Shown: one piece after another, positions 1 through 64,000 of the stretch
Layout: every line of letters starts with the position of its first letter
Position numbering within the stretch: position 1 is the stretch's first letter
Origin: Alphaproteobacteria bacterium
GTDB lineage: Bacteria; Pseudomonadota; Alphaproteobacteria; UBA8366
Direction: 5' to 3'
NCBI GenBank assembly: GCA_028281325.1
Contig: JANQKC010000014.1
Location: forward strand, 23,310-87,309
DNA length: 64,000 nucleotides
Translations under genes and position numbers: made by a program
Notes under the pieces: model-generated
Database searches by the model: none
What the model saw: the letters and a program-made list of their open reading frames with translations, nothing else
What the model was told of the DNA's origin: nothing

Positions 1-1694
1 ATGACCAGGAGATTGATGATCCCCCGGTAGTTCATGTCCATGTGGTACCAGTGGTTCAAACCGGCGCCGAGGATGACCATGGATTTTCCGTTGGTCTTTT
101 CCGCATTGTCGGCGAACTCGCGGGCGACCGTCGCGATCTGTTGCGCCGGGACGCCGGTGATCGCTTCCGCCCAGGCGGGTGTGTACGGCGCGTTATCGTC
201 GTAGCTCTTCGCGACATGTTCCCCGCCCAGCCCGCGGTCGAGGCCGTAGTTGGCGACGAAAAGATCGAACACCGTCGCAACCAGCGCATCGCCATCCTTC
301 AACGCGACCGACTTGACTGGCACGTTGCGGAGCAGGACATCCGGATGATCGGTACCCGCGAAGTGATCATGCTCGCGGTTGCCGAAATAGGGGAAACCGA
401 CTTCGACCACGTCATCGCGGTCCTCTTCCATGATCAGTGTGAGCTGGAGGTTGGTGTCCTTGCCGTTGGCATCCTTCTCTTCCAGGTTCCACTTACCCTG
501 CTCGCCCCAGCGGAAGCCGACCGACCCGGCCGGTACAACGATGCCCCGGCTATCCGCGTCGACCGCAACGGTCTTCCAGTCGGGATTGTTGGATTGACCC
601 AGGTCGCCGGGGAAGTCCGACGCGCGGACCTGACGGTCCGGTACGTATCGCCCGTCCTTTTCCACCAAGCGAACCAGCATCGGCATGTCGGTGTATTGCC
701 GTGCATACTCCTCGAAATAGGCGGCCTGCCGGTCGATGTGGAACTCGCGCAGGATGACATGTCCCATCGCCATGGCGAGGGCGGAATCCGTCCCCTGTTT
801 CGGATGGAGCCAGAGATCGCTGAATTTCGCCGCCTCGGAATAGTCCGGGCTGACGACGACGGACTTCGTACCCTTGTAGCGCGCCTCGGTATAGAAATGC
901 GCATCCGGCGTCCGCGTCTGCGGGACGTTCGACCCCCAGAGAATCAGGAAGCCGGAATTATACCAATCCGCGCTTTCCGGCACGTCGGTCTGCTCGCCCC
1001 AGGTCTGCGGCGAGGCCGGCGGCAGATCGCAATACCAGTCGTAGAAGGACATGCAGACGCCGCCCATCAATGACAGGTAGCGCGACCCGGCGGCGTAGGA
1101 GACCATCGACATCGCCGGGATTGGCGAGAAACCGACGACCCGGTCCGGGCCGTAGGTCTTCGCGGTATAGGCATTCGCCGACGCGATGATCTCATTCACC
1201 TCGTCCCAGCTCGACCGGACGAACCCGCCATGCCCGCGTTTCTTGGTATAGGACGCGCGTTTCGCCGGATCCTCCACGATGGAGGCCCAGGCGGCGACCG
1301 GCGACAGCGTCGCCCGCGCCTCGCGCCACAGTTTCACCAACCGCGACCGCGCCAGCGGGTATTTCACCCGGTTGCCGGAATAGAGATACCAGCTATAGCT
1401 TGCGCCGCGGGAACACCCCCGCGGTTCGTGGTTCGGCAGGTCCGGACGCGTCCGCGGATAGTCCGTCTGCTGGGTTTCCCAGGTGACGATGCCGCCCTTG
1501 ACGTAAATCTTCCAGGAACAGGACCCGGTGCAATTCACGCCATGCGTGGACCGCACGATCTTGTCGTGCTGCCAACGCTGACGGTAACCGTCCTCCCATT
1601 TACGGTCTTCCCGCGTGGTGACGCCATGGCCGTCCGCGAATTCGCCGACGTTCTTCTCGGAAAAGAAGTTCAACCTGTCGAGTAAGTGGCTCAT
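1..1694 (-). CDS. narG: Respiratory nitrate reductase alpha subunit NarG, N-terminal ~564 codons; the gene continues past the window start
   Basis: Absent from the ORF track because it runs off the window edge. My minus-strand translation from ATG 1694 reads MSHLLDRLNFFSEKNVGEFADGHGVTTREDRKWEDGYRQRWQHDKIVRSTHGVNCTGSCSWKIYVKGGIVTWETQQTDYPRTRPDLPNHEPRGCSRGASYSWYLYSGNRVKYP. This matches the NarG N-terminus, including the H-x3-C-x3-C FS0 cluster motif. GAGGAAA RBS upstream. The + ORF 42..1073 is its antisense shadow. Confidence 0.92.
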   Translation of the reverse strand, partial: MSHLLDRLNFFSEKNVGEFADGHGVTTREDRKWEDGYRQRWQHDKIVRSTHGVNCTGSCSWKIYVKGGIVTWETQQTDYPRTRPDLPNHEPRGCSRGASYSWYLYSGNRVKYPLARSRLVKLWREARATLSPVAAWASIVEDPAKRASYTKKRGHGGFVRSSWDEVNEIIASANAYTAKTYGPDRVVGFSPIPAMSMVSYAAGSRYLSLMGGVCMSFYDWYCDLPPASPQTWGEQTDVPESADWYNSGFLILWGSNVPQTRTPDAHFYTEARYKGTKSVVVSPDYSEAAKFSDLWLHPKQGTDSALAMAMGHVILREFHIDRQAAYFEEYARQYTDMPMLVRLVEKDGRYVPDRQVRASDFPGDLGQSNNPDWKTVAVDADSRGIVVPAGSVGFRWGEQGKWNLEEKDANGKDTNLQLTLIMEEDRDDVVEVGFPYFGNREHDHFAGTDHPDVLLRNVPVKSVALKDGDALVATVFDLFVANYGLDRGLGGEHVAKSYDDNAPYTPAWAEAITGVPAQQIATVAREFADNAEKTNGKSMVILGAGLNHWYHMDMNYRGIINLLV

Positions 1695-1721
1695 CTCAAG
1701 TTTCCTCTGATGATCGTCGAG

Positions 1722-3113
1722 CTAACAAGGGACCGGGGCATTCCGGCGCGTGTAGTAGACCCACGTCACGGCAACGCACAGGGCGTAGAAAGCCATGAAG
1801 GCGTATAGGGCGAGTTCGGGTCCGCCGGTCAGCGTGATCGACGTGCCGTATGACTTTGGGATGAAGAAAGCGCCATACGCCCCGATCGCGGAGGTGAAGG
1901 CGATGATCGCCGCCGATTCCCGCTCCGCCTGCCGCACGAATTGCGTTTCGTCGAGGCTGGGCATCAAACGCTTCACTTCCTGCCGCATGATCGATGGGAT
2001 CATCTGGAAGGTGGACGCGTTACCCACGCCCGTCGCGAAGAACAGCACCATGAACATCGCGAAGAACCCCCAAAATGCGCCCGGCGTTTCCTTGATGCCG
2101 AGGAAAAACAGTACACCCGCGACCGCCCCGATCATGACCAAGAAGGTCCAGAAGGTGACGCGGCCGCCGCCATATTTGTCGGACACCCAACCGGTCGCCG
2201 CGCGGCTGAGCGCGCCGATCAGCGGACCGAGAAAAACGTATTGCAGCGAATTCACGTCCGGGAACTGGGTCTTCGCCAGCAACGGGAACCCCGCGGAATA
2301 CCCGATGAAGGATCCGAACGTGCCGGTATAGAGCACGCACATGATCCAGTTATGCTTTCGCTGAAAAATAACGGACTGTTCCTTAAAGGACGCCCGGGCG
2401 CTTTCGATGTTGTCCATGCCGAACCAGGCCGCGACCGAGGTGATGACCAGGAACGGCACCCAGACGAAGCCGGCGTTTTGCAGCCACAGTTTCGCGCCCG
2501 TGGACGTGACCTGCGGCTCGCCGCCGATTGCCCCGAAGACGCCCGCCGTGATGACCAGCGGCACCACGAACTGCATGACGCTGACCCCGGCATTGCCCAG
2601 ACCAGCATTCAATGCGAGCGCATTACCCTTCTCCGTCTTCGGATAGAAGAAGCTGATATTGGACATCGACGATGCGAAATTGCCACCGCCGAGCCCGCAC
2701 AGCAGCGCGAGTCCCAGGAACAGGATATAGGGCGTCTCGGGGTCCTGCACGGCGAAGCCGATTCCGAGGGCCGGGATCAACAACGAGGCGGTCGACATCG
2801 CCGTCCAAAACCGACCGCCGAAGATCGGCACCATGAAGGAATAGAAGATCCGCAACGTGGCGCCCGACAATCCCGGCAAGGCTGCCAACCAGAACAACTG
2901 ATCGGTGGTGTAGGTGAACCCAATCGCCGGCAGCTTGGCGACGACCACGCTCCAAACCAGCCAGACCGAGAAGGCCAGCAGCAGGCAGGGGATCGAGATC
3001 CAAAGATTCTTTGACGCGATCTTTCGGCCACTCGCCTGCCAGAAATCCGGTTCGTCAGGGCGCCAATCGACGAGCGTGTGGCCCTTCCGGGGGGACGTTT
3101 CTTGAACTGTCAT
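1722..3113 (-). CDS. narK: MFS nitrate/nitrite transporter, NarK2-like
   Basis: 463-aa ORF with ATG at 3113, polytopic, NarK-family sequence (FWTAMSTASLLIPALG, GLGGGNFASSM, GNAGVSVMQF). Stop lies 28 nt upstream of narG. Confidence 0.85.
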   Translation of the reverse strand: MTVQETSPRKGHTLVDWRPDEPDFWQASGRKIASKNLWISIPCLLLAFSVWLVWSVVVAKLPAIGFTYTTDQLFWLAALPGLSGATLRIFYSFMVPIFGGRFWTAMSTASLLIPALGIGFAVQDPETPYILFLGLALLCGLGGGNFASSMSNISFFYPKTEKGNALALNAGLGNAGVSVMQFVVPLVITAGVFGAIGGEPQVTSTGAKLWLQNAGFVWVPFLVITSVAAWFGMDNIESARASFKEQSVIFQRKHNWIMCVLYTGTFGSFIGYSAGFPLLAKTQFPDVNSLQYVFLGPLIGALSRAATGWVSDKYGGGRVTFWTFLVMIGAVAGVLFFLGIKETPGAFWGFFAMFMVLFFATGVGNASTFQMIPSIMRQEVKRLMPSLDETQFVRQAERESAAIIAFTSAIGAYGAFFIPKSYGTSITLTGGPELALYAFMAFYALCVAVTWVYYTRRNAPVPC

Positions 3114-3124
3114 GGCTCAACTCC

Positions 3125-4516
3125 TCAATGGACCGCTTGCGTGGAAGACTCGGCGGAAGGCGACGTGCGCCGCTTGCGCGCACTCTCCTCGGCCGCCGCG
3201 TGGTGAGGTTCGTGGATTTCGACCATTTCGGGGAATTCCGGCAAACCGGCGAGTTGATCGGCCGTGGCCTTGCGTTCCATGCGTTGGATCGCGAAGTGCA
3301 TCCACAAGAGCGCGATGGCGACCAGGAGGAACAGCAGCATGAAGCAGCTCGTCCACACCCCGATCAGGTCGTTCATGATCCCGAAGCTGATTGGCAGGAA
3401 GAAGCCGCCCAATCCGCCGATCATGCCGACGAGACCGCCGACCGATCCCACATGGCCCGGGTAGTAGACGGGGATGTGCTTGTAGACGGCCGCCTTGCCG
3501 AGCGACATGAAGAACCCGAGCGCAACGGTCAGCGCCACGAAGATCGGCAGACTGATCGTCAGGTTGAACGTGATCGGCCCTTCAATGCCCTGGATCGTGT
3601 AGTCGGTCGCCGGATAGCTCAGGAAGAAGCAGATCACGACCGAGGCGAGAAAGGTCCAGTACATCACCGCCCGCGCGCCCCAGCGGTCCGACATATAGCC
3701 GCCCATCGCGCGGAAGATGCTGCCGGGCAATGCGTATGCCGCCGCCAACATGCCCGCGGTCTTGATGTCCAGCCCGTAGACGCCGACATAATAGCGCGGC
3801 AGCCACAGCGCCAACGCGACGAAGGCGCCGAACACGAAGAAGTAATAGAGCGAGAAACGCCAGACCTGCAGTTTCTTCAGCGGGGTCAGTTGCATGAAGG
3901 CGGAGGCCGGCTTTTCGCCCTTCGCCTTGCGCTCGGCGGTGACCGGGTCGTCCTTCGTGGTCAGGAAGAACAAGACGGCGGTGATCAGCAGCACAACCGC
4001 GTAGACCTGCGCCGTCGCCTCCCAACCCAGCGCGACCAACAGGAAAGGCGCGCCGAAATTCGTGACGGCGGCGCCGACATTGCCCATGCCGAAAATGCCG
4101 AGGGCGGTCCCTTGACGTTCTTTCTCATACCAGCGCGAGACGTAAGCGATGCCGACCGCGAAAGAACCGCCGGCAAGCCCGACGCCAAGCGCCGCGACGA
4201 GGAACATCTCGTAGGTCGATACGGTCGACAGCATCCACACCGCAACGGCGGTCAGCGCCATCACCGCGGTGTAAACGAGTCGCCCGCCATACTGATCGGT
4301 CCAGATGCCGAGAAAGATACGGCTGAGCGATCCCGTCAGAATCGGCGTCGCCACCAGAATGCCGAACTGCGTGTCGTTCAGACCTAGGTCTTGCTTAATC
4401 TTGACGCCGATAATCGAGAAGATCGTCCAAACGGCGAAGCACACCGTGAAAGCGAGTGTACTTGTGCCGAGAATGCGATTTTGTTGGGACGGTGTTACGC
4501 CATCCAGTCCATTCAT
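3125..4516 (-). CDS. narK: MFS nitrate/nitrite transporter, NarK1-like
   Basis: Paralogous NarK-type MFS (ATPILTGSLSRIFLGIWTDQYGGR, GLAGGSFAVGIAYVSRWY). The ORF track starts at GTG 4558. I prefer ATG 4516 (MNGLDGV...), which has a GAGGGGAAA RBS. Stop is 11 nt before the narK2-like start. Confidence 0.82.
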   Translation of the reverse strand: MNGLDGVTPSQQNRILGTSTLAFTVCFAVWTIFSIIGVKIKQDLGLNDTQFGILVATPILTGSLSRIFLGIWTDQYGGRLVYTAVMALTAVAVWMLSTVSTYEMFLVAALGVGLAGGSFAVGIAYVSRWYEKERQGTALGIFGMGNVGAAVTNFGAPFLLVALGWEATAQVYAVVLLITAVLFFLTTKDDPVTAERKAKGEKPASAFMQLTPLKKLQVWRFSLYYFFVFGAFVALALWLPRYYVGVYGLDIKTAGMLAAAYALPGSIFRAMGGYMSDRWGARAVMYWTFLASVVICFFLSYPATDYTIQGIEGPITFNLTISLPIFVALTVALGFFMSLGKAAVYKHIPVYYPGHVGSVGGLVGMIGGLGGFFLPISFGIMNDLIGVWTSCFMLLFLLVAIALLWMHFAIQRMERKATADQLAGLPEFPEMVEIHEPHHAAAEESARKRRTSPSAESSTQAVH

Positions 4517-4611
4517 CGTTCGTTTCCCCTCTGTCCCGCGCGCAATCGCGCGGGACACCGCTATTGGTCAGTGTGGTGGGGAAAGGGTCCGCTGCCGCGG
4601 CCGCGAACCGT

Positions 4612-4625
4612 TTGATTCAGATCAA
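4612..4625. promoter_or_regulatory. Perfect FNR/Dnr-type box TTGATTCAGATCAA
   Basis: Exact match to TTGAT-N4-ATCAA. Its centre is ~102 bp upstream of the narK1-like ATG 4516, which fits a class II FNR-type promoter for narK-narG with a ~60-nt leader. Confidence 0.7.
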
Positions 4626-4725
4626 AAGTCCGCGACGCGAAGGAAGATACAAGGGATGCTGCATCAGATGTCGCACCGTCACATAACAGTGGTATCGTAG
4701 CGATCTGACTTATGCGTGCCGCCAA

Positions 4726-4739
4726 TTGACAAAAATCAA
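4726..4739. promoter_or_regulatory. Second FNR-like box TTGACAAAAATCAA
   Basis: 13 of 14 match to TTGAT-N4-ATCAA. It ends 5 nt before the annotated ATG (4745) of the Crp/Fnr regulator. Confidence 0.5.
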
Positions 4740-4744
4740 ATAAG

Positions 4745-5479
4745 ATGCGGCGGATCGCTCAGACAAGGGAGGGCGGGTTTTTGCGTTCAGAGGATCTACC
4801 GGCTGTCCGCGATCTCGATCTATTCGCGGACATGGAGCCCGGACATTTCGAGGAGTTGATGCAGGTCGCCTACCTGCAACGCTTTCCACCGCAGGTGCAT
4901 CTCATCACCGAGGGCGATCCAGCCGACTTTCTGCACGTGGTCGTGGACGGAACGGTGGAGCTTTTCGCCACCGCCAACAATCGCGAGACCACGATGGCGG
5001 TGATCAACCCGGTCGCGACCTTCATCTTGGCGGCAGTGCTCAAAGATGCCGTCTACCTGATGTCCGCACGCACCATGACCGCCTCGCGGATCCTTTTGAT
5101 CCCGGCGGAAAACATCCGTGACATCTTCGAACGGGACGCCGCCTTCGCCCGGTCGATCGTGCAGGAACTGTCGGTGCGTTATCGGGACATGGTCAAGCTG
5201 CTCAAGAACCAGAAGCTGCGCACGTCGGTCGAGCGGCTGGCGAACTACCTGCTGCATGAACACACATGTCAGGGCGCGAACGGGGCACTCACCCTGCCGA
5301 CGGACAAGCGTACGCTGGCGACGCTACTCGGCATGACGCCGGAGAACCTCTCCCGCGCCTTCGGCACCCTCGGCCCCTATGGCGTATCGGTGGATGGCGC
5401 CCGGATCGCGCTGTCGAAACTCAACGACCTCGAAACACTGGCCAAACCCAACCCACTGACGGACGACCCAGCGACGTAA
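4745..5479 (+). CDS. Crp/Fnr-family transcription regulator lacking the Fe-S cysteine cluster (NarR/Dnr/NnrR class)
   Basis: 244 aa with a cNMP-binding-like beta-roll (ITEGDPADFLHVVVDGTVELF) and a C-terminal HTH containing the FNR-type E--SR recognition motif (TPENLSRAF). No N-terminal Cys cluster. Divergent from narK/narG, as narR is in Paracoccus. Confidence 0.8.
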   Translation: MRRIAQTREGGFLRSEDLPAVRDLDLFADMEPGHFEELMQVAYLQRFPPQVHLITEGDPADFLHVVVDGTVELFATANNRETTMAVINPVATFILAAVLKDAVYLMSARTMTASRILLIPAENIRDIFERDAAFARSIVQELSVRYRDMVKLLKNQKLRTSVERLANYLLHEHTCQGANGALTLPTDKRTLATLLGMTPENLSRAFGTLGPYGVSVDGARIALSKLNDLETLAKPNPLTDDPAT

Positions 5480-5583
5480 GGCTCGACCGTCACGGCTGCA
5501 ATTCACCTTAGATTTCCCCGACGCAGGCGCTGACCTCATCCGGTATGCCCGCTCCATAAGTCGTCGTCACGGAATCCGTCAAC

Positions 5584-6015
5584 TCATTTGACGAACGCAA
5601 CTGGCCCGCGCGCCACGGGAACGACCAGCGCCGGACAGTCGTCGCGGGTTCCCGACGCGTCGGCGCAGGCCATCACATCGTTGAGCAGCACCCGGCCCAC
5701 GCGCGCGCAGGACAGCCCGTCGATGCCGAAGACCTTGAGGCTCGTCTTGCCGGCCGGCAGCGGCGCCGTCTCGACGGCGAGGCGTTTGGCCACGACTCCG
5801 TCCGCATCGAACATCACGAGGTCGAGCTTGAGCGTCTCGAAGGCGCTTTCCGTGCCATTCTCCAACACGATGTAGGCGCGGCACGCCTTGCCGTTCGGCT
5901 CCAGCTTGTTGAGTTCGACCTGGACATTGCCCGTCCTATCGCCCGCCGCCTGCGCGTCGGCCACGACCCCAAGAACCAGGAGCGCCGCAAGCCGCGGCAG
6001 AATTCGTTTGGTCAT
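5584..6015 (-). CDS. Small secreted protein of unknown function (signal peptide, 4 Cys)
   Basis: 143 aa. N-terminal signal peptide MTKRILPRLAALLVLGVVADAQA. ATGA start/stop overlap (6012-6015) with the upstream PepSY gene. I recognise no family with confidence. Confidence 0.6.
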   Translation of the reverse strand: MTKRILPRLAALLVLGVVADAQAAGDRTGNVQVELNKLEPNGKACRAYIVLENGTESAFETLKLDLVMFDADGVVAKRLAVETAPLPAGKTSLKVFGIDGLSCARVGRVLLNDVMACADASGTRDDCPALVVPVARGPVAFVK

Positions 6016-7415
6016 TCGCCTAGCACTCCCCTTTCTATCCCATCCGGTTTATCCGGCGAGGCCCTGCGCCGCGTCGGCATGCCCGACGTTCGCAGCAACG
6101 TCTCCGGCCGCCACAGGAGGAAGACCCAGGCGAAGATGATGGCGAGCGTCACCATGACCCAGCCGATGATGGTCGCGGCGACGCCGGGGGCGATCTCCGG
6201 GAATTTCTGCACGCCCTCGATCATGGGGCCGTAGCTCCGCACCTCCGCAATGCCGCCTGTCGCGGAGGCAGCCAGAACGACGAGCGTGACAAGGATCGCC
6301 GCCCCGGTGCCCGGCCAGCGGTGCAGGGATTGCGCCGTCGTCTCGCGCGCCAACCTGTGCGCATGCAGCCAGGTCCCGGTGAGGATAAGGCCCGACAGCA
6401 CGAGGCCGAAGACGAACCAGACGCCCTTGCTCCAGAGTCCGCCGAAGTCGCCGAAATGCAGCGGGTCGGCGGTGTCCGACCAGCGCCAGTAGAGCGAATA
6501 GTCGTGGGGAGTCTGATTGTACAACACCCCGCCGGTGCGCCGGTCGAGATGAACCTGATTGGCGCGATTCCGGACCAGGAGATGGGCCGCCTGACCGTCG
6601 GCGTACAGCACGTCCTTATTGTCGCCTCTGAAGCCGACCAGTCCTATTTCCAGGTCGGGCCGCAGGTGGCGCACGCGGTCGACCAGCGCATCAAGCGGCT
6701 GAACGGACAGCGCCGGATCCGATGCCGCGAGCGGAACCCGGTTCACGGCGAAATCTCCCGTACCGGCGTAGGCCACTTTGCCGTCGCCGACGTCGACCCG
6801 CAACTTCTCGAAGAGGTACCACGCTCCCGTGATCCCGATCACGAGGAGGAACCAGATCGACCAAAGTCCGACGGTCTTGTGCAGCGTGCTCCAGAAGGCC
6901 TTGCCGCGCCCGCGCGGCCAAACCAGAAAGCGCCGCCACCAGCGCCTATAGAAGACCAGCGCGGCGACAAGCGACGTGAGCATCGTCAGCGCTAAGGCCA
7001 TCACCGTGTAGTACCCGAACCGCTTGAGAAAGAGGTTCATATGAAAGCTGCGAAAGAAACGCTGCACGGTGAAATAACTCGAGAAGCCCTGCACCTCCGT
7101 CGTGTAGGGGTCGACATAGACGCGCATGGCCCGCTGGGCCGGAAGGTCGACGACCACCTGCGCCGCCGACGCTCCATAAAGCGGCGCGCCAAACCAGCGT
7201 ATTTCGGCAAGCGGGAAGGCCGCGGCGACCGCGGCCTCGATTTCTCCCCAGCTGGCCTGCTCTTCTCCCGCGTCGACCCGCGCTTCGGGCGTGACCAGCC
7301 AGTCGATCTCATGCGATAGCACCGCGAAGGTCCCGCTCCAGCAGATCACGAACAGCATCAGACCGGTGACGACGCCCGTGAAGCTGTGGATGCGGAACCA
7401 GGTGCGGTTGCTCAC
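6012..7415 (-). CDS. PepSY-associated TM-helix protein (PiuB/FoxB-like putative ferric-siderophore reductase)
   Basis: The track ORF (6012..7790) overlaps the receptor gene. The real start is GTG 7415 (VSNRTWFRIHSFTGVVTGLMLFVICWSGTFAVLSHEIDWL), 7 nt after the receptor stop. Repeated TM plus HxxxG-like segments are typical of the PepSY_TM family. Confidence 0.8.
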   Translation of the reverse strand: MSNRTWFRIHSFTGVVTGLMLFVICWSGTFAVLSHEIDWLVTPEARVDAGEEQASWGEIEAAVAAAFPLAEIRWFGAPLYGASAAQVVVDLPAQRAMRVYVDPYTTEVQGFSSYFTVQRFFRSFHMNLFLKRFGYYTVMALALTMLTSLVAALVFYRRWWRRFLVWPRGRGKAFWSTLHKTVGLWSIWFLLVIGITGAWYLFEKLRVDVGDGKVAYAGTGDFAVNRVPLAASDPALSVQPLDALVDRVRHLRPDLEIGLVGFRGDNKDVLYADGQAAHLLVRNRANQVHLDRRTGGVLYNQTPHDYSLYWRWSDTADPLHFGDFGGLWSKGVWFVFGLVLSGLILTGTWLHAHRLARETTAQSLHRWPGTGAAILVTLVVLAASATGGIAEVRSYGPMIEGVQKFPEIAPGVAATIIGWVMVTLAIIFAWVFLLWRPETLLRTSGMPTRRRASPDKPDGIERGVLGE

Positions 7416-7422
7416 GCGAGCC

Positions 7423-10002
7423 TCAGAAGCGGTAGAAGAGGCTGGCGAGAACGTTCCGGGGTGCGCCCGGAATAATGTTTCGGGAACGGTTCTGCGAGCC
7501 CAAAAAGTAGGTCGTGTCGAAGACGTTCTCGACACGAAGTTCGACGCGAAGGTCCTTCCAGGCGTAGTAGGCGCCGGCATCGACCCGCGTGTAGGACGGC
7601 AGCTCGAAGGAATTGTCGTTGTCGCCTTCGCGGTCACCGACATGGACGACGCCCAGGGCCGCGCTGAAACCGCGGAAAAGTAATTCGGAGAAGTCGTATT
7701 TGGCCCACAGGCTGGCCTCGAACAACGGCACGCTATAGAGGCGATTGCCCTCCTGGCCGGAATTGCTCTCCAGAATCTCGGTGTCGACAAGGGCGACCCC
7801 GGCGAGAATGTCCAGGTTCTCGGTAATCTCGCCGGTGAGCTCGGCCTCGATGCCGCGCGATTTGACCTCCCCGATCAAGGCGCTGAAGTTCTCGCCCGGC
7901 AGGTTGTCGGGATCGGGCTCCGTGAGGTTCGTCTGCTTAATGTCGAAGAACGAGAGGGTGAACAGCGCCTTCTCGTCGAACAAACCGACCTTCACACCGG
8001 CGTCATAGCTTGTCGATTCCAGCGGGTCGAAGGGATCGCCTTGCCTGTCCGTACCGGATTGCGGGATGGACGCGTTGCTGAACCCGCCGAACACCGTGAC
8101 CTGCTCCGTCACGTTGACACCGGCGGCGAGACGGTACGACCAGACCTGATTGCCGAAGCTCTCCTCCGGCCCCTCGGGATCGGTGTTCACGTTCCGCGTG
8201 AACCGGCTGGTGAACTCCGCATCGTCGAAGCGCACGCCGCCCAGGATGTGAAAGCGCTCCCAGGCCGTCAGCTTGTACTGACCGTAGACGCTCTTGTAGG
8301 TCTCCCCTCTGAAGGAGTCTAAGTCGCGGCCGACGCCGTCCGCCGCAAGACCGATCACCACCGGGTCGGTGCCGTAAATGGGGTTGAAGGCATCCAGCGG
8401 CCAGACCGTCTGGCCGTCCTGCCCCCTGTTGTTGCTCGTCGCCCGCGCGAATTCCAACCCGATCAGCGTGTCGTGCCGCACGGGCCCGGTTTCGAAGCCG
8501 GCGAGCGCCTCCGCCTCGGCCAGGATCTGCTGGTAGTAACCATCGAACCTAGTGAAGCTGCGCGCGATGGTCGAGTTGCCGGAGAAAAGGTTGGTGCCCG
8601 GAATGTAGAGCCCGCGCAGATCGGGGTTGCGCGCGCCCTTGCTGAGGTAATCCTCCCTGATATAGCTCGCCTTGCCGCGCAGGGAGAATATGTCCGTCAG
8701 CCATTGGTCGATAGAGAGCGACACCCGTCCGGAGTGCGACTTCAACGAATCGTCCGGCTCGTGGGCGCTGAACTCGATCGGTGCGAAGTTGTCCTTGAAG
8801 CCCGCACCCTCCAGGTAGAAGGTGCCACGGTCGTAGGCTTGGTCCTGATAGATGTATTCGAACTCCAACAGCGCCGAACTCCGTTTCCCGTAGTTCCACT
8901 GCAGCGACGGCGCGACCAGTACACGCTCCTGGTCCACGTTGTCGCGGAACGATTCGCGCGTCTGATACTCCGTAATGAAACGGTACAAGAGGTTCTTGTC
9001 CTCCGTGATCGGACCGGTCGCATCCAAGCTGACTCCGAAAAGGTCCCAGCTCCCGACCTCGGCGGAGACGTCGACGGTCGCTTCGTCCTGGGGCTTCTTC
9101 GTCACGAGGTTCACGACGCCCCCTGGCTCGACGACCCCGGCCTCCACGCCGGCCGAACCCTTCAAAACCTCGACACGCTCAATGTTGGCAAAGCCGCGGC
9201 TCTGGGTGCTGAAGATGCGTTGGACCTGTCCGTTCAGCGCAACCTCATTGCCATCGAAGGTAAAACCGCGGACGGCGATGCCGGTGTTGCCGGTTCCGCC
9301 GCTCGTCTCGATCACGTTCACGCCGGGCAGGTAGTCGGCCAGGTCCTGCACCTGAAGCGGTGCACGGTCTTCGATGAACTGCCGCGGGATAACGTTGACC
9401 GTCGCCGGCGTCTCCTTGATCGATCCGCCGAAGGGATCGATGCCGACATTGGTGCTGACCGGCGGCTGATAGCCGCGGCTGCCAGCGGTCCCAACCACGG
9501 TGACCGGGTCCAGGCGCATCGGCCCGTCGCCGTCCTGCCCGTCCGTCTTCGCCAGCGTTACCGTGTCGGGTCCGGAAAACCGGTACTCCAGTTCGGTGCC
9601 GTCGAGCAGGCGGCGCAGCGCCGCTTCGGGCGCGTACGCGCCCTGGACTCCCGGGCTGATGAACCCGGCCGTCAACTCGGCCGGATAGAGGAGCTGCAGG
9701 TCGACCGCCTGCGAAAAGGCGAGCAGCGCCGCCTGAAGATCGCCGGCCGGTATGTCGAACCGGCGTGGCTGGGCCGGATCCGCCTGGGCAAACCGGACAA
9801 GCCCGGGCTCGGCAGGCGGAGCGGCCCCGGCTTCGAGACCGGTCTGATGCTGTTGCCGGTCCTGCGCGGTCGCAGGCACCGAAAGCCCCAGCGCCAGAAG
9901 AGAGGCCCCCGCCAGAAGCGCCCGCATGCCCGCCATGCGACGCCCGAGCCCCCGTCGGCGCACACCGGCTCCGGCGCGGACCGTGTTTCCGTGATCGATC
10001 AT
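7423..10002 (-). CDS. TonB-dependent siderophore receptor/transducer with N-terminal STN signalling domain (FecA-like)
   Basis: Start ATG 10002 with a GGGGAG RBS. Signal peptide MRALLAGASLLALGLSVPATAQ. STN domain (FDIPAGDLQAALLAFSQAVDLQLLYPAELTAG...), plug (VNVIPRQFIEDR), and a beta-barrel ending in the terminal aromatic ...ASLFYRF. Confidence 0.9.
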   Translation of the reverse strand: MIDHGNTVRAGAGVRRRGLGRRMAGMRALLAGASLLALGLSVPATAQDRQQHQTGLEAGAAPPAEPGLVRFAQADPAQPRRFDIPAGDLQAALLAFSQAVDLQLLYPAELTAGFISPGVQGAYAPEAALRRLLDGTELEYRFSGPDTVTLAKTDGQDGDGPMRLDPVTVVGTAGSRGYQPPVSTNVGIDPFGGSIKETPATVNVIPRQFIEDRAPLQVQDLADYLPGVNVIETSGGTGNTGIAVRGFTFDGNEVALNGQVQRIFSTQSRGFANIERVEVLKGSAGVEAGVVEPGGVVNLVTKKPQDEATVDVSAEVGSWDLFGVSLDATGPITEDKNLLYRFITEYQTRESFRDNVDQERVLVAPSLQWNYGKRSSALLEFEYIYQDQAYDRGTFYLEGAGFKDNFAPIEFSAHEPDDSLKSHSGRVSLSIDQWLTDIFSLRGKASYIREDYLSKGARNPDLRGLYIPGTNLFSGNSTIARSFTRFDGYYQQILAEAEALAGFETGPVRHDTLIGLEFARATSNNRGQDGQTVWPLDAFNPIYGTDPVVIGLAADGVGRDLDSFRGETYKSVYGQYKLTAWERFHILGGVRFDDAEFTSRFTRNVNTDPEGPEESFGNQVWSYRLAAGVNVTEQVTVFGGFSNASIPQSGTDRQGDPFDPLESTSYDAGVKVGLFDEKALFTLSFFDIKQTNLTEPDPDNLPGENFSALIGEVKSRGIEAELTGEITENLDILAGVALVDTEILESNSGQEGNRLYSVPLFEASLWAKYDFSELLFRGFSAALGVVHVGDREGDNDNSFELPSYTRVDAGAYYAWKDLRVELRVENVFDTTYFLGSQNRSRNIIPGAPRNVLASLFYRF

Positions 10003-10077
10003 GTTATTTGCTCCCCAAGTCCTTAAAATGCACCACGGCGCATGGCGGTATCCCGCCTTCACGCCGGTCTCATTGGG

Positions 10078-10106
10078 TTAGACCGGTCTAGGGGCCGGAC
10101 TCCTGA
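10078..10106 (-). promoter_or_regulatory. ECF-type promoter-like motif TCAGGAGT-N15-GTCTAA upstream of the receptor gene
   Basis: The minus strand reads TCAGGAGTccggcccctagaccgGTCTAA, ~75 nt upstream of ATG 10002. The same bipartite motif with identical spacing recurs at 11316..11344. Confidence 0.5.
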
Positions 10107-10184
10107 TGTCCGAAATCAAAAAAATTTCACAAAGGAGACAGCGAGAGCGGCGGACGCGCGTCTCGGAGCGCCCCTCGCGACACG

Positions 10185-11234
10185 TCAGTCGCGGGCGCGG
10201 AGCAACGTCAGATACGGCGTGACGCGAATGACGTCTATGGCAAGCGAGCCTTCGATGGCGGCGAGAGCCTTGTCGGTGTCGCGCAGGTTGAACACGCCGG
10301 TGAAGCGGGCCTCGGCGATATCGGCGTTCAGGAAGACGATCGTGCCGGGGCGATAGCGATCGAGTTCCTCCACCACATCGCGCAGCGAACGGTCCGCGAA
10401 GACGAGCTTACCCTTTCGCCATGCCGTTGACGCCCCAATGTCGTCCCGCCGGACCTCGATATCGCCGGCCCTGCCGTAGCGGGCGGCCTCGCCCGCCTGG
10501 AGAATGACGCCCGCTGTGTCGTTCTCGGCCGCATCCAGCCGGGAGACGCGCACCACGCCTTCTTCCACGGCAACGGTAACGAATTGCGTCACATCCAGGA
10601 CGCCGAAGGCGGTCCCCACCGCACGCGAGACGCCCTCGCCCGCGACGACATCGAAGGGTCGGTTCACGTCTTTCGCGACCGTGAAGAAGGCTTCGCCGCG
10701 GTACAGCTCTATCCGGCGGTGCGATTGCGAGAAGTTCACGGCGATCGCCGTATCCGTGTTGAGCTGAACGACGGAACCGTCGGCGAGCGTCACCGTGCGG
10801 GTCCCGCCGACCGCGGTGACGTAATCCGCCCGAAGACCGTCATAGCCGCCCACCGACCACAGCCCGATGGCGACGGCAAGCGCAAGGGAAGCAGCCATGG
10901 CGCCGTACCACCGCCGCGAGCGCCGGCGGCGGGGTCGCGTCTGCGCGTCGAGGCGCACCGCCGCGCCATTGGCGTGATTGGGGTGATTGGGGTTTTCCGT
11001 TCCGTCGGATGCCGGCCGGGGATCCGGCATCTCGCCGATCTCGCCCCAAAGCGCTTCGGCCTGGGCGTAGGCTTCCGCATGGGCGGAATCACGGGCTAAC
11101 CATGCCTCGAATGCCCGCCGGTCCGAATCGCTGACGAACTCCGTCCGCATGCGCACGAACCACGTCGTGGCTTCCTCGACGAGGTCTCCGTCGCGCCCGT
11201 CGGCATCAGTGCTGTTCTTGCTGGGTAACGTCAT
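10185..11234 (-). CDS. FecR-family anti-sigma factor / signal transducer
   Basis: 349 aa. N-terminal anti-sigma region (EEATTWFVRMRTEFVSDSDRRAFEAWLARDSAHAEAY), one TM segment (WYGAMAASLALAVAIGLW) and a periplasmic FecR domain. Located between the ECF sigma and the STN receptor. Confidence 0.88.
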   Translation of the reverse strand: MTLPSKNSTDADGRDGDLVEEATTWFVRMRTEFVSDSDRRAFEAWLARDSAHAEAYAQAEALWGEIGEMPDPRPASDGTENPNHPNHANGAAVRLDAQTRPRRRRSRRWYGAMAASLALAVAIGLWSVGGYDGLRADYVTAVGGTRTVTLADGSVVQLNTDTAIAVNFSQSHRRIELYRGEAFFTVAKDVNRPFDVVAGEGVSRAVGTAFGVLDVTQFVTVAVEEGVVRVSRLDAAENDTAGVILQAGEAARYGRAGDIEVRRDDIGASTAWRKGKLVFADRSLRDVVEELDRYRPGTIVFLNADIAEARFTGVFNLRDTDKALAAIEGSLAIDVIRVTPYLTLLRARD

Positions 11235-11315
11235 ATCGTCATGCTGTCAGCGAGACAGGAGCATCACCGCCTCGGCCCTGCCCACCCCGCGCGGCACCGT
11301 TCCACCTGCACTATA

Positions 11316-11344
11316 TTAGACTGCCCGAAGGCCCTAACTCCTGA
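11316..11344 (-). promoter_or_regulatory. Second copy of the TCAGGAGT-N15-GTCTAA motif, in the fecI-fecR spacer
   Basis: The minus strand reads TCAGGAGTtagggccttcgggcaGTCTAA. It begins 15 nt after the sigma-factor stop and lies ~80 nt upstream of the fecR-like ATG 11234. Confidence 0.45.
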
Positions 11345-11358
11345 CCCGCAATCTGCAA

Positions 11359-11877
11359 TTATTTTCCAGCGGCGTCCAGGCGTCGACGGCAGTAAACCAT
11401 CGCCTTGATCACGTGTTTCTCGACCATATTGCGAGATATTCCGAGACGTTCGGCGATCTCGGGGTTGGAAAGGTCGTCGAAACGGCTCAGCAGAAAGACC
11501 TCGCGGCAGCGGGGCGGCAACTCATTTATGGCTTCGATCAAGATGAACATGCGCTCGCGGCCGAGCGCGACGGCCTCCGCATCGGGTTGCGGACAGGCGA
11601 ACGCTTCGGCATTCGGCCGGTCGTCGACGAGCCCGTCCTTTACCCGGTCGCGCGCCAATCGGTCCCGCGCCGCATTGGCGGCCACCTGGAACAGATAGGC
11701 TTTCGGGTCGTCCATGAGACGCCGGGGCGCGTAGCGGACGAGGCGGAGATATGCATCCTGCGCGACTTCCGCGGCCGCCTCCTCACATCGGAGCATGCGG
11801 GTAAGGAACCGGCTCAACGCGTCGTGATGACGGAGATACAGCTCCTCGACCGTCACCTTCTCCGCCGATATTCCCAT
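11359..11877 (-). CDS. ECF sigma-70 family factor, FecI-like
   Basis: I start at ATG 11877 (MGISAEKVTVEELYLRHHDALSRFLTRM...). The track's longer 212-aa form adds an implausible N-terminus. Region 2 (AAEVAQDAYLRL) and region 4 HTH (LSNPEIAERLGISRNMVEKHV) are present. Confidence 0.88.
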   Translation of the reverse strand: MGISAEKVTVEELYLRHHDALSRFLTRMLRCEEAAAEVAQDAYLRLVRYAPRRLMDDPKAYLFQVAANAARDRLARDRVKDGLVDDRPNAEAFACPQPDAEAVALGRERMFILIEAINELPPRCREVFLLSRFDDLSNPEIAERLGISRNMVEKHVIKAMVYCRRRLDAAGK

Positions 11878-11981
11878 ACGCCCATTCCACGATAATCCCG
11901 AAGGCCGAAAGCGCGCCTTCGGCCAAATCCCGATTCCGGCAGGATTTGTTTTGATCCAAGTGCTTGGAACTGTATTGAAAA

Positions 11982-12010
11982 TGAGAATCGTTCTCAATAT
12001 GAATTGAGAA
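11982..12010. promoter_or_regulatory. Overlapping palindromes resembling an iron-responsive operator (Fur / Irr-ICE like)
   Basis: TGAGAATCGTTCTCA (11982-11996) overlaps TTCTCAATATGAATTGAGAA (11991-12010, perfect 8-bp arms). Together they form a GAGAAT / ATTCTC hexamer array ~105-130 bp upstream of the fecI-like start. It matches 12 of 14 defined positions of the Irr ICE consensus TTTAGAA-N3-TTCTAAA as I remember it. Confidence 0.5.
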
Positions 12011-12375
12011 CGGTCGATCGGGCGGGAACGGAGTGTAGCTTATTCGTCACGGTTCCAGCCCGGATAGCGCGATCCTGCCGGCCGATTCGCAATTTTGGCG
12101 TTTATGGATCTCACGCGCGGACGGACGGCCCGGCCGGCATGGCCTATGTCATCTGGGACTAGGACTGGTACCGGATCCGGCTACGGGTACGGTCCGCACG
12201 CAAGAAACAGCCCGCCGAACCGCATGAGGCAACACTGTTATCCGCGAGCGAGCTGGGCGAGATGTTTAGTCCCGGGAAGTGATGGTAGACTATTATCATT
12301 ATCAAAGAGGGACGAGTTATGGGCCAGATACGCCACGGCAGCGCCACGAAGACCCGATGACATGATTTTCGCGCC

Positions 12376-13863
12376 CTAGCCTGGATCGTTGATCAGGTCG
12401 AGCGGATAGATCGGCCGCCGCACCTTCTCGAACGTCAGTTGATCGTAATCCGATGTACAGACTCCCGTGCCGGCGCATTCGATCACCTCTTTGGCGATGT
12501 CGCCGTACCCGGCGCGGTAGTGAATACGGCTTTTCAGCATCAGGTATTTCTTGCGGGCCGGGTCGATGCCGAGGCTGAGAAAACAGTTCTTGTCGTTCGG
12601 TTCCTGCTGGCGCGAGATCACGACGATCTCCAGCTTGCCCGTATCGAACACGACGGTCGGCCCCATATCCATCAGCAGCCCTGGCGACGCTGGGCCAAGA
12701 TTGCGGTAGAGTCCGTCCGAGATCAGCTTCACCTTCCCGGTCACCGTGACCGGTTCCCCCTTCAGGCCGATCGACGGCATATCCATCTTGCCGCCAATCG
12801 GCAGGGTCACTTCCGAACCAATGCCCGCCGCGATCAGCTCTTGCACCGCCCCGGGATCGCAGATCGCGAACACGGCGACATCCTCAAGCCCCGCATCCAA
12901 GATCGCCTTGAGCACGGTCGTCGTGTCCTCGGTGCCGCCGGAGGAGGCGTTGTCGTAATGGTCGAGCAACACGACCGGCCCCTCCGTCACCGCCTTGGCC
13001 CGCGCCATCGATTCTTCCAACGGTTCGATCTGATAGACCCAGGCTTCGCGATCCTTCCAGGCCGAGTCCAGCAACTCGTCGCACAATGCCTGAGCTTTCG
13101 CCGGGTCGCCGTCGGTCACGACGCAGGCGCTGAGTCCGGCGTTGCGGATATCCGCATGCGGGAATCCGGTGAACAGCGTCGCCACCATGGCCTCGCCGCT
13201 CTCCTCCATCGCGGCGACCCGTTCCTGCAACTGCTTGTTCGGAAAATCCGCCGTGCCCTGGCGCATGACATGCGGCAGCATCGGCCGGTTGCCCCAGGCG
13301 AGCACCGGCTCGGCCTCGCCCTTGATCTTGCGGATCAACGCCTCGCCCGCCCGCGTGCCGGTGCCGTAGTTATCGATATGCGGATAGGTGGTGTAGCCGG
13401 CGAGCGTCGTCGCGTTGTCGACGATCTCCGCGTAGAGGTTGGTGTGCATGTCGAGCGCCACCGCGATCGGCACGTCCGGCGCGATCTCGCGCAGCCGCTT
13501 AAGCAGCCCGCCTTCCCCGTCCTCCCGGCTTTCGGTGACCATCGCGCCGTGCAAGTCCAGCATGACGGCGTCGCAGCCGTCGGCCACCGCGTCGGCGATG
13601 GCGTCGGTCATCTCCGCGTAGGCGGCGTCCTGAACCGGCGCGCTCGGCGCCGCTTGCGCCGCGATGGGCGTCACGATCTCCCAGCCCTCGCGCTCCGCCA
13701 GATCGATATAGGCCGCCATCGCCGTCCCGGTGCCCTTGTACGCGTCATAGGCGTCGCGACCGCGCGGCGGCAGCGGAAACCCGCGCGCGAACCGCTCGAT
13801 CGGCGTCGGCACCGGCGAAAAGGTGTTGGTCTCGTGTTTCATCATCGCGATGACGACGCGCAT
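12376..13863 (-). CDS. M81-family metallopeptidase (MlrC / microcystinase C-like)
   Basis: 495 aa, ATG 13863. The N-terminus MRVVIAMMKHETNTFSPVPT and the LDLHGAMV motif are characteristic of the MlrC N- and C-domain family. Confidence 0.75.
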   Translation of the reverse strand: MRVVIAMMKHETNTFSPVPTPIERFARGFPLPPRGRDAYDAYKGTGTAMAAYIDLAEREGWEIVTPIAAQAAPSAPVQDAAYAEMTDAIADAVADGCDAVMLDLHGAMVTESREDGEGGLLKRLREIAPDVPIAVALDMHTNLYAEIVDNATTLAGYTTYPHIDNYGTGTRAGEALIRKIKGEAEPVLAWGNRPMLPHVMRQGTADFPNKQLQERVAAMEESGEAMVATLFTGFPHADIRNAGLSACVVTDGDPAKAQALCDELLDSAWKDREAWVYQIEPLEESMARAKAVTEGPVVLLDHYDNASSGGTEDTTTVLKAILDAGLEDVAVFAICDPGAVQELIAAGIGSEVTLPIGGKMDMPSIGLKGEPVTVTGKVKLISDGLYRNLGPASPGLLMDMGPTVVFDTGKLEIVVISRQQEPNDKNCFLSLGIDPARKKYLMLKSRIHYRAGYGDIAKEVIECAGTGVCTSDYDQLTFEKVRRPIYPLDLINDPG

Positions 13864-13993
13864 GGCATGCTCCTCCGGTCGGGGCGGTGATTACGGATGG
13901 CCTAGGGGAAGAATAGTGCATGATTAGGATTGGGGAAAATCCGGGCCCGCCTCCGATAGGCGCAACCTATCGACTACCGCGTTCGCAAAACCA

Positions 13994-14713
13994 TTAACCG
14001 CCGTCGCGCAGACGGTTGATTTCCACCTCACCGAGCGGCTCTTTCCGCTTCACCCGCAGGCTTTCCGACCATTCACGCCCGAAATCGCGCTGCAGGCTCA
14101 TGTTGATCGCCGCGGTGATCAGCATGGCGACGAGGCCGCCGATACTGGCCAACAGCATGTCCTTGTGCGCGTCCCACACGTCGCCTTGCGTGCCGAGATA
14201 GGCCGCGCCCAAGTCGCCGCCGAAGACTTCCGCGGCACCCCACTCGATCAACTCGTAGATCATCGACGTGGACATGGTGATATCGAGCGGCAGGAAATAT
14301 CCCCAAAAGCCACGCACATTCACAATCCGCAGGAACACTTCCCGCAGCGGATAGGCAATGAACAATCCGTAAGTGAAGTGAATCAGCCGATCGAAATGAT
14401 TCCGCTCCCACCCCATCAGGTCGTTCAACGACCGTCCGAACACCGCCTCCGTCCAAGCGTTATACGGCACCTTCGAATAAGTGTAATGCGACCCCACCTC
14501 ATGCAGACAAAGAAACAAAAAGATCAGCGTGTAGGACACCCGCGAGAACGGAAATTTCCGATAGGTGGTGACCAGAAGGACCACCGCCAGAACGACCAGC
14601 ACGTTTTCCAACGCCCAGTCGGCCCGATGGAGCGGCGCGACCCCGAGGGCGATAAAGACGCCAGCGAACAGGACCGCCAGCGTCAGCACGTAGCGTTGAT
14701 GGGACTTGTCCAA
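13994..14713 (-). CDS. DUF2238 inner-membrane protein (YjdF-like)
   Basis: 239 aa, multi-TM, with the YjdF-family stretch LCLHEVGSHYTYSKVPY...ERNHFDRLIHFTYG. The start is uncertain: TTG 14713 or GTG 14689, with no nearby ATG. Confidence 0.7.
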   Translation of the reverse strand: MDKSHQRYVLTLAVLFAGVFIALGVAPLHRADWALENVLVVLAVVLLVTTYRKFPFSRVSYTLIFLFLCLHEVGSHYTYSKVPYNAWTEAVFGRSLNDLMGWERNHFDRLIHFTYGLFIAYPLREVFLRIVNVRGFWGYFLPLDITMSTSMIYELIEWGAAEVFGGDLGAAYLGTQGDVWDAHKDMLLASIGGLVAMLITAAINMSLQRDFGREWSESLRVKRKEPLGEVEINRLRDGG

Positions 14714-14861
14714 AGCGGATTGCGACTCCTAAACGCTTTTTTCAAGCTTGGCGCGCCGGCCAAATATGTGTCAACGGCCGGCAACCCCTATTGGACATTC
14801 ATCGAACCGTCACTACATGGATAGAAGGACGAGGAAAGCGAGCCTATCTCATATCCGGTTG

Positions 14862-14880
14862 TATGGCCGTCCTGGCCATA
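14862..14880. promoter_or_regulatory. Perfect palindrome TATGGCC-N5-GGCCATA in the divergent promoter region
   Basis: 7-bp arms ~60 bp upstream of the MarR-like ATG. Flanked by direct repeats CGGTTGTAT at 14856-14864 and 14901-14909. Candidate operator. Confidence 0.35.
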
Positions 14881-14937
14881 TAGAACGACCAACAAACCAA
14901 CGGTTGTATATATGTTGCGTCCGGTTAGTCATGGTGG

Positions 14938-15357
14938 ATGGACATGAACGGGCCGCATTGCGTTCAGAAAACCGCCGCCCCAAAGATCTCGAAAAATCTG
15001 CTGAAGCAGAATCGGGACCGCCGTCTCGCGACCTTGCGCCTGCGCGCAACCTATTACGGCGCACAGCGTGACGTCGGACTCGTCGCCGGCGACATCTCGC
15101 TTATGGACATGATTATGCTGGGGCATTTGGAAGAGCGCCCCGTCGACATGTCCTCGCTGTCCAACATGCTGCAAGTTCCGCGGCCGACAGTGCGGCGCCA
15201 TGTCGACCGGCTCGAACGGCAGGGATGGCTGACCCGGCGCCGGGAAGGACGGCATTCATACGTCTATCTCACCGCAGACGCCCTGCGGTCGATGGGAAAG
15301 CATCTGGATGACCTCTATACGAGAGCCGAGCGAAATTACAACACCGAACGAAAATAA
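14938..15357 (+). CDS. MarR-like winged-helix transcription regulator
   Basis: 139 aa. The wHTH-like core MSSLSNMLQVPRPTVRRHVDRLERQGWLTRRREGRHSYVYLT resembles a MarR recognition helix plus wing. Lower-GC neighbourhood. Confidence 0.6.
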   Translation: MDMNGPHCVQKTAAPKISKNLLKQNRDRRLATLRLRATYYGAQRDVGLVAGDISLMDMIMLGHLEERPVDMSSLSNMLQVPRPTVRRHVDRLERQGWLTRRREGRHSYVYLTADALRSMGKHLDDLYTRAERNYNTERK

Positions 15358-15452
15358 TTCCAACGTGTTCATATTGGCCACTTTAACTCGTTTATATTGA
15401 ATCAATTGCAGGTATTTTTTGCCCTCATACACACTGAGGGAGGGCATCCTTT

Positions 15453-16088
15453 ATGAGAACACTATTAGCGGCGGTCGTGAGCATCATGGCCTTGACGCCG
15501 GCTGCGTGGGCGCAAAGCGAAAGCACCGGCGCGTATTTTGGTCTGTCCGGCGGTCTGTCGCTGGTCCCGGATAGCGATGTCTCTGCGACGGTCAACGGCA
15601 TCCCGGCAAGCGGCGAGGTCGAGTTCGATCCCGGATTTTCGATCGGCGCGCAAGCAGGGTACAAATGGCAGCAGAGCATTCGGACGGAAGTGGAGTACCG
15701 GTTCAGCCGCGCCGAAACGGATAGCGCGACCGTTTCCGCAGCCGGCCTGACAGCCACGGGCCCGGTCAGCGGCAGCGCATGGAGCCACGCGATCCTCGCG
15801 AATGCGTGGTACGATTGGGATTTGAAAAACGGTTGGATGCCGTATGCCGGCGGCGGCGTTGGCGGTTTCATCATCGACGCGACCGACTCCGATGCAGACT
15901 TCGTCTTCGGCGGCCAGGTCGGTGCGGGCATCAGCTATGCCTATACCAAGGATGTCGTCTTCGATCTCGGGTATCGTTACGTGATCACCCAGGATGCGGA
16001 GTTGGGCACCGATGTCGCCGGCGTTTCCGACATCGAGACCGAATACAGCTCCCACAACTTCATGATCGGCGTCCGCGGGCATTTCTAG
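15453..16088 (+). CDS. Outer-membrane beta-barrel protein (OmpA-like / Omp25 / OmpW-type porin-family protein)
   Basis: 211 aa. GAGGGAGGG RBS. Signal peptide MRTLLAAVVSIMALTPAAWAQ. Alternating beta-strand pattern (GAYFGLSGGL, GYKW, EVEYRF) with C-terminal ...MIGVRGHF. Confidence 0.8.
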   Translation: MRTLLAAVVSIMALTPAAWAQSESTGAYFGLSGGLSLVPDSDVSATVNGIPASGEVEFDPGFSIGAQAGYKWQQSIRTEVEYRFSRAETDSATVSAAGLTATGPVSGSAWSHAILANAWYDWDLKNGWMPYAGGGVGGFIIDATDSDADFVFGGQVGAGISYAYTKDVVFDLGYRYVITQDAELGTDVAGVSDIETEYSSHNFMIGVRGHF

Positions 16089-16127
16089 CGCAACGGCGCC
16101 ACCCTCCCCAAAAGACGGCAAAAGAAG

Positions 16128-16155
16128 GGCCGGCCGCTCGCCATAGCGGTCGGCC
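16128..16155 (+). terminator. Putative rho-independent terminator after the OMP gene
   Basis: GGCCGGCCGCT-cgccat-AGCGGTCGGCC forms an 11-bp stem with one G.U pair, followed by TTAT. Confidence 0.55.
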
Positions 16156-16186
16156 TTATCATGCGGATATGCGATTTCAGAGAAAT

Positions 16187-16262
<76 letters not shown>

Positions 16263-16442
16263 GCCCGACCGGCGGGGCCGGTCCGTGGTTTCATAGGGAG
16301 GCGGCGAGGCCGTCCCAGCCGAAAACCGAAGCAGGGGCGCGATATAGCAAAGGGACTGCGGTTTGTCGATAGGTCGCGTGCGCCACCGATCCGTTATCGG
16401 CGTTTCATCGGGTGTCCCATGATGGGATTGCGTCCTGGCCGT

Positions 16443-17900
16443 TCACGCCCTTAGCCGCGCGCTGACAACATCGGCAACGTCGCGCCAGACCGCTTGGCCG
16501 TCGGTATCGCCGCTCCGGCCAAGTGCCATGGCGCGATTCAAGGCAAACGAATGGGCGGTATCGCCATGTCGACCCAGCAGGCCGCGCGCAAACAACTCGA
16601 TATCCTCCCGCGGAACACACCAACGACCGCCACCCCCCGGCCCTTGACGGGAAGCTATCGCTGCCGGCGGCAGAGGCCAGGCCGCGGTGGCCGATGCGGG
16701 ACTTGCCGCCGGATCGCCCGCCCACTCCCCGGGATTTTCCCGCGCCGAAAGGACGAGACGTGACGACGGCAACCGCATGGTCACCGTGGTTCCCAGCCCA
16801 AGCTGGCTTTCCACCTTCAAATCGCCACCATGCAATTCAACCAATGATTTCGCCAACGGCAGCCCAAGCCCGGTGCCTTCCGACGTGGTGCTCGAATGCC
16901 GGCCGACCTGCCCAAACGGCTCCAACGCGGTGGCAATCTGTTCCGGCGCCATACCGACACCGCTGTCCGCGATCCTGATTTGCAGATCGCCGTCCGCAAT
17001 TTCCGCGATGCGTAACGAAATTCGACCACCCGGCGGCGTGAACCGCACCGCGTTGGCAAGAAGATTGACGAGGATTTGACGCAGTTTGACGTCATCCACC
17101 ATCAGCGACGGGATAACCGCCGGCAGCACCACGGACAGATCGATGAATTTCTTCGCCGCTTCCGTCTTGATCATCCGCATCGCTGCATCAATGACCGTGT
17201 CGAGACGCACGATGCGGTCGGTCAATTCGATCCGGCCGGCCTCGATCTTCGCCATATCGAGCACTTCATTGATCAGCGCAAGCAAGTGTCCGCCGCTTTC
17301 GTGAATATCGCGCGCATAGGCCACATAACGATCATTCCCCGCCGGACCGAAGACCTCTTTTCGTATCACCTCGGAAAACCCGATGATGGCATTCAGCGGG
17401 GTCCGCAATTCATGACTCATATTGGCGAGAAATTGCGATTTCGTCCGATGCGCCTGCTCGGCGGCGCGCCAAGCCTTCTGGAGTTCGGCGGCGCGGGACT
17501 TCATATGTTCGATGGTGAACTGCAGCAACGAAAAGGGCGTACCGACCCCGATATACCGGCCGTTTTCCGTAACGATAAAGCCCTTTAAAAGGGCGCCGGG
17601 CTTTTCGGACACGATGCGATTGTTCAGGTCCGTCAGTTCCTCGTTGACGTCGACGATCAACGGCGCCTTGTCCATCAAACTGCGAATCGATTTCTTATCG
17701 TATAGCGACCGTCCAAAGAGATGCGACAGCGCCACCAGAAACTCATGCCGGTTGACGATGCCGATGGGCCGGTCCCGGTCGACGACCGCATAGGACAGCG
17801 TATCCGGATCGTCGATGAAGCGGTCATAGACCTCGACGCAACGCAGATCCGGTGACATCGGCGGCAGCGGTAGCGTTAAATTCTTGAGATGACCCGACAT
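16443..17900 (-). CDS. Soluble sensor histidine kinase: CBS-like N-terminal domain, HisKA, HATPase_c, and an unassigned ~100-aa C-terminal extension
   Basis: H-box FLANMSHELRTPLNAIIGF, N-box LANAVRFTPPGG, G-boxes DSGVGM and GTGLGLPL. No TM segment. Start is probably ATG 17900 (MSGHLKNL); the track uses TTG 17945. No receiver domain or adjacent response regulator. Confidence 0.85.
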   Translation of the reverse strand: MSGHLKNLTLPLPPMSPDLRCVEVYDRFIDDPDTLSYAVVDRDRPIGIVNRHEFLVALSHLFGRSLYDKKSIRSLMDKAPLIVDVNEELTDLNNRIVSEKPGALLKGFIVTENGRYIGVGTPFSLLQFTIEHMKSRAAELQKAWRAAEQAHRTKSQFLANMSHELRTPLNAIIGFSEVIRKEVFGPAGNDRYVAYARDIHESGGHLLALINEVLDMAKIEAGRIELTDRIVRLDTVIDAAMRMIKTEAAKKFIDLSVVLPAVIPSLMVDDVKLRQILVNLLANAVRFTPPGGRISLRIAEIADGDLQIRIADSGVGMAPEQIATALEPFGQVGRHSSTTSEGTGLGLPLAKSLVELHGGDLKVESQLGLGTTVTMRLPSSRLVLSARENPGEWAGDPAASPASATAAWPLPPAAIASRQGPGGGGRWCVPREDIELFARGLLGRHGDTAHSFALNRAMALGRSGDTDGQAVWRDVADVVSARLRA

Positions 17901-18064
17901 ATCCCGGAACCATCCATTGCCATTGCAACCATAACCTTCGCGCAAAAACGATGGGGATAGTCGTACGGCGGGGTAAAATAAACGTTAATTACCGTTATAT
18001 TACAATGATTTACAGGTAAGAGCGCTCGCTTTCCGAGCACCTGCCCGGCAAATCAAGTAAATGC

Positions 18065-18087
18065 TTGCATCAATTATTTTGATGCAA
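18065..18087. promoter_or_regulatory. Perfect 9-bp inverted repeat TTGCATCAA-N5-TTGATGCAA in an AT-rich spacer
   Basis: Lies 47 bp downstream of the rodA stop and ~165 bp upstream of the kinase ATG. No U-tract follows on the minus strand, so a protein-binding site seems more likely than a terminator. Confidence 0.35.
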
Positions 18088-18133
18088 TCTTTGAGAATAT
18101 TCCTCAAATTTCTGCAATCTCAGAGGATATAAC

Positions 18134-19276
18134 TCAGGCTTCGCTGGCGTGCCGGGCGATGCGAATGTCGCGGTGGATATAGGCGTTCATCAGGAAGCCG
18201 CAGCCGGTCAGCACCGTGAGGAGCGCCGTGCCGCCATAAGACAGCATCGGCAGCGGCACGCCGACCACCGGGATCAATCCCATCACCATCGCCGTGTTCA
18301 CGAAGACATAGAGCAGAATCGTCACGGTCACGCCCATAGCGAGCAGACGGCCGAAGTGATTGCGGCTGCGGACCGCGACGGCCAGACCGTAGACCATCAG
18401 GATGGCGTAGAGCAGCAGCAGCAACAACCCGCCGACCAGGCCGAATTCCTCCGCCAGCATGGTGAAGATGAAGTCGGTATGCCGTTCCGGCAAGAAGTTC
18501 AGATGGCTCTGCGTGCCCTGCAGATACCCCTTGCCGAAGACCCCGCCGGACCCGAAAGCGATCTGCGACTGCAGGATATGATAGCCGGAACCGAGCGGAT
18601 CGGTTTCCGGGTTGAGGAAAGTCAGGATGCGCTGGCGCTGATAATCGTGCAGGAAGTTCCAGCCGATCGGGATCGAGGCGATACCCGCGACCAGCACGAC
18701 ACCGAACTTCCACAGCCGCACCCCGGCAAGGAAGAACATCGCCCCGCCGCCCAGCAGCAGCATGACGGCGGTGCCGAGATCGGGCTGCTTGATCACCAGC
18801 GCCACCGGCGCGCCGACCAACATCAACGGCACCAACAGATAGGTCGGTCGGCCGATATCCTCGATGTTCAGGCGGTGGAAATACCGGGCGAGCGCCAACA
18901 CCACGGCGATCTTCATGAACTCGGACGGCTGCAACTGGAACCCGCCGAAACGCAACCAGCGTTGCGCGCCCATGCCGACCGAGCCGACGATCTCGACCGC
19001 GCCGAGCGACAGCAGAACGAGACCGTAGATGACATAAGCGTAGCGCAACCAAATCCGAATATCGACCAGCGCAATGGCGAACACGCCCATCAAACCCACG
19101 AGCAGTCGAATCCCCTGCCGCGACGCCCACGGCTGCATGTTGCCGCCACCCGCCGAATACAACATGGCGATGCCGACCCCGCCGATCACCGCGATCAGGA
19201 AAATCAACGACCAGTTCACCTGCCACAGGCGCTGGCGAAAGGTCATTTCCGCGCCGTAATTGGGGGAAAGCCTCAT
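18134..19276 (-). CDS. rodA: Rod shape-determining protein RodA (SEDS family peptidoglycan polymerase)
   Basis: 380 aa with FtsW/RodA/SpoVE signatures (QPSEFMKIA, TDFIFTMLAEEFG, PLPMLSYGGT). ATGA overlap with the mrdA stop. Confidence 0.93.
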   Translation of the reverse strand: MRLSPNYGAEMTFRQRLWQVNWSLIFLIAVIGGVGIAMLYSAGGGNMQPWASRQGIRLLVGLMGVFAIALVDIRIWLRYAYVIYGLVLLSLGAVEIVGSVGMGAQRWLRFGGFQLQPSEFMKIAVVLALARYFHRLNIEDIGRPTYLLVPLMLVGAPVALVIKQPDLGTAVMLLLGGGAMFFLAGVRLWKFGVVLVAGIASIPIGWNFLHDYQRQRILTFLNPETDPLGSGYHILQSQIAFGSGGVFGKGYLQGTQSHLNFLPERHTDFIFTMLAEEFGLVGGLLLLLLYAILMVYGLAVAVRSRNHFGRLLAMGVTVTILLYVFVNTAMVMGLIPVVGVPLPMLSYGGTALLTVLTGCGFLMNAYIHRDIRIARHASEA

Positions 19277-21171
19277 TGCGGCTGCCCGCTTGTCGACTTT
19301 GCGGAGGGAGCCGGCGCCGTCGCGACCCGGCCCGCACGGGCCGCGGAGGGATCGCGCTTCTGCGTTTCAAGCAGGACGTCCTTTGCGATCGGCGCCGCCG
19401 CCTTCGACCCGCCACCGCCGTGTTCGACGATGACCGACACGACATAGCGCGGCGCATCCATCGGCGCGTAGCCGACGAATAAGGCATGATCGCGTTCGCG
19501 CCATGGCCGGTCCTTGTTCTTGCGGACGCCGCGGTCGCGTTCCGCCAGCGAAATCCGCCGGACCTGCGACGTGCCGGTCTTGCCGCCCATCGCCATCGTC
19601 TCGTCCTTGATGCGGGAGCCATAGGCCGTGCCGCCCTGCGGGTTGTTCACGACCTCGTTCATGCCCTGGATGATGATCTGCCGCGCCCGGTCGGACAACC
19701 CGATGGATTCGAACTTACGCGGCGGTTCATCCGCCGGATCAACCCCCGGCGGCGCCAGCGTCAGCCTCGGCTTCACAGCAAAACCGCCGTTCACGAGCCG
19801 CGCGGTCATCACCGCCAGTTGCAGCGGCGTCGTCAGCACATAGCCTTGCCCGATCCCGACGACCAGCGTTTCGCCGAGCTGCCAGGGAATCCCGATCGTC
19901 GCCTGTTTCCAGTCCTTCGTCGGGATCAGGCCAGCGCGCTCGCCCGGGATATCGAGATCGAGCGTCGACCCCAGACCCAGCCGGCGGGACATGTCGGCAA
20001 TCCGGTCGACCCCGACCTTCTTGGCCAGGTCATAAAAGTAAACATCGCATGATTCCTTGATCGCCTCGATCATGTCGACGCTGCCGTGACCGCCCTTCTT
20101 CCAACAGTGGAACTTATGGTTGCCGAGCTGGGTATGCCCAACACAGTTGGACCGAATGGCCGGCGAGATGTTCTGCTCCAGCGCTGCAAGCGCAACGACC
20201 ATTTTAAAGGTGGACCCGGGCGCGTATTGCCCCGCAATCGCCTTGTTGGTGAGCGGCGTGTCCGGATTGTTGATCAGAGTGCGCCAAGCCTTGCCGCTTA
20301 GACCTTCGTTGAAAGCGTTCGGATCGAAGGATGGGGTCGAGACCATCGACAACACATCGCCGGTATGGGCGTCCATCACAACGACCGCGGCGCGTCGTTC
20401 ATTTTCGACCCGCCGCGCGACGAACTCCTGCAAGCCGACATCGATGGTGAGGTGAACCTCCTGCCCCGGCTGGCCGTCCTGCCGGCGCAACTCGCGAATC
20501 ACCCGGCCGAGGGCGTTGACCTCGACCTCGGCGTTGCCGGCGCTGCCGCGCAATTGCAGATCGAACTGCCGCTCGACCCCGTTCTTGCCGATGCGGAAAC
20601 CAGGCAGTTCCAGCAACGGGTCGCCGGTCAATTCGCGTTCCGACACGGAGGCAACGTAACCGAGCGAATGCGCGGCCGCTTCGCCATAAGGATAGAAACG
20701 GGTCTGCCCCACGTCGATGCTGATCCCCGGCAGATCCGGCGCATTGACCTCGATGCGGCTGACTTCTTCCCAGGTCAGGTTTTCGCGCACCGTGATCGGT
20801 ACGAAGGCGCGGCGACGGCGCACTTCGCGCAGGATGCGGCGGCGTGCATGCTCGTCGACCTCGACGAGGCGGCCGAGCCGTGTGAGCATGCGATCCACAT
20901 CGTCCGCTTCCTCCGGCACGATGACGATCCGATAATTCTGAACGTTGACCGCGAGCGGCACGCCGAAACGATCTACGATCCGGCCCCGCGGCGGCGGCAA
21001 GAGGCGAAGACTGATCCGGTTCTCATCGGCCAACACCGCATAACGATCCGATTCCAGAACCTGCAGGTAGTACATCCGGGCTGCAAGCCCGGTAAACAGG
21101 ACAGCCTGACCGCCGGCGAGGAACAACGCACGCCGGGTGAACAGCCTGCCGCGATCTTGTTCCGGTTTCAC
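19273..21171 (-). CDS. mrdA: Penicillin-binding protein 2 (elongasome transpeptidase)
   Basis: I start at GTG 21171 (VKPEQDRGRLFTRRALFLAGGQ...), immediately after the mreD stop. The track's 695-aa form overlaps mreD. SxxK (GSTFK), SCD-type (KESCD) and KTGT motifs are present. Confidence 0.92.
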   Translation of the reverse strand: MKPEQDRGRLFTRRALFLAGGQAVLFTGLAARMYYLQVLESDRYAVLADENRISLRLLPPPRGRIVDRFGVPLAVNVQNYRIVIVPEEADDVDRMLTRLGRLVEVDEHARRRILREVRRRRAFVPITVRENLTWEEVSRIEVNAPDLPGISIDVGQTRFYPYGEAAAHSLGYVASVSERELTGDPLLELPGFRIGKNGVERQFDLQLRGSAGNAEVEVNALGRVIRELRRQDGQPGQEVHLTIDVGLQEFVARRVENERRAAVVVMDAHTGDVLSMVSTPSFDPNAFNEGLSGKAWRTLINNPDTPLTNKAIAGQYAPGSTFKMVVALAALEQNISPAIRSNCVGHTQLGNHKFHCWKKGGHGSVDMIEAIKESCDVYFYDLAKKVGVDRIADMSRRLGLGSTLDLDIPGERAGLIPTKDWKQATIGIPWQLGETLVVGIGQGYVLTTPLQLAVMTARLVNGGFAVKPRLTLAPPGVDPADEPPRKFESIGLSDRARQIIIQGMNEVVNNPQGGTAYGSRIKDETMAMGGKTGTSQVRRISLAERDRGVRKNKDRPWRERDHALFVGYAPMDAPRYVVSVIVEHGGGGSKAAAPIAKDVLLETQKRDPSAARAGRVATAPAPSAKSTSGQPQ

Positions 21172-21173
21172 GG

Positions 21174-21692
21174 CTATGCCTCGTTCAGAATGTTCCGATG
21201 CGTCAGCACCAGGATATACGCGACGAGCGGGTACAGCGCCGCCGTCGCCAGATATTCCACCAACAACGGTCCGACCGAGAGAAACTGCCCCATCAACATG
21301 GACATCGCGGCCCATTGCACCACGCCGATCACGAAAGACAAGGTCGCGAATCCCCACCAAAGAACCGCAAAGGACTTGCCGAAGAAGAACCGGCGCTGGG
21401 ATACGACGATACCGTAGACGATCAGCAGGATGAAGGCGTTAAGACCGAACGGAACACCGGTCAGGATATCCTGCAGCAATCCCACCAGGAACACGACCGG
21501 CGCCGGAATCAGGTCCGGCTGGTGCAGGCCCCAAAAATAGACGGCGATCAGCGCCAGGGCCGGCGCGATAGAGATCGTCGCCGGAAGATGCATCGGCACC
21601 TGGGCAATAATCACCAACGTGATCGTGATCAGGAATGGCGTCAGCCGGCGCGCCAAAAGATCGAGCCGCGTCCATCCGCCCTCGTCCTTCAT
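21174..21692 (-). CDS. mreD: Rod shape-determining protein MreD
   Basis: 172-aa polytopic membrane protein between mreC and mrdA. 4-nt overlap with the mreC stop. Confidence 0.85.
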   Translation of the reverse strand: MKDEGGWTRLDLLARRLTPFLITITLVIIAQVPMHLPATISIAPALALIAVYFWGLHQPDLIPAPVVFLVGLLQDILTGVPFGLNAFILLIVYGIVVSQRRFFFGKSFAVLWWGFATLSFVIGVVQWAAMSMLMGQFLSVGPLLVEYLATAALYPLVAYILVLTHRNILNEA

Positions 21693-22612
21693 CGCGACCG
21701 CCTTGCGCGGCTTTGCGTCGCGCCGGAGTCCCGATCGGCATCGTCGAGGATGCCGTCGAGACCGAAATCCATGAGCCGGACGAATTCAAGTTGAGACACG
21801 TCGACATAGGGCGCAATACGGACCCCGTCTTCACCGACCGAATTGACCAGACCGACCGGCAGACCCGGTGGAAAGACACCGCCATACCCCGAGGTCACCA
21901 CCCGGTCGCCGGGCTTCACCGTTGTCGTAAGGGGCAGATACAGCAAACGCGGGGTCGTTGAATTGTCGCCGGCCAGAACCGCGCGGGCGCGCGAGGACTC
22001 AATGACCACCGGGATGCGGCTGTTCAAATCGTGGATCAGCAGAACGCGCGCCGACCGATTGCCGACTTCCGCGACCCGGCCCAGTAGGCCGTGCCCCACC
22101 ATCGCCGCCTGCCCTTTTTTCACGCCGTCGCGCTTGCCGGAATTGACCAGCAGGCTGCGCACGAAGGCACCGCCCGAATCGCCGATGACCCGCGCCGTGA
22201 CGGATTGCGCTTCCACATCGGGAACGAAGCCCAACAAATCACGCAACTGCTCGTTTTCCGCCATCAGCGTCCGGGCGGCGGTCTGCCACTGCAGCAAGCG
22301 CTCATTCTGGGCGCGCAGAACCTTGTTCTCGTCCCGAAGGACGGCCAGTTCGCGCATCTCGCCGATGACATGGGACACGGTAATCGCCGGCCGTGACAAG
22401 GCATCCAGGACCGGCGCCGTGACATCGGTCACGGTCATCCGGGCGCGCTCGAATACGAGAGGATCGGCCCGGCCCAACAACAAGATCCCGAGTGCCGCCG
22501 CCAACAGGAACACGTAGGCGAAGCGATGCGCCATTCCCCGGAGCGGCGCCGTGATCCTCAGGATATGTTCAGGGCGTTGCCTCACTCCGATTCCAACCTG
22601 ACGGTCCTGCAA
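21689..22612 (-). CDS. mreC: Rod shape-determining protein MreC
   Basis: 307 aa with a coiled-coil (LRDENKVLRAQNERLLQWQ) followed by beta-barrel domains (GDRVVTSGYGGVFPPGLPVG). The start is uncertain: TTG 22612 or ATG 22534. Confidence 0.88.
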   Translation of the reverse strand: MQDRQVGIGVRQRPEHILRITAPLRGMAHRFAYVFLLAAALGILLLGRADPLVFERARMTVTDVTAPVLDALSRPAITVSHVIGEMRELAVLRDENKVLRAQNERLLQWQTAARTLMAENEQLRDLLGFVPDVEAQSVTARVIGDSGGAFVRSLLVNSGKRDGVKKGQAAMVGHGLLGRVAEVGNRSARVLLIHDLNSRIPVVIESSRARAVLAGDNSTTPRLLYLPLTTTVKPGDRVVTSGYGGVFPPGLPVGLVNSVGEDGVRIAPYVDVSQLEFVRLMDFGLDGILDDADRDSGATQSRARRSR

Positions 22613-22638
22613 TGGTCAAAGATGCGGGACCGCCCCTC

Positions 22639-23730
<1,092 letters not shown>

Positions 23731-24143
23731 CTACTCCCGACCAATTGATGACACGACCCGATTCACCATCCTGGTCTCGACGACATAATAGCGGCGGGCG
23801 GTTCCGGATTCGCCACGACGGTCCGGTCTCGTCCTCATCGGCCCCTACCGATGTGCGCTATCCATGCTCGACGGAGGCGGAAATTTCATACGAAATTTCA
23901 AAGAAATTCGTGCCGGCCCCAACCGGCAGTCGACCGTTCCGCATGAGACCGCTCGACCTTGAATAAACCGTCACACCCCTCAAACATGGCCTCGCGCGAA
24001 TATCATGCGCCAAGTCCAAAATTGATCATCGACTATATGCCAGAAGTGCGCGAAATGAAAAGTCTCTAACCACTTCGGGCTAAGTCTTGCAAGCCGCTAA
24101 TCAGTTGAAATCTTTTACACGAATTATCGTTAATTTTTACCTA

Positions 24144-24178
24144 ATCGGGCGAGCACCCGTTAAGAGTGCCCGCCCGAT
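24144..24178 (-). terminator. Stem-loop downstream of ilvC (possible terminator)
   Basis: ATCGGGCGAGCAC-ccgttaaga-GTGCCCGCCCGAT forms a 13-bp stem with one mismatch, 40 nt after the ilvC stop. No U-tract on the minus strand, so termination function is uncertain. Confidence 0.4.
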
Positions 24179-24217
24179 CAATTGGCGACTCGAAGAAAGG
24201 CCTTCGCTCTCTTCGAC

Positions 24218-25870
<1,653 letters not shown>

Positions 25871-27643
25871 TCAGACCAGGACCATGCCGTCCTCGGAAAC
25901 GGTCTGCTCCGCCTTCGAGCTCTTGCCTTCGCCGAGGATCATCTCGTTATGGGCCGAGCCGGACGGGATCATCGGGAAGCAGTTCTCGGCCGGATCGACG
26001 GCGATGTCGGCGATCACCGTCTTGTCGACGCTGATCATCTCCTTGATCAAGTCGTCGACCTCGGACGGTTTGGTGGCCCGTAGCCCGACCGCGCCGAAAC
26101 TCTCCGCCAGCTTCACGAAGTCCGGCAAGGCTTCCGAATAACTCTCCGAGTAACGGCCGCCATGCAGCAACTCCTGCCACTGGCGCACCATCCCCATATA
26201 CTGGTTGTTCAGGATGAAGACCTTGACCGGAAGGCGGTGCTGCACCGCAGTCGACATCTCCTGGATGTTCATCAGGATCGACGCCTCGCCGGCGATATCG
26301 ACGACGAGCTTCCCCGGATGGCCGAGCTGCGCGCCGATCGCCGCCGGCAGGCCGTATCCCATCGTACCCAGGCCGCCGGAGGTCATCCAGCGATTCGGCT
26401 TCTCGAACTTATAGAACTGCGCCGCCCACATCTGATGCTGGCCGACTTCGGTCGTGATGAACGTGTCCTGGTCCTTGGTTAGTTCGTACAGCCGTTCGAT
26501 CGCATATTGCGGTTTGATGATCTTGTCGTCGGCACCGTAGGCGAGGCAATCGCGACCCCGCCACTTGGCGATCTGCTTCCACCAGCCGTCGACCGCCTTA
26601 CCGTTGCGGCGGCGTTTGACCTTAGCGGACCAGACCTTCTGCATCTGCCCCAGGACCGTGCCGACATCCCCGACGATCGGCAGATCGACCTGGACATTCT
26701 TGTTGATGGACGATGGGTCGATATCGATATGAATGATCTTGGCGTCCGGCGCGAAAGCGTCCAACCGCCCGGTGATGCGGTCGTCGAACCGCGACCCTAC
26801 GGCGACCATGACGTCGCAGCCATGCATCGCCATGTTGGCTTCGTACGTCCCGTGCATGCCGAGCATGCCCAGGAACTGCTTGTCGGACGCGGGATACGCA
26901 CCCAGCCCCATCAGTGTCAGGGTGCAAGGATACCCTGTCTTCTGGACCAAATCGGTGAACCGTTTGCACGCCTTCGGACCCGAATTGATGATGCCGCCGC
27001 CGCCGTAGAAGATCGGCCGTTCGGCGCGGGCGATCATCTCAACCGCCTCTTCGATACGCGCCGTCTCGCCCTTGGTCTGCGGGCGGTAGCTGCGCGGCTT
27101 CACCGATTCCGGCCCGACATAGGGCGCCGGGGCGAATTGAATGTCCTTCGGCAGATCGATCACCACCGGTCCCGGCCGGCCGTTGCGCGCGACATAAAAC
27201 GCCTCGTGCATCATCGTCGCCAGCAAATCGGAATCCTTCACCAGGTAGTTGTGCTTGGTGCAGGGCCGGGTAATCCCCGTCGTATCGCATTCCTGGAATG
27301 CGTCATTGCCGATCAAATGCGTCGGCACCTGACCGGTCAGGCAGACGACCGGGATCGAATCCATCAAGGCGTCGGTCAGACCGGTCACGGCGTTGGTCGC
27401 GCCCGGCCCCGATGTCACCAACACGACGCCGACCTTGCCGGTCGACCGGGCATACCCTTCGGCCGCGTGGACCGCGCCCTGTTCGTGTCGGACGAGGATG
27501 TGGCGGATATGGTTCTGCTTGAAGAGTTCATCGTAAATCGGCAGCACGGCGCCGCCGGGATAGCCGAAAACGACCTCGACGCCCTGGTCAATCAGCGCCT
27601 TGATGATCACTTGTGCTCCGGTTCGCTCGTCAGCCGACGACAT
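25871..27643 (-). CDS. ilvI: Acetolactate synthase large (catalytic) subunit
   Basis: ThDP enzyme with GAQVIIKALIDQGVEVVFGYPGGAVLPIYD and GLGTMGYGLPAAIGA. I prefer ATG 27643 (GGAG RBS) over the track's GTG 27652. Confidence 0.95.
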   Translation of the reverse strand: MSSADERTGAQVIIKALIDQGVEVVFGYPGGAVLPIYDELFKQNHIRHILVRHEQGAVHAAEGYARSTGKVGVVLVTSGPGATNAVTGLTDALMDSIPVVCLTGQVPTHLIGNDAFQECDTTGITRPCTKHNYLVKDSDLLATMMHEAFYVARNGRPGPVVIDLPKDIQFAPAPYVGPESVKPRSYRPQTKGETARIEEAVEMIARAERPIFYGGGGIINSGPKACKRFTDLVQKTGYPCTLTLMGLGAYPASDKQFLGMLGMHGTYEANMAMHGCDVMVAVGSRFDDRITGRLDAFAPDAKIIHIDIDPSSINKNVQVDLPIVGDVGTVLGQMQKVWSAKVKRRRNGKAVDGWWKQIAKWRGRDCLAYGADDKIIKPQYAIERLYELTKDQDTFITTEVGQHQMWAAQFYKFEKPNRWMTSGGLGTMGYGLPAAIGAQLGHPGKLVVDIAGEASILMNIQEMSTAVQHRLPVKVFILNNQYMGMVRQWQELLHGGRYSESYSEALPDFVKLAESFGAVGLRATKPSEVDDLIKEMISVDKTVIADIAVDPAENCFPMIPSGSAHNEMILGEGKSSKAEQTVSEDGMVLV

Positions 27644-27798
27644 GATACCCACTCCGTGATTGCGCCGCAGCCTTCATGGGCCGGCGGCTTTTCAAAGTAA
27701 CGACACCGATGCTTGTCGCGTTGGTGCTTTTTTTAGTGCTTATCGCTTTCCGCCGCGCCGCGAAAGCCATTCCCACCCGACTTGCCGCATTGCACACA

Positions 27799-27819
27799 GA
27801 AAAAGGGCCGTTCCGGCCC
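27799..27819 (-). terminator. Rho-independent terminator after miaA
   Basis: The minus strand reads GGGCCG-gaa-CGGCCC followed by TTTTTCTG, ~25 nt after the miaA stop. Confidence 0.75.
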
Positions 27820-27842
27820 GAAAGACGCCGGACATTAGGCAT

Positions 27843-28799
27843 TCAGGATCGACAGGTCAACCCTTTTTCGAGAATAAACGAAAAGATTTTATCCTCCAAT
27901 TTTTTCGAATATTTCTCTTTAATCACCAAATCAGCAATGATCTGACGCCGAAACCAGGTGAACTGACGTTTCACGTAGCGGCGGGTCGCTTGCTGCGCTG
28001 CGGCAACCGCCGCATCCAGTTCCAATTCGCCGTCGAGATGCCGCATCAACGCGTCCACGCCCAGCGCCTTCATCGCCGGCAAGTCCAGATCGAGGGCCCG
28101 AGCCTGCAACGCCCGCACTTCGTCAAGGGCACCGTGCCCGATCATCTCAAGCAACCGGGCGTCGCAGGCCGCGTAAAGCGGCTGACGCGGCGGCAGCAAC
28201 AGGATGGTGTGGAAAACCGCATTCGGCAGCACCGGCTCAGGCGGCATGGCCTGCCAGTCCTGCAACGACCGGCCCGTCGCCTCCCAGACTTCCAAGGCCC
28301 GCAGGATCCGTTGCCGGTCCATCGGCGGGATCACGGCGGCGCTTTTCGGGTCCGCGGCCGCGAGCGCCTGATGCAGATCCGATCCTTCCGCGCCGGAGAA
28401 CCGCCGGCGCAGCGCCTCGCGCGCCGCCGCGGGGATATCCGGCATCGGCGACAAGCCTTCGGTCAACGCCTTGAGGTAAAGCCCGGTTCCGCCGCAGAGG
28501 ACCGGCAGGCGGCCGGCCGCGCAGGTCTCCTCTACCGCGGCAACCGCCATGCCGCACCAACGCGCCGCCGAGCACCCCTCTGTCGCTTCGAGCACGCCGT
28601 AGAGCCGATGCGGCGCGCGCGCTTCGTCCGCGTCGCTCGGCCGGGCGGTTAGGACGCGCAAATCCCGGTAGACCTGCATGCTGTCCGCATTGATAACGGT
28701 ACCGCCGAATTCCTCGGCAACCGCCAACGCCAAGGCGGACTTTCCGCTGCCGGTCGGTCCGGCAACGATGACGACATGAAATTGCGCGTTGTCACTCAT
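27843..28799 (-). CDS. miaA: tRNA dimethylallyltransferase
   Basis: Start ATG 28799 (MSDNAQFHVVIVAGPTGSGKSALALAVAEEFGGTVINADSMQVY). P-loop and the DSMQVY motif are present. Confidence 0.93.
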   Translation of the reverse strand: MSDNAQFHVVIVAGPTGSGKSALALAVAEEFGGTVINADSMQVYRDLRVLTARPSDADEARAPHRLYGVLEATEGCSAARWCGMAVAAVEETCAAGRLPVLCGGTGLYLKALTEGLSPMPDIPAAAREALRRRFSGAEGSDLHQALAAADPKSAAVIPPMDRQRILRALEVWEATGRSLQDWQAMPPEPVLPNAVFHTILLLPPRQPLYAACDARLLEMIGHGALDEVRALQARALDLDLPAMKALGVDALMRHLDGELELDAAVAAAQQATRRYVKRQFTWFRRQIIADLVIKEKYSKKLEDKIFSFILEKGLTCRS

Positions 28800-28827
28800 G
28801 CCGCCGCAGGATACAGAATGCCGGGCA

Positions 28828-29718
28828 ATGGACAATATTCTCACCTTGATCGCGGGAAGCGGCCGGCTCGACGAGTCCGCCGTGTCCCATGTACAGGCGA
28901 CCCTATTGGGCGCCGGCGGCAGCGTCGCCGCACCGGACTGGCTGTCCTACGGAAAAGCGGTCGATCTGCGCTTTGGCGGGCTCGACTGCCGCGACGCTTT
29001 GGACCTCGCCTATGAGTCCATCGAAGACGCGCCGATCGACGCCGTCGCCCAACCCGACGCCAACCGACGCAAGCGCATGCTGATCGCGGATATGGAGTCG
29101 ACGATCATCGAGAACGAGATGCTCGACGAACTGGCCGACGAGGTCGATCTGCGCGAGCACATCTCCGAAATCACCGCCCGCGCCATGAACGGCGAGATCG
29201 ACTTCTACGATGCGATGCGAGAACGCGTCGGCCTGCTGGCCGGCCTGAGCGAGGACGTTCTCGAACAATCGAAGGAAAAGATCCGGTTTACGCCCGGCGC
29301 CAAGGCGCTGGTCGCGACCATGCGCGCGAACGGCGCCTATTGCGCGCTCGTCTCCGGCGGTTTCACCTGCTACACCGGCTTCGTCCGCGACACGCTCGGT
29401 TTCGATATGGACCAGGCGAACCGATTGGAACTGGAGGACGGCAAGCTGACCGGCATCGTTACCGATCCGATCCTCGGTCCCGACGCGAAACGCGAACGCC
29501 TGCTGACCCTCTGCGCCGAGCGCACGATCCCGGTGGAAGCGACGATCGCGGTCGGCGACGGCGCGAACGACCTAGACATGCTGGCCGAGGCCGGACTCGG
29601 TGTCGCCTATCATGCGAAACCGGTCGTCGCACGAAGCGCCGGCGCGCGGATCGATCACGTGGACATGACGGCGCTGCTGTATCTTCAAGGATACCGCGAC
29701 GAGGATATCGTCGCCTGA
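28828..29718 (+). CDS. serB: Phosphoserine phosphatase SerB (HAD family)
   Basis: HAD motif I (LIADMESTII) and motif IV (GDGANDLDML). Divergent from miaA, as in many alphaproteobacteria. Start is ATG 28828 or ATG 28798. Confidence 0.88.
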   Translation: MDNILTLIAGSGRLDESAVSHVQATLLGAGGSVAAPDWLSYGKAVDLRFGGLDCRDALDLAYESIEDAPIDAVAQPDANRRKRMLIADMESTIIENEMLDELADEVDLREHISEITARAMNGEIDFYDAMRERVGLLAGLSEDVLEQSKEKIRFTPGAKALVATMRANGAYCALVSGGFTCYTGFVRDTLGFDMDQANRLELEDGKLTGIVTDPILGPDAKRERLLTLCAERTIPVEATIAVGDGANDLDMLAEAGLGVAYHAKPVVARSAGARIDHVDMTALLYLQGYRDEDIVA

Positions 29719-29725
29719 CCTATCC

Positions 29726-30931
29726 CTACTTCGTCCGCGGCACGAACAGGACAAGGATGTTGGCGAAGAACATGATCCCCGCCAGCACATAGAACACCGC
29801 AACCAACCCGTACTGGTCCGCGACGATACCGCCGATGATCGGCGACAGCGCGCCCAGGATCGACTGGATCCCGAACATCAGACTGGTGGCCGATCCGGCG
29901 AATTCACCCGGCACCATGTCCATCATCCAACTCTGCACGACGGGGCGGATGGCGAACAGGAAGAAGCCAAGCAGCGAAATGCAGGCGACATAGACCGTCG
30001 GGTCCTGGATGAAGGTCAGGCCGACCAGGACGACCGTCGTGATCCCGAGCGCGCCGAACACGATCGGCCGGCGTCCGATACGATCCGACCAGACACCCGC
30101 CAGCGGCGCGGCGATGAAGCCGCCGATCTGCATCGTCATCAGGGCCGCGCCCATGAAGACCGTGCTGGCCTTCATCACGTCCGAGATGTAGAGCGGCAGG
30201 AAGGCGAACAGACCGACCTGCGCCATGGTTCGGAACCCAGCGGTCATCGTCAGGACCACGACCGCACGGTCCTTGAGCAACGCCCAATACCCCGCAAAGT
30301 AGCGTTTGACGCTCATCGGTTCGCCGTCGCGGGTCGCGGGCCGATCCTTCGGCAACAGGACGACCGCGAGGACAACCGCCGTTACCAGCGCCGGCGCCGC
30401 GCTTAGCATTGCCGTGGTGTTCCAGGTCAGCCAGGTCAGCAACAGGCCGGCCACCATCGGCGCGACGGCGTCGCCGGCATTCGCGCCCATCGCATGGATC
30501 GACAGCACATAACCGCGCCGGGTCGCATAGTGTTCCGCCAAGTAGGAAATCGCGCCGGGATGCCACGCTTGGACCGCGGCCCCCATGAAGCCGACCATCA
30601 GAACCAGCACCACATACAGGCTGGTGAAACCGAAGACGAATGTCGCTAGCCCGCCCATGATCAACGCGACGATCTGCACCATCACGCGCCGGCCGCTCAT
30701 GTCGACCGCGATGCCGCTGGCAAAATTCGCGAAGAAGGAACTAAGGTGGAAGACCGACAGGAACACGCCGGCTTGGGCGTAGCTCAGGCCGAGCGCTTCC
30801 CTGATCAAGGGCAGCAGGATATAGATCGTCGCCGCGGTCCAATGCGTTGCCGCATGGCCGAGCGCCAACAGAAACACGGGACCCTGATCCCGAAATCGCA
30901 AGGGCGTTGCGACGTCGTGAGTGCTCACCAC
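29726..30931 (-). CDS. MFS transporter (paralog 1)
   Basis: 401 aa, 12-TM pattern, MFS loop motif VDMSGRRV. GTG start. Substrate unknown. Confidence 0.8.
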   Translation of the reverse strand: MVSTHDVATPLRFRDQGPVFLLALGHAATHWTAATIYILLPLIREALGLSYAQAGVFLSVFHLSSFFANFASGIAVDMSGRRVMVQIVALIMGGLATFVFGFTSLYVVLVLMVGFMGAAVQAWHPGAISYLAEHYATRRGYVLSIHAMGANAGDAVAPMVAGLLLTWLTWNTTAMLSAAPALVTAVVLAVVLLPKDRPATRDGEPMSVKRYFAGYWALLKDRAVVVLTMTAGFRTMAQVGLFAFLPLYISDVMKASTVFMGAALMTMQIGGFIAAPLAGVWSDRIGRRPIVFGALGITTVVLVGLTFIQDPTVYVACISLLGFFLFAIRPVVQSWMMDMVPGEFAGSATSLMFGIQSILGALSPIIGGIVADQYGLVAVFYVLAGIMFFANILVLFVPRTK

Positions 30932-31001
30932 GGATTGCGCTGATGTTGTTCTAAGGTCTTAAAGATGTAACGGTCGTCCATCAGCTTGCCAAGTCTAAAG
31001 C

Positions 31002-32234
31002 TCAATCCGACACCCCGGCGGGACCCGTGTCCTTCGGCAGCAGGAACGCGACGAGGTTCGCCAACAACAACACTCCGCCGAGGAAGTAGAAGACCGCGGC
31101 AAGACCGTACTGATCGGCGATCAGCCCGCCGATGATCGGCATGATCGCCGATTTGAAGCTCTGCACGGAGAACATCAAACTGGTCGCCGAACCGGCCATT
31201 TGCCGGGGCACGATATCCATCATCCACCCCTGCAACACCGGCCGCACCGCGAACATCGCGAACCCAAGCAGCGATATGCCGAAGACATACGCGGTCCCGT
31301 TGCCGACGAAGGTCAACCCGACGATGACCACGGTGGACGCCGTCAAGGCCATCATGATGACCTTCCGCCGGCCGATCCGGTCGGAGTACGCCCCGGCGAT
31401 CGGCGAGGCGATCATGCCGCCGATCAGCAGCGCGGTGAGCGCGATGCCCGCATAGGCATAGGGCAAGGCCAGCACGTCGACGATATAGAACGGCAGGAAC
31501 AGTTTCAGCCCACTCTGGGCCATGTTGCGGAAGCCGGCCATGATCGACAGGCCGAGCACCGACTTGTCCTGCACCATTTGCCATAGGCCCGAGAAATACG
31601 TTCCCAAACTGACCGACCGACCGCCGCGTCCTTCGACCTGTCGATCCTTGGGCAACAAAGCAAAGATGAACACCACGCTCATGATCAACGCGGGGATGGC
31701 GTTGAGCAGCGCCGCCTCGCGCCAGGAAAACAGGAACCACGTCAACATGGCGCCTGCCGCCACCGGGCCGATCGCTTCGCCGATATTCGATCCGATCCCA
31801 TGAAGGGACAGGACAAAGGCGCGGTTTTTGGGATACTCCGACGATAGATAGGACATCGATGCCGGATGCCAAAGATTGTTGGCCGCCGCGATCAGGACGC
31901 CCATGACGGCGATCAGGATCAAGTTGCCCGCAAATCCGAACCCGACCATGGCGAGGCCGACCGCGAGCAAGGCCGCGACCTGAAACACGACACGCCGCCC
32001 GGAGACATCAACCGCCGGACCGCTCGCTACATTCGCCGCCAATGACCCGATGTAATAGATCGTGCCGATCAGGCTGATCTCGGCATAGGAAAAGCCGAAT
32101 TCCTCACGGATTTTCGGGAGCAGCAGAAAAAAAGTACCGGTTATCCAGTGCGACGCGCCGTGCCCGGCCGCGATCAAATAGGCCGGACCGAAGCTGCGCA
32201 GACCGAACCGAAACGGCGGTACTGAACTGGACAA
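31002..32234 (-). CDS. MFS transporter (paralog 2)
   Basis: 410 aa. Colinear by eye with 29726..30931 (GHGASHW/GHAATHW; VDVSGRRV/VDMSGRRV; GGLIADQYGLAAVFY/GGIVADQYGLVAVFY). TTG start, uncertain. Confidence 0.78.
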   Translation of the reverse strand: MSSSVPPFRFGLRSFGPAYLIAAGHGASHWITGTFFLLLPKIREEFGFSYAEISLIGTIYYIGSLAANVASGPAVDVSGRRVVFQVAALLAVGLAMVGFGFAGNLILIAVMGVLIAAANNLWHPASMSYLSSEYPKNRAFVLSLHGIGSNIGEAIGPVAAGAMLTWFLFSWREAALLNAIPALIMSVVFIFALLPKDRQVEGRGGRSVSLGTYFSGLWQMVQDKSVLGLSIMAGFRNMAQSGLKLFLPFYIVDVLALPYAYAGIALTALLIGGMIASPIAGAYSDRIGRRKVIMMALTASTVVIVGLTFVGNGTAYVFGISLLGFAMFAVRPVLQGWMMDIVPRQMAGSATSLMFSVQSFKSAIMPIIGGLIADQYGLAAVFYFLGGVLLLANLVAFLLPKDTGPAGVSD

Positions 32235-32359
32235 GGCCGAGTTTCCAGAGGTTGTGCTCAGGCAGGCCGTCAGCTTATGCGCTTGCTACCACGATTGCAA
32301 AACCGCGGCGCTTGACGGCGTGCCCACACAACCGCGCGAACCTCCGCTACACTCGGGGT

Positions 32360-33865
32360 TCAGCCATCCTTCTTGGAAAGCCTTAGCGGCACGAACCGAA
32401 GCGGATCCTCGCCCTGCCGGAACTTGACGAGCAGCAGGACGGACCGTCGGCCGGCCTTTTCGGCTTTCTCGACCTGTTCCCGCACATCCTTTATGGATTT
32501 CACTTTTTCCTGGTTGATTTCGACGATGATGTCGCCGGGCTTCAGGCCTTTTTCCGCCGCATTACTGTCGGCGCCAACATCCGTCACAACCAACCCGTCG
32601 ACCCCTTCCTCAAGATCGAAGCGGGCGGCCAACTCTTTGGTCAGCGGCGACAGGTTAAGGCCAAGTTCCTTGAATTCCCGGCCGCTCTGGTCCGTCGCCG
32701 GCTCGCTGCCGGACGAGGAAAGCGACGCCTGATCGACTTTTTCAAGCTCGCCAAGCTTCACCGAGAGTTCCGTTTTCTTGCCGTTGCGCCAAACCTCGAC
32801 ATTTACCGCCTTGCCGACATCGGTTTCGGCAACCATGCGCGGCAACCGCCGGGACTCCGCAACGCGGCGCCCATCGAACGACAGAATAACGTCTCCCGTC
32901 TTGAACCCGGAGGATTCGGCGGGGCTCTTCTTAACGACACCGGCCACGAGGGCGCCGTAGGGCTTGTCGAGGCCCAAGCTTTCGGCGATTTCTTCGGTAA
33001 CCGCTTGAATTTGAACGCCAAGCCATCCACGGCGGGTCGACCCGTATTTCCGAAGCTGGTCGATGACGCCAACCGCCAACTGCGACGGAATCGAAAACCC
33101 GATGCCGATGCTGCCGCCGGACGGCGACAGGATCGCGGTATTAATGCCGACAACCTCGCCCTTCATGTTGAACAAGGGGCCACCGGAATTGCCACGATTG
33201 ATCGGCGCGTCCGTTTGAATGTAATCGTCATACGGCCCTGATCGGATATCCCGGCCACGCGCGGAAATGATGCCGGCGGTCACCGTCCCGCCGAGGCCAA
33301 GCGGGTTGCCGATGGCCAGGACCCAATCCCCAACGCGGGCGCCGTCGGAGGAGCCGAACGGCACATAGGGAAGGTCTTCCGTCGCCTTGACCTTGAGCAG
33401 CGCCAGATCCGTTTTGGGATCGCGGCCGATCAGCGTGGCTTCGTACTTTCGCTCATCCTGCAAGACGGCGGTGATTTGATCCGCGCCTTCGATGACATGA
33501 TTGTTCGTGACGATGTATCCGGTCTTGTCGATGATGAAGCCGGATCCCAGCGACGTACCCCGCCGCCGTGGCGCATCGCGCCGTTTTTGCTGAAACTGGT
33601 CGAAAAACTCCCGGAACGGGGAACCCGGTGGAAAGTCGAATTGCGGCAAGTCTTCCGTGCTACGCCCGGCGACTTTCTGCGTCGTCGAAATATTGACGAC
33701 GGCCGGCAACAGCTTCTCCGCGAGGTCCGCGAAGCTGTCCGGCGCGGCGCGGGCATCTGCCGGCGACGGTGTCCACACGCCGACCATGGCCACAGCAACG
33801 ATAAACAGCCAATGTCGGCTAAACGGCATAGTGCGATGAATTGAAATCATGTTGGCATCACGCAT
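32360..33865 (-). CDS. Periplasmic Do/DegP/HtrA-family serine endoprotease with two PDZ domains
   Basis: Catalytic triad context (TNNHVI, TDLALLK, GNSGGPLF) and two PDZ regions. The start is uncertain between 33829 and 33880. The signal peptide is MPFSRHWLFIVAVAMVGVWTPSPADA. Confidence 0.9.
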   Translation of the reverse strand: MRDANMISIHRTMPFSRHWLFIVAVAMVGVWTPSPADARAAPDSFADLAEKLLPAVVNISTTQKVAGRSTEDLPQFDFPPGSPFREFFDQFQQKRRDAPRRRGTSLGSGFIIDKTGYIVTNNHVIEGADQITAVLQDERKYEATLIGRDPKTDLALLKVKATEDLPYVPFGSSDGARVGDWVLAIGNPLGLGGTVTAGIISARGRDIRSGPYDDYIQTDAPINRGNSGGPLFNMKGEVVGINTAILSPSGGSIGIGFSIPSQLAVGVIDQLRKYGSTRRGWLGVQIQAVTEEIAESLGLDKPYGALVAGVVKKSPAESSGFKTGDVILSFDGRRVAESRRLPRMVAETDVGKAVNVEVWRNGKKTELSVKLGELEKVDQASLSSSGSEPATDQSGREFKELGLNLSPLTKELAARFDLEEGVDGLVVTDVGADSNAAEKGLKPGDIIVEINQEKVKSIKDVREQVEKAEKAGRRSVLLLVKFRQGEDPLRFVPLRLSKKDG

Positions 33866-34070
33866 CGACTTGTTGATCAATAAATCCGCGGCTGATCGAC
33901 CCTGGCAAAACGGTTATTCAGCCCGCAACGACGCTCTATCGTCCGATTTGGCATCGCCGACAACCGAAATCAACAGCTAACCGCGAATATATCCCAGAAC
34001 GGCCGAAACGTGTTTAACAAATTGGCGACGAATAAGTGATCACCGCGTTTTCAGGCACCGTTCGATCGCC

Positions 34071-34256
34071 TCAGCTCCGGATAAACCAAACGATCGCGAA
34101 CCCCACAAAAGCCGCCAATAACCCGCCCTTTCGGAGCATACTGGGCGACATCTGGAGGGCTTGTTCCATCATGCGCTGCATCCCTTGGGGAAACAGCGCA
34201 TAAAGAATTCCCTCCAGCACCAGAACAAGGCCGACGGCCGTCAGAAAATCGAGCAT
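34071..34256 (-). CDS. DUF2065 small membrane protein
   Basis: 61 aa with two TM helices. This is the conserved position downstream of hflC in proteobacteria. Confidence 0.7.
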   Translation of the reverse strand: MLDFLTAVGLVLVLEGILYALFPQGMQRMMEQALQMSPSMLRKGGLLAAFVGFAIVWFIRS

Positions 34257-34280
34257 AAGGCGCCCAAGCGCGGCCTAGGC

Positions 34281-35162
34281 CTACTTCGCAGCCGGCACGC
34301 TTTGCCCACCGCTTCCGAAGAAACGGAAGAACTCGCTATCGGGACTCAGCACGATCGTCGTGTCGCCGCGGGCCAAGTTCCTCTGGTACTCGGCTAGAGA
34401 CTTGTAGAAATCGAAGAACGCCGGATCCCTGCCATAAGCCTCGCCGAGGATCATGTTGCGTCCGCCTTCCCCTTCACCACGAAGGATTTGGGACTGGCGC
34501 TCGGCATCGGCGATTAAGATGGTCCGCTCCAAATCGGCCCGCGCCCGAATCTTCTGCGCTTCTTCGCCGCCTTCGGCGCGAAGTTCACGCGCCTCGCGCT
34601 CACGTTCCGTCCGCATTCTGCTGAACACCGATTGCCGCGTTTGCGTCGGCAACTCGGTACGACCGATACGGACATCGACGATCTTGATCCCGAACGATTC
34701 CGCCGGTCCTGCGACCTCTCTCTGAATCTGCGACATGATGTCGTCGCGCCTCTCGGAGAGGACATCGCGCAACGGCACCGTAGCGATGACACGGCGGAGG
34801 CTCGAGTTGATGATCTTGCCGAACCGGTCGCGCAACGTCGCTTCGGTGCGCACCCGCCGGAAGAACTGCAACGGGTCGGTAATCTGATACCGTGCATACG
34901 CGTCAATGATGATCCGTTTCTTATCGGTCAGCAAGACTTCGAAGGACGGCGGATCCAGATCGAGCACCCGGTTATCGTAAAATACCGTTTCCTGGACGAC
35001 GGGGATCTTAATCGCAAGCCCCGGATCCTTGATCACGCGCTTGGCTTCACCGAACTGAAGGACGATGACCTGCTTGGTCTGATGGACCGTGAACAAGGCG
35101 TTTGCGCCGACGATGACCAAGACGACCACCACGGCTCCAAGAATGAACAGTTTGTTTTTCAT
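34281..35162 (-). CDS. hflC: Protease modulator HflC (SPFH/band-7 family)
   Basis: 293 aa, N-terminal TM and SPFH domain. Follows hflK. Confidence 0.92.
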   Translation of the reverse strand: MKNKLFILGAVVVVLVIVGANALFTVHQTKQVIVLQFGEAKRVIKDPGLAIKIPVVQETVFYDNRVLDLDPPSFEVLLTDKKRIIIDAYARYQITDPLQFFRRVRTEATLRDRFGKIINSSLRRVIATVPLRDVLSERRDDIMSQIQREVAGPAESFGIKIVDVRIGRTELPTQTRQSVFSRMRTEREREARELRAEGGEEAQKIRARADLERTILIADAERQSQILRGEGEGGRNMILGEAYGRDPAFFDFYKSLAEYQRNLARGDTTIVLSPDSEFFRFFGSGGQSVPAAK

Positions 35163-35178
35163 GATCTATTCCCTTCGC

Positions 35179-36390
35179 CTAGCGCTGCGCCGACGGTGAT
35201 CCGGTACCGGTAGAGGTATCTATCGAGGTATCTACCGTTGACGCCGACGCCTCGGTTTGCGCCCGCACCCGTTTCTGGATTTCCGGCAATGGCAGGTACG
35301 GCACGACGCCCTGACCCGAATCGCCGTTCTGATCGACAATAACTTTCTGCGCCGACCCGAACACTTCACCCATCGTTTCCAGATACATGCGCCGCCGCGT
35401 CACTTCCGGCGCTGCCCTGTAGGCATCGTAAACGGACAGGAAACGCTTGGCCTCACCTTCCGCTTCCTTGAGAAGCCTCTCGCGGTAGGCTTCGGCGTCC
35501 CGGACCATCTGCTCCGCCTGACCGCGCGCCTGCGGAACGATCGAATTGGCATAGGCGTCCGCTTGGTTCTTCAAACGCGACTTGTCCTGCCGGGCACGCT
35601 GGACATCGTTGAACGCATCGATCACATCGGGCGGCGGATCGGACTTCTGCAACTGCACCGCTTCGATCAAGATCCCCGCGCCGTATTGATCGAGAATGAC
35701 CTGAAGCAACTCGTTGGCGCGGCTTTCGATTTCCTGGCGTCCGACGGTCACCGCCTGGTCGAAGTTGGTCTGCCCGACAACCTCGCGCATGACGCTTTCG
35801 GCCGCGGTTTTCACCGTGGCTTCCGGGTTCCGGATGTTGAACAGGAACTGACCGGCGTTGTTGATTTTCCAGAGGACGGTGAATTGCAGATCGACGATAT
35901 TCTCATCGCTCGTCAGCATGACGCTTTCTTCCGCCACATCCCGTTCCGCGGTGCCGCGGCGTGACCCGCTCTCACCCGCACGGTATCCGACCTGCACGCG
36001 GTTCGACCGCGTCACTTTCGGCGTAAACACTTCGCCGATCGGACCCGGCCAATTCCAGTGCAGTCCTTCGACGGTGGTGTTCCCGTTCCATTTACCGAAT
36101 ACGAGTTCGACACCCTGTTCATCGGGCTGTACGCGATAGAAGCCGGTCGCAAACCATAGGCCGACCACCACGATGATGATCAGCGGAATAAACTTGCCGG
36201 CCGAACCACCGCCTGGAAACATCGTCTTTAGGCGATCCTGACTGCGGCGGAGCATCTCTTCGAGGTCCGGTGGGGGCGTACCGCCGCCACCGCCGCCGCC
36301 ACTGCCGCCGCGTCCACCCCACGGCCCTTGGGCACCGCCACCGCCACCGCCGCCCCATGGGCCGCCGCCGCCTTGATTCTGCCATGGCAT
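35179..36390 (-). CDS. hflK: Protease modulator HflK (SPFH/band-7 family)
   Basis: 403 aa, ATG 36390. Gly-rich N-terminus MPWQNQGGGGPWGGGGGG, TM segment and SPFH domain. Confidence 0.92.
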   Translation of the reverse strand: MPWQNQGGGGPWGGGGGGGAQGPWGGRGGSGGGGGGGTPPPDLEEMLRRSQDRLKTMFPGGGSAGKFIPLIIIVVVGLWFATGFYRVQPDEQGVELVFGKWNGNTTVEGLHWNWPGPIGEVFTPKVTRSNRVQVGYRAGESGSRRGTAERDVAEESVMLTSDENIVDLQFTVLWKINNAGQFLFNIRNPEATVKTAAESVMREVVGQTNFDQAVTVGRQEIESRANELLQVILDQYGAGILIEAVQLQKSDPPPDVIDAFNDVQRARQDKSRLKNQADAYANSIVPQARGQAEQMVRDAEAYRERLLKEAEGEAKRFLSVYDAYRAAPEVTRRRMYLETMGEVFGSAQKVIVDQNGDSGQGVVPYLPLPEIQKRVRAQTEASASTVDTSIDTSTGTGSPSAQR

Positions 36391-36559
36391 GGAACTTATC
36401 TCCCGACTTGTAGTTTCCGCTCTATGCGTGCGTCTAAGTTAGGCCTCGGCTGACACTTTCCAACCGGGGTTGGGATCATATATGACAGCCTAGCCGGGCA
36501 CGCAAATTCGAAAAGTTGAATGTCTTAGGCATATTGGGGGCATTTGGGAGTTTTCAAGC

Positions 36560-37684
36560 ATGGCGCAGGTAACCGAAGCCGAAATTCTGGATCGGTTGAA
36601 GAGTGTTGTCGAACCCGATTCCGGCAAGGACATCGTGACCTTGGGAATGATTTCAGGGCTCGTCGTGAAAGACGGTAACGTCGGATTCTCGATTGAGGTC
36701 GCGCCGGAAAAAGGCCCGGCCTCCGAACCGCTGCGGCAAACCGCGGAGAAAGCGATCCACGAACTGCCCGGCGTCGTGTCCGCAACGGTGGTGCTGACGG
36801 CGCATCGCCCGCAAGGTCAAAGCGCCCCGCCCCCGCAAGCGCCGCCGCAACCGCAGCAGCAACAGCAAGCGAAGCCCCTCGCCCCGGGCGTTCAACACAT
36901 CGTAGCGGTGGCCAGCGGAAAGGGCGGCGTCGGAAAATCGACCACCGCGGTCAACCTCGCCATGGGTCTTGCCGCGGGCGGTCGCACGGTCGGGCTGCTC
37001 GACGCCGATATTTACGGACCGTCGCAGCCGCGCATGATGGGCATCTCGGGCAAACCGTCCTCGGCGGATGGGAAGGTACTGGAACCCATGGAGAACTACG
37101 GCGTCAAGGTCATGTCCATGGGGTTCCTCGTCGATGAAGAAACGCCGATGATCTGGCGCGGCCCGATGGTGATGAGCGCCTTGCAACAGATGCTCCGCGA
37201 CGTGAACTGGGGCGACCTTGACGTGATGATCGTCGACATGCCGCCGGGCACCGGCGACGCGCAACTGACCATGGCGCAGCAGGTTCCGCTGGCCGGCGCG
37301 GTGATCGTATCGACCCCGCAGGACATCGCCCTGCTGGATGCGCGCAAGGGCTTGAACATGTTTCGCAAGGTCGACGTGCCGGTCCTCGGCTTCATCGAAA
37401 ACATGAGCTATTTCCTATGCCCAAGCTGCGGCCACCAAGCGGACATTTTCGGCCATGGCGGCGCCCGCGAAGAAGCCGAGCGGCTCGGCATCGAGTTTTT
37501 GGGCGAAATACCGTTGCATCTGGACATTCGCGAAACGTCGGACGGCGGCCAGCCCATCGTCACCAGCCGCCCGGACTCCGATCATGCTGCGGCCTATCGC
37601 GCCATCGCCGATCGGATTTGGGAAAAATTGAGTGCCGCTGAAGGAACCGAAGCACGCAAAGCGCCGAAATTCGTCATACAATAA
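36560..37684 (+). CDS. apbC: Mrp/ApbC/NBP35-family Fe-S cluster carrier ATPase
   Basis: N-terminal DUF59-like domain, a Pro/Gln-rich linker, deviant Walker A ([11 protein letters not shown]) and the CPSCG motif. Confidence 0.9.
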
Positions 37685-37711
37685 CGTCGATACGGGTGCC
37701 CCCCTCTTAAG

Positions 37712-38227
37712 ATGATCGACATGCGCCGACGAGTATTTGCCTCCCGAACCGCCTTGTTTCTGGCAAGTCTGACCCTGGCGTCGAAGGCGCCGTTCGCCGA
37801 CGGGCTCGATAAACTTGTCCAAGGCGAATCGTGGCGACTGGATATGCTGCGGCGTCTGAATGCGATCCGCGAACAAAACGGCCTTCGTCTGCTGGAGATG
37901 GACGACCGCCTGAACCGCGCCGCCCAGCTTCACTCCGACGACATGGCCGCGCGCGACTTTTTCGATCACAAGGCGCCGGACGGCGCCCGCATGACCGACC
38001 GCGCCGATGCGTTCGGGTACAATTGGCGTCGCCTGCTGGAGAATATCGCCGCCGGACAACGGGACGTGCAGCAGGCCATCACCGGCTGGATGAATTCACC
38101 CGACCATCGCGCGGCCATTTTGGACAAGGGCGTGCAGGACGCCGGCATGGGCTATGCCTTCCGGGACCGCGACGACGGCAGCGTGAAAATGTCCCACTAC
38201 TGGACACTGCTGGTCGGCGCCGAGTAA
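37712..38227 (+). CDS. Secreted CAP/SCP/PR-1-like domain protein
   Basis: Signal peptide followed by a CAP-domain pattern (LNRAAQLHSDDMAARDFFDHKAPDG...ENIAAGQRDVQQAITGWMNSPDHRAAIL). Confidence 0.78.
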   Translation: MIDMRRRVFASRTALFLASLTLASKAPFADGLDKLVQGESWRLDMLRRLNAIREQNGLRLLEMDDRLNRAAQLHSDDMAARDFFDHKAPDGARMTDRADAFGYNWRRLLENIAAGQRDVQQAITGWMNSPDHRAAILDKGVQDAGMGYAFRDRDDGSVKMSHYWTLLVGAE

Positions 38228-38363
38228 TCCGCTATTATCGGTCCGTCGCCGTCCTGTTCCGGCCGTTCGACAGCGCTTGAAAAGGAACCGGCGCTCTGAC
38301 AGGGTCCGTAGAACGGCAAGAAACATAATTCGGGCAAATCCGGATCACGCAAGGAGATGGGCA

Positions 38364-39473
38364 ATGCAAACGCGCGCCGCGGTCGCACATAAGGCGGGAG
38401 AACCGCTGACAATCGAAACCGTCGAGTTGGACGGCCCCCGAGAAGGCGAATGCCTCGTCGAGATCCGGGCGACCGGTATCTGCCATACCGACGAATTCAC
38501 CCGGTCCGGCGCCGATCCCGAAGGCGTGTTTCCCGCGATTCTCGGCCATGAAGGCGCAGGCATCGTCGTCGATGTGGGCCCCGGCGTGACGAGCCTCAAG
38601 AAGGGCGATCACGTCATTCCGCTCTACACCCCGGAATGCCGACAGTGCGAATACTGCACCAGCGGCAAGACCAATCTCTGTCAGGCGATCCGCGAGACGC
38701 AGGGTCGGGGCGTCATGCCGGACGGCACCAGCCGCTTCAGTATCGGCAAGGACAAGATTTTTCATTACATGGGCACGTCCACCTTCTCCAACTATACGGT
38801 CGTGCCCGAGATCGCACTCGCCAAGGTCCGCGAAGACGCACCCTTCGACAAGATTTGTTACATCGGTTGCGGCGTGACCACCGGTATCGGTGCGGTGATC
38901 AACACGGCCAAGGTCGAGGCCGGCGCGAACGTCGTGGTCTTCGGTCTCGGCGGCATTGGCCTCAACGTCATTCAGGGCGCGAAGATGGTGGGCGCCAACA
39001 TGATCGTCGGCGTCGACATCAACCCGAAGCGGAAGGCGCTCGGCGAGAAATTCGGCATGACGCATTTCGTCAACCCGACCGAGGTGGAAGGCGACTTGGT
39101 TCCCTACCTCGTCGATCTGACGAACGGCGGCGCGGACTACAGCTTCGAATGCATCGGCAATACCGAGATAATGCGGCAAGCGCTCGAATGCTGCCACAAG
39201 GGCTGGGGCGAAAGCACGATCATCGGCGTCGCCGGCGCGGGCCAGGAGATCAACACCCGGCCCTTCCAGCTTGTCACCGGCCGCGTGTGGCGCGGCACCG
39301 CCTTCGGCGGCGCCAAGGGCCGGACCGACGTGCCGAAGATCGTGGACTGGTACATGGACGGGAAGATCAACATCGACGATCTGATCACCCACACCATGCC
39401 GCTTGAAAACATCAATGACGCGTTTCATTTAATGCATGAAGGCGAATCGATCCGAAGCGTCGTAACCTACTAA
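38364..39473 (+). CDS. adhC: S-(hydroxymethyl)glutathione dehydrogenase / class III alcohol dehydrogenase
   Basis: Start ATG 38364 with an AAGGAG RBS. MQTRAAVAHKAGEPLTIETVELDGPREGECLVEIRATGICHTDEF and GHEGAGIVVDVG match the class III ADH family. Confidence 0.92.
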   Translation: MQTRAAVAHKAGEPLTIETVELDGPREGECLVEIRATGICHTDEFTRSGADPEGVFPAILGHEGAGIVVDVGPGVTSLKKGDHVIPLYTPECRQCEYCTSGKTNLCQAIRETQGRGVMPDGTSRFSIGKDKIFHYMGTSTFSNYTVVPEIALAKVREDAPFDKICYIGCGVTTGIGAVINTAKVEAGANVVVFGLGGIGLNVIQGAKMVGANMIVGVDINPKRKALGEKFGMTHFVNPTEVEGDLVPYLVDLTNGGADYSFECIGNTEIMRQALECCHKGWGESTIIGVAGAGQEINTRPFQLVTGRVWRGTAFGGAKGRTDVPKIVDWYMDGKINIDDLITHTMPLENINDAFHLMHEGESIRSVVTY

Positions 39474-39486
39474 CCCCGGAGCAGCG

Positions 39487-40155
39487 ATGGCGCGCGCGGC
39501 AGGCGGAAAGGGTAGCGCGAAGAGCCGCGCGAAAGACCCGGCGAAAGACATCCTCGAAACCGCGTTGGACATCGCGGAGTCCGACGGTTGGGGCAATGTT
39601 CGCCTGCGCGTGGTCGCGGACCGGCTCGGCCTATCGATGGCGGATGTCCTGACCCATTACAATGACCTGGACGCGGTCGCGAACGCATGGTTCCGCCGCG
39701 GCTGGGACACGATGCTGCAGCCGCCGCCTGACGGCTTCGACGATCTGCCGACCCGCGACCGCCTCGAACTCGTCATCATGCGGTGGTTCGACGCGCTGGC
39801 GCCGCACCGGCAGGTCACCGGACAAATGCTTTCGGCCAAACTCTGGTATGCGCATCCGCATCACTGGGTCCCGGCGATCTTCGATTTGTCGCGCACGATC
39901 CAGTGGGTTCGCGACGCCGCCAAACTCGACGCGTCGGGCGTGCAGCGCCAAATGGAAGAAGTCGGACTCACCGGCCTGTTCCTGGCCACCCTCCGTGTCT
40001 GGCTTCGGGATGACTCCGAAAACCAGGAAAAAACCCGCGTATTCTTGAAACGCCGGCTTGCCCTCGCCGACCGCACCATGGCAATCGTCTTGGCCCGGCG
40101 CGGCCGCCACCGCGACGATGCGGCCGAACCCGAGGAACCGACCCCGACGCCATGA
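39487..40155 (+). CDS. TetR/AcrR-family transcription regulator
   Basis: N-terminal HTH (ILETALDIAESDGWGNVRLRVVADRLGLSMADVLTHY). ATGA overlap with the downstream peptidase gene. Confidence 0.8.
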   Translation: MARAAGGKGSAKSRAKDPAKDILETALDIAESDGWGNVRLRVVADRLGLSMADVLTHYNDLDAVANAWFRRGWDTMLQPPPDGFDDLPTRDRLELVIMRWFDALAPHRQVTGQMLSAKLWYAHPHHWVPAIFDLSRTIQWVRDAAKLDASGVQRQMEEVGLTGLFLATLRVWLRDDSENQEKTRVFLKRRLALADRTMAIVLARRGRHRDDAAEPEEPTPTP

Positions 40156-42239
40156 CCGATACCCCCATCGCAAAGCAGGACATCCTGGTCACCGAACGGC
40201 ACGGTGACCGGCTCGAAGACCCGTACGCCTGGATGAAGGACCCGCGGTGGCAGGAGGTCATGCGCACGCCCGACATCCTCGATCCGATTATTCGCGCCTA
40301 TCTCGAAGCCGAGAACGGCTATACGGAAGCCAAACTACAGACGACCGAAACGCTGCAGGAAAAGCTGTTCGAAGAATTCAAGGGCCGCATCAAGGAAGAC
40401 GACTCCAGCGTGCCGGACCCGGATGGCGATTATGCGTACTACCGGCGCTACGAGACCGGCGGACAGCATCCGGTATTTTGCCGGCGGCCGATTGCGGACG
40501 AAACGAAAGAAGAAGTCCTGCTGCACGGCGACGAAGAAGCCGAAGGACACGCCTATTTCAGCGTCGCCGCCTGTCATCACAGCAACGATCATGCGCTGCT
40601 CGCCTATGCGGTCGATCTCAACGGATCGGAAATCTACACGATCAAGTTCAAGGACCTGAGCACCGGCGCGATGCTGCCGGATGAAATCCCGAACGCCCAC
40701 GGCGCCCTAGTCTGGGCGAACGACAACCGGACACTCCTCTTCACCGTCCTTGACGACAATCACCGGCCCGCACAGGTATTCCGCCACAGAATCGGGACCG
40801 ACGTCGCCGACGACGTGCTCGTCTACGAAGAGCCGGACGCGGGCTTCTTCGTTTCGATCGGCGAGACCGAAAGCGGCCGTTTCCTGGTGATCGACAGCCA
40901 CGATCATGAGACGTCCGAGGTCCGCCTGATCGACGCGGACAATCCCGACAACGACCCGGTCGTCGTCGAGCCGCGATGCCCCGAAGTGGAATACACCGTC
41001 ACGCATCACGGCGACCGTCTCATCATCCTGACCAACGCCGACGACGCGGAGGATTTCAAACTCGTCACGACGCCGGTGGACGAACCGGGCCGCGCGAACT
41101 GGACCGACCTTGTGCCGCACGCGGCGGGACGGCTGATCGTGTCGGTCGAGATGTTCGCGGAATACCTGGTGCGGCTGGAACGCGAAAACGGTCTGCCCCG
41201 CCTCGTCATCCGCAGGATGGCCGACGGCAGCGAACACGAGATCGCCTTCGAGGAGGAAGCCTACAGCCTCGGCCTGCTCGGTCGCCTCGAATACGAGACG
41301 ACATCGCTGCGCTTCATCTATTCCTCGATGACGACGCCGGAACAGACCTTCGATTACGACATGGCGACCGGCGAACGCGTCTTGCGGAAGGAGCAGGAGG
41401 TGCCGAGCGGGCATGCTCCCTCCGACTACATCACCCGCCGCACCTTCGCCACCAGCCACGACGGGGAGCGTATCCCCGTCTCGCTGCTCTACCGCAAGGA
41501 CACCCCGATCGACGGGACCGCGCCGGTCCTGCTCTACGGCTACGGCTCCTACGGCCATGCCATTCCCGCCTCGTTCGGCACGACGCGGTTCAGCCTGGTC
41601 GACCGGGGTTTCATCTACGCCATCGCGCATATCCGCGGCGGCATGGAGGGCGGCTACCGCTGGTATCGGACGGGCAAGCGGCTGCAGAAGAAGAACACCT
41701 TTCTCGATTTCATCGCGGCGGGCGAACAGTTGATCGAGGAAGGGTATACGGCGCGCGGCGAGATCGCCTGCCACGGCGGCAGCGCGGGCGGCATGCTGAT
41801 GGGCGCGGTGGTCAACATGCGGCCGGACCTGTTCAAGGCCAGCGTCGCCGAGGTGCCGTTCGTCGACGTGCTCAACACCATGTGCGACGACAGCCTGCCG
41901 TTGACGCCGCCGGAATGGCCGGAATGGGGCAACCCGATAGAGGACGCAGAGGCCTACCGCTACATCAAATCCTATTCGCCCTACGACAATGTCGAGGCCA
42001 AGGACTATCCCAACATCCTGGTCACCGCCGGGCTGACCGACCCGCGCGTGACCTATTGGGAACCGGCGAAATGGGTGGCCAAGCTGCGCGCGACCAAGAC
42101 CGACGACAACCTGCTGCTGTTGCGGACAAACATGGATGCGGGGCATGGCGGCGCGGCGGGCCGGTTCGACCGGCTCAAGGAAACCGCCATGGTCTACGCC
42201 TTCCTGCTGCTCGTGTTCGGGAAATCCGAGAAGGAATAA
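40152..42239 (+). CDS. ptrB: Oligopeptidase B / S9A prolyl-oligopeptidase-family serine peptidase
   Basis: 695 aa: beta-propeller N-domain plus catalytic domain with GGSAGGMLMG (nucleophile Ser) and the late Asp/His region (TDPRVTYWEPAKW...DAGHGG). Confidence 0.9.
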   Translation: MTDTPIAKQDILVTERHGDRLEDPYAWMKDPRWQEVMRTPDILDPIIRAYLEAENGYTEAKLQTTETLQEKLFEEFKGRIKEDDSSVPDPDGDYAYYRRYETGGQHPVFCRRPIADETKEEVLLHGDEEAEGHAYFSVAACHHSNDHALLAYAVDLNGSEIYTIKFKDLSTGAMLPDEIPNAHGALVWANDNRTLLFTVLDDNHRPAQVFRHRIGTDVADDVLVYEEPDAGFFVSIGETESGRFLVIDSHDHETSEVRLIDADNPDNDPVVVEPRCPEVEYTVTHHGDRLIILTNADDAEDFKLVTTPVDEPGRANWTDLVPHAAGRLIVSVEMFAEYLVRLERENGLPRLVIRRMADGSEHEIAFEEEAYSLGLLGRLEYETTSLRFIYSSMTTPEQTFDYDMATGERVLRKEQEVPSGHAPSDYITRRTFATSHDGERIPVSLLYRKDTPIDGTAPVLLYGYGSYGHAIPASFGTTRFSLVDRGFIYAIAHIRGGMEGGYRWYRTGKRLQKKNTFLDFIAAGEQLIEEGYTARGEIACHGGSAGGMLMGAVVNMRPDLFKASVAEVPFVDVLNTMCDDSLPLTPPEWPEWGNPIEDAEAYRYIKSYSPYDNVEAKDYPNILVTAGLTDPRVTYWEPAKWVAKLRATKTDDNLLLLRTNMDAGHGGAAGRFDRLKETAMVYAFLLLVFGKSEKE

Positions 42240-42260
42240 ACAACGCCGGTTTCGCGGTTT

Positions 42261-42764
42261 CTAACCGCCGGGCCCAATCCGCTCCAAGACCTTGAAGGAA
42301 ACAGGCGCGCTGTGGATGTCGTTCCGGCGGTCGGAAGACGCGGTTCGCCAATCGGCCGGATCGAGATCCGGAAAGAGCGTGTCCCCGTCGACAGCCTCGT
42401 GCACCCGCGTCAGATAGATTCGCTGCGCCAGCGGCAGCGCGGCCCGATACAGATCGCCGCCGCCGATGATCATGATTTCTTCCGCCCCCTCGCCGGTGGC
42501 GCGATCCAGCGCCTCGGGCAGCGACCGCACGGCCTCTACGCCCTCCCATCGCCGCGACGGATCGCGGGTGACGACGATGTTCAGGCGCCCGGGCAACGGC
42601 CGGCCAATCGACTCGTAGGTGCGACGGCCCATGACGATCGGCTTGCCCATCGTCACCGCCTTGAAATGCTTGAGGTCGTCCGGGATGTGCCACGGCAGAT
42701 CGCCATCCTTGCCGATGACGTTGTTCTCGGCCATCGCGACGACCAGCGATACGCGGGGGGGCAT
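42261..42764 (-). CDS. folA: Dihydrofolate reductase
   Basis: The real gene is the last 167 codons of track ORF 42261..43385, starting at ATG 42764: MPPRVSLVVAMAENNVIGKDGDLPWHIPDDLKHFKAVTMGKPIVMGRRTYESIG. It begins 5 nt after the thyA stop. Confidence 0.93.
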   Translation of the reverse strand: MPPRVSLVVAMAENNVIGKDGDLPWHIPDDLKHFKAVTMGKPIVMGRRTYESIGRPLPGRLNIVVTRDPSRRWEGVEAVRSLPEALDRATGEGAEEIMIIGGGDLYRAALPLAQRIYLTRVHEAVDGDTLFPDLDPADWRTASSDRRNDIHSAPVSFKVLERIGPGG

Positions 42765-42769
42765 CCCGC

Positions 42770-43564
42770 CTAGACCGCCACCGCGGCGGGAATATGCGGA
42801 TGGAAGCGGTAATTCGCCAGCGAGAAATCCTCGAACCGGAAAGCGAAGATATCCTTCACGTCCGGATTCAATGTCATCGTGGGCAACGGATACGGCTCGC
42901 GCTGAAGCTGCAGGTCCGCCTGCTCCAGGTGATTCAAGTAGAGATGCGCATCGCCGAAGGTATGGATGAACTCGCCCGGTTCCAGCCCGGTCGCCTGCGC
43001 CATCATCATGGTCAGCAACGCATAGGATGCGATGTTGAACGGTACGCCTAGGAAGACGTCGGCGCTGCGCTGATAGAGCTGGCAGGACAGCCGTCCCTCC
43101 GCCACGTAGAACTGGAACAGGCAATGACAGGGCGGCAGGGCCATGCTGTCCACATCGGCGACGTTCCAGGCGCTGACGATATGCCGGCGCGAGTCCGGGC
43201 TCCGCTTGATCTGATCCACCAGCGCGGTGATCTGATCGACCGACCGGCCGTCCGGCGTCGGCCAGGAACGCCATTGATGGCCGTAGACCGGCCCCAGGTC
43301 GCCGGTCTCGTCCGCCCACTCGTCCCAGATCGACACGCCGTTTTCCTGCAGGTATCGGACATTCGTATCGCCGCGCAAGAACCACAGCAGTTCGTAAACA
43401 ATCGACTTCAAATGCAGCCGCTTGGTCGTGACCATGGGAAAGCCGTCGCGTAGGTCGTAGCGGTTCTGATAGCCGAAAACGCTCAGCGTTCCGGTACCGG
43501 TGCGGTCGGTCTTGCGCGCGCCGGTGTCACGGATGTGTCGTAGGAGGTCGTGATATTGTCGCAT
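42770..43564 (-). CDS. thyA: Thymidylate synthase
   Basis: 264 aa. [33 protein letters not shown] and the active-site LPPCH are present. Confidence 0.97.
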
Positions 43565-44229
43565 GTCGTCAAGTCTACCCGCCGTCGGGTTCCGTTTGAA
43601 GAGTCAAGCATGCGGAGCGGCGGATTCCTCCGTGCCGTCCACAACGCCGTGAGGGTGCAAAGCGCCAATCCCGCGACATAGCCGGCGAAATGCGCCTCGG
43701 TGACCGACGGCAGACTCGATAGCGGCAACACCGCACCGGCAGACACGCTTTCTATCGCAATCTTGCCGAGCCCGCCTACAGCCAACGCCGGATACAACCA
43801 ATCGCCGGAGCCGCGCCATTGCCCGTACACGGCGGCAATGAACAACGTGTTGAGAACACCGGAGAATCCACAATAGCGTTCGAGCCCCGGCAGATTGAGC
43901 CACAGCATCGCATCGATCACGACGATGCCGAACGACACGAGAAGAAGCAGCGTTTTGATGCCGAGTCGCTGCAGCGATTCCAAGACACCGCCGAGAAGGG
44001 TCAAAGCCAGCAGGTTCGCCGCCAGATGCCCGATATCGCCGTGCACCAAATGTCCGGTCACGAGACGCCACCACTCCCCATCCACGATGCCCGCACGCTC
44101 GTACATCAACAGACCCGGCTGCGGACCCAAGGCGGCAAATAGGCCGAGCATAACCGCCGCCAAACCGGCGGTGAACCAGGGCGGACGCACGCCGCCCTGG
44201 TTCCGGTCCCGGATCAGCCGGCCGATCAT
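43483..44229 (-). CDS. rrtA: Rhomboid-family intramembrane serine protease, rhombosortase-type
   Basis: 248 aa. Rhomboid motifs [22 protein letters not shown], catalytic GFSGV (GxSG) and AHFAGYVAG (His). ATGA overlap with the upstream GlyGly-CTERM gene. Its 3' end overlaps the thyA start by 82 nt. Confidence 0.8.
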
Positions 44230-46403
44230 TCCCGATCTCCGTCCCGGCGGCGGCTGAGATAGACCGCCACCGAGAAGGCGAACAGCAGCGCCAACCCCAA
44301 CAGACCGGTCGAGCCGCCACCGCCGCCCGAACCGCCGCTGTAGCTGGGCCGTGTCGTCTTGAACATCGGCGCCTTCGTGTCGACCCGCGTAACGCGAACC
44401 GGCGCCTGGGCCCGTTGCTTCGCGGCCGCGGTTTCCGTTGCGCGCCGGGCCTGGTTGCGCCGCTCGATGCCGTGCTTGGCGAAGACCTCATCCCGCACCA
44501 CGACCATCGACGTGTAGGGCGTGACCAATCCGTATTCCACGCCAAGCTCGGTCACGACCTGCTTGCGGTCGCTGTTCTCGCCGAAATCGTCGATGTCCTG
44601 CAGTTGCGCCTCGATCGCCGAGAAGGCCCACAAGCGTTCGATTTCCGGGTTCAAGTCGGCAGTCCTCGGAAAATCGAACCGGGTGGTGTAGGTCGTCGGC
44701 GTGCCGGAGATCAGCCCGGACAGCGTTACTTCCGCCTCGCCGTCGCCCCGGTACTTGCCGAACACGACGAGCTGTTCACCTCGATACAGGCTGCCCAGCC
44801 GTTCGGGCGTCAGATCGCTGGTGCGAACGCCGCTGATCTCGATCCCGACCTTGTGCAGCGCTTGATGGGTCACCTTCGACGTCGCGGACAGAACCGCGCC
44901 CACGATGTCGTCGCTGTTCGAGATGCTGATCGACGTACCGCCCGACGCCCGCGTCATCCCCGTCAGTAGGGTCCGGTTCGCACTGTTGCCCATAACGAAG
45001 GTGAACAGTCTAACGTCCGCCTTGCGCACCAGTTTGAGGAACGCCTTCTTGCGGGTCTCGCCCACGTTGGCGACGCCATCCGTCACCAATAGGATCGCCG
45101 TGGTGCGGTCCGCGTCGACGAAGTTGAGGCCGAGCTTGAGGCCGTCGAACAGGTTGGTGCCCCGGTTCGGCTGCACGGCGTCCAGCAGCGCGACCGCCTT
45201 CTTCACATTCTCCGGCGTGGCGGGCAGAAACCCGGATGTCAATTCCGATGCCGTCTGGTCGAACAACACGATCCGGAACCGGTCGACCGGGCGCAGCTTC
45301 GAAACGCCGCGGGCCACGCCTTCGGTCAGGGTATGGAACTTCCGTTTCATCGACCCCGACTTGTCGAGCACAAAGACCCAATCCTTCCCCTCGACGATGG
45401 GCTTCAGGTCGTCGCCGGGCGTCAACACCATCATGAAGGTCCCCGGCTTGTCCGGATCCGGGCGATACGCCACCAAATCCACGCTGCCCGGGAGGTTATC
45501 CGCCTGACGCCAATAGACGACGATATCCGTATCGAGACGGAACGACGATGTCGCCGCACGCGGCGCCGCCCGGACCGGCGTCACGGCCTCGCCTTCGTCG
45601 ATCGTGTGGGTAGGCCGCGTCGGCACGGCGATCACCTTGTCGTCGCGATCCGGGTTACCATCGACAACGGCTGGCGATGGCGCAATCGATTTGCCGCTGC
45701 GGTTGTCCATACGGACGCGCCATTCCCGGTCCGACACCTGCGTGACGACCGCCTGCGGATGTTTCGGCAACCGCAGCGCCGCGACCGGATAGGACGAGCG
45801 CAGTTGAAGGTCGAAACTGAACCGGCCCTCCACCTTCTCGTTCGCCGTCCAGAAGGCGAGCTTCGCGTCGTCGACGCCCCCCTCCTCCAAGGGATAGACG
45901 TAGCGGCCGATGCTGGTGTCGATATGCGCCGGCTGGATATAGGTCAGGCGTACCCGCACGTCCTTCCCCGCCCGCACCGGCGTCACCGAGATGTCGAAGG
46001 TCTTGTGCGAATCCTGCTCGGTCAGGGCCGCCTCGCGGCCGGCCTTCTTCTCCTCTTCGTAGACAGCGCGCGCCTTCTTCTTGGCCAGCACCTCGCCGGT
46101 CACCGGTTTCCCGTCGATCCAATAGGTGAAACCCGACACCGCCGCCTTTTTCGGCACCGGAAATGAATAGATCGCCTCGAAATCCTTGCCATGCGGATTC
46201 CGGAACACCTGCTCCACGGCGGTGATCGCATAGCCGTCTTCGACCGTCACCCGGACCGCCTGATCCTGAACCACCAGCGGCGGCGTGCTCCCATCCGCCG
46301 GACTCAACAACCCGGCGGCGGAGGAATCCGCCGCAAAAACCGCTGCGCCCGTCAGGATTCCGACAGAGACCAGCGCATACCGCCACATTCGAGAAAGCAT
46401 CAT
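44226..46403 (-). CDS. Secreted VIT + von Willebrand factor A domain protein with GlyGly-CTERM sorting signal
   Basis: Start ATG 46403 (AAGGAAA RBS; the track uses TTG 46433). Signal peptide, VIT domain, vWA domain with MIDAS DKSGSM. C-terminus [39 protein letters not shown] consists of a Gly run, a TM helix and a basic cluster. Confidence 0.85.
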   Translation of the reverse strand: MMLSRMWRYALVSVGILTGAAVFAADSSAAGLLSPADGSTPPLVVQDQAVRVTVEDGYAITAVEQVFRNPHGKDFEAIYSFPVPKKAAVSGFTYWIDGKPVTGEVLAKKKARAVYEEEKKAGREAALTEQDSHKTFDISVTPVRAGKDVRVRLTYIQPAHIDTSIGRYVYPLEEGGVDDAKLAFWTANEKVEGRFSFDLQLRSSYPVAALRLPKHPQAVVTQVSDREWRVRMDNRSGKSIAPSPAVVDGNPDRDDKVIAVPTRPTHTIDEGEAVTPVRAAPRAATSSFRLDTDIVVYWRQADNLPGSVDLVAYRPDPDKPGTFMMVLTPGDDLKPIVEGKDWVFVLDKSGSMKRKFHTLTEGVARGVSKLRPVDRFRIVLFDQTASELTSGFLPATPENVKKAVALLDAVQPNRGTNLFDGLKLGLNFVDADRTTAILLVTDGVANVGETRKKAFLKLVRKADVRLFTFVMGNSANRTLLTGMTRASGGTSISISNSDDIVGAVLSATSKVTHQALHKVGIEISGVRTSDLTPERLGSLYRGEQLVVFGKYRGDGEAEVTLSGLISGTPTTYTTRFDFPRTADLNPEIERLWAFSAIEAQLQDIDDFGENSDRKQVVTELGVEYGLVTPYTSMVVVRDEVFAKHGIERRNQARRATETAAAKQRAQAPVRVTRVDTKAPMFKTTRPSYSGGSGGGGGSTGLLGLALLFAFSVAVYLSRRRDGDRE

Positions 46404-46426
46404 CGGATATTTCCTTTGCTCATTAT

Positions 46427-46591
46427 TGAACAATGTTCATTTAAAGCGCCGACGATTCGACGTGCTGGCTTGCAGCCTCAGAAACTTTAGGCGAACAGCC
46501 GTTCTATGCCTCGCCGAACACTTAAATGAACAACGTTCAGAAAATATGAGACAAACCGGCCTCAGGAGTCAAGAAAAATAAACAATGTTCA
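46427..46591. repeat. Three copies of the palindromic motif TGAACAATGTTCA(TTTAA)
   Basis: Copy 1 at 46427-46439 is TGAACAATGTTCA. Copy 2 at 46527-46539 is TGAACAACGTTCA, with its flank in inverted orientation. Copy 3 at 46579-46591 is TAAACAATGTTCA. Start-to-start spacings are 100 and 52 bp. All lie in the AT-rich spacer between the VIT-vWA gene and ssrA. Confidence 0.6.
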
Positions 46592-46688
46592 ATTAATCCT
46601 TTTGGACAAGAACACGGATGGGCGACGGGAAAAACGGCAAGATCGTCGGAATTTGGCCCGGTTACGGTCTTTCAGCGTAGACAGGCCT

Positions 46689-46716
46689 TTATACAAGGGC
46701 CGGAAAACCCTATATT
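46689..46716 (+). promoter_or_regulatory. Candidate sigma-70 promoter for ssrA
   Basis: TTATAC-N16-TATATT. The predicted start near 46722 gives an ~82-nt acceptor piece ending at the encoded CCA. Confidence 0.4.
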
Positions 46717-46720
46717 TCTT

Positions 46721-47060
46721 GTGTCGGGAAACCGACTATGGCGCTAAATGGCCTCGTGAAATAAGCGCAGCGGACCCGGGGGCGGTACCCGGCGCCTCCA
46801 CCATCACTCGGACCCGGTCGGGTTCAGGCATGGGGGCGAAATAGGATCGACGCGCGTGGTAAAGACTTGGTTTGTGCCCGGCATGGTACCACCGTTATCG
46901 GGCTATTTCGCTAATTGCGAATGACAACTATGCGGGCGAAGCCCGCCTCGCTGCTTAATCTAATTAAGTAAGCGCGGTCCGGGGGGCACCGGGCAACAGA
47001 AGCCCCCCAACTAATCAGCGTATAGTATTCCGCACTTGAAGGGACGTACGACTATGGTAG
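46721..47060 (+). ncRNA. ssrA: Two-piece (circularly permuted) tmRNA: acceptor piece ~46721-46803, coding piece 46832-~47060
   Basis: The acceptor piece ends ...GGAC-CCGGG-GGCGGUA-CCCGG-CGCCUCC-ACCA (46803). The coding piece starts GGGGGCGAAAUAGGAUCGACG (46832). Its first 7 nt pair with CGCCUCC and give the Ala-identity G3.U pair. The tag ORF GCG AAT GAC AAC TAT GCG GGC GAA GCC CGC CTC GCT GCT TAA (46917-46958) encodes ANDNYAGEARLAA. The outer ends of the two pieces are approximate. Confidence 0.8.
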
Positions 47061-47076
47061 AACCGGTCCCTACACC

Positions 47077-47565
47077 ATGACGGAAGACCTGCTTCAATAC
47101 GATCGGCTGGTCGAACGGGCGTTGAAAAACGTCGTTCGCGAAGCGCTCACCTACGTGTCCGAGCATGGCTTGCCCGGCGCGCACCATCTATACGTCACCT
47201 TCCGCACCGATCACCCGGACGTCACGCTGTCGGATGAACTTCGCGAGAAGTATCCGTTGGAAATGACGATCGTCCTGCAATATCAGTTCTGGGACCTGAA
47301 TGTCGGCGAAGATCAGTTCGAGGTGACGCTCAGTTTCAACGACCGCCACCAGCGGCTCGTGGTTCCCTTCTCCGCGGTCAACGCGTTCGCCGATCCATCG
47401 GTCAACTTCGCCCTGCAGTTTCAGCCGGCCGAAGCGGCCGCGCAAAACGACGACACGGCGGGACAATCGGCCGACGCCGTCGGCGATAGCGCGAATGCGG
47501 ACGGCGACTCCGCCGAAAACCCCACCGACAACATCATCCCCCTGGACACTTTCCGCAAAGACTAA
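47077..47565 (+). CDS. sspB: SspB-type ClpXP adaptor (alphaproteobacterial SspB-alpha family)
   Basis: 162 aa. The N-terminal domain (YDRLVERALKNVVREALTYVSEHGLPGAHHLYVTFRTDHPDV...QYQFWDLNV) fits the SspB fold family. Acidic linker and C-terminal ClpX-binding-like tail NIIPLDTFRKD. Confidence 0.8.
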   Translation: MTEDLLQYDRLVERALKNVVREALTYVSEHGLPGAHHLYVTFRTDHPDVTLSDELREKYPLEMTIVLQYQFWDLNVGEDQFEVTLSFNDRHQRLVVPFSAVNAFADPSVNFALQFQPAEAAAQNDDTAGQSADAVGDSANADGDSAENPTDNIIPLDTFRKD

Positions 47566-47618
47566 CGCCGGCAGATCGAGGGGCTCGCATACCAACTTCC
47601 CGGGAGAGGACCTCGGCG

Positions 47619-48458
47619 ATGGCCCAAGACAGTTTGCAATCGAAAGCGGAAGCGTTCCACGCGCTCCACACCGACCCCAAACTACTCGTCCTGCCGAACG
47701 CCTGGGACGTTGCATCCGCGATCATCCTGGCCGAAGCCGGCTTCCCGGCCATCGCCTCGACCAGCGCGGGCGTCGCGTTCTCGCGTGGATATTCGGACGG
47801 CGAGGTGATCGGCCGCGACGAAATGCTCGACGAGGTGGCCAAGATGACCGCACGGGTCGACATCCCCGTCACCGCCGACCTGGAAGCGGGTTACGGCGCC
47901 AACCCGGAAGACGTCGCGGAGACGGTGCGTCGCGCCATCGACGCGGGCGCGGTCGGTGCGAATATCGAGGACGGTACGAAGGATGGCGATGAACCGCTGT
48001 TCGATTTCGCGCTCAGCGTCGAACGCATCCAGGCGGGCCGTGAGGCGGCGGACGAAGCGGGCATTCCCTTCGTCATCAATGCCCGCACCGACGGCTTCAT
48101 CCGGGCCGGCCGCGACGCCGTGGTGTTGGACGATGCGATCGCCCGCGCCAATGCCTATTACCAAGCCGGCGCCCGCAGCCTGTTCATTCCGGGGGTCGCC
48201 GACGGCCAGACGATCGGCCGCCTCGCCGCCGATATCGACGGACCGATCAACATCCTCGCCGGTCCGAAGACGCCGCCGGTCGCCGAACTGGAAAGTCTCG
48301 GCGTCGCCCGGCTCAGCGTTGGCGGCAGCATCGCCCGCGCCGCCTATACGCTGGCGCGCCAAGCAGCCGAGGAACTGCGGGATGCCGGCACCTACCGGTA
48401 TACCGAAAACACCTACAGCAATCGCGAGCTGAACAACCTGCTCGACCCGGATCGTTGA
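47619..48458 (+). CDS. Isocitrate lyase / PEP mutase superfamily protein (2-methylisocitrate lyase or carboxyvinyl-carboxyphosphonate phosphorylmutase-like)
   Basis: 279 aa. LVLPNAWDVASAIILAEAGFPAIASTSAG, DLEAGYG and NIEDG are family motifs. Confidence 0.8.
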   Translation: MAQDSLQSKAEAFHALHTDPKLLVLPNAWDVASAIILAEAGFPAIASTSAGVAFSRGYSDGEVIGRDEMLDEVAKMTARVDIPVTADLEAGYGANPEDVAETVRRAIDAGAVGANIEDGTKDGDEPLFDFALSVERIQAGREAADEAGIPFVINARTDGFIRAGRDAVVLDDAIARANAYYQAGARSLFIPGVADGQTIGRLAADIDGPINILAGPKTPPVAELESLGVARLSVGGSIARAAYTLARQAAEELRDAGTYRYTENTYSNRELNNLLDPDR

Positions 48459-48507
48459 CCATCTGCGTCCGACCGGCCCAAATACCTGTAAGGAGAGGAA
48501 ACCGACC

Positions 48508-49245
48508 ATGAGCAACGTGACCATCGTTACCGGCGGCAGCCGGGGCATCGGCGCCGCGACCGCACAGCTCTGCGGCGACCATGGGCACGCCGTTTGCGTC
48601 GCCTACCGGTCGGAAGCCGATCTGGCGAACGCCGTCGTCGCCGACATCGAGAAGGCCGGCGGCAAGGCGATCGCCGTCCAAGCCGACACCGCGGTCGAAG
48701 CCGACATCACGAAGATGTTCGACACCGCGGCCGAAACGCTCGGCCCGATCACGGGTCTGGTCAACAACGCCGGCATTCACGGTCCGCGCGGGCGGCTGGA
48801 AGCGCTCGGCGCGGACGACATTAACGCGGTGCTCCAGGTCAACGTGGCCGGGTATTTCCTCTGCGCCCGCGAGGCGGTGCGCCGGATGTCGACGACGCAT
48901 GGCGGCGCCGGCGGTTCGATCGTGAACATCTCCTCCGGATCGGCAAACATCGGATCGCCCGGCGAGGGCGTGCTCTATGCCGCCTCCAAGGGCGCGGTCA
49001 ACTCGCTCACCATCGGCCTGGCGCAAGAGGTCGCCGGCGAAGGCATCCGCGTGAACACGGTCAGCCCGGGCCTCACCGTCCCCGGCATGCCGCCGCAGGA
49101 CAAGGTCGACGCGATTGCGTCGAAGCTGCCGATGGGTCGCGCCGGCCGTCCCGAGGAAATCGCCGAGGCGGTCTGCTGGCTGCTGTCGGACAAGGCGTCC
49201 TATACATCGGCGGCCAATGTCCGGGTCGGCGGCGGACGCCCTTGA
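48508..49245 (+). CDS. Short-chain dehydrogenase/reductase (SDR)
   Basis: 245 aa. TGGSRGIG cofactor motif, NNAG, catalytic YAASK. AAGGAGAGG RBS. Confidence 0.88.
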
Positions 49246-49306
49246 CGCGCCCGGCTTTTTGCCGACTCTTACGCCCGCGCATAATCGGTGTCATGGAAAG
49301 GGTACG

Positions 49307-50923
49307 ATGAGCGAGCAACAATACGAATACCATCCGATGTTCCCCCTCGGCGCAGACAAGACCGAGTATCGGAAATTGACGGGCGACCATGTCGGCACCG
49401 CCACCTTCAACGGCGAAGAAATCCTGACCGTCGATCCGCAGGCGCTGACCGAGTTGACGACCGAAGCCTTCAAGGACATCAGCCATCTGCTCCGGCCGGG
49501 CCATCTCAAACAGCTTGCGAGTATCCTCGACGACCCGGAAGCCTCGGACAACGACCGCTTTGTCGCCTATGACCTGCTCAAGAACGCCAACATCGCCGCC
49601 GGCGGCATCCTGCCCATGTGCCAGGACACCGGCACCGCGATCATCATGGGCAAGAAGGGGCAGAAGGTCTGGACCGGCGGCGGCGACGAAGAAGCCCTCT
49701 CGAAAGGCGTGTTCGACAGCTATACCCAATTGAACCTGCGATACAGCCAAGTCTCGCCGGTGACGATGTATGAGGAAACCAACACGCGCAACAACCTGCC
49801 GGCGCAGGTCGACCTCTACGCCGACGAGGGCGACGCCTATAAATTCCTGTTCGTCGCCAAGGGCGGCGGCTCGGCCAACAAAAGCTTCTTGTTTCAGTCG
49901 ACGCCGTCGACGCTGACGCCGGAACGGCTGGTCGCCTTTCTCGACGAAAAAATCCGCACCCTCGGCACCGCCGCCTGCCCGCCCTATCACTTGGGCATCG
50001 TGATCGGCGGCACGTCGGCGGAACAGAACCTCAAGACGGTCAAGCTGGCGAGTTGCCGTTACTACGACAACCTGCCGACCAAAGGCGGCGACAAGGGCCA
50101 GGCCTTTCGCGATGTTGAATTCGAGCAGGAAGTCCTCCGACTGACGCAGCAGATGGGGATCGGCGCGCAGTTCGGCGGCAAGTATTTCTGCCATGACGTG
50201 CGCGTCATCCGCCTGCCGCGGCATGGAGCAAGCCTGCCCATCGGTCTGGGCGTCTCCTGCTCGGCGGACCGCCAGATCCTGGGCAAGATCACCCGTGACG
50301 GCGTGTTCCTGGAAAAACTGGAAACCGACCCGGCCAAATACATGCCGGACGTGACGGACCAGGATCTGGAAGGCGATGTGGTCGATATCGACCTGCAACG
50401 GCCCATGTCGGATATTCTCGGCACGCTGACCCAACATCCGGTGAAGACGCGCCTTTCGCTGACCGGCACGATCATCGTCGCGCGCGATGCCGCCCATGCG
50501 CGCTTGGAAGCGATGCTGGACAAGGGCGAGGACCTGCCGAAATACTTCAAGGACCATCCGATCTATTACGCCGGACCGGCCAAGACGCCGGAGGGGTACG
50601 CCTCGGGATCGTTCGGCCCGACCACGGCGGGACGCATGGACGCCTTCGTCGAACGTTTCCAAGCGGCCGGCGGATCGATGGTCATGTTGGCCAAGGGCAA
50701 CCGCTCCGACGTGGTGCGGCAGTCCTGCCAAGCGCATGGCGGCTTCTATCTCGGGTCGATCGGCGGACCGGCGGCACGCCTCGCCCTCGACTGCATCAAG
50801 AAGGTCGAGTGTATCGAGTTCGAAGACCTCGGCATGGAAGCGATCTGGCGTATCGAGGTGGAGAACTTCCCGGCCTTCATCGTGACGGACGACAAAGGGA
50901 ACGACTTCTTCCGCGACCTTTAG
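49307..50923 (+). CDS. fumA: Class I (Fe-S dependent) fumarate hydratase, FumA/FumB type
   Basis: Start ATG 49307. [25 protein letters not shown]...[30 protein letters not shown]...AKGGGSANK is colinear with E. coli FumA as I remember it. Confidence 0.93.
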
Positions 50924-50980
50924 CCGGACCTCAAACCAACGACGGTTGCATTCCGCGCCGCGCTGCGTTGAGATCACGGG

Positions 50981-51355
50981 ATGCCGGTAAACGCCGAATT
51001 CGCCGCTTTTCTGCACGACCAGCTCGCGCCCTTTGGCCCGGTCACGATCCGGTCGATGTTCGGCGGGGCCGGACTGTTCCGCGACGGCGTCATGTTCGGC
51101 CTGATCGCGTATGACACGCTGTACTTCAAGACCGGCGACGCAAACCGGGCCGACTATGAAGACGCCGGCATGGACCCTTTCACCTACGAAGGCAAATCGA
51201 AACCGGTGGCCATGTCCTACCATCAGGTGCCAGCGGACCTATTGGAAGACCCCGACGAACTGAGCGAATGGGCGCGCCGAGCTTTCGATATAGCGCGGGA
51301 ATCGAAGAAGGCGAAGAAGCCCAAGCGACCCAAGAAACGGAGCAAGACGACATGA
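50981..51355 (+). CDS. TfoX N-terminal-domain protein with Lys-rich tail
   Basis: 124 aa. [30 protein letters not shown] is the TfoX_N signature. C-terminus [20 protein letters not shown] overlap with fumC. Confidence 0.75.
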
Positions 51356-52755
51356 CCGACACGCCCGAAACACGGACGGAACGCGACAGCATGGGCGAGA
51401 TAGCGGTCCCTGCGAACCGGCTGTGGGGCGCACAGACGCAGCGCAGCAAGGAGCTGTTCGCGATCGGCACGGAACGCATGCCGCAACGCTTGATCCGCGC
51501 CTTCGGGTATCAGAAGAAGGCCGCCGCGTTGGCCAATCAGGCATCGGGCGATATCGATGCACGGATCGGGGCGGCCATCGTCGCCGCTTGCGATGCCGTT
51601 ATAGCAGGCGATCTCGACGATCATTTCCCGCTCGTCGTCTGGCAGACCGGCTCCGGCACGCAGACCAACATGAACCTGAACGAGGTGATCGCGAACCACG
51701 CCATCGAGACACTGGGCGGCGAAGCCGGCTCCAAGGAACCGGTCCATCCGAACGACCACGTCAACCGTGCGCAATCGTCGAATGACAGTTTTCCGACCGC
51801 GATGCATATCGCCGCCGCACTCGAAACACGCGACTGCCTGCTGCCGGGCCTCGACATCCTCAAAACGGCGCTGGAGGCGAAAGCCGAGGAATTCCGGAGC
51901 ATCGTCAAGATCGGGCGGACACATTTGCAGGATGCAACGCCGCTGACCCTCGGTCAGGAGTTTTCCGGCTATACGGCGCAGCTGTCGAACGGCATCGATC
52001 GCGTCAAGAACGCCCTGCCTCACCTGCACCGGGTCGCGCAAGGCGGTACGGCCGTGGGGTCCGGCCTCAACGCGCCGGAAGGATTCGACCAAGCCTTCGC
52101 CGATCAGCTATCGGCGTTGACCGGCATTGCGTTCACACCCGCAGAAAACAAGTTCGAGGCCATGGCGGCGCATGACGCCTTGGTCGAATTGTCCGGCGCA
52201 ACGAATACGATCGCGGCATCGTTGATGAAGATCGCGAACGACATCCGTCTGCTCGGGTCCGGCCCGCGCAGCGGTCTCGGCGAACTGCTGTTGCCGGAAA
52301 ACGAACCCGGCTCGTCGATCATGCCGGGCAAGGTCAACCCGACGCAATGCGAGGCGATGACGCAAGTCTGCGCCCAGGTCATGGGCAATCATGTCGCCGT
52401 CACGATCGCCGGATCGAATGGCCACTTGGAACTGAACACGTTCAAGCCGGTGATCATCTACAATCTGTTGCAGTCGCTTCGCCTGCTCGGCGACGCAAGC
52501 ATCAGTTTCGCGAAGAATTGCGTCGACGGGATTGCCGCCAACCAGGATCGGATCGACACGCTGCTCCGCCAATCCCTCATGCTGGTCACGGCGCTCAACC
52601 CGCATATCGGTTATGATAACGCGGCAAAGATAGCCAAACGCGCGCATGCCGAGGGCACCACCTTGAAGGAGGCCGCCGTCGCGTCCGGTTTGGTGACGGA
52701 AGAACAGTTCGACACATGGGTCGACCCGGCATCGATGACCGGCGAAAAAGCCTAG
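51352..52755 (+). CDS. fumC: Class II fumarate hydratase
   Basis: Start ATG 51352. [23 protein letters not shown], and the [11 protein letters not shown] signature. Confidence 0.96.
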
Positions 52756-52756
52756 A

Positions 52757-52777
52757 TCGGGGGCAATACGCCCCCGA
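52757..52777. terminator. GC-rich hairpin between convergent genes (possible bidirectional terminator)
   Basis: TCGGGGGC-aatac-GCCCCCGA forms an 8-bp stem between the fumC stop (52755) and the CheW-globin stop (52787). No U-tract. Confidence 0.45.
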
Positions 52778-52786
52778 CGGTCGCTC

Positions 52787-54058
52787 CTAGTCGACGATGC
52801 TTTCACGCTTCAGTTCGATCGCGGCCAAAATCCGGAAGATCACGCCTTCTGGCACCGATTTGGACTGCAATGTCTCTTCCATGATGGCCTGGCAGGTGTT
52901 GAAGTTGTCGTCGTCCATGCCCTTTTTCGGCACCAGCCATGAATGACCGGACGGCACAGCGCCATCCGCCGGCCCGCCAAGCGCCGCCGTCAGGCAGACC
53001 TGCAACGCATCCATCTGCGCATCCATATCCGCGCCATCGTAGAAGTCAGCGAGGCCCTTGTCGGCGAGAACCCTCTCGTAGAACGCTTCGACGATACCGG
53101 TTAGAACGCCTGCGCCGCCAAGATCCTCGAAGATGCTGGCATCCGGGCCCGAACTGCTGGGGGCGGCCGGCGCTTCGGCGGACGCCGAACTCGGTTCGGG
53201 CGCGGCCGCAGGCGGCGTTCTGTCAACGTTGGTCGACCCCGCCGCGGCATCCCTCTCCTTGCTATCCTTCTCCTTATCGTGCAGCGCGATCACAGTCGGC
53301 GACGCATCATCGGCCTCCGGCTCGGCGTCGGCTCCTGCTTCCTCGTCGTCGATGGCGGATTTGCTGTTTTGCGGTGGGGTAGCGGCCGGCTTCTTCGTCA
53401 GTTTCTTCTTCAACGCCTTTTTCGATCTACGCGGCGTCGCTTTCTTTGGTTCGGCATCGGCCTCCGCGTCGCCGTCGGCTTCATCCATCTCCGCCTCGGA
53501 CACGTCGGCCAGTTTCTTCTTGGCGGCGATCCGTTTCTGCGCATCGGGCGCTTCCTTCGGGCGTGCGATAAAGCGGATCTGCGGCGTTTGCGCAATCGTC
53601 TCGGGATCGAGGATTTGGTCGACATCGAGAACCGCCAACAACTCCTCGTCCATTCGATAAATGCCGGTGCAAAGCTGCTTGAGGACCGGATCCAAGGTCG
53701 CGGGAACCGCCTCGAAATCGCCCTGATCGAGCAACCGGACCTCGCCGATTTCATCGACCAGAATCGTATAGAGATCGCCCTTGTATTCGACCGTCACGCC
53801 CATGCGACTCTCGGAATCATCCGTCCTGCCCAAAATGCGGCGTAGGTTGATGACGGTTACGATCCGGCCGCGCAAGTTCATGACACCGGAGATTGCGGAC
53901 GGCGCCAAGGGAACCTGCGTGATGGTGTGCGTTTCGACGATGTCTTGTACGCTCAGGATCGACAATCCGAAATGCTGGTTATCGACCCTCATGGTCACCA
54001 ACTGTTCTTCGGCCCGGTCGGAAACGAGCTTTTCCTCAACAACCGCTAATTCACTCAT
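52787..54058 (-). CDS. CheW-like domain protein fused to a C-terminal group-I truncated haemoglobin (2-on-2 globin) domain
   Basis: Start ATG 54058 (the track uses TTG 54097). The CheW-like domain is encoded by ~53600-54001. It is followed by a ~135-aa K/E/D/A/P low-complexity linker. The C-terminal 116 aa (nt 52790-53137) read SIFEDLGGAGVLTGIVEAFYERVLADKGLADFYDGADMDAQMDALQVCLTAALGGP...GHSW... and align by eye with trHbN-type globins. Confidence 0.8.
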   Translation of the reverse strand: MSELAVVEEKLVSDRAEEQLVTMRVDNQHFGLSILSVQDIVETHTITQVPLAPSAISGVMNLRGRIVTVINLRRILGRTDDSESRMGVTVEYKGDLYTILVDEIGEVRLLDQGDFEAVPATLDPVLKQLCTGIYRMDEELLAVLDVDQILDPETIAQTPQIRFIARPKEAPDAQKRIAAKKKLADVSEAEMDEADGDAEADAEPKKATPRRSKKALKKKLTKKPAATPPQNSKSAIDDEEAGADAEPEADDASPTVIALHDKEKDSKERDAAAGSTNVDRTPPAAAPEPSSASAEAPAAPSSSGPDASIFEDLGGAGVLTGIVEAFYERVLADKGLADFYDGADMDAQMDALQVCLTAALGGPADGAVPSGHSWLVPKKGMDDDNFNTCQAIMEETLQSKSVPEGVIFRILAAIELKRESIVD

Positions 54059-54207
54059 CGAAAATCCCCGCGAGAAATCGCTATTCTTATGGCTCAATGC
54101 CCATCTTCTAAGGGAATTTCTTTAACGTCTCCTTTACGCCGCGAAGGGATTACACCGACCGAATACTCCCTTACGCGGCATTAACCATAACGACGGGAAA
54201 CCCCGAA

Positions 54208-54831
54208 ATGCCTCCGACCCTTGTTTTCGACGGACCGCGAAACGCGGCCGCAACGGTTGTTCTGACCCACGGCGCCGGCGCCGGCATCGAAACGCCCTTT
54301 GTGCAAGCCTTTGCGCAGGGTCTTGCGGCGCAAAACCTACGGGTCGGCCGGTTTGAGTTCCCCTACATGACGAAGGTTCGCGAAACCGGACGACGCCGTC
54401 CACCCGACCGGCAAGCGATCCTACTGCAAGCGTGGGAAGAGGTCATCGACGGCCTGGAGACCCGGCCGCTCGTGGTCGGCGGCAAATCCCTCGGCGGCAG
54501 AATTGCGAGCATGCTGGCCGATGAAAAACGGGTTAACGGGCTGATTTGCCTGGGCTACCCTTTCCATCCACCCGGCAAGCCGGACCGGTTGCGTACCCAA
54601 CATCTTCTGTCGTTGAAAACGCCGACCTTGATCTGCCAAGGAAGCCGAGACCCCTTCGGCACGGCTGAGGAGGTGCCGCGCTATGGATTGCCGCCCAGCA
54701 TTCGGCTGCACTGGCTCGAAGATGGCGATCACAGTTTCAAGCCCCGAAAGCGGTCGGGCCGTACCAGCGAACAGAATTGGCAAGAAGCCATTCAAGCGAC
54801 TGTCAATTTCATCAATGACCTTAATCGTTAA
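54208..54831 (+). CDS. Alpha/beta-hydrolase-fold protein (KANL3/Tex30-like predicted esterase)
   Basis: 207 aa. VVLTHGAGAG, nucleophile elbow GGKSLGGR, and late GSRDPFG and DGDHS. Confidence 0.75.
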   Translation: MPPTLVFDGPRNAAATVVLTHGAGAGIETPFVQAFAQGLAAQNLRVGRFEFPYMTKVRETGRRRPPDRQAILLQAWEEVIDGLETRPLVVGGKSLGGRIASMLADEKRVNGLICLGYPFHPPGKPDRLRTQHLLSLKTPTLICQGSRDPFGTAEEVPRYGLPPSIRLHWLEDGDHSFKPRKRSGRTSEQNWQEAIQATVNFINDLNR

Positions 54832-55022
54832 GACGGTGCGAAACTTCAAGATTCCGTGAGTCCGTATTGCCAAATCGCGCGGGATAGGGCCACTTTGACG
54901 CTCCTGAATTATGACCTGCGATCAGGTGAAAGTAGATGGAACTGCCGACAGAACGGAGAAATTTGCGCGACGCGTCCGGGCCGCGACATCCGGCCGAAAT
55001 GGATTTGGCGCATCCTGGCGCC

Positions 55023-55271
55023 ATGAAGAAGCGATCCGTCGTCATCGCCGGGCACCGTACATCCGTTTCTTTGGAGAATGCTTTCTGGGGCGCCTTAAAA
55101 GTGCTCGCGGCGCGGCGCGCCCTGACCGTGAATCAGTTGGTTACAGAGATCGACCGGCAACGGGACGGCAACCTTTCAAGCGCGATCAGGGTCTATGTGC
55201 TGCTTTCCATGCGCACTGCCGATGACGACCTGGCGATCGATACGCCGTTAGCGGCTGAACCCCTGCAATAG
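55023..55271 (+). CDS. Ribbon-helix-helix domain protein (RHH_4-like)
   Basis: 82 aa from ATG 55023: MKKRSVVIAGHRTSVSLENAFWGALKVLAARRALTVNQLVTEIDRQRDGNLSSAIRVYVL. The 3' end overlaps the convergent asmA-like gene by 24 nt. Confidence 0.65.
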   Translation: MKKRSVVIAGHRTSVSLENAFWGALKVLAARRALTVNQLVTEIDRQRDGNLSSAIRVYVLLSMRTADDDLAIDTPLAAEPLQ

Positions 55272-58200
55272 ATCCTTCAAAACATCCTCGGGTTTGGGCT
55301 TTTTCTGACCGGATGGCGCAGGCTCCCCGGAAGGAGCGGGCGCCGGCTGCGGGTTCAGTATCCGCGGCAACAACGACTTCAGCGGATCCCGCGCTTGATC
55401 GGCCGGTTGCCCGGACGATGGGGCCTGCTGCGCTGGCGCCTGCCGCGTTCGAAGGATACGGCCGCTCACCTTTTTAACGTAAGGATCGTCGAGCGCACCC
55501 GTCATCTCCGCGACGAGATAGGGGTCGTCGTCCTGCCCAAGCGTCACGTCGGTCACGCTATCGAGCGTCCATCGCGGCAGATGAACTGTTCCGGCGGTCA
55601 ACGCCCGTCCGCCCCGACCGACCAGAACAAGATTTTCCGTCGACGCTACGCCGTTGGCGATAACGATGTCGCCGTTCAGGGTCGAGGCGCCGTCGAACGC
55701 CGACAACAACAAATCCGTTCCCTGCACGACATTCGTTACGCCGCGCAGCTCCTTCACCTTCTCGCCCAACAACGCGCCCGCCAATCCCGCGACCGCGCTG
55801 GTCCCGCGCGTTTCACTTGAAAACGCCGTTTGCAGCTGGCCGGTGATACGGCCCTTGCCGTTCAACGCATTGACCAGATCATGCGCGCTGCCGCCGGTCG
55901 TCGCCATGTTTGCCGTAACCGCCACGGGTCCCTTCACCCTCGTCCCGAACCGAATCGGTCCGAGCCGCACCTGATAATCGCGCAGCGCGTTGACGACATC
56001 CGCCACGTCCACATCCTTTGCCGCGACGTTCAAAGCCGCGGTCAGCGTGTCGGTCTGGGCGTCCGCCTCGCCGGTCGCCGTGACCGTCCCGGTCGAAAAC
56101 CCGGATTCGAAGGACCGCAGCGTAAGTTTGCCCTTCTCCAAGAGAACATCGGCCTTGGGATTGCTGAGACGGTAGGGATCCTTGGTGAGCGCCGACATGC
56201 TCAGCGAGAGTTCCGCATCGATAGAGCGGAGAGCGGCAAGGTCCAGGCGATCTTTCGACCACCTTTCGCCGGGGTTCGGGACGGTGATGCTTTTCGCCGC
56301 CGTCTTGATGATGCGGTGGCGCGCCGGCAACGCGGATCGCCGTTGCGATTCCAGCGGCAGGAATAGATCGAGCAATACTTCGCTCGTGCTCAGGCTGGCG
56401 CGCAGTTTCGGCCGGTCGCCCTCAAAATTGGCATCGGCATTGCCGCGCAAGCTGACCGGGCCCGCGTGGCCCGCGATGTTGCTGAGCTTGATGTACCCAA
56501 GCGATCCTTCCGCCTGAACGGATAAATCGACCGGCCCCAGTTTCCCCGCCGCGGGCGAATAGTCGTCGACCGCGAGCTGCAAGACCCTGACCAGTTCGGG
56601 CGCCCGGAGCGTCGCCGCAAGATTGAATTGCGGCGCCAAGAGCGGCTGCGCAATCGATCCGTCAAGGACGAGCGTACCGCCCATCGCCTCAAGCTTGGTG
56701 TCAAGCGATAGGGACTCGAGCGACCCGCTGCCCTTGCCCGATGCCGCGATGCGCCCGAATTGACGATTCCGGAGTTCCGGCGGATTGCCGAGAAAACGGA
56801 CGAAACGCGGTTTGTCGGTCACGTCGATCCGATACTCCGCCTCGAAACTCGGCTGCCCCGTCGCGATACCGAGCTTGCCCTTCGCATCCGCCCGGACACC
56901 GGCAAAATCGTCCACTTTTAGGCGCCGGATATCGAGCCCGCCATTCACCACCGTAAGATCGACGGCCAAACCGGAAACCGGCGTTCGCGATACGATGACC
57001 GTGCCGACCGTCGCATCGATATTCGCGTCGAACCGATTCAGGAGCTCGATTGCCTCGACATACGCCGGCGTCTCATCGGCAGGCGTCTCCTCCGATCCGG
57101 CTTTCTGTCCCGCCGGAAGGCCGGGACTGACGTTGATCGGGCGGTCGTTCGGCGGGAGATACCCATCCAAATTCAATTTGTCGACCGCGAGCCGAAGACC
57201 GAAGGCGGGTTTATCCCGAAGAACCAGCGCAAGGCCGCCGGAAATCTGGCTGGAATCGAGTTTCATCGCAATGTTGCGCGCGGTCAGATTTCGCGGCGTT
57301 CCCGCCACGTCGGTCGATAGGGTGAACCGGCGCAACCGGTCGGCCGGCACGGCGGCGATATCGACGTCGAGCCATTCAAGAACCTCGCGCAGATTATCCG
57401 ATCGGCCGTTCACGCGAAGGTCGATTTGCGGCTCGCCGTTCGCCGCGACGACAGACCCGTTCACGGCGACGGTCGAGTTGCCCGGAAACACTGCGCTGAC
57501 ATCCTCGACGGCGATGCGGCCGCCCTTGAGCGCGGTCTTGACGGTCACGCCGCGAATGACCGAGCCGTGGTATTGCACGACATCCGCCAACACATCGACC
57601 GTCGCGTCGAGGTCCATTGGCAACTCGAAACCGCCGGCCTCCGTCGTCTTCATCTGCGGCGGCCCCGGTTCGCCATCCGTCGTCGGCGATGTGTCCGAAC
57701 CGCCGGCCGCGCTGTCAGGGGTCTTGGCGGTCGCGTCCGAACCGCCATCGAGAAAAGCGTCGAGATTGAGATTGCCGGCCCGCAGCACCGCCGACACCTT
57801 TTGGGTCGCACCGAGTTCCGCTTTGATGTCGCCGGTCAAACGCGCCTCGCCGAACTCGACCTCGATGGCGTTGAGAGCGACGGCCTCGGCCGACGCATCA
57901 AGCCCCGCCTGAATCGACAACGGCTGCGCCATCACGGGCGGCGGCGTCCCGCCGAGCGATGCGCGCAACAACGCGGCGGCGTCCTCAACGGTCGCCGTCA
58001 CTTCGGCCTTCACGGAAGGGTCGCCCGTCGAGTCCGACAGGTTTCCCCGCACCTGCATTTCCGTATTGCCGCCCGGCGTCTTCATCTCGACCAGGAAGGA
58101 CAGCGGTTCGTCGGGTTTCAGCCGCCCCGTCGACGCTTCGATCGAAACCGGAAGGCCGCGGACGGTCGTCTCGCCCTCCAGGCGGAACGGGCCCTGCAAC

Positions 58201-58760
58201 GAATCGAACGAGATATCCGAGTTCAGCCTCTCGATTCGTTCGAAGGCGCCCTTCTCGGCATCGAGATAGCTGATCGTCCCATCGACAATGCGGAAGCTGT
58301 CCAGCTTCACGTTGGGCCCGTCGGTTTGGCCGCCACTCTGTTCGCCGGGCACGGCGTCACCGGCCGTCGGCGCGGCTGTATCGAATTGCCAATTTGTGCG
58401 GCCGTCCGCCGATTTCTCCAGGTTCACGGTTGGGCGCAGCAAGGTGACGACGATTGCGAGCTGCCCTTCGAACAGCGGGCCGAAGGCGACGCTGACACGC
58501 GCTTCCGGCAATCGAACCATCTCGGGCGCGCTCCCGCCCGCCGCATTCGATAAGCGGACATCTTCGACACGAAACGCCGGACGGGGAAGGATCGTAACGT
58601 CGATATCGCCGTTGATGGTCAAATCCCGGCCGGTCGCATCCTTGACCAGTTCGGCGATCTGCTGCTTCCGCGCGTTCCAATCCACGAAGCTGGGTGCGAC
58701 CAAAACGGCCGCGATCAGAATGACGATGACGGCGACGACGCCTATGACCAGCTTTTTCAC
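55248..58760 (-). CDS. AsmA-family large envelope protein
   Basis: Start GTG 58760 (VKKLVIGVVAVIVILIAAVLVAPSFVDWNARKQQIAELV) with a GGAGAA RBS. N-terminal anchor, long beta-rich repetitive body and Pro-rich C-terminus. Confidence 0.8.
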   Translation of the reverse strand: MKKLVIGVVAVIVILIAAVLVAPSFVDWNARKQQIAELVKDATGRDLTINGDIDVTILPRPAFRVEDVRLSNAAGGSAPEMVRLPEARVSVAFGPLFEGQLAIVVTLLRPTVNLEKSADGRTNWQFDTAAPTAGDAVPGEQSGGQTDGPNVKLDSFRIVDGTISYLDAEKGAFERIERLNSDISFDSLQGPFRLEGETTVRGLPVSIEASTGRLKPDEPLSFLVEMKTPGGNTEMQVRGNLSDSTGDPSVKAEVTATVEDAAALLRASLGGTPPPVMAQPLSIQAGLDASAEAVALNAIEVEFGEARLTGDIKAELGATQKVSAVLRAGNLNLDAFLDGGSDATAKTPDSAAGGSDTSPTTDGEPGPPQMKTTEAGGFELPMDLDATVDVLADVVQYHGSVIRGVTVKTALKGGRIAVEDVSAVFPGNSTVAVNGSVVAANGEPQIDLRVNGRSDNLREVLEWLDVDIAAVPADRLRRFTLSTDVAGTPRNLTARNIAMKLDSSQISGGLALVLRDKPAFGLRLAVDKLNLDGYLPPNDRPINVSPGLPAGQKAGSEETPADETPAYVEAIELLNRFDANIDATVGTVIVSRTPVSGLAVDLTVVNGGLDIRRLKVDDFAGVRADAKGKLGIATGQPSFEAEYRIDVTDKPRFVRFLGNPPELRNRQFGRIAASGKGSGSLESLSLDTKLEAMGGTLVLDGSIAQPLLAPQFNLAATLRAPELVRVLQLAVDDYSPAAGKLGPVDLSVQAEGSLGYIKLSNIAGHAGPVSLRGNADANFEGDRPKLRASLSTSEVLLDLFLPLESQRRSALPARHRIIKTAAKSITVPNPGERWSKDRLDLAALRSIDAELSLSMSALTKDPYRLSNPKADVLLEKGKLTLRSFESGFSTGTVTATGEADAQTDTLTAALNVAAKDVDVADVVNALRDYQVRLGPIRFGTRVKGPVAVTANMATTGGSAHDLVNALNGKGRITGQLQTAFSSETRGTSAVAGLAGALLGEKVKELRGVTNVVQGTDLLLSAFDGASTLNGDIVIANGVASTENLVLVGRGGRALTAGTVHLPRWTLDSVTDVTLGQDDDPYLVAEMTGALDDPYVKKVSGRILRTRQAPAQQAPSSGQPADQARDPLKSLLPRILNPQPAPAPSGEPAPSGQKKPKPEDVLKDLLQGFSR

Positions 58761-58867
58761 TAATGGTTCTCCGCGTTCTTTGGGCTCGATCGATCCAACC
58801 CGCGCGTGATCGGGCACAGGCTACGGAATCACCACGAAAGGATCAAACCATTCCTCGATAGATGGGG

Positions 58868-60496
58868 TTAGCCATCGCCGCCGTGTAGGGCTTCTAGGAT
58901 AATTCCATGAAATTGCGCCATTCCGGCGATCGACGCCCCCTGCGGGAGCGTACCGCGCCGGAACCCGGCATCTTCGAAACGCTCCAGGATTCCAGCCTTC
59001 TTCGTAAATATGTGAACCGGCACCATCCAATCGGCCTCGGGGCCGCTGACAATGGCGGGCGGTTGATGATCACCGATCACGACGACGAAGGCATCCTCGG
59101 GGCTGCGATGCCGCATGAACCCGTCAACCAAATCGAGACCGTAGGCAAGCGAGCGGCCATAGGACCGCCTCAACCGCCGCCCGTCGTGCGGGCCGTCAAC
59201 CGTCTCGGGCATATTGCCATGAAAGGCGCCTTCGCTTGTGACCATCGACCAATCATCGAGGTAGGGCGGTACGGGTTCGAAGGGCATATGACTCGTGACG
59301 GTCGGAAAGACGACGAAGAGCGGCGGTCGCCCGGGTGGCGCGACCTCCCGGCGGTACATCTGCTCCAACGAAAATTGGTCGGGAATCGACCACCAGCCGA
59401 AGTCGGGCCCGGCGTAATCCAACGACGGCGAATCATAGATCCGGTCGTAACCGTAATACGCACCCTCCGGCCATGCCCGCTTGATACCGGGAAGCAGCGC
59501 CACCGATCGATACCCCGCCTTTCGGAAAACATCCACCATGGTCGGACGGCGGGTGCTTAGGAGCAGTTGATAGTCCTGGTTCCGTGATACCGTCAGCCCC
59601 GACAGGAAACTGGAATGCGCCAGCCACGAGGCGCCGCCGAATGTCGGCGAGATCAGGAAAGCGGACGCCATATGCCAGCCTTCATCGCCAAGCCGGTCCT
59701 GCAGCCGCTGCAATCTTGGAACGACGGAACGGGACAGGTCCGAGTCCTCGTGCGCCACCGCACCGTATGACTCCAGGAAGAAGACGAAAACGTCGCCATT
59801 CTCCAACCGGGCCAGATCCGACGATACAACGTCGCCCTTCATAAAGTCGGTCGACGGGCCGACACCGGCCAGGGCCTTGGCCGTGAATCCGACCTGGTCC
59901 GCATAGACCGGCGTAACCGGCAACGCAAACCGCTTGTTGATGGTCGCGCTATCGCTGCCTTGGCCGACGGCAAAAACCGTCAACGCCGCGCCGGCGATTG
60001 CGATCACGCAACGCCGGGACGCCCGGTCTCGCATCGCGTCGGTCACGGTCCGCATGGCCAGCCATATGCCGACGGCTGCCGCCGCAAGTAAGACAAGGGC
60101 CGCCAAGGTAAAGAGAATCAGGTCGGCGGTGGATCGGGCCTCCGCCGTCATCGCCATGACATTCGGAAGATGACCGAGATCGAAATAGAGATTGATCGGT
60201 CGGCCGAACAAGGCATGTGCGGTGACATCCCCGTACCGGCCGAGGATCAGCAGACCGACAACGGCAACGGCGGTGCGACGCAGCCAGCACGGCACCGGAC
60301 CGCGCCATTCGCCCCACAAGGCAAGCAGCAGCAGGAGCGCCAAGAGTTCCGTCGATATCTCGGTCGTCGGGCGAAGCCATAAGGTCGGCCACACATTCTG
60401 CGCCGCAAGCGCCAGATTGAGGCCGACGACGGAAAGCAACAACGCCGCCGGCGCAACCAGCCGTCGCCACGCGTTTTGCCCCGAACGCAAGATCAA
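58868..60496 (-). CDS. Membrane-anchored sulfatase / LTA-synthase-like (alkaline-phosphatase superfamily) protein
   Basis: N-terminal multi-TM region, then a sulfatase-like domain (VFVFFLESYG...SPTFGGASWLAHSSFLSG...PTVTSHMPF). The start is unresolved: the track's TTG 60589 lies inside the upstream hydratase gene, and TTG 60496 (GGGGA RBS) is my guess. Confidence 0.65.
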   Translation of the reverse strand: MILRSGQNAWRRLVAPAALLLSVVGLNLALAAQNVWPTLWLRPTTEISTELLALLLLLALWGEWRGPVPCWLRRTAVAVVGLLILGRYGDVTAHALFGRPINLYFDLGHLPNVMAMTAEARSTADLILFTLAALVLLAAAAVGIWLAMRTVTDAMRDRASRRCVIAIAGAALTVFAVGQGSDSATINKRFALPVTPVYADQVGFTAKALAGVGPSTDFMKGDVVSSDLARLENGDVFVFFLESYGAVAHEDSDLSRSVVPRLQRLQDRLGDEGWHMASAFLISPTFGGASWLAHSSFLSGLTVSRNQDYQLLLSTRRPTMVDVFRKAGYRSVALLPGIKRAWPEGAYYGYDRIYDSPSLDYAGPDFGWWSIPDQFSLEQMYRREVAPPGRPPLFVVFPTVTSHMPFEPVPPYLDDWSMVTSEGAFHGNMPETVDGPHDGRRLRRSYGRSLAYGLDLVDGFMRHRSPEDAFVVVIGDHQPPAIVSGPEADWMVPVHIFTKKAGILERFEDAGFRRGTLPQGASIAGMAQFHGIILEALHGGDG

Positions 60497-60515
60497 TGCG
60501 ATCCCCGACGGCGGG

Positions 60516-61310
60516 TCAGGCTCCCGTGAACTGCGGTTTGCGTTTCGCCATGAACGCCTCCCGCCCTTCCTGGTAATCCTTGCTGTCAAAGCACGCCTTC
60601 TTCAGTCCATCGATCATGTCGTAGTCGCGGTCTTCCTTGTCCTTCAGGATCTCCGCGATCGTCAGCTTGGACGCCCGCATCGACAACGGCGCGTTCTCCG
60701 TGATCGCGTCGGTGAATTCCTGCACCGTAGCGGCCAGCGCGTCGACCGGCACCACACGATTGATCAAACCGATTTGATAGGCTTCCGCCGCCGACAGACG
60801 TCGCCCGGTGATCAAAATTTCCTTGGCGAAGGACGGCCCGACGAGCGACGCCAAGCGCTGGACGTTCTCGAAGGTATAGGCAATGCCCAAGCGCGCCGCC
60901 GGGATACCGAATTGCGAATCTTCGCTCGCGATCCGGAAATCCGCGCTCATGGCGACTCCCAGGCCGCCGCCCAGGCAATAGCCCCGGATCATCGCGATCA
61001 GCGGTTTCTCGAAGTCGCCGAGCTTGCGCCGCGAGTCGCTGGAGACCCGGTCGTATTCGGCGGCCGCCTCGGCATCGTTGCGCTTTTCCTTGAACTGCGA
61101 GATATCGGCGCCGGAGACGAACGCCTTATCGCCGGCTCCCGTCATGACGCAACAACGGACGTCCGGATCCTGCGCATAATCGTCCATGACCGTGCCGATG
61201 GCTTCCCACATTTCGAGGGAGACGGCGTTGCGGCGGGCCGGACTGTTGAAAGTCAACCACCCCACGCCGTCCTTCTTTTCCGCGATCATCTTATCGGTCT
61301 TGAGTTCCAT
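60516..61310 (-). CDS. Enoyl-CoA hydratase/isomerase (crotonase) family protein
   Basis: 264 aa, ATG 61310. GVGWLTFNSPARRNAVS, FVSGADISQF and GYCLGGGLG. Confidence 0.88.
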   Translation of the reverse strand: MELKTDKMIAEKKDGVGWLTFNSPARRNAVSLEMWEAIGTVMDDYAQDPDVRCCVMTGAGDKAFVSGADISQFKEKRNDAEAAAEYDRVSSDSRRKLGDFEKPLIAMIRGYCLGGGLGVAMSADFRIASEDSQFGIPAARLGIAYTFENVQRLASLVGPSFAKEILITGRRLSAAEAYQIGLINRVVPVDALAATVQEFTDAITENAPLSMRASKLTIAEILKDKEDRDYDMIDGLKKACFDSKDYQEGREAFMAKRKPQFTGA

Positions 61311-61355
61311 GGCGTCCTCTTGTGTTGATGCGTTTCATCGCGCCGGCATTCGGCG

Positions 61356-62552
61356 CTAAACGACCTGCTTGCCGCGCAAGGCTTCGATCTGTTGTTCGCT
61401 ATAGCCCAATTCGGCGAGAATCTCTTCCGTCTGTTCGCCCAATTCGGGGGTTGGGCGGCGAATCTTGTCCGGCTGCGGCGTCCGGCTCATCATCAGCGGC
61501 TGGCCGACGATCGGAAACGTCCCGACGGCCGGACTTTCCATCGGCGTCGCGATTCCCAAATGCTGGACCTGCGGGTCGGAAAAGACCTGCTGCATGTCGT
61601 AGATCGGCCCGCACGGCACGCCCGCCTCGTTCAGGGCATCGACCCAGTGCTGGCTGGGCTTCGTGCTGGTCACGTCGCCGATGATGCCGTTCAGCTCGTC
61701 GCGGTTCTCCCGCCGGGCGCCGAAACTGTTGTACCGGTCGTCGTCGAGCAGCCGCTCCAACTCCAGCGTTTTGCATAACCGTTCGAACAGCACGGTGCCC
61801 GATGCGGCGATGTTGATATGGCCGTCCGCCGTCGGGAAAACGCCGGTGGGAATGCCGGTCGGATGGTTGTTGCCGGCTTGCTTGGGCACGTCGCCGTCCT
61901 TGAGGTAACGCGCGGCCTGGAAGTCCATCATCGAGATGATCGCTTGCAGCAATGACGTGTGCACCCATTGCCCTTCGCCGGAAATCTCCCGCTCCAACAA
62001 CGCGATCAGGATTCCCTGGGCCAGGAACATCCCGGACGTCAGATCGCAGATCGGAATACCGACACGCACCGGCCCCTGCCCCGGCAGGCCCGTGACCGAC
62101 ATGAGCCCGCCCATACCCTGCGCGATCTGGTCGACGCCGGGGCGCTTGCCGTAAGGACCGTCCTGTCCGAAGCCCGAGATACTGCCGTAGACGATCCGCG
62201 GATTGACCTTCCGGCAAGCCTCGTAGTCGATGCCGAGACGGTGCTTCACGGCGGAGCGGTAATTCTCGACGACGACATCCGCCTCCTTGACCAGCTTGAA
62301 GAACACCTCCTTGCCCTCATCCGATTTCAGGTTGAGGGTCAGGCTCCGCTTGTTGCGGTGCAGGTTCTGCAAGTCGAACCCGTGACGCGCGCCGAGGGTG
62401 CCGGTCTTTTCCTTGTTGATAGCGGCCGGCGCTTCGATCTTGATTGTTTCCGCGCCCCAGTCGGCCAACTGCCTCACCGCCGTTGGGCCCGCGCGATGGG
62501 CGGTTAAGTCGACGACCTTGAAACGTGACAAAGGTAAAGAGCGCTCGGACAC
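61356..62552 (-). CDS. Family III CoA-transferase (CaiB/BaiF-type)
   Basis: Start GVG-type correction: GTG 62552 (VSERSLPLSRFKVVDLTAHRAGPTAVRQLADWGAETIKIE) with a GGAGA RBS. The active-site Asp lies in the region GVDQIAQGMGGLMSVTG. Confidence 0.88.
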   Translation of the reverse strand: MSERSLPLSRFKVVDLTAHRAGPTAVRQLADWGAETIKIEAPAAINKEKTGTLGARHGFDLQNLHRNKRSLTLNLKSDEGKEVFFKLVKEADVVVENYRSAVKHRLGIDYEACRKVNPRIVYGSISGFGQDGPYGKRPGVDQIAQGMGGLMSVTGLPGQGPVRVGIPICDLTSGMFLAQGILIALLEREISGEGQWVHTSLLQAIISMMDFQAARYLKDGDVPKQAGNNHPTGIPTGVFPTADGHINIAASGTVLFERLCKTLELERLLDDDRYNSFGARRENRDELNGIIGDVTSTKPSQHWVDALNEAGVPCGPIYDMQQVFSDPQVQHLGIATPMESPAVGTFPIVGQPLMMSRTPQPDKIRRPTPELGEQTEEILAELGYSEQQIEALRGKQVV

Positions 62553-62749
62553 CGTTGAATCTCCGCAAAATCTGTGTGACGCGACGACCTGCCCTCGACC
62601 CCTCACGGCAAGCCGTCACAAAAAACCAGTGTATGCTTGCTATCTTCTTAGCGTAATCGCGCCGGCAAGGGAAAGTCGCCCTCCCACCGGCTGATCTATG
62701 GCAATCGATCCGCCGCCGCAACCCCCACCCGCGATAGGGAAGCCGCAGA

Positions 62750-64000
62750 ATGACCAGCAAGAAACAGTCCGCCGACGACATCCATCCGATCGGCGTCTTC
62801 GACCCGAAACGCACGCCGCCGCCCGCCTTCGTCGATCGTGTCCCGGCCTTTCTGAACGGTAGCGAAACGCCCCGCGGTTTTCTCGAAAAATGTCTCGAAC
62901 GGATCGGCGCGCTGGAACCGGCGGTCGCCGCCTTCGCGCATCTCGATGTAGACGCCGCGCGCGCCGAGGCCGACGCCTCGACCGCGCGGTATGCGGCGAA
63001 CCGGCCGTTGTCCCCCATCGACGGTTGCCCCGTCGGGGTCAAGGACATCATCGAAACGGCGGACATGCCGACGCAGATGAACAGCCCGATCTTCGACCAC
63101 TGGCAATCGAACCGTGACGCCGCCTGCGTCTTCGCCTTGCGGCACGGCGGCGCGGTCGTTCCAGGCAAGACCGTCACGACGGAGTTCGCGACCGGTGCCT
63201 CGGGTCCCACGCGCAACCCGTATGATTTGGCGCGGACGCCCGGCGGATCATCGAGCGGGTCCGCCGCGGCCACCGCCGCATCCATGGTCCCGGTGGCCTT
63301 GGGCACGCAAACCGCCGGGTCGATCGTGCGGCCGGCCGCCTATTGCGGCGTCTACGGATACAAGCCGACCCACGCCGCCCTGAACATCGGCGGAATCCAC
63401 CCGCTCTCGCTGAGCCATGACACGTTGGGAACGATCGCCGGCACAATGGCCGATGCATGGGCTATCGCGCATTACATCGCGTCGGTCGTCGGCGGCACGC
63501 CGCCGCATCCGGGGTTGGACGGCCCCGCCGCGCTGCCCGACGCCCGCAAACCGGAAACGCTGGTGCGGCTCTGCACCGATGGCTGGCGCGCGGTCGACGA
63601 CCCGATGCGGCAGGACTTCGAAACCACGCTCGACCGCATCGCGGCGAGCGGCGTCCGAATTCTCGATCGCGGCAACAGCCGGACAGTCGCCGATCTGGAA
63701 AGTCTGCTGGAAGATGTGGACGAAATCGCGCGAACGATCTCGGCCTACGAGCGCCGTTGGCCCTTCGCCGAATACGCAAAGCGCCACCCGGGCCAACTAA
63801 GCGCGATGGCGCAGGAACGATTGGACGCGGCCCTCGCGATGACCCGCGGCGAATTCCTCGATGCGCTCGCCCGGCAATCGGAAATCCGGGCGCAGGTCGA
63901 CGCCATCGCCGACATCGCCGACGGTTTCGTGACGCTGACCGCCGCCGGCCCCGCCCCGCTTGGCCTGGAGAATACCGGTAACCGGTCTTTTCAGATTTTC
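62750..64000 (+). CDS. Amidase-signature family amidase (3' end beyond the window)
   Basis: Absent from the ORF track because there is no stop in the window. ATG 62750 (GGGAAG RBS) is in frame to 64000. PVGVKDIIETADMPT and GGSSSGSAAATAASMVPVALGTQTAGSIVRPAAYCGVYGYKPT form the AS signature. Confidence 0.88.
   Translation, partial: MTSKKQSADDIHPIGVFDPKRTPPPAFVDRVPAFLNGSETPRGFLEKCLERIGALEPAVAAFAHLDVDAARAEADASTARYAANRPLSPIDGCPVGVKDIIETADMPTQMNSPIFDHWQSNRDAACVFALRHGGAVVPGKTVTTEFATGASGPTRNPYDLARTPGGSSSGSAAATAASMVPVALGTQTAGSIVRPAAYCGVYGYKPTHAALNIGGIHPLSLSHDTLGTIAGTMADAWAIAHYIASVVGGTPPHPGLDGPAALPDARKPETLVRLCTDGWRAVDDPMRQDFETTLDRIAASGVRILDRGNSRTVADLESLLEDVDEIARTISAYERRWPFAEYAKRHPGQLSAMAQERLDAALAMTRGEFLDALARQSEIRAQVDAIADIADGFVTLTAAGPAPLGLENTGNRSFQIF

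Follow-up and report, generated by a model that had tools for sequence, protein, structure and literature searches.

A rhombosortase gene paired with the gene of an ITIH-like VIT-vWA protein bearing a GlyGly-CTERM-type tail in an uncultured alphaproteobacterium

The window, that is, the whole 64-kb stretch of DNA analysed here, comes from an uncultured alphaproteobacterium. On its reverse strand lie two overlapping genes, one for a secreted protein (the cargo) and one for a rhomboid protease, with the following features.

44226..46403, reverse strand: cargo gene, for a 725-aa secreted VIT + vWA (ITIH-like) protein with a GlyGly-CTERM-type tail (open reading frame, Pfam, AlphaFold2 model)
46317..46403, reverse strand: signal peptide of the cargo, residues 1-29 (basic n-region; hydrophobic helix 2-23 in the model)
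45939..46268, reverse strand: VIT domain, cargo residues 46-155 (Pfam PF08487, 112.4 bits against a cutoff of 26.5)
44913..45377, reverse strand: vWA domain with complete MIDAS, cargo residues 343-497 (Pfam VWA_3, VWA and VWA_2)
45351-45365, reverse strand: MIDAS motif D347-x-S349-x-S351, completed by T416 and D442
44229..44336, reverse strand: GlyGly-CTERM-type sorting tail, cargo residues 690-725 (sequence, conservation, model)
44307-44327, reverse strand: segment G693-T699 of the tail, a Gly run (G693-G697) followed by S698-T699
44256-44306, reverse strand: TM helix of the tail, hydrophobic residues 700-716 (sequence)
44244-44252, reverse strand: RRR of the tail, R718-R720 (sequence); the protein ends five residues later
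44226..44229, reverse strand: ATGA overlap of the cargo stop (TGA) with the rhombosortase start (ATG), read from the sequence
43483..44229, reverse strand: rhombosortase (RrtA/RssP family), 248 aa (TIGR03902, Pfam Rhomboid, alignment with GlpG)
43861-43863, reverse strand: catalytic Ser123 in GFSGV, aligned with the catalytic Ser motif of E. coli GlpG
43690-43692, reverse strand: catalytic His180 in AHFAG, aligned with the catalytic His motif of E. coli GlpG

What the original prediction had read from the letters (the reading frames, signal peptide, VIT domain, vWA domain with MIDAS, tail, catalytic motifs and the ATGA junction) was all borne out by the sequence and Pfam. The cargo frame is open over 44226..46433 (reverse strand), and translation from the ATG at 46403 yields a 725-aa product, which independent gene callers have called identically on other contigs. 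The signal peptide is predicted to be cut between SSA and AGLL, which would leave the family-invariant N terminus AGLLxP; residues A30, G31, L32, L33 and P35 are invariant in an alignment of 44 homologues. The VIT domain has a PDB match in the VIT region of PARP4, and the vWA domain scores 45.5 bits with Pfam VWA_3 against a gathering score of 27. Its MIDAS motif, DKSGS, spans residues 347-351, and D347, S349, S351, T416 and D442 are likewise invariant (44 homologues). The top fold match of the AlphaFold2 model (pLDDT 80) is ITIH1 (6fpy; Foldseek E 3e-39, 633 columns, target-normalised TM-score 0.71), and the cargo matches ITIH4 in sequence at E 3e-29. With Pfam domains above their gathering scores, a full MIDAS and this fold, the cargo is a VIT + vWA protein of ITIH-like type. 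The fold shared with ITIH1 and ITIH4 covers ~630 residues (VIT, vWA with MIDAS, C-terminal helical region) at ~19% identity. ITIH heavy chains lose a C-terminal segment and then attach covalently via the new C terminus, by an ester to chondroitin sulfate. By analogy, we draw a parallel with the C-terminal attachment proposed below for the cargo, although the two cases differ in processing signal, enzyme and acceptor.

The cargo ends in a tripartite arrangement of Gly/Ser-rich motif, TM helix and basic cluster. In the alignment of homologues G695 is invariant and both G697 and R718 are at least 90% conserved, and in the AlphaFold2 model the Gly linker is disordered and residues 701-724 are helical. 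The same kind of tail is found in 119 of the 120 best homologues (55-100% identity), with a consensus of GGG followed by [A/S][L/V/I/G][D/G], then a stretch of ~18-23 residues up to a cluster of 3-5 basic residues. Our tail has S-T-G after the Gly run, the place of A-[LVI]-[DG] in most orthologues. The GlyGly-CTERM model TIGR03501, a 22-position HMM with a cutoff of 15.5 bits, does not match the cargo at E <= 10, whether it is given the whole protein or tail fragments of 32, 44 or 69 residues. The same model matches 16 of 50 orthologous tails at E <= 10 (best 3e-4) and, when ten are scored singly, two exceed the cutoff (19.1 and 15.7 vs 15.5 bits); those of the closest alphaproteobacterial relatives do not pass. 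Against NCBIfam as a whole, the tail gave only sub-threshold matches to SVAGG and MYXO-CTERM (for MYXO-CTERM, E ~1 and 9-10 bits against a cutoff of 20). Where the HMM failed to detect such tails beside rhombosortase genes, the founding paper itself accepted them by inspection (PMC3237569). For the earlier identification of a GlyGly-CTERM tail this is the weak point: the architecture is there, and the tail shares alignment columns with orthologous tails of which some pass TIGR03501, but the tail itself has no hit.

The protease had been predicted to be a rhombosortase rather than a GlpG-type rhomboid, and the profile scores agree. TIGR03902 matches it at 103.6 bits (cutoff 84, E = 9.6e-30, model positions 3-152 of 154), compared with ~18 bits for the GlpG models, whose cutoffs are 250 and 335; Pfam Rhomboid gives 43 bits on the 248-aa protein. 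Its active site is intact throughout. In addition to the GxSG Ser and the AHxxG His, the WR motif of the loop (residues 54-55, EWWR) and the TM2 residues H68 and N72 (H..H...N) align with E. coli GlpG. The ATGA overlap suggests translational coupling of the two genes. No terminator-like site was found between the cargo and rhomboid genes, nor in the rhomboid gene ahead of the thyA start, and rhomboid, thyA and folA are closely packed on one strand. The 3' end of the rhombosortase frame reaches 82 nt into thyA (42770-43564), a second overlap that the original prediction had overlooked.

The pair is not peculiar to this genome. More than 2,969 proteins belong to the cargo family, which has a mean column identity of ~59% and occupies at least 566 genome loci. 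Among 77 assessable loci, spanning Alpha-, Beta- and Gammaproteobacteria and Desulfobulbia, 60 have a rhombosortase gene directly downstream of the cargo gene on the same strand, so the predicted conservation of adjacency holds in related genomes. Because the pair recurs in this way and the TIGR03902 E-value is so low, chance pairing can be set aside. The other 17 cargos still bear the tail, in keeping with the published rule by which adjacency is a mark of genomes with a single target (PMC3237569). Clustering of every ORF lying up to 6 kb from the cargo gene, in 80 loci, revealed no third conserved gene; besides antisense shadow ORFs, no ORF cluster was common to more than 19 of them. The thyA gene follows the pair only in the closest relatives. 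A genomic island at the tmRNA gene was also considered and rejected, since the pair is located 5' of ssrA, its GC of 0.65 is within the range of the window, and even relatives with a cargo of just 76% identity retain the order ssrA-pair-thyA.

Rhombosortase pairs of this kind have been known for some time. The original prediction implied that one enzyme with one adjacent cargo was a new arrangement, whereas Haft and Varghese described dedicated pairs of this kind in 2011 (PLoS One), for example in Marinobacter, Ralstonia, Geobacter and Anaeromyxobacter (PMC3237569). In those pairs, as in ours, the gene of a rhombosortase-subfamily rhomboid adjoins that of a protein whose C terminus combines Gly-rich motif, TM helix and basic residues. 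Ours differs in its alphaproteobacterial host, a class absent from Table 3 of that paper (PMC3237569), in a tail variant (GGGGG-ST-GLL...) that TIGR03501 does not detect, and in the stop/start overlap together with a protease frame that runs into thyA. The sole experimental mechanism comes from Vibrio cholerae RssP, where the cut falls after the second Gly, a glycerophosphoethanolamine amide is formed and the product is retained at the surface (PMC6219818, PMC13393428). RssP and its substrates, among them VesB, VesA, VesC and Xds, share with our pair the protease subfamily and the tripartite logic of the tail. The Vibrio system, however, is many-to-one, with unlinked genes and cargos that are mostly T2SS-exported hydrolases, in contrast to the one adjacent, non-enzymatic, ITIH-like cargo seen here.

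The cargo type is shared more widely still. The prediction had also linked VIT + vWA proteins to the marine proteobacterial sortase as its cargo, and rightly so: the cargo scores 216.2 bits across most of TIGR03788, below the cutoff of 551.65, and is thus on sequence a homologue, not a member, of that target family. Both occur in a two-gene enzyme/cargo cassette (the sortase being TIGR03784), but our cargo has no LPXTG motif, its neighbour is a rhomboid and not a sortase, and the sorting chemistry is unrelated. It had further been proposed that two unrelated sorting machineries use the same cargo type. The shared cargo type stands; the number of machineries is three, as VIT/vWA ('vault protein') family members with GlyGly-CTERM, LPXTG or PEP-CTERM tails have already been reported (PMC3237569).

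Taken together, we consider it quite likely that the cargo and the rhomboid form a dedicated rhombosortase/GlyGly-CTERM sorting pair with VesB-like processing. The gene pair, the family of the protease, the domains and fold of the cargo and the pairing across genomes are direct observations, and from these the steps of a mechanism can be outlined by analogy with VesB and RssP of V. cholerae. The two genes would be co-transcribed and, through the ATGA overlap, probably translationally coupled. The cargo would be exported by Sec, losing its signal peptide at about A29/A30, and held in the inner membrane by helix 700-716 and the cytoplasmic RRR, with its ITIH-like VIT-vWA ectodomain in the periplasm. 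The Ser123/His180 rhombosortase would then cleave where the Gly run ends, with G697 the most likely residue before the cut, and an amide bond would join the new C-terminal Gly to a glycerophosphoethanolamine-containing lipid, so that a peptide anchor is exchanged for a lipid anchor. The cargo could then reach the outer membrane or the cell surface, where its intact MIDAS may bind a ligand in a metal-dependent manner, so that it would act as an adhesin or bind matrix. That the cargo is cleaved, joined to a lipid and exposed at the surface is extrapolated in each case from a single protease substrate of a gammaproteobacterium, VesB, in which cleavage exposes the second Gly, the glycerophosphoethanolamine amide is formed and surface display depends on the T2SS (PMC6219818). 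For targeting by RssP and association with the membrane, the tail is enough by itself (PMC13393428). Type II secretion signatures (prepilin motif, GspE Walker box) were not found within the 64-kb window, which is uninformative on the rest of the genome. By the published rule, the adjacency predicts a single target in this genome (PMC3237569). A pattern search of the window for other GlyGly-CTERM-type tails gave only one loose match (1722-3116); it was rejected as a second target, as it looks like the ordinary terminal TM helix of a membrane protein.

Several other readings of the same genes have to be weighed. The C-terminal helix may itself be the working anchor, with the rhombosortase hydrolysing it conditionally so that the VIT-vWA protein is shed without a lipid, either into the periplasm or into the medium. 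Haft and Varghese raised regulated release as a possibility (PMC3237569), part of VesB and all of VesC end up released in V. cholerae (PMC6219818, PMC13393428), and no transamidase gene is conserved beside the pair. That the Gly at the cut site is invariant fits simple cleavage and the acceptor need of a transamidation equally well. Since the only rhombosortase substrate studied experimentally carries a glycerophosphoethanolamine amide on its new C-terminal Gly and can be extracted only with detergent (PMC6219818), we regard shedding without a lipid as unlikely. Alternatively, the cargo could stay tail-anchored in the inner membrane for good, the rhomboid having another substrate or a role in quality control and the adjacency reflecting operon packing with thyA and folA. 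The packing on one strand, free of terminator-like sites from the cargo to thyA, agrees with this, as does the failure of the tail with TIGR03501. The order of cargo and rhombosortase is nevertheless kept in those 60 genomes, in several classes, thyA being there only in the closest relatives, and the rhomboid belongs to a subfamily defined by its co-distribution with such tails (PMC3237569); a permanent anchor is thus very unlikely.

It is more improbable still, and close to negligible, that the tail serves another sorting enzyme elsewhere, be it a myxosortase (MYXO-CTERM), a sortase (LPXTG) or an exosortase (PEP-CTERM). Such a role could be read from the weak MYXO-CTERM matches of our tail and from some orthologous tails that weakly match LPXTG-anchor and PEP-CTERM models. 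These short models, however, score chiefly the shared TM-plus-basic part, and our tail always stays below cutoff. A MYXO-CTERM identity was rejected because the tail contains no Cys, a residue reported as invariant in MYXO-CTERM. An LPXTG or PEP motif is absent from the tail, and neither the LPXTG nor the PEP-CTERM motif occurs anywhere in the 64-kb window.

On the reading we prefer, a dedicated sorting pair with VesB-like processing, this locus is an ordinary case of a known system, genuine and conserved in many genomes, its arrangement and cargo type having been described in 2011. Its importance is accordingly limited: the sorting system was defined in that year and has been dissected in V. 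cholerae since 2018, and annotation pipelines based on TIGR03902 would name the protease correctly. Two points are of wider use. There is no curated model specific to this very large, strongly conserved cargo family. In addition, TIGR03501 misses this alphaproteobacterial tail variant, and genome-wide counts of rhombosortase targets that use TIGR03501 only will therefore be too low.

Minimal pairs such as this one would be convenient systems in which to ask if rhombosortase alone does the lipid transfer. A bolder and rather unlikely reading is that the two genes are a self-sufficient C-terminal lipidation module, in which rhombosortase alone, needing no dedicated partner enzyme, would transamidate an ITIH-like protein onto phosphatidylethanolamine, the family perhaps also protecting against envelope stress. 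If true, the module would be a bacterial counterpart of eukaryotic ITIH heavy chains, in which cleavage and C-terminal attachment are likewise coupled. Over the 80 loci no third gene is conserved. In the literature searched, no tie between rhombosortase and lysophospholipid recycling was found. LT3126, a 708-aa VIT-VWA protein of Limnobacter thiooxidans, has been reported as radiation-induced and protective, and in ~16-18 gammaproteobacterial loci an Aas/LplT gene for lyso-phosphatidylethanolamine recycling adjoins the cargo gene. As leads, these two observations may point to an envelope stress-protection role of the cargo family.

The gene pair sits in a tightly packed, single-strand run of cargo, rhombosortase, thyA and folA. 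The cargo reading frame is open from 46433 to 44226 (-), and the ATG at 46403 gives a product of 725 aa, as do independent gene calls on other contigs. Its TGA stop and the ATG of the rhomboid gene (44229-43483, -, 248 aa) overlap as ATGA, which suggests that the two are translationally coupled. The rhomboid frame in turn runs 82 nt (43483-43564) into the start of thyA (42770-43564), and no terminator-like site was found within the cargo or rhomboid genes upstream of that start. The overlap is retained in four related genome loci (L003, L004, L005 and L009); in another, L006, the genes do not overlap, and a gap of 4 nt (two unmatched bases) separates the protease stop from the aligned start of thyA. 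The protease aligns motif for motif with E. coli GlpG (EWWR, the TM2 His/Asn, GFSGV with Ser123 and AHFAG with His180) and has a C-terminal extension of about 45 residues beyond the rhomboid core. Family models assign it to the rhombosortases rather than to generic GlpG-type rhomboids: it scores 103.6 bits against TIGR03902 (NCBIfam; curated cutoff 84) but only 18 bits against either GlpG equivalog (cutoffs 250 and 335). The factual statements of the original prediction on reading frames, overlap, domains, tail and rhomboid motifs were all correct.

The cargo begins with a signal peptide and carries two Pfam domains:
Residues 46-155: VIT domain (112 bits)
Residues 343-497: vWA domain
In an alignment of 44 homologues the complete MIDAS (D347, S349, S351, T416 and D442) is invariant. 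Also invariant across these homologues, which are otherwise 54-88% identical to the cargo, is the predicted mature N terminus, A-G-L-L-x-P (residues 30-35), a motif that is conserved more strongly than most of the VIT domain. No curated NCBIfam equivalog claims the protein. Its top NCBIfam match is TIGR03788, the marine proteobacterial sortase target, and a faint match to the XrtN-system VIT protein is also seen. The proposed link to the sortase targets holds at the level of homology only: because the TIGR03788 score of 216 bits falls under the cutoff of 551, the cargo is a homologue of sortase-linked VIT-vWA proteins and does not belong to that family. Its sequence also matches human ITIH4 (E 3e-29), ITIH1 and, in PARP4, the VIT region. 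The 44 homologues served to build an AlphaFold2 model (pLDDT 80, pTM 0.77), whose best PDB match is inter-alpha-inhibitor heavy chain 1 (633 columns, E 3e-39, target-normalised TM-score 0.71). By sequence and fold the cargo is therefore a bacterial ITIH-like protein with an integrin-style MIDAS. The model shows disorder in the Gly linker (690-700) and a helix at residues 701-724.

Assignment of the tail was less direct. The cargo ends in G693-G697, S698-T699, a hydrophobic stretch (700-716), R718-R720 and five further residues. At E <= 10, TIGR03501, the GlyGly-CTERM model, matched neither the complete protein nor any of three fragments of the tail, and only sub-threshold matches to the SVAGG GlyGly-CTERM family and MYXO-CTERM were obtained. 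Of the 120 top-ranking homologues in the database (55-100% identity), 119 nevertheless share this architecture, with a consensus of GGG, [A/S]-[L/V/I/G]-[D/G], usually 18-23 residues before the basic cluster begins, and 3-5 basic residues; conservation is complete at G695 and at least 90% at G697 and R718. Among orthologous tails, 16 of 50 match TIGR03501 at E <= 10, and two of ten scanned individually exceed its 15.5-bit cutoff (19.1 and 15.7 bits). The S-T-G that follows the Gly run in this clade is a minority variant unseen by the model. Where their HMM gave no hit, the authors of TIGR03501 admitted such tails on inspection of rhombosortase-adjacent genes (PMC3237569); the tail can therefore be filed as GlyGly-CTERM-type by architecture, position and partner, although the curated HMM does not recognise it.

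The cargo belongs to a very large family: more than 2,969 of the candidates scored match at E <= 1e-10, and one-genome-per-species contigs contain at least 566 loci. Adjacency, which the original prediction expected to be conserved, was assessed by tblastn and family HMM in the best 80 of these loci, 77 of which have enough downstream sequence. In 60 of the 77, the gene directly downstream, on the cargo strand, encodes a rhombosortase homologue. The loci examined include Alphaproteobacteria (e.g., the cultured Aestuariispira insulae and Afifella marina), Betaproteobacteria (Uliginosibacterium, Azoarcus), many sulfur-oxidising Gammaproteobacteria and Desulfobulbia. The remaining 17 loci, such as three from Alcanivorax, have no protease next to the cargo but keep its tail, which fits the published pattern in which unlinked rhombosortase and target genes accompany multi-target genomes (PMC3237569). 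No third gene is conserved across the best 80 loci and thyA lies 3' of the protease only in the closest relatives; conservation thus concerns the pair of genes and not an operon with thyA and folA.

The observation is thus confirmed and its interpretation supported, but the system is already known. Novelty had been implied for the minimal cassette, yet an adjacent enzyme and target were reported in 16 of 21 single-target genomes (PMC3237569, Table 3). The idea that one cargo type has been captured by unrelated sorting machineries is true but likewise published, and the machineries number three rather than two: members of this vault-protein/vWA/inter-alpha-trypsin-inhibitor homology family bear GlyGly-CTERM, LPXTG with a neighbouring dedicated Gram-negative sortase, or PEP-CTERM (PMC3237569). 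Table 3 of that paper contains no Alphaproteobacteria, whereas the host here is alphaproteobacterial and the class is present among the RefSeq genomes found. Relative to the published pairs, the window adds a tail variant invisible to TIGR03501 and a tight chromosomal setting, ssrA/pair/thyA/folA.

To the gene pair, protease family, cargo fold and conserved pairing found here can be added a mechanism carried over from V. cholerae, which probably applies. In VesB, rhombosortase cleavage leaves the second Gly of the motif as the C terminus, and this Gly bears a glycerophosphoethanolamine-containing moiety, probably phosphatidylethanolamine (PMC6219818). The cargo would be exported by Sec, lose its signal peptide near A29|A30, be anchored transiently in the inner membrane via helix 700-716 and the RRR cluster, be cleaved after about G697, receive a lipid and be displayed as a metal-dependent binding module. 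The tail alone is enough for rhombosortase targeting and membrane association; outer-membrane translocation requires a separate signal (PMC13393428). The 64-kb window holds no prepilin or GspE signatures, which is uninformative on a T2SS elsewhere in the genome.

It is unlikely that the pair is a self-sufficient lipidation module, paralleling eukaryotic ITIH C-terminal attachment, with a stress-related role. Two leads underlie this reading. One is that Aas or an LplT-Aas fusion is found no more than 10 kb from the cargo in about 16-18 of the best 80 loci, all of gammaproteobacterial type:
L011, 848-4303 (-)
L048, 8408-11848 (+)
L079, 12869-16318 (+)
L037, 14701-18156 (-)
L060, 6960-9128 (-)
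About 10 further loci
These genes match acyl-[ACP]--phospholipid O-acyltransferase (NF006386, up to 1546 bits), the lyso-phosphatidylethanolamine recycling enzyme, and take at least three arrangements relative to the pair, one having Aas next after rhombosortase and on its strand. The proximity is suggestive, given the glycerophosphoethanolamine on rhombosortase products. No paper linking rhombosortase with Aas/LplT lyso-phosphatidylethanolamine recycling was found in the literature searched. Neither the window nor the Alpha, Beta and Desulfobulbia loci contain Aas, and its proximity could be inherited synteny. The other lead is LT3126 of Limnobacter thiooxidans, a 708-aa VIT + VWA protein that matches the cargo family in size and domains, as compared by description only. 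According to a preprint, its gene was the one most strongly induced by gamma radiation and its overexpression was protective, and the authors regard the protein as cytoplasmic (bioRxiv 10.64898/2026.05.23.727404). Limnobacter sp. MED105 is listed with a single GlyGly-CTERM protein (PMC3237569).

Upstream of the cargo, at 280 nt and in divergent orientation, lies a tmRNA gene:
46684-47012 (+), two-piece (permuted) alphaproteobacterial tmRNA gene, ssrA (Rfam RF01849, 256 bits)
47077-47565 (+), sspB, adaptor for ssrA-tagged proteins (Pfam SspB, 152 bits), 64 nt after the tmRNA gene
The GC content of the pair region is unremarkable, synteny holds in relatives with a cargo identity of only 76%, and the pair lies 5' of ssrA; this combination speaks against recent integration of an island. 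The pair is bordered by the ssrA-sspB block in L003-L006 and L010 too, and in Afifella marina (L082) in an inverted arrangement. Elsewhere, and unrelated to the pair, a gene at 37712-38227 (+) adjoining a class III alcohol dehydrogenase gene encodes a small secreted-looking protein with a CAP/cysteine-rich secretory protein domain (Pfam PF00188, 81 bits).

Follow-up and report, generated by a model that had tools for sequence, protein, structure and literature searches.

A CheW-like coupling module fused through a disordered linker to a group-I truncated haemoglobin: a candidate array-tethered haem protein of uncultured Alphaproteobacteria

To our knowledge, the well-studied haem-based inputs to taxis (HemAT, Aer2-type PAS-haem and H-NOX-linked systems) all act via receptors or separate sensors, and CheW is regarded as a passive coupling scaffold whose sole well-known decorated form is CheV. 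HemAT bears an N-terminal 3-on-3 sensor globin of the S-family on the receptor itself, joined by a helical, structured connection. ParP consists of a partner-binding domain, a Pro-rich linker and a CheW-like array-integration domain (PMC5706961). The bacterial chimeric T-globins covered by a 2020 review belong to the T2/O and T3/P groups only (PMC7475203). A survey of CheW architectures, which analysed 16 of 111 Pfam architectures, never mentions globins, and a phylogenomic survey of truncated haemoglobins (trHbs) never mentions fusions. Our literature search found no description or characterised example of a fusion between CheW and a truncated haemoglobin, and the preliminary description of this DNA likewise cited none. 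The architecture is already present in databases by automatic annotation only, under the JGI name 'chemotaxis signal transduction protein/truncated hemoglobin YjbI', and is uncharacterised. Here we describe a gene of this kind in a 64,000-nucleotide stretch of alphaproteobacterial DNA, referred to below as the window.

The encoded protein shares features with each of three described systems. As in HemAT and other globin-coupled sensors, a haem-globin is joined physically to the chemotaxis machinery. However, the globin here is 2-on-2, belongs to the T-family, and is placed C-terminally on a coupling protein via a disordered tether, and the Pfam search detected no MCPsignal, GGDEF or kinase domain of the kind that marks globin-coupled sensors. 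The likeness to CheV lies in a coupling module through which an accessory domain with a regulatory role enters the array (PMC12691637); in CheV this domain is a phosphorylatable REC on a short linker, whereas here it is a haem-type globin on a long disordered region, and no Response_reg (REC) domain, as a CheV would carry, was found in the protein by Pfam. With ParP of Vibrio and Pseudomonas, the fusion shares an array-intercalating CheW-like module, a long flexible linker and a second interaction module (PMC5706961), but the domain order is reversed, with CheW at the N-terminus, and the second module is a haem-type globin. ParC/ParA-type genes, the companions expected of a ParP, were not found in the conserved locus.

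The gene occupies the minus strand, a detail left unstated when one uninterrupted 423-codon frame was first noted. That frame is indeed single and unbroken, extending over 52787..54058 from an ATG (423 aa) or over 52787..54097 from a TTG in the ORF listing, and the plus-strand translation of 52787-54058 contains stops throughout. Translation probably begins at the ATG at 54058, because the N-terminal sequence MSELA is conserved among homologues and GGGGA lies 6 nt upstream; the homologues give no support to an in-frame TTG start at 54097. The gene converges on fumC and is oriented divergently to an Abhydrolase_11 gene (54208-54831, plus strand). No sigma-70 consensus was matched in the 149-bp intergenic region 54059..54207, and no promoter or terminator consensus around the gene exceeded shuffle expectation. 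The same single ORF is unbroken in four GTDB genomes, and both domains are flagged in 97 of the 120 best database clusters. Splitting of the frame by a frameshift or stop, the weakness named in the preliminary description, is thus not seen, and a frameshift or merged-gene artefact was rejected on the strength of the intact ORF across independent assemblies.

Table. Coordinates of the fusion gene and its features in the window
Feature	Position	Strand	Basis or remark
Complete CDS, CheW–disordered linker–group-I truncated haemoglobin	52787..54058	-	423 codons + stop
Divergent intergenic region, 149 bp	54059..54207	.	Presumed promoter and GGGGA Shine-Dalgarno-like element 6 nt before the ATG
CheW-like domain, residues 19-151	53606..54004	-	Pfam PF01584, PDB matches, landmark residues, dN/dS 0.03
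Disordered tether, residues 157-306	53141..53590	-	Composition, length variation, dN/dS 0.19-0.35, equivalent P0093 linker pLDDT <50
Group-I (N-type) 2-on-2 globin, residues 307-423	52790..53140	-	Pfam, phmmer, AF2, Foldseek, conservation, dN/dS
Codon of His372, predicted proximal (F8) haem ligand	52943..52945	-	In register with the proximal His in THB1 and in Synechocystis GlbN
Codon of Cys389, distal-pocket position G8	52892..52894	-	Subfamily hallmark; aligned with Val of the GlbN 'FdaV' segment

The N-terminal module, proposed earlier as CheW-like, was identified by profile search as Pfam PF01584 over residues 19-151, with an E-value of 9.2e-27, a score of 93.8 bits (cut-off 23.5) and coverage of profile positions 1-135 of 138. 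The solved CheW structures 2qdl, 1k0s and 2ho9 were matched full length (phmmer 5e-14 against the PDB CheW chains), and the likeness to the stand-alone CheW proteins of E. coli (2ho9) and T. maritima (1k0s) comprises a full-length N-terminal domain, the NLRG-R motif and the hydrophobic groove. An NLRGRIV motif is invariant in the family, with R63 (aligned with R62 of E. coli CheW), G58 and G64, and the CheW interface residues are invariant across the fusion family. In comparison with the E. coli sequence, the equivalents of R62, G57, G63, I33, V36, I39 and V108 are all kept, and E38 is replaced by Asp in a conservative change; the match to 2ho9 was obtained independently of this comparison. 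The fold was modelled on the family member P0093, a 47%-identical homologue standing in for the window protein, in which residues 18-146 are all-beta with pLDDT >90 (AF2), in keeping with the two-subdomain β-barrel of the CheW fold. The domain is under purifying selection (dN/dS = 0.03), and its identity within the family is 65-94%. Among non-fused proteins, its closest relative, with 47% identity, is a CheW encoded in a complete cheA-cheW-cheY-cheB-cheR operon. In contrast to stand-alone CheW, the fusion adds a 270-residue C-terminal extension, composed of the disordered region and the globin, its gene lies away from che operons in a conserved housekeeping locus, and the CheW module is unusually conserved.

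The two folded domains are connected by the charged, Ala/Pro-rich disordered linker that had been put at ~135 residues and proved to be about 150. The linker occupies approximately residues 157-306, and its 150 aa include 33 Ala, 18 Lys, 17 Pro, 16 Asp, 14 Glu and 13 Ser. It opens with a conserved TP motif (P159 is invariant in the family), followed by a basic patch that is conserved just after the CheW domain, and in the window protein it contains a Lys/Ala/Pro-rich stretch, KKALKKKLTKKPAATPP. The linker as a whole is unconserved and gap-rich in the family alignment, its length varies from 31 to 217 residues, and its dN/dS of 0.19-0.35 indicates that selection is relaxed relative to both folded domains. 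In the AF2 model of P0093, the equivalent linker has pLDDT <50, and there is no confident interdomain packing (pTM 0.54, with both domains at pLDDT >90). Allosteric transmission through the polypeptide thus appears unlikely, because the connection is disordered, unconserved and highly variable in length, and the model predicts no docking of the domains. This absence of predicted docking favours a tethered mechanism, acting in trans, over linker allostery.

The C-terminal domain scores with Pfam PF01152 at 31-34 bits against a cut-off of 21, although over model positions 1-67 only, and an NCBIfam search of the protein gave no globin match. Against the PDB, phmmer aligned the globin end to end with Chlamydomonas reinhardtii THB1 (4.5e-10), Synechocystis GlbN (7e-10) and Mycobacterium tuberculosis HbN (6.8e-8). 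The AF2 model of the domain is confident (pLDDT 88.6, pTM 0.84), and Foldseek placed it at TM 0.81-0.85 to trHbN, the Paramecium caudatum trHb and THB1; the top 22 matches are all group-I trHbs (TM 0.73-0.85), with group II lower. The GG hinge G314-G315 is invariant in 120 of 120 homologues, LGGP is present at the end of helix E, and dN/dS is about 0.1 (0.08-0.13), reflecting purifying selection. The preliminary description had assigned a group-I 2-on-2 globin over the full length of the domain, had named failure to score with truncated-globin models as the point on which this would fall, and had called for a structure prediction; the above-threshold Pfam score, the full-length PDB alignments and the confident 2-on-2 model all uphold the assignment. 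The partial Pfam match had raised the suspicion that the globin of the window protein is degenerate or lacks haem, but this was rejected on the full-length PDB alignments, the His F8 in register and the conserved subfamily; the suspicion does apply to the orthologues of cultured Aestuariispiraceae. A globin-only search, which scored 172 candidates and missed the known fusion family itself, returned as its sole match P0369, an ordinary HbN-like protein.

Comparison with the group-I trHbs (HbN, GlbN, THB1 and the Tetrahymena and Paramecium proteins) revealed a shared 2-on-2 fold at 26-30% identity, together with the GG hinges, Phe B9-Tyr B10, Gln E7 and His F8. The fusion globin differs from them in its position behind CheW, a pre-F loop that is 3 residues shorter, Leu or Met at E11, Tyr at CD1, an invariant Trp at F10 and Cys instead of Val at G8. 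The pocket residues of the window protein are F326 (B9), Y327 (B10), Y340 (CD1), Q348 (E7), L352 (E11), H372 (F8), W374 (F10) and C389 (G8). The Phe-Tyr pair first read at B9-B10 in AFYERV corresponds to F326 and Y327 in the PDB trHb alignment, and the proximal His read in SGHSW is H372, which aligns with the His that ligates haem in THB1 and GlbN. The Gln that had been placed at E11 requires correction: the conserved Gln is Q348 (DAQMD) at E7, four positions away, E11 is occupied by Leu352, and the Gln in 'ALQV' falls at E12. An apolar E11 is a known variation within clade N (PMC4720485). Among 120 homologues, His F8 is conserved in 110, Gln E7 in 113 and Tyr B10 in 95. The window-type subfamily of 64 members carries a sharper signature, with Gln E7 and Trp F10 in all 64, His F8 in 62 and Cys G8 in 61, whereas 38 of 42 canonical trHbN members have Val at G8. 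Trp F10 and Cys G8 are subfamily-specific, near-invariant and at or next to the pocket. At B10, 21 of the 64 have Leu, Phe or Ile in place of Tyr. With His F8, Tyr B10 and Gln E7 kept, the globin is haem-competent as judged from its sequence, and binding of haem b and diatomic ligands is plausible. Bis-histidyl or Lys hexacoordination of the GlbN/THB1 type is not expected, because neither His nor Lys occurs at E10.

A survey for the same architecture, as suggested in the preliminary description, recovered both domains in at least 97 protein clusters, derived from metagenome-assembled genomes of uncultured Alphaproteobacteria, in a constant neighbourhood. The gene is flanked by AsmA, RHH and hydrolase genes on one side and by the housekeeping genes for fumarase, SspB and ThyA on the other. 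No che genes were found beside the fusion gene or its orthologues in the 11 distinct neighbourhoods inspected. At the same position, the orthologues carry C-terminal modules of several kinds. Some have a canonical trHbN and others tandem globins, a duplication present in P0022, while further members end in a pseudo-globin without the His or in a disordered acidic tail. Orthologues from cultured Aestuariispiraceae have a pseudo-globin lacking both His F8 (Leu or Tyr in its place) and Gln E7, and the acidic-tail orthologues consist of CheW followed by a 300-400 aa acidic disordered region ending in a Lys-rich tail. Because positional orthologues carry different C-terminal modules, the CheW module looks like a constant anchor and the tethered payload like the variable part, and the window gene is, by its predicted pocket, the haem-competent branch of this family of positional orthologues in Rhodospirillales-like Alphaproteobacteria. 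Given the His-less and globin-less members, the function shared by the family is not gas sensing as such. One orthologue-bearing cultured genome encodes an MCP at a distance of 10 kb. An orthologue occurs in the genus Aestuariispira, whose motility reportedly differs from that of Kiloniella (PMC7179689).

A search through every predicted ORF of the window yielded no che, MCP or flagellar gene, in keeping with the earlier remark that the gene is an orphan lacking cheA, cheY or MCP within 64 kb. Respiratory nitrate reduction had been offered as its context. A partial NarG, two NarK-type transporters and an Fnr/Crp regulator are indeed encoded at 3-5479, but co-occurrence at a distance of about 48 kb is all that connects them with the fusion gene. 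The nar genes are never present in the conserved neighbourhood, and a functional link to them was set aside since nothing beyond the common 64-kb window speaks for it. An Mrp/NUBPL-type P-loop ATPase is encoded at 36560-37684, 15 kb from the gene and outside the conserved neighbourhood.

We tentatively read the gene as encoding a chemosensory-array-tethered haemoglobin, a reading that we hold at somewhat less than even confidence. The CheW module would insert into the receptor/CheA baseplate like any CheW, and the flexible tether would confine the haem domain to within tens of nanometres of the array, keeping its local concentration high. The haem ligand or redox state (O2, NO or CO; ferrous or ferric; possibly also the G8 thiol) could alter the contacts between globin and array in trans, and the altered contacts might bias CheA kinase control, providing an aerotaxis, NO-taxis or energy-taxis input at the coupling protein. 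Transmission would proceed by reversible tethered docking, without allostery through the linker. Gas sensing by the fusion protein is plausible from its predicted pocket. The fuller proposal, in which the signal enters the array through the coupling protein, payloads are exchangeable, and the haem/thiol globin of the window protein acts as a docking O2/NO/redox switch that sets kinase bias, is possible though doubtful.

Counted in favour of the tethered haemoglobin are the domain identities, the pocket conservation, the retained interface residues of the CheW module with the family invariants around NLRGRIV, the purifying selection on both domains against relaxed selection on the linker, and the kinship with an operon-type CheW. 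The variable disordered linker and the lack of interdomain packing fit a tether, and ParP (PMC5706961) and CheV (PMC12691637) exemplify CheW-like modules that carry accessory domains into arrays. The cultured genome with an MCP 10 kb from its orthologue was also counted in favour. Counted against are the lack of an adjoining che gene in the 11 neighbourhoods, the replacement of Tyr B10 in 21 of 64 members and the motility difference of Aestuariispira, as well as the pseudo-globin and acidic-tail orthologues, which show that the core family role does without haem. Also counted against are the low O2 off-rates predicted for about 70% of the cases analysed across the whole trHb family (PMC4720485), which would suit scavenging or enzymology better than fast reversible sensing.

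Several of these observations are open to other explanations. The CheW module may merely address the globin to the array or pole, where it would act as an NO dioxygenase or an O2/NO buffer, protecting or conditioning redox-sensitive array parts (haem, FAD or Fe-S receptors) or local respiration without any signal to CheA. We consider such an array-localised enzyme or scavenger rather unlikely. M. tuberculosis HbN is an NO dioxygenase, and the best structure and sequence matches of the globin are of the trHbN type, HbN included. Tyr B10 and Gln E7 are present in the pocket, a long unconserved tether without docking fits a plain localisation device, and NO can arise in the organism from its respiratory nitrate reduction. 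In clade N, polar Gln at E7 and E11 correlates with high O2 affinity (PMC4720485), and the window protein has Gln at E7, though Leu at E11. However, a reductase partner is neither fused nor adjacent, the gene is unlinked to nar/nor (48 kb away), and the CheW conservation (dN/dS 0.03; 65-94% identity) and the His-less orthologues suggest that the main job is done in the array and is not catalysis. The same orthologues lend themselves to a structural or positioning adaptor resembling ParP, in which the CheW module would sit in the array and the tail would link it to some other part of the cell, for example a pole, nucleoid or polyanion. The globin fold would then be mainly a protein-interaction domain, with haem accessory or making the link conditional. 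CheW followed by a pseudo-globin, or by an acidic disordered region with a Lys-rich tail, at the same locus elsewhere accords with this view, as do the conserved basic patch after the CheW domain, the Lys/Ala/Pro-rich stretch of the window linker and the documented precedent of ParP (PMC5706961). Nevertheless, the haem ligands and signature (Gln E7, His F8, Trp F10 and Cys G8) are nearly invariant in the window branch, and with a globin dN/dS of about 0.1 this makes irrelevance of the haem hard to square. Moreover, no ParC/ParA-type partner is nearby, and the Mrp/NUBPL-type ATPase lies 15 kb off and outside the conserved neighbourhood. An adaptor of this type is unlikely.

Further from the preferred reading, the protein may serve a non-motility chemosensory pathway of the ACF or Tfp type, or its CheW-like module may have been recruited to a non-Che complex or a moonlighting role. 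All genomes inspected have the gene as an orphan within a housekeeping locus, and an orthologue-bearing genus is reported to differ in motility from its motile relative. We nonetheless regard this as quite improbable: the CheW module most resembles an operon-encoded CheW from a classical cheAWYBR cluster and has retained the canonical interface residues, and every CheW-like domain known to us acts in Che-type arrays. Merged neighbouring genes, a chance resemblance to globins or a decaying remnant would be compatible with a Pfam globin model aligned over its first half only and with the missing NCBIfam globin match. Such an artefact is extremely improbable in view of the intact ORF in independent assemblies (97 of 120 clusters; four GTDB genomes), the full-length trHb alignment, the confident 2-on-2 model and the purifying selection on the globin.

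A conserved CheW with a tethered, haem-competent globin would make scaffold-level modulation, or the delivery of cargo, open to test in chemosensory arrays. The orthologue series provides natural controls at one locus, comprising a haem-competent globin, a pseudo-globin and no globin. Should the protein only scavenge NO locally or act as a structural adaptor, it would be a modest addition to both families. If signals do enter at the coupling protein, the fusion would provide the first signalling role for a chimeric group-I truncated haemoglobin of bacteria. The fusion would extend the truncated haemoglobins, which are usually stand-alone O2/NO-handling proteins, to a signalling architecture unlisted for the bacterial group-I members (PMC7475203).

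The CheW-globin gene forms a single uninterrupted frame of 423 codons from its ATG in the ORF listing; read on the plus strand, these coordinates contain many stops. An upstream in-frame TTG would lengthen the ORF to 54097. The translation start is predicted to be the ATG at 54058, since homologues share the MSELA N-terminus of the window protein, all of the four GTDB-genome orthologues have an undisrupted ORF that ends in ...KRESIVD, and GGGGA lies at -6 relative to this ATG. Pfam assigns a full-length CheW domain to residues 19-151 (E 9.2e-27, 93.8 bits), NCBIfam recognizes CheW alone, weakly, and the solved CheW structures 2qdl, 1k0s and 2ho9 match the N-terminal domain end to end (5e-14 to 4e-11). 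The residues aligned with R62, G57, G63, I33, V36, I39 and V108 of E. coli CheW are retained and are invariant across the family (NLRGRIV). The nearest non-fused relative of the module (47% identity; common motifs NLRGRIVT and GIYRMDEEL) comes from a different alphaproteobacterial MAG and is the CheW encoded by a complete cheA-cheW-cheY-cheB-cheR operon. At locus L005, from a low-GC alphaproteobacterial MAG, dnaA adjoins a cheA(-REC hybrid, 987 aa)-cheW-cheY-cheB-cheR operon, followed by an AsmA-like gene that is reminiscent of the AsmA gene flanking the fusion locus.

The C-terminal domain matches the Pfam Bac_globin profile at 31-34 bits (threshold 21), over profile positions 1-67 of 121 only. 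The resulting doubt over its haem-binding half was removed by a phmmer search of all PDB sequences, in which group-I truncated haemoglobins (trHbs) match the C-terminal 120 residues over their entire length: C. reinhardtii THB1 (4.5e-10), Synechocystis GlbN (7e-10), a Tetrahymena trHb (8e-9) and M. tuberculosis HbN (7e-8) score best, whereas group-II trHbs reach only ~1e-3. An AlphaFold2 model based on 38 aligned family sequences is of high confidence (pLDDT 88.6, pTM 0.84), and in a Foldseek comparison it groups with 2-on-2 globins of group I, with TM 0.81-0.85 to 1dlw, 2gkm, 6cii and 3aq5. In the PDB alignments, Tyr327 aligns with Tyr B10 and Gln348 with Gln E7, and His372 (SGHSW) shares a column with the His in 'asHrrLi' of THB1 and 'eaHkeLv' of GlbN, which we take to be the proximal F8 ligand (GlbN His70). 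With Ala at E10 and Leu352 at E11, the Gln that the preliminary description had placed at E11 is really that of E7. Its remaining claims of one 423-codon frame, a CheW-like N-terminus, a full-length group-I 2-on-2 globin, Tyr B10 and a proximal-region His are borne out.

Among the homologues, the GG hinge (120/120), Phe B9 (111/120), Tyr B10 (95/120), Gln E7 (113/120) and His F8 (110/120) are widely retained, and the fusion family contains two globin subfamilies. The canonical trHbN type (…GGPxxYxGRxLRxAHxxLVxxKGLxxxHF…) carries His F8 in 42 of 42 sequences, Tyr B10 in 41 and Val G8 in 38. In the window type, the pre-F loop is shorter by three residues, and the signature in 64 sequences comprises Gln E7 and Trp F10 (both 64), His F8 (62), Cys G8 (61) and Tyr B10 (43). 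All window-type globins in the sequence set join a CheW module, the four without a CheW motif being N-terminally truncated or variant. In the 523-aa homologue P0022, encoded at the same syntenic locus, CheW is followed by two tandem globins, a canonical trHbN and then a window-type globin ('GHEWLVSKKG...RESIVD'), which suggests that the latter type arose by internal duplication. The top scorers in the representative search (P0127-P0136) are very long multi-unit trHb proteins unrelated to CheW, such as the 1882-aa P0127 with 13 matched globin stretches.

The 150-residue linker is rich in Ala, Lys, Pro, Asp, Glu and Ser and varies from 31 to 217 residues across the family, in which the basic patch behind the CheW domain is conserved. 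Where CheW is ~82% identical, the globins are ~46% and the linkers ~23% identical. Measured against four orthologues, dN/dS comes to ~0.03 in the CheW domain, 0.08-0.13 in the globin and 0.19-0.35 in the linker; the values are approximate because dS is high. Both domains are intact, conserved and under selection, and the disordered linker between them varies freely. In the AlphaFold2 model of a short-linker member, both domains score >90 and the linker <50 (pTM 0.54), so interdomain packing is unsupported. For the Lys/Ala/Pro-rich stretch KKALKKKLTKKPAATPP in the window linker, we speculate on polyanion or DNA binding.

Coordinates of the features discussed; P-handles denote homologous proteins and L-handles loci around relatives.
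Feature	Position	Strand	Remarks
narG (partial), two NarK-type MFS transporters, Fnr/Crp-family regulator	3-5479	narG minus	window starts inside narG
Fnr/Crp-family regulator	4745-5479	divergent	after narG and the transporters
ORF without Pfam match	5584-6015	minus	
ORF without Pfam match	17422-17793	plus	
ORF without Pfam match	24548-25603	plus	
ORF without Pfam match	42312-42773	plus	
ORF without Pfam match	43895-44257	plus	
ORF without Pfam match	47682-48548	minus	
Class-I (Fe-S) fumarase, TfoX_N-domain protein, class-II fumarase FumC	49115-52755		adjacent, co-oriented
CheW-globin gene	52787-54058	minus	
Linker	53141-53590	minus	residues ~157-306; invariant P159 ('ETIAxTP') and basic patch directly after CheW
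che operon next to dnaA	L005:5018-12831		
P0022, tandem globins	L009:10001-11572		
Acidic-tail sister group (P0149, P0150, P0157, P0160, P0288)	L016:10001-11662		same locus
Aestuariispiraceae forms (P0138, P0363, P0357, P0339, P0352)	L015:10001-11101 (P0138)		

The full-length query retrieved 240 database clusters; the best 120 of these all have E <1e-58, and among them one is identical to the window protein and 97 have both CheW and Bac_globin among their precomputed domain annotations. Wherever a source is named, it is a metagenome-assembled member of the Alphaproteobacteria or Pseudomonadota, and at 50% clustering the full-length architecture yields about a dozen representatives among 1.84 billion proteins. 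A word-indexed search with the 121-aa globin alone scored 172 candidates and missed >100 known family members, so negatives from such short queries are untrustworthy. The JGI pipeline labels several members 'chemotaxis signal transduction protein/truncated hemoglobin YjbI' and NCBI simply CheW; automatic annotation already sees the architecture, and the fusion is therefore not undiscovered in databases. The literature searched contains no description of it, in line with the preliminary description, which knew of no characterised example, and it appears uncharacterised. The bacterial chimeric T-globins listed in a 2020 review are T2/O and T3/P only (PMC7475203), a survey of CheW-like architectures that analysed 16 of 111 Pfam architectures does not mention globins, and a trHb phylogenomic study does not mention fusions. 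By sequence and fold, the window protein is both a CheW and a group-I trHb. It falls outside the definitions of globin-coupled sensors, from which it differs in globin family, partner and order, of CheV, as it has no REC domain, and of ParP, given its reversed order and lack of ParC.

A profile search also revealed globin-less proteins in which the same highly conserved CheW module precedes 300-400 residues of acidic disorder and a terminal Lys/Ala/Pro-rich tail, with conserved islands (…MTDLNAYE…, …ERW.EVL.EKAR…, …GWWNKLRGK…). A search with one such protein led to orthologues in cultured Aestuariispiraceae (Rhodospirillales), namely Aestuariispira ectoiniformans, A. insulae, Curvivirga aplysinae and Hwanghaeella grinnelliae. 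These 364-380 aa proteins match the entire fusion profile. Pfam finds no globin in them; by inspection their C-terminal domain is globin-homologous, with Gln E7 lost and F8 replaced by Leu in Hwanghaeella and by Tyr in Aestuariispira and Curvivirga. Judged by these residues, the domains are probably haem-less pseudo-globins. Gln occupies F8 in the homologues P0079 and P0108. Since the pseudo-globin (CP062788.1) and acidic-tail (CP070634.1) forms both sit at the AsmA/RHH_4 ... SspB position, they are positional orthologues. In the resulting picture, the CheW anchor stays constant and the C-terminal payload can be exchanged; the window protein falls in the haem-competent branch.

A scan of all predicted ORFs found no che, MCP or flagellar gene in the window, which upholds the earlier statement that cheA, cheY and MCP genes are lacking within 64 kb; the respiratory nitrate reduction noted at the same time is confirmed by the narG, narK-type and Fnr genes. 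The latter lie 48 kb from the CheW-globin gene, outside its conserved neighbourhood. They are followed by a TonB/FecR/ECF set, mreB-mreC-PBP2-rodA, housekeeping genes, and then sspB, class-I fumarase, tfoX, fumC and the CheW-globin gene, beyond which are Abhydrolase_11, RHH_4, asmA and a sulfatase. The CheW-globin gene is convergent with fumC and divergent from Abhydrolase_11. The order AsmA - RHH_4 - Abhydrolase_11 - [gene] - fumarase - SspB - ThyA/DHFR recurs around members of 100% to 37% identity, indicating vertical inheritance in a housekeeping locus. None of the family neighbourhoods inspected places the gene in a che operon; in A. ectoiniformans, an MCP gene lies 10 kb upstream. A TfoX-like gene between two fumarases is an unusual find, and, going by the lengths of the orthologous genes at a related locus (L008), its stop codon seems to share 4 nt with the likely start of fumC. 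Between sspB and the fumarase, orthologous loci carry genes for PEP_mutase and SDR, which makes the ORF at 47682-48548 a possible wrong-strand shadow.

These features are compatible with a tethered sensor, in which the CheW module would enter receptor/CheA arrays, the linker would hold the globin close by, and the haem, through its O2/NO-bound or ferrous/ferric state and perhaps together with the G8 thiol, would act in trans on array components. We give this model somewhat less than an even chance. As caveats, low O2 off-rates are predicted for ~70% of analysed cases across the whole trHb family (PMC4720485), and Aestuariispira, one of the genera that have an orthologue, reportedly differs in motility from its motile relative Kiloniella (PMC7179689). 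Of the two main rivals, both of which we consider rather unlikely, one makes the globin a localised NO-dioxygenase or scavenger, and the other a ParP-like structural adaptor, with the globin fold chiefly an interaction module. The His-less and globin-less orthologues favour the adaptor view for the family as a whole. The near-invariant pocket signature argues that haem matters in the window's branch. A mundane role is also possible. A CheW-globin fusion would surprise chemotaxis specialists, and the orthologue forms offer a natural allelic series for testing its function.
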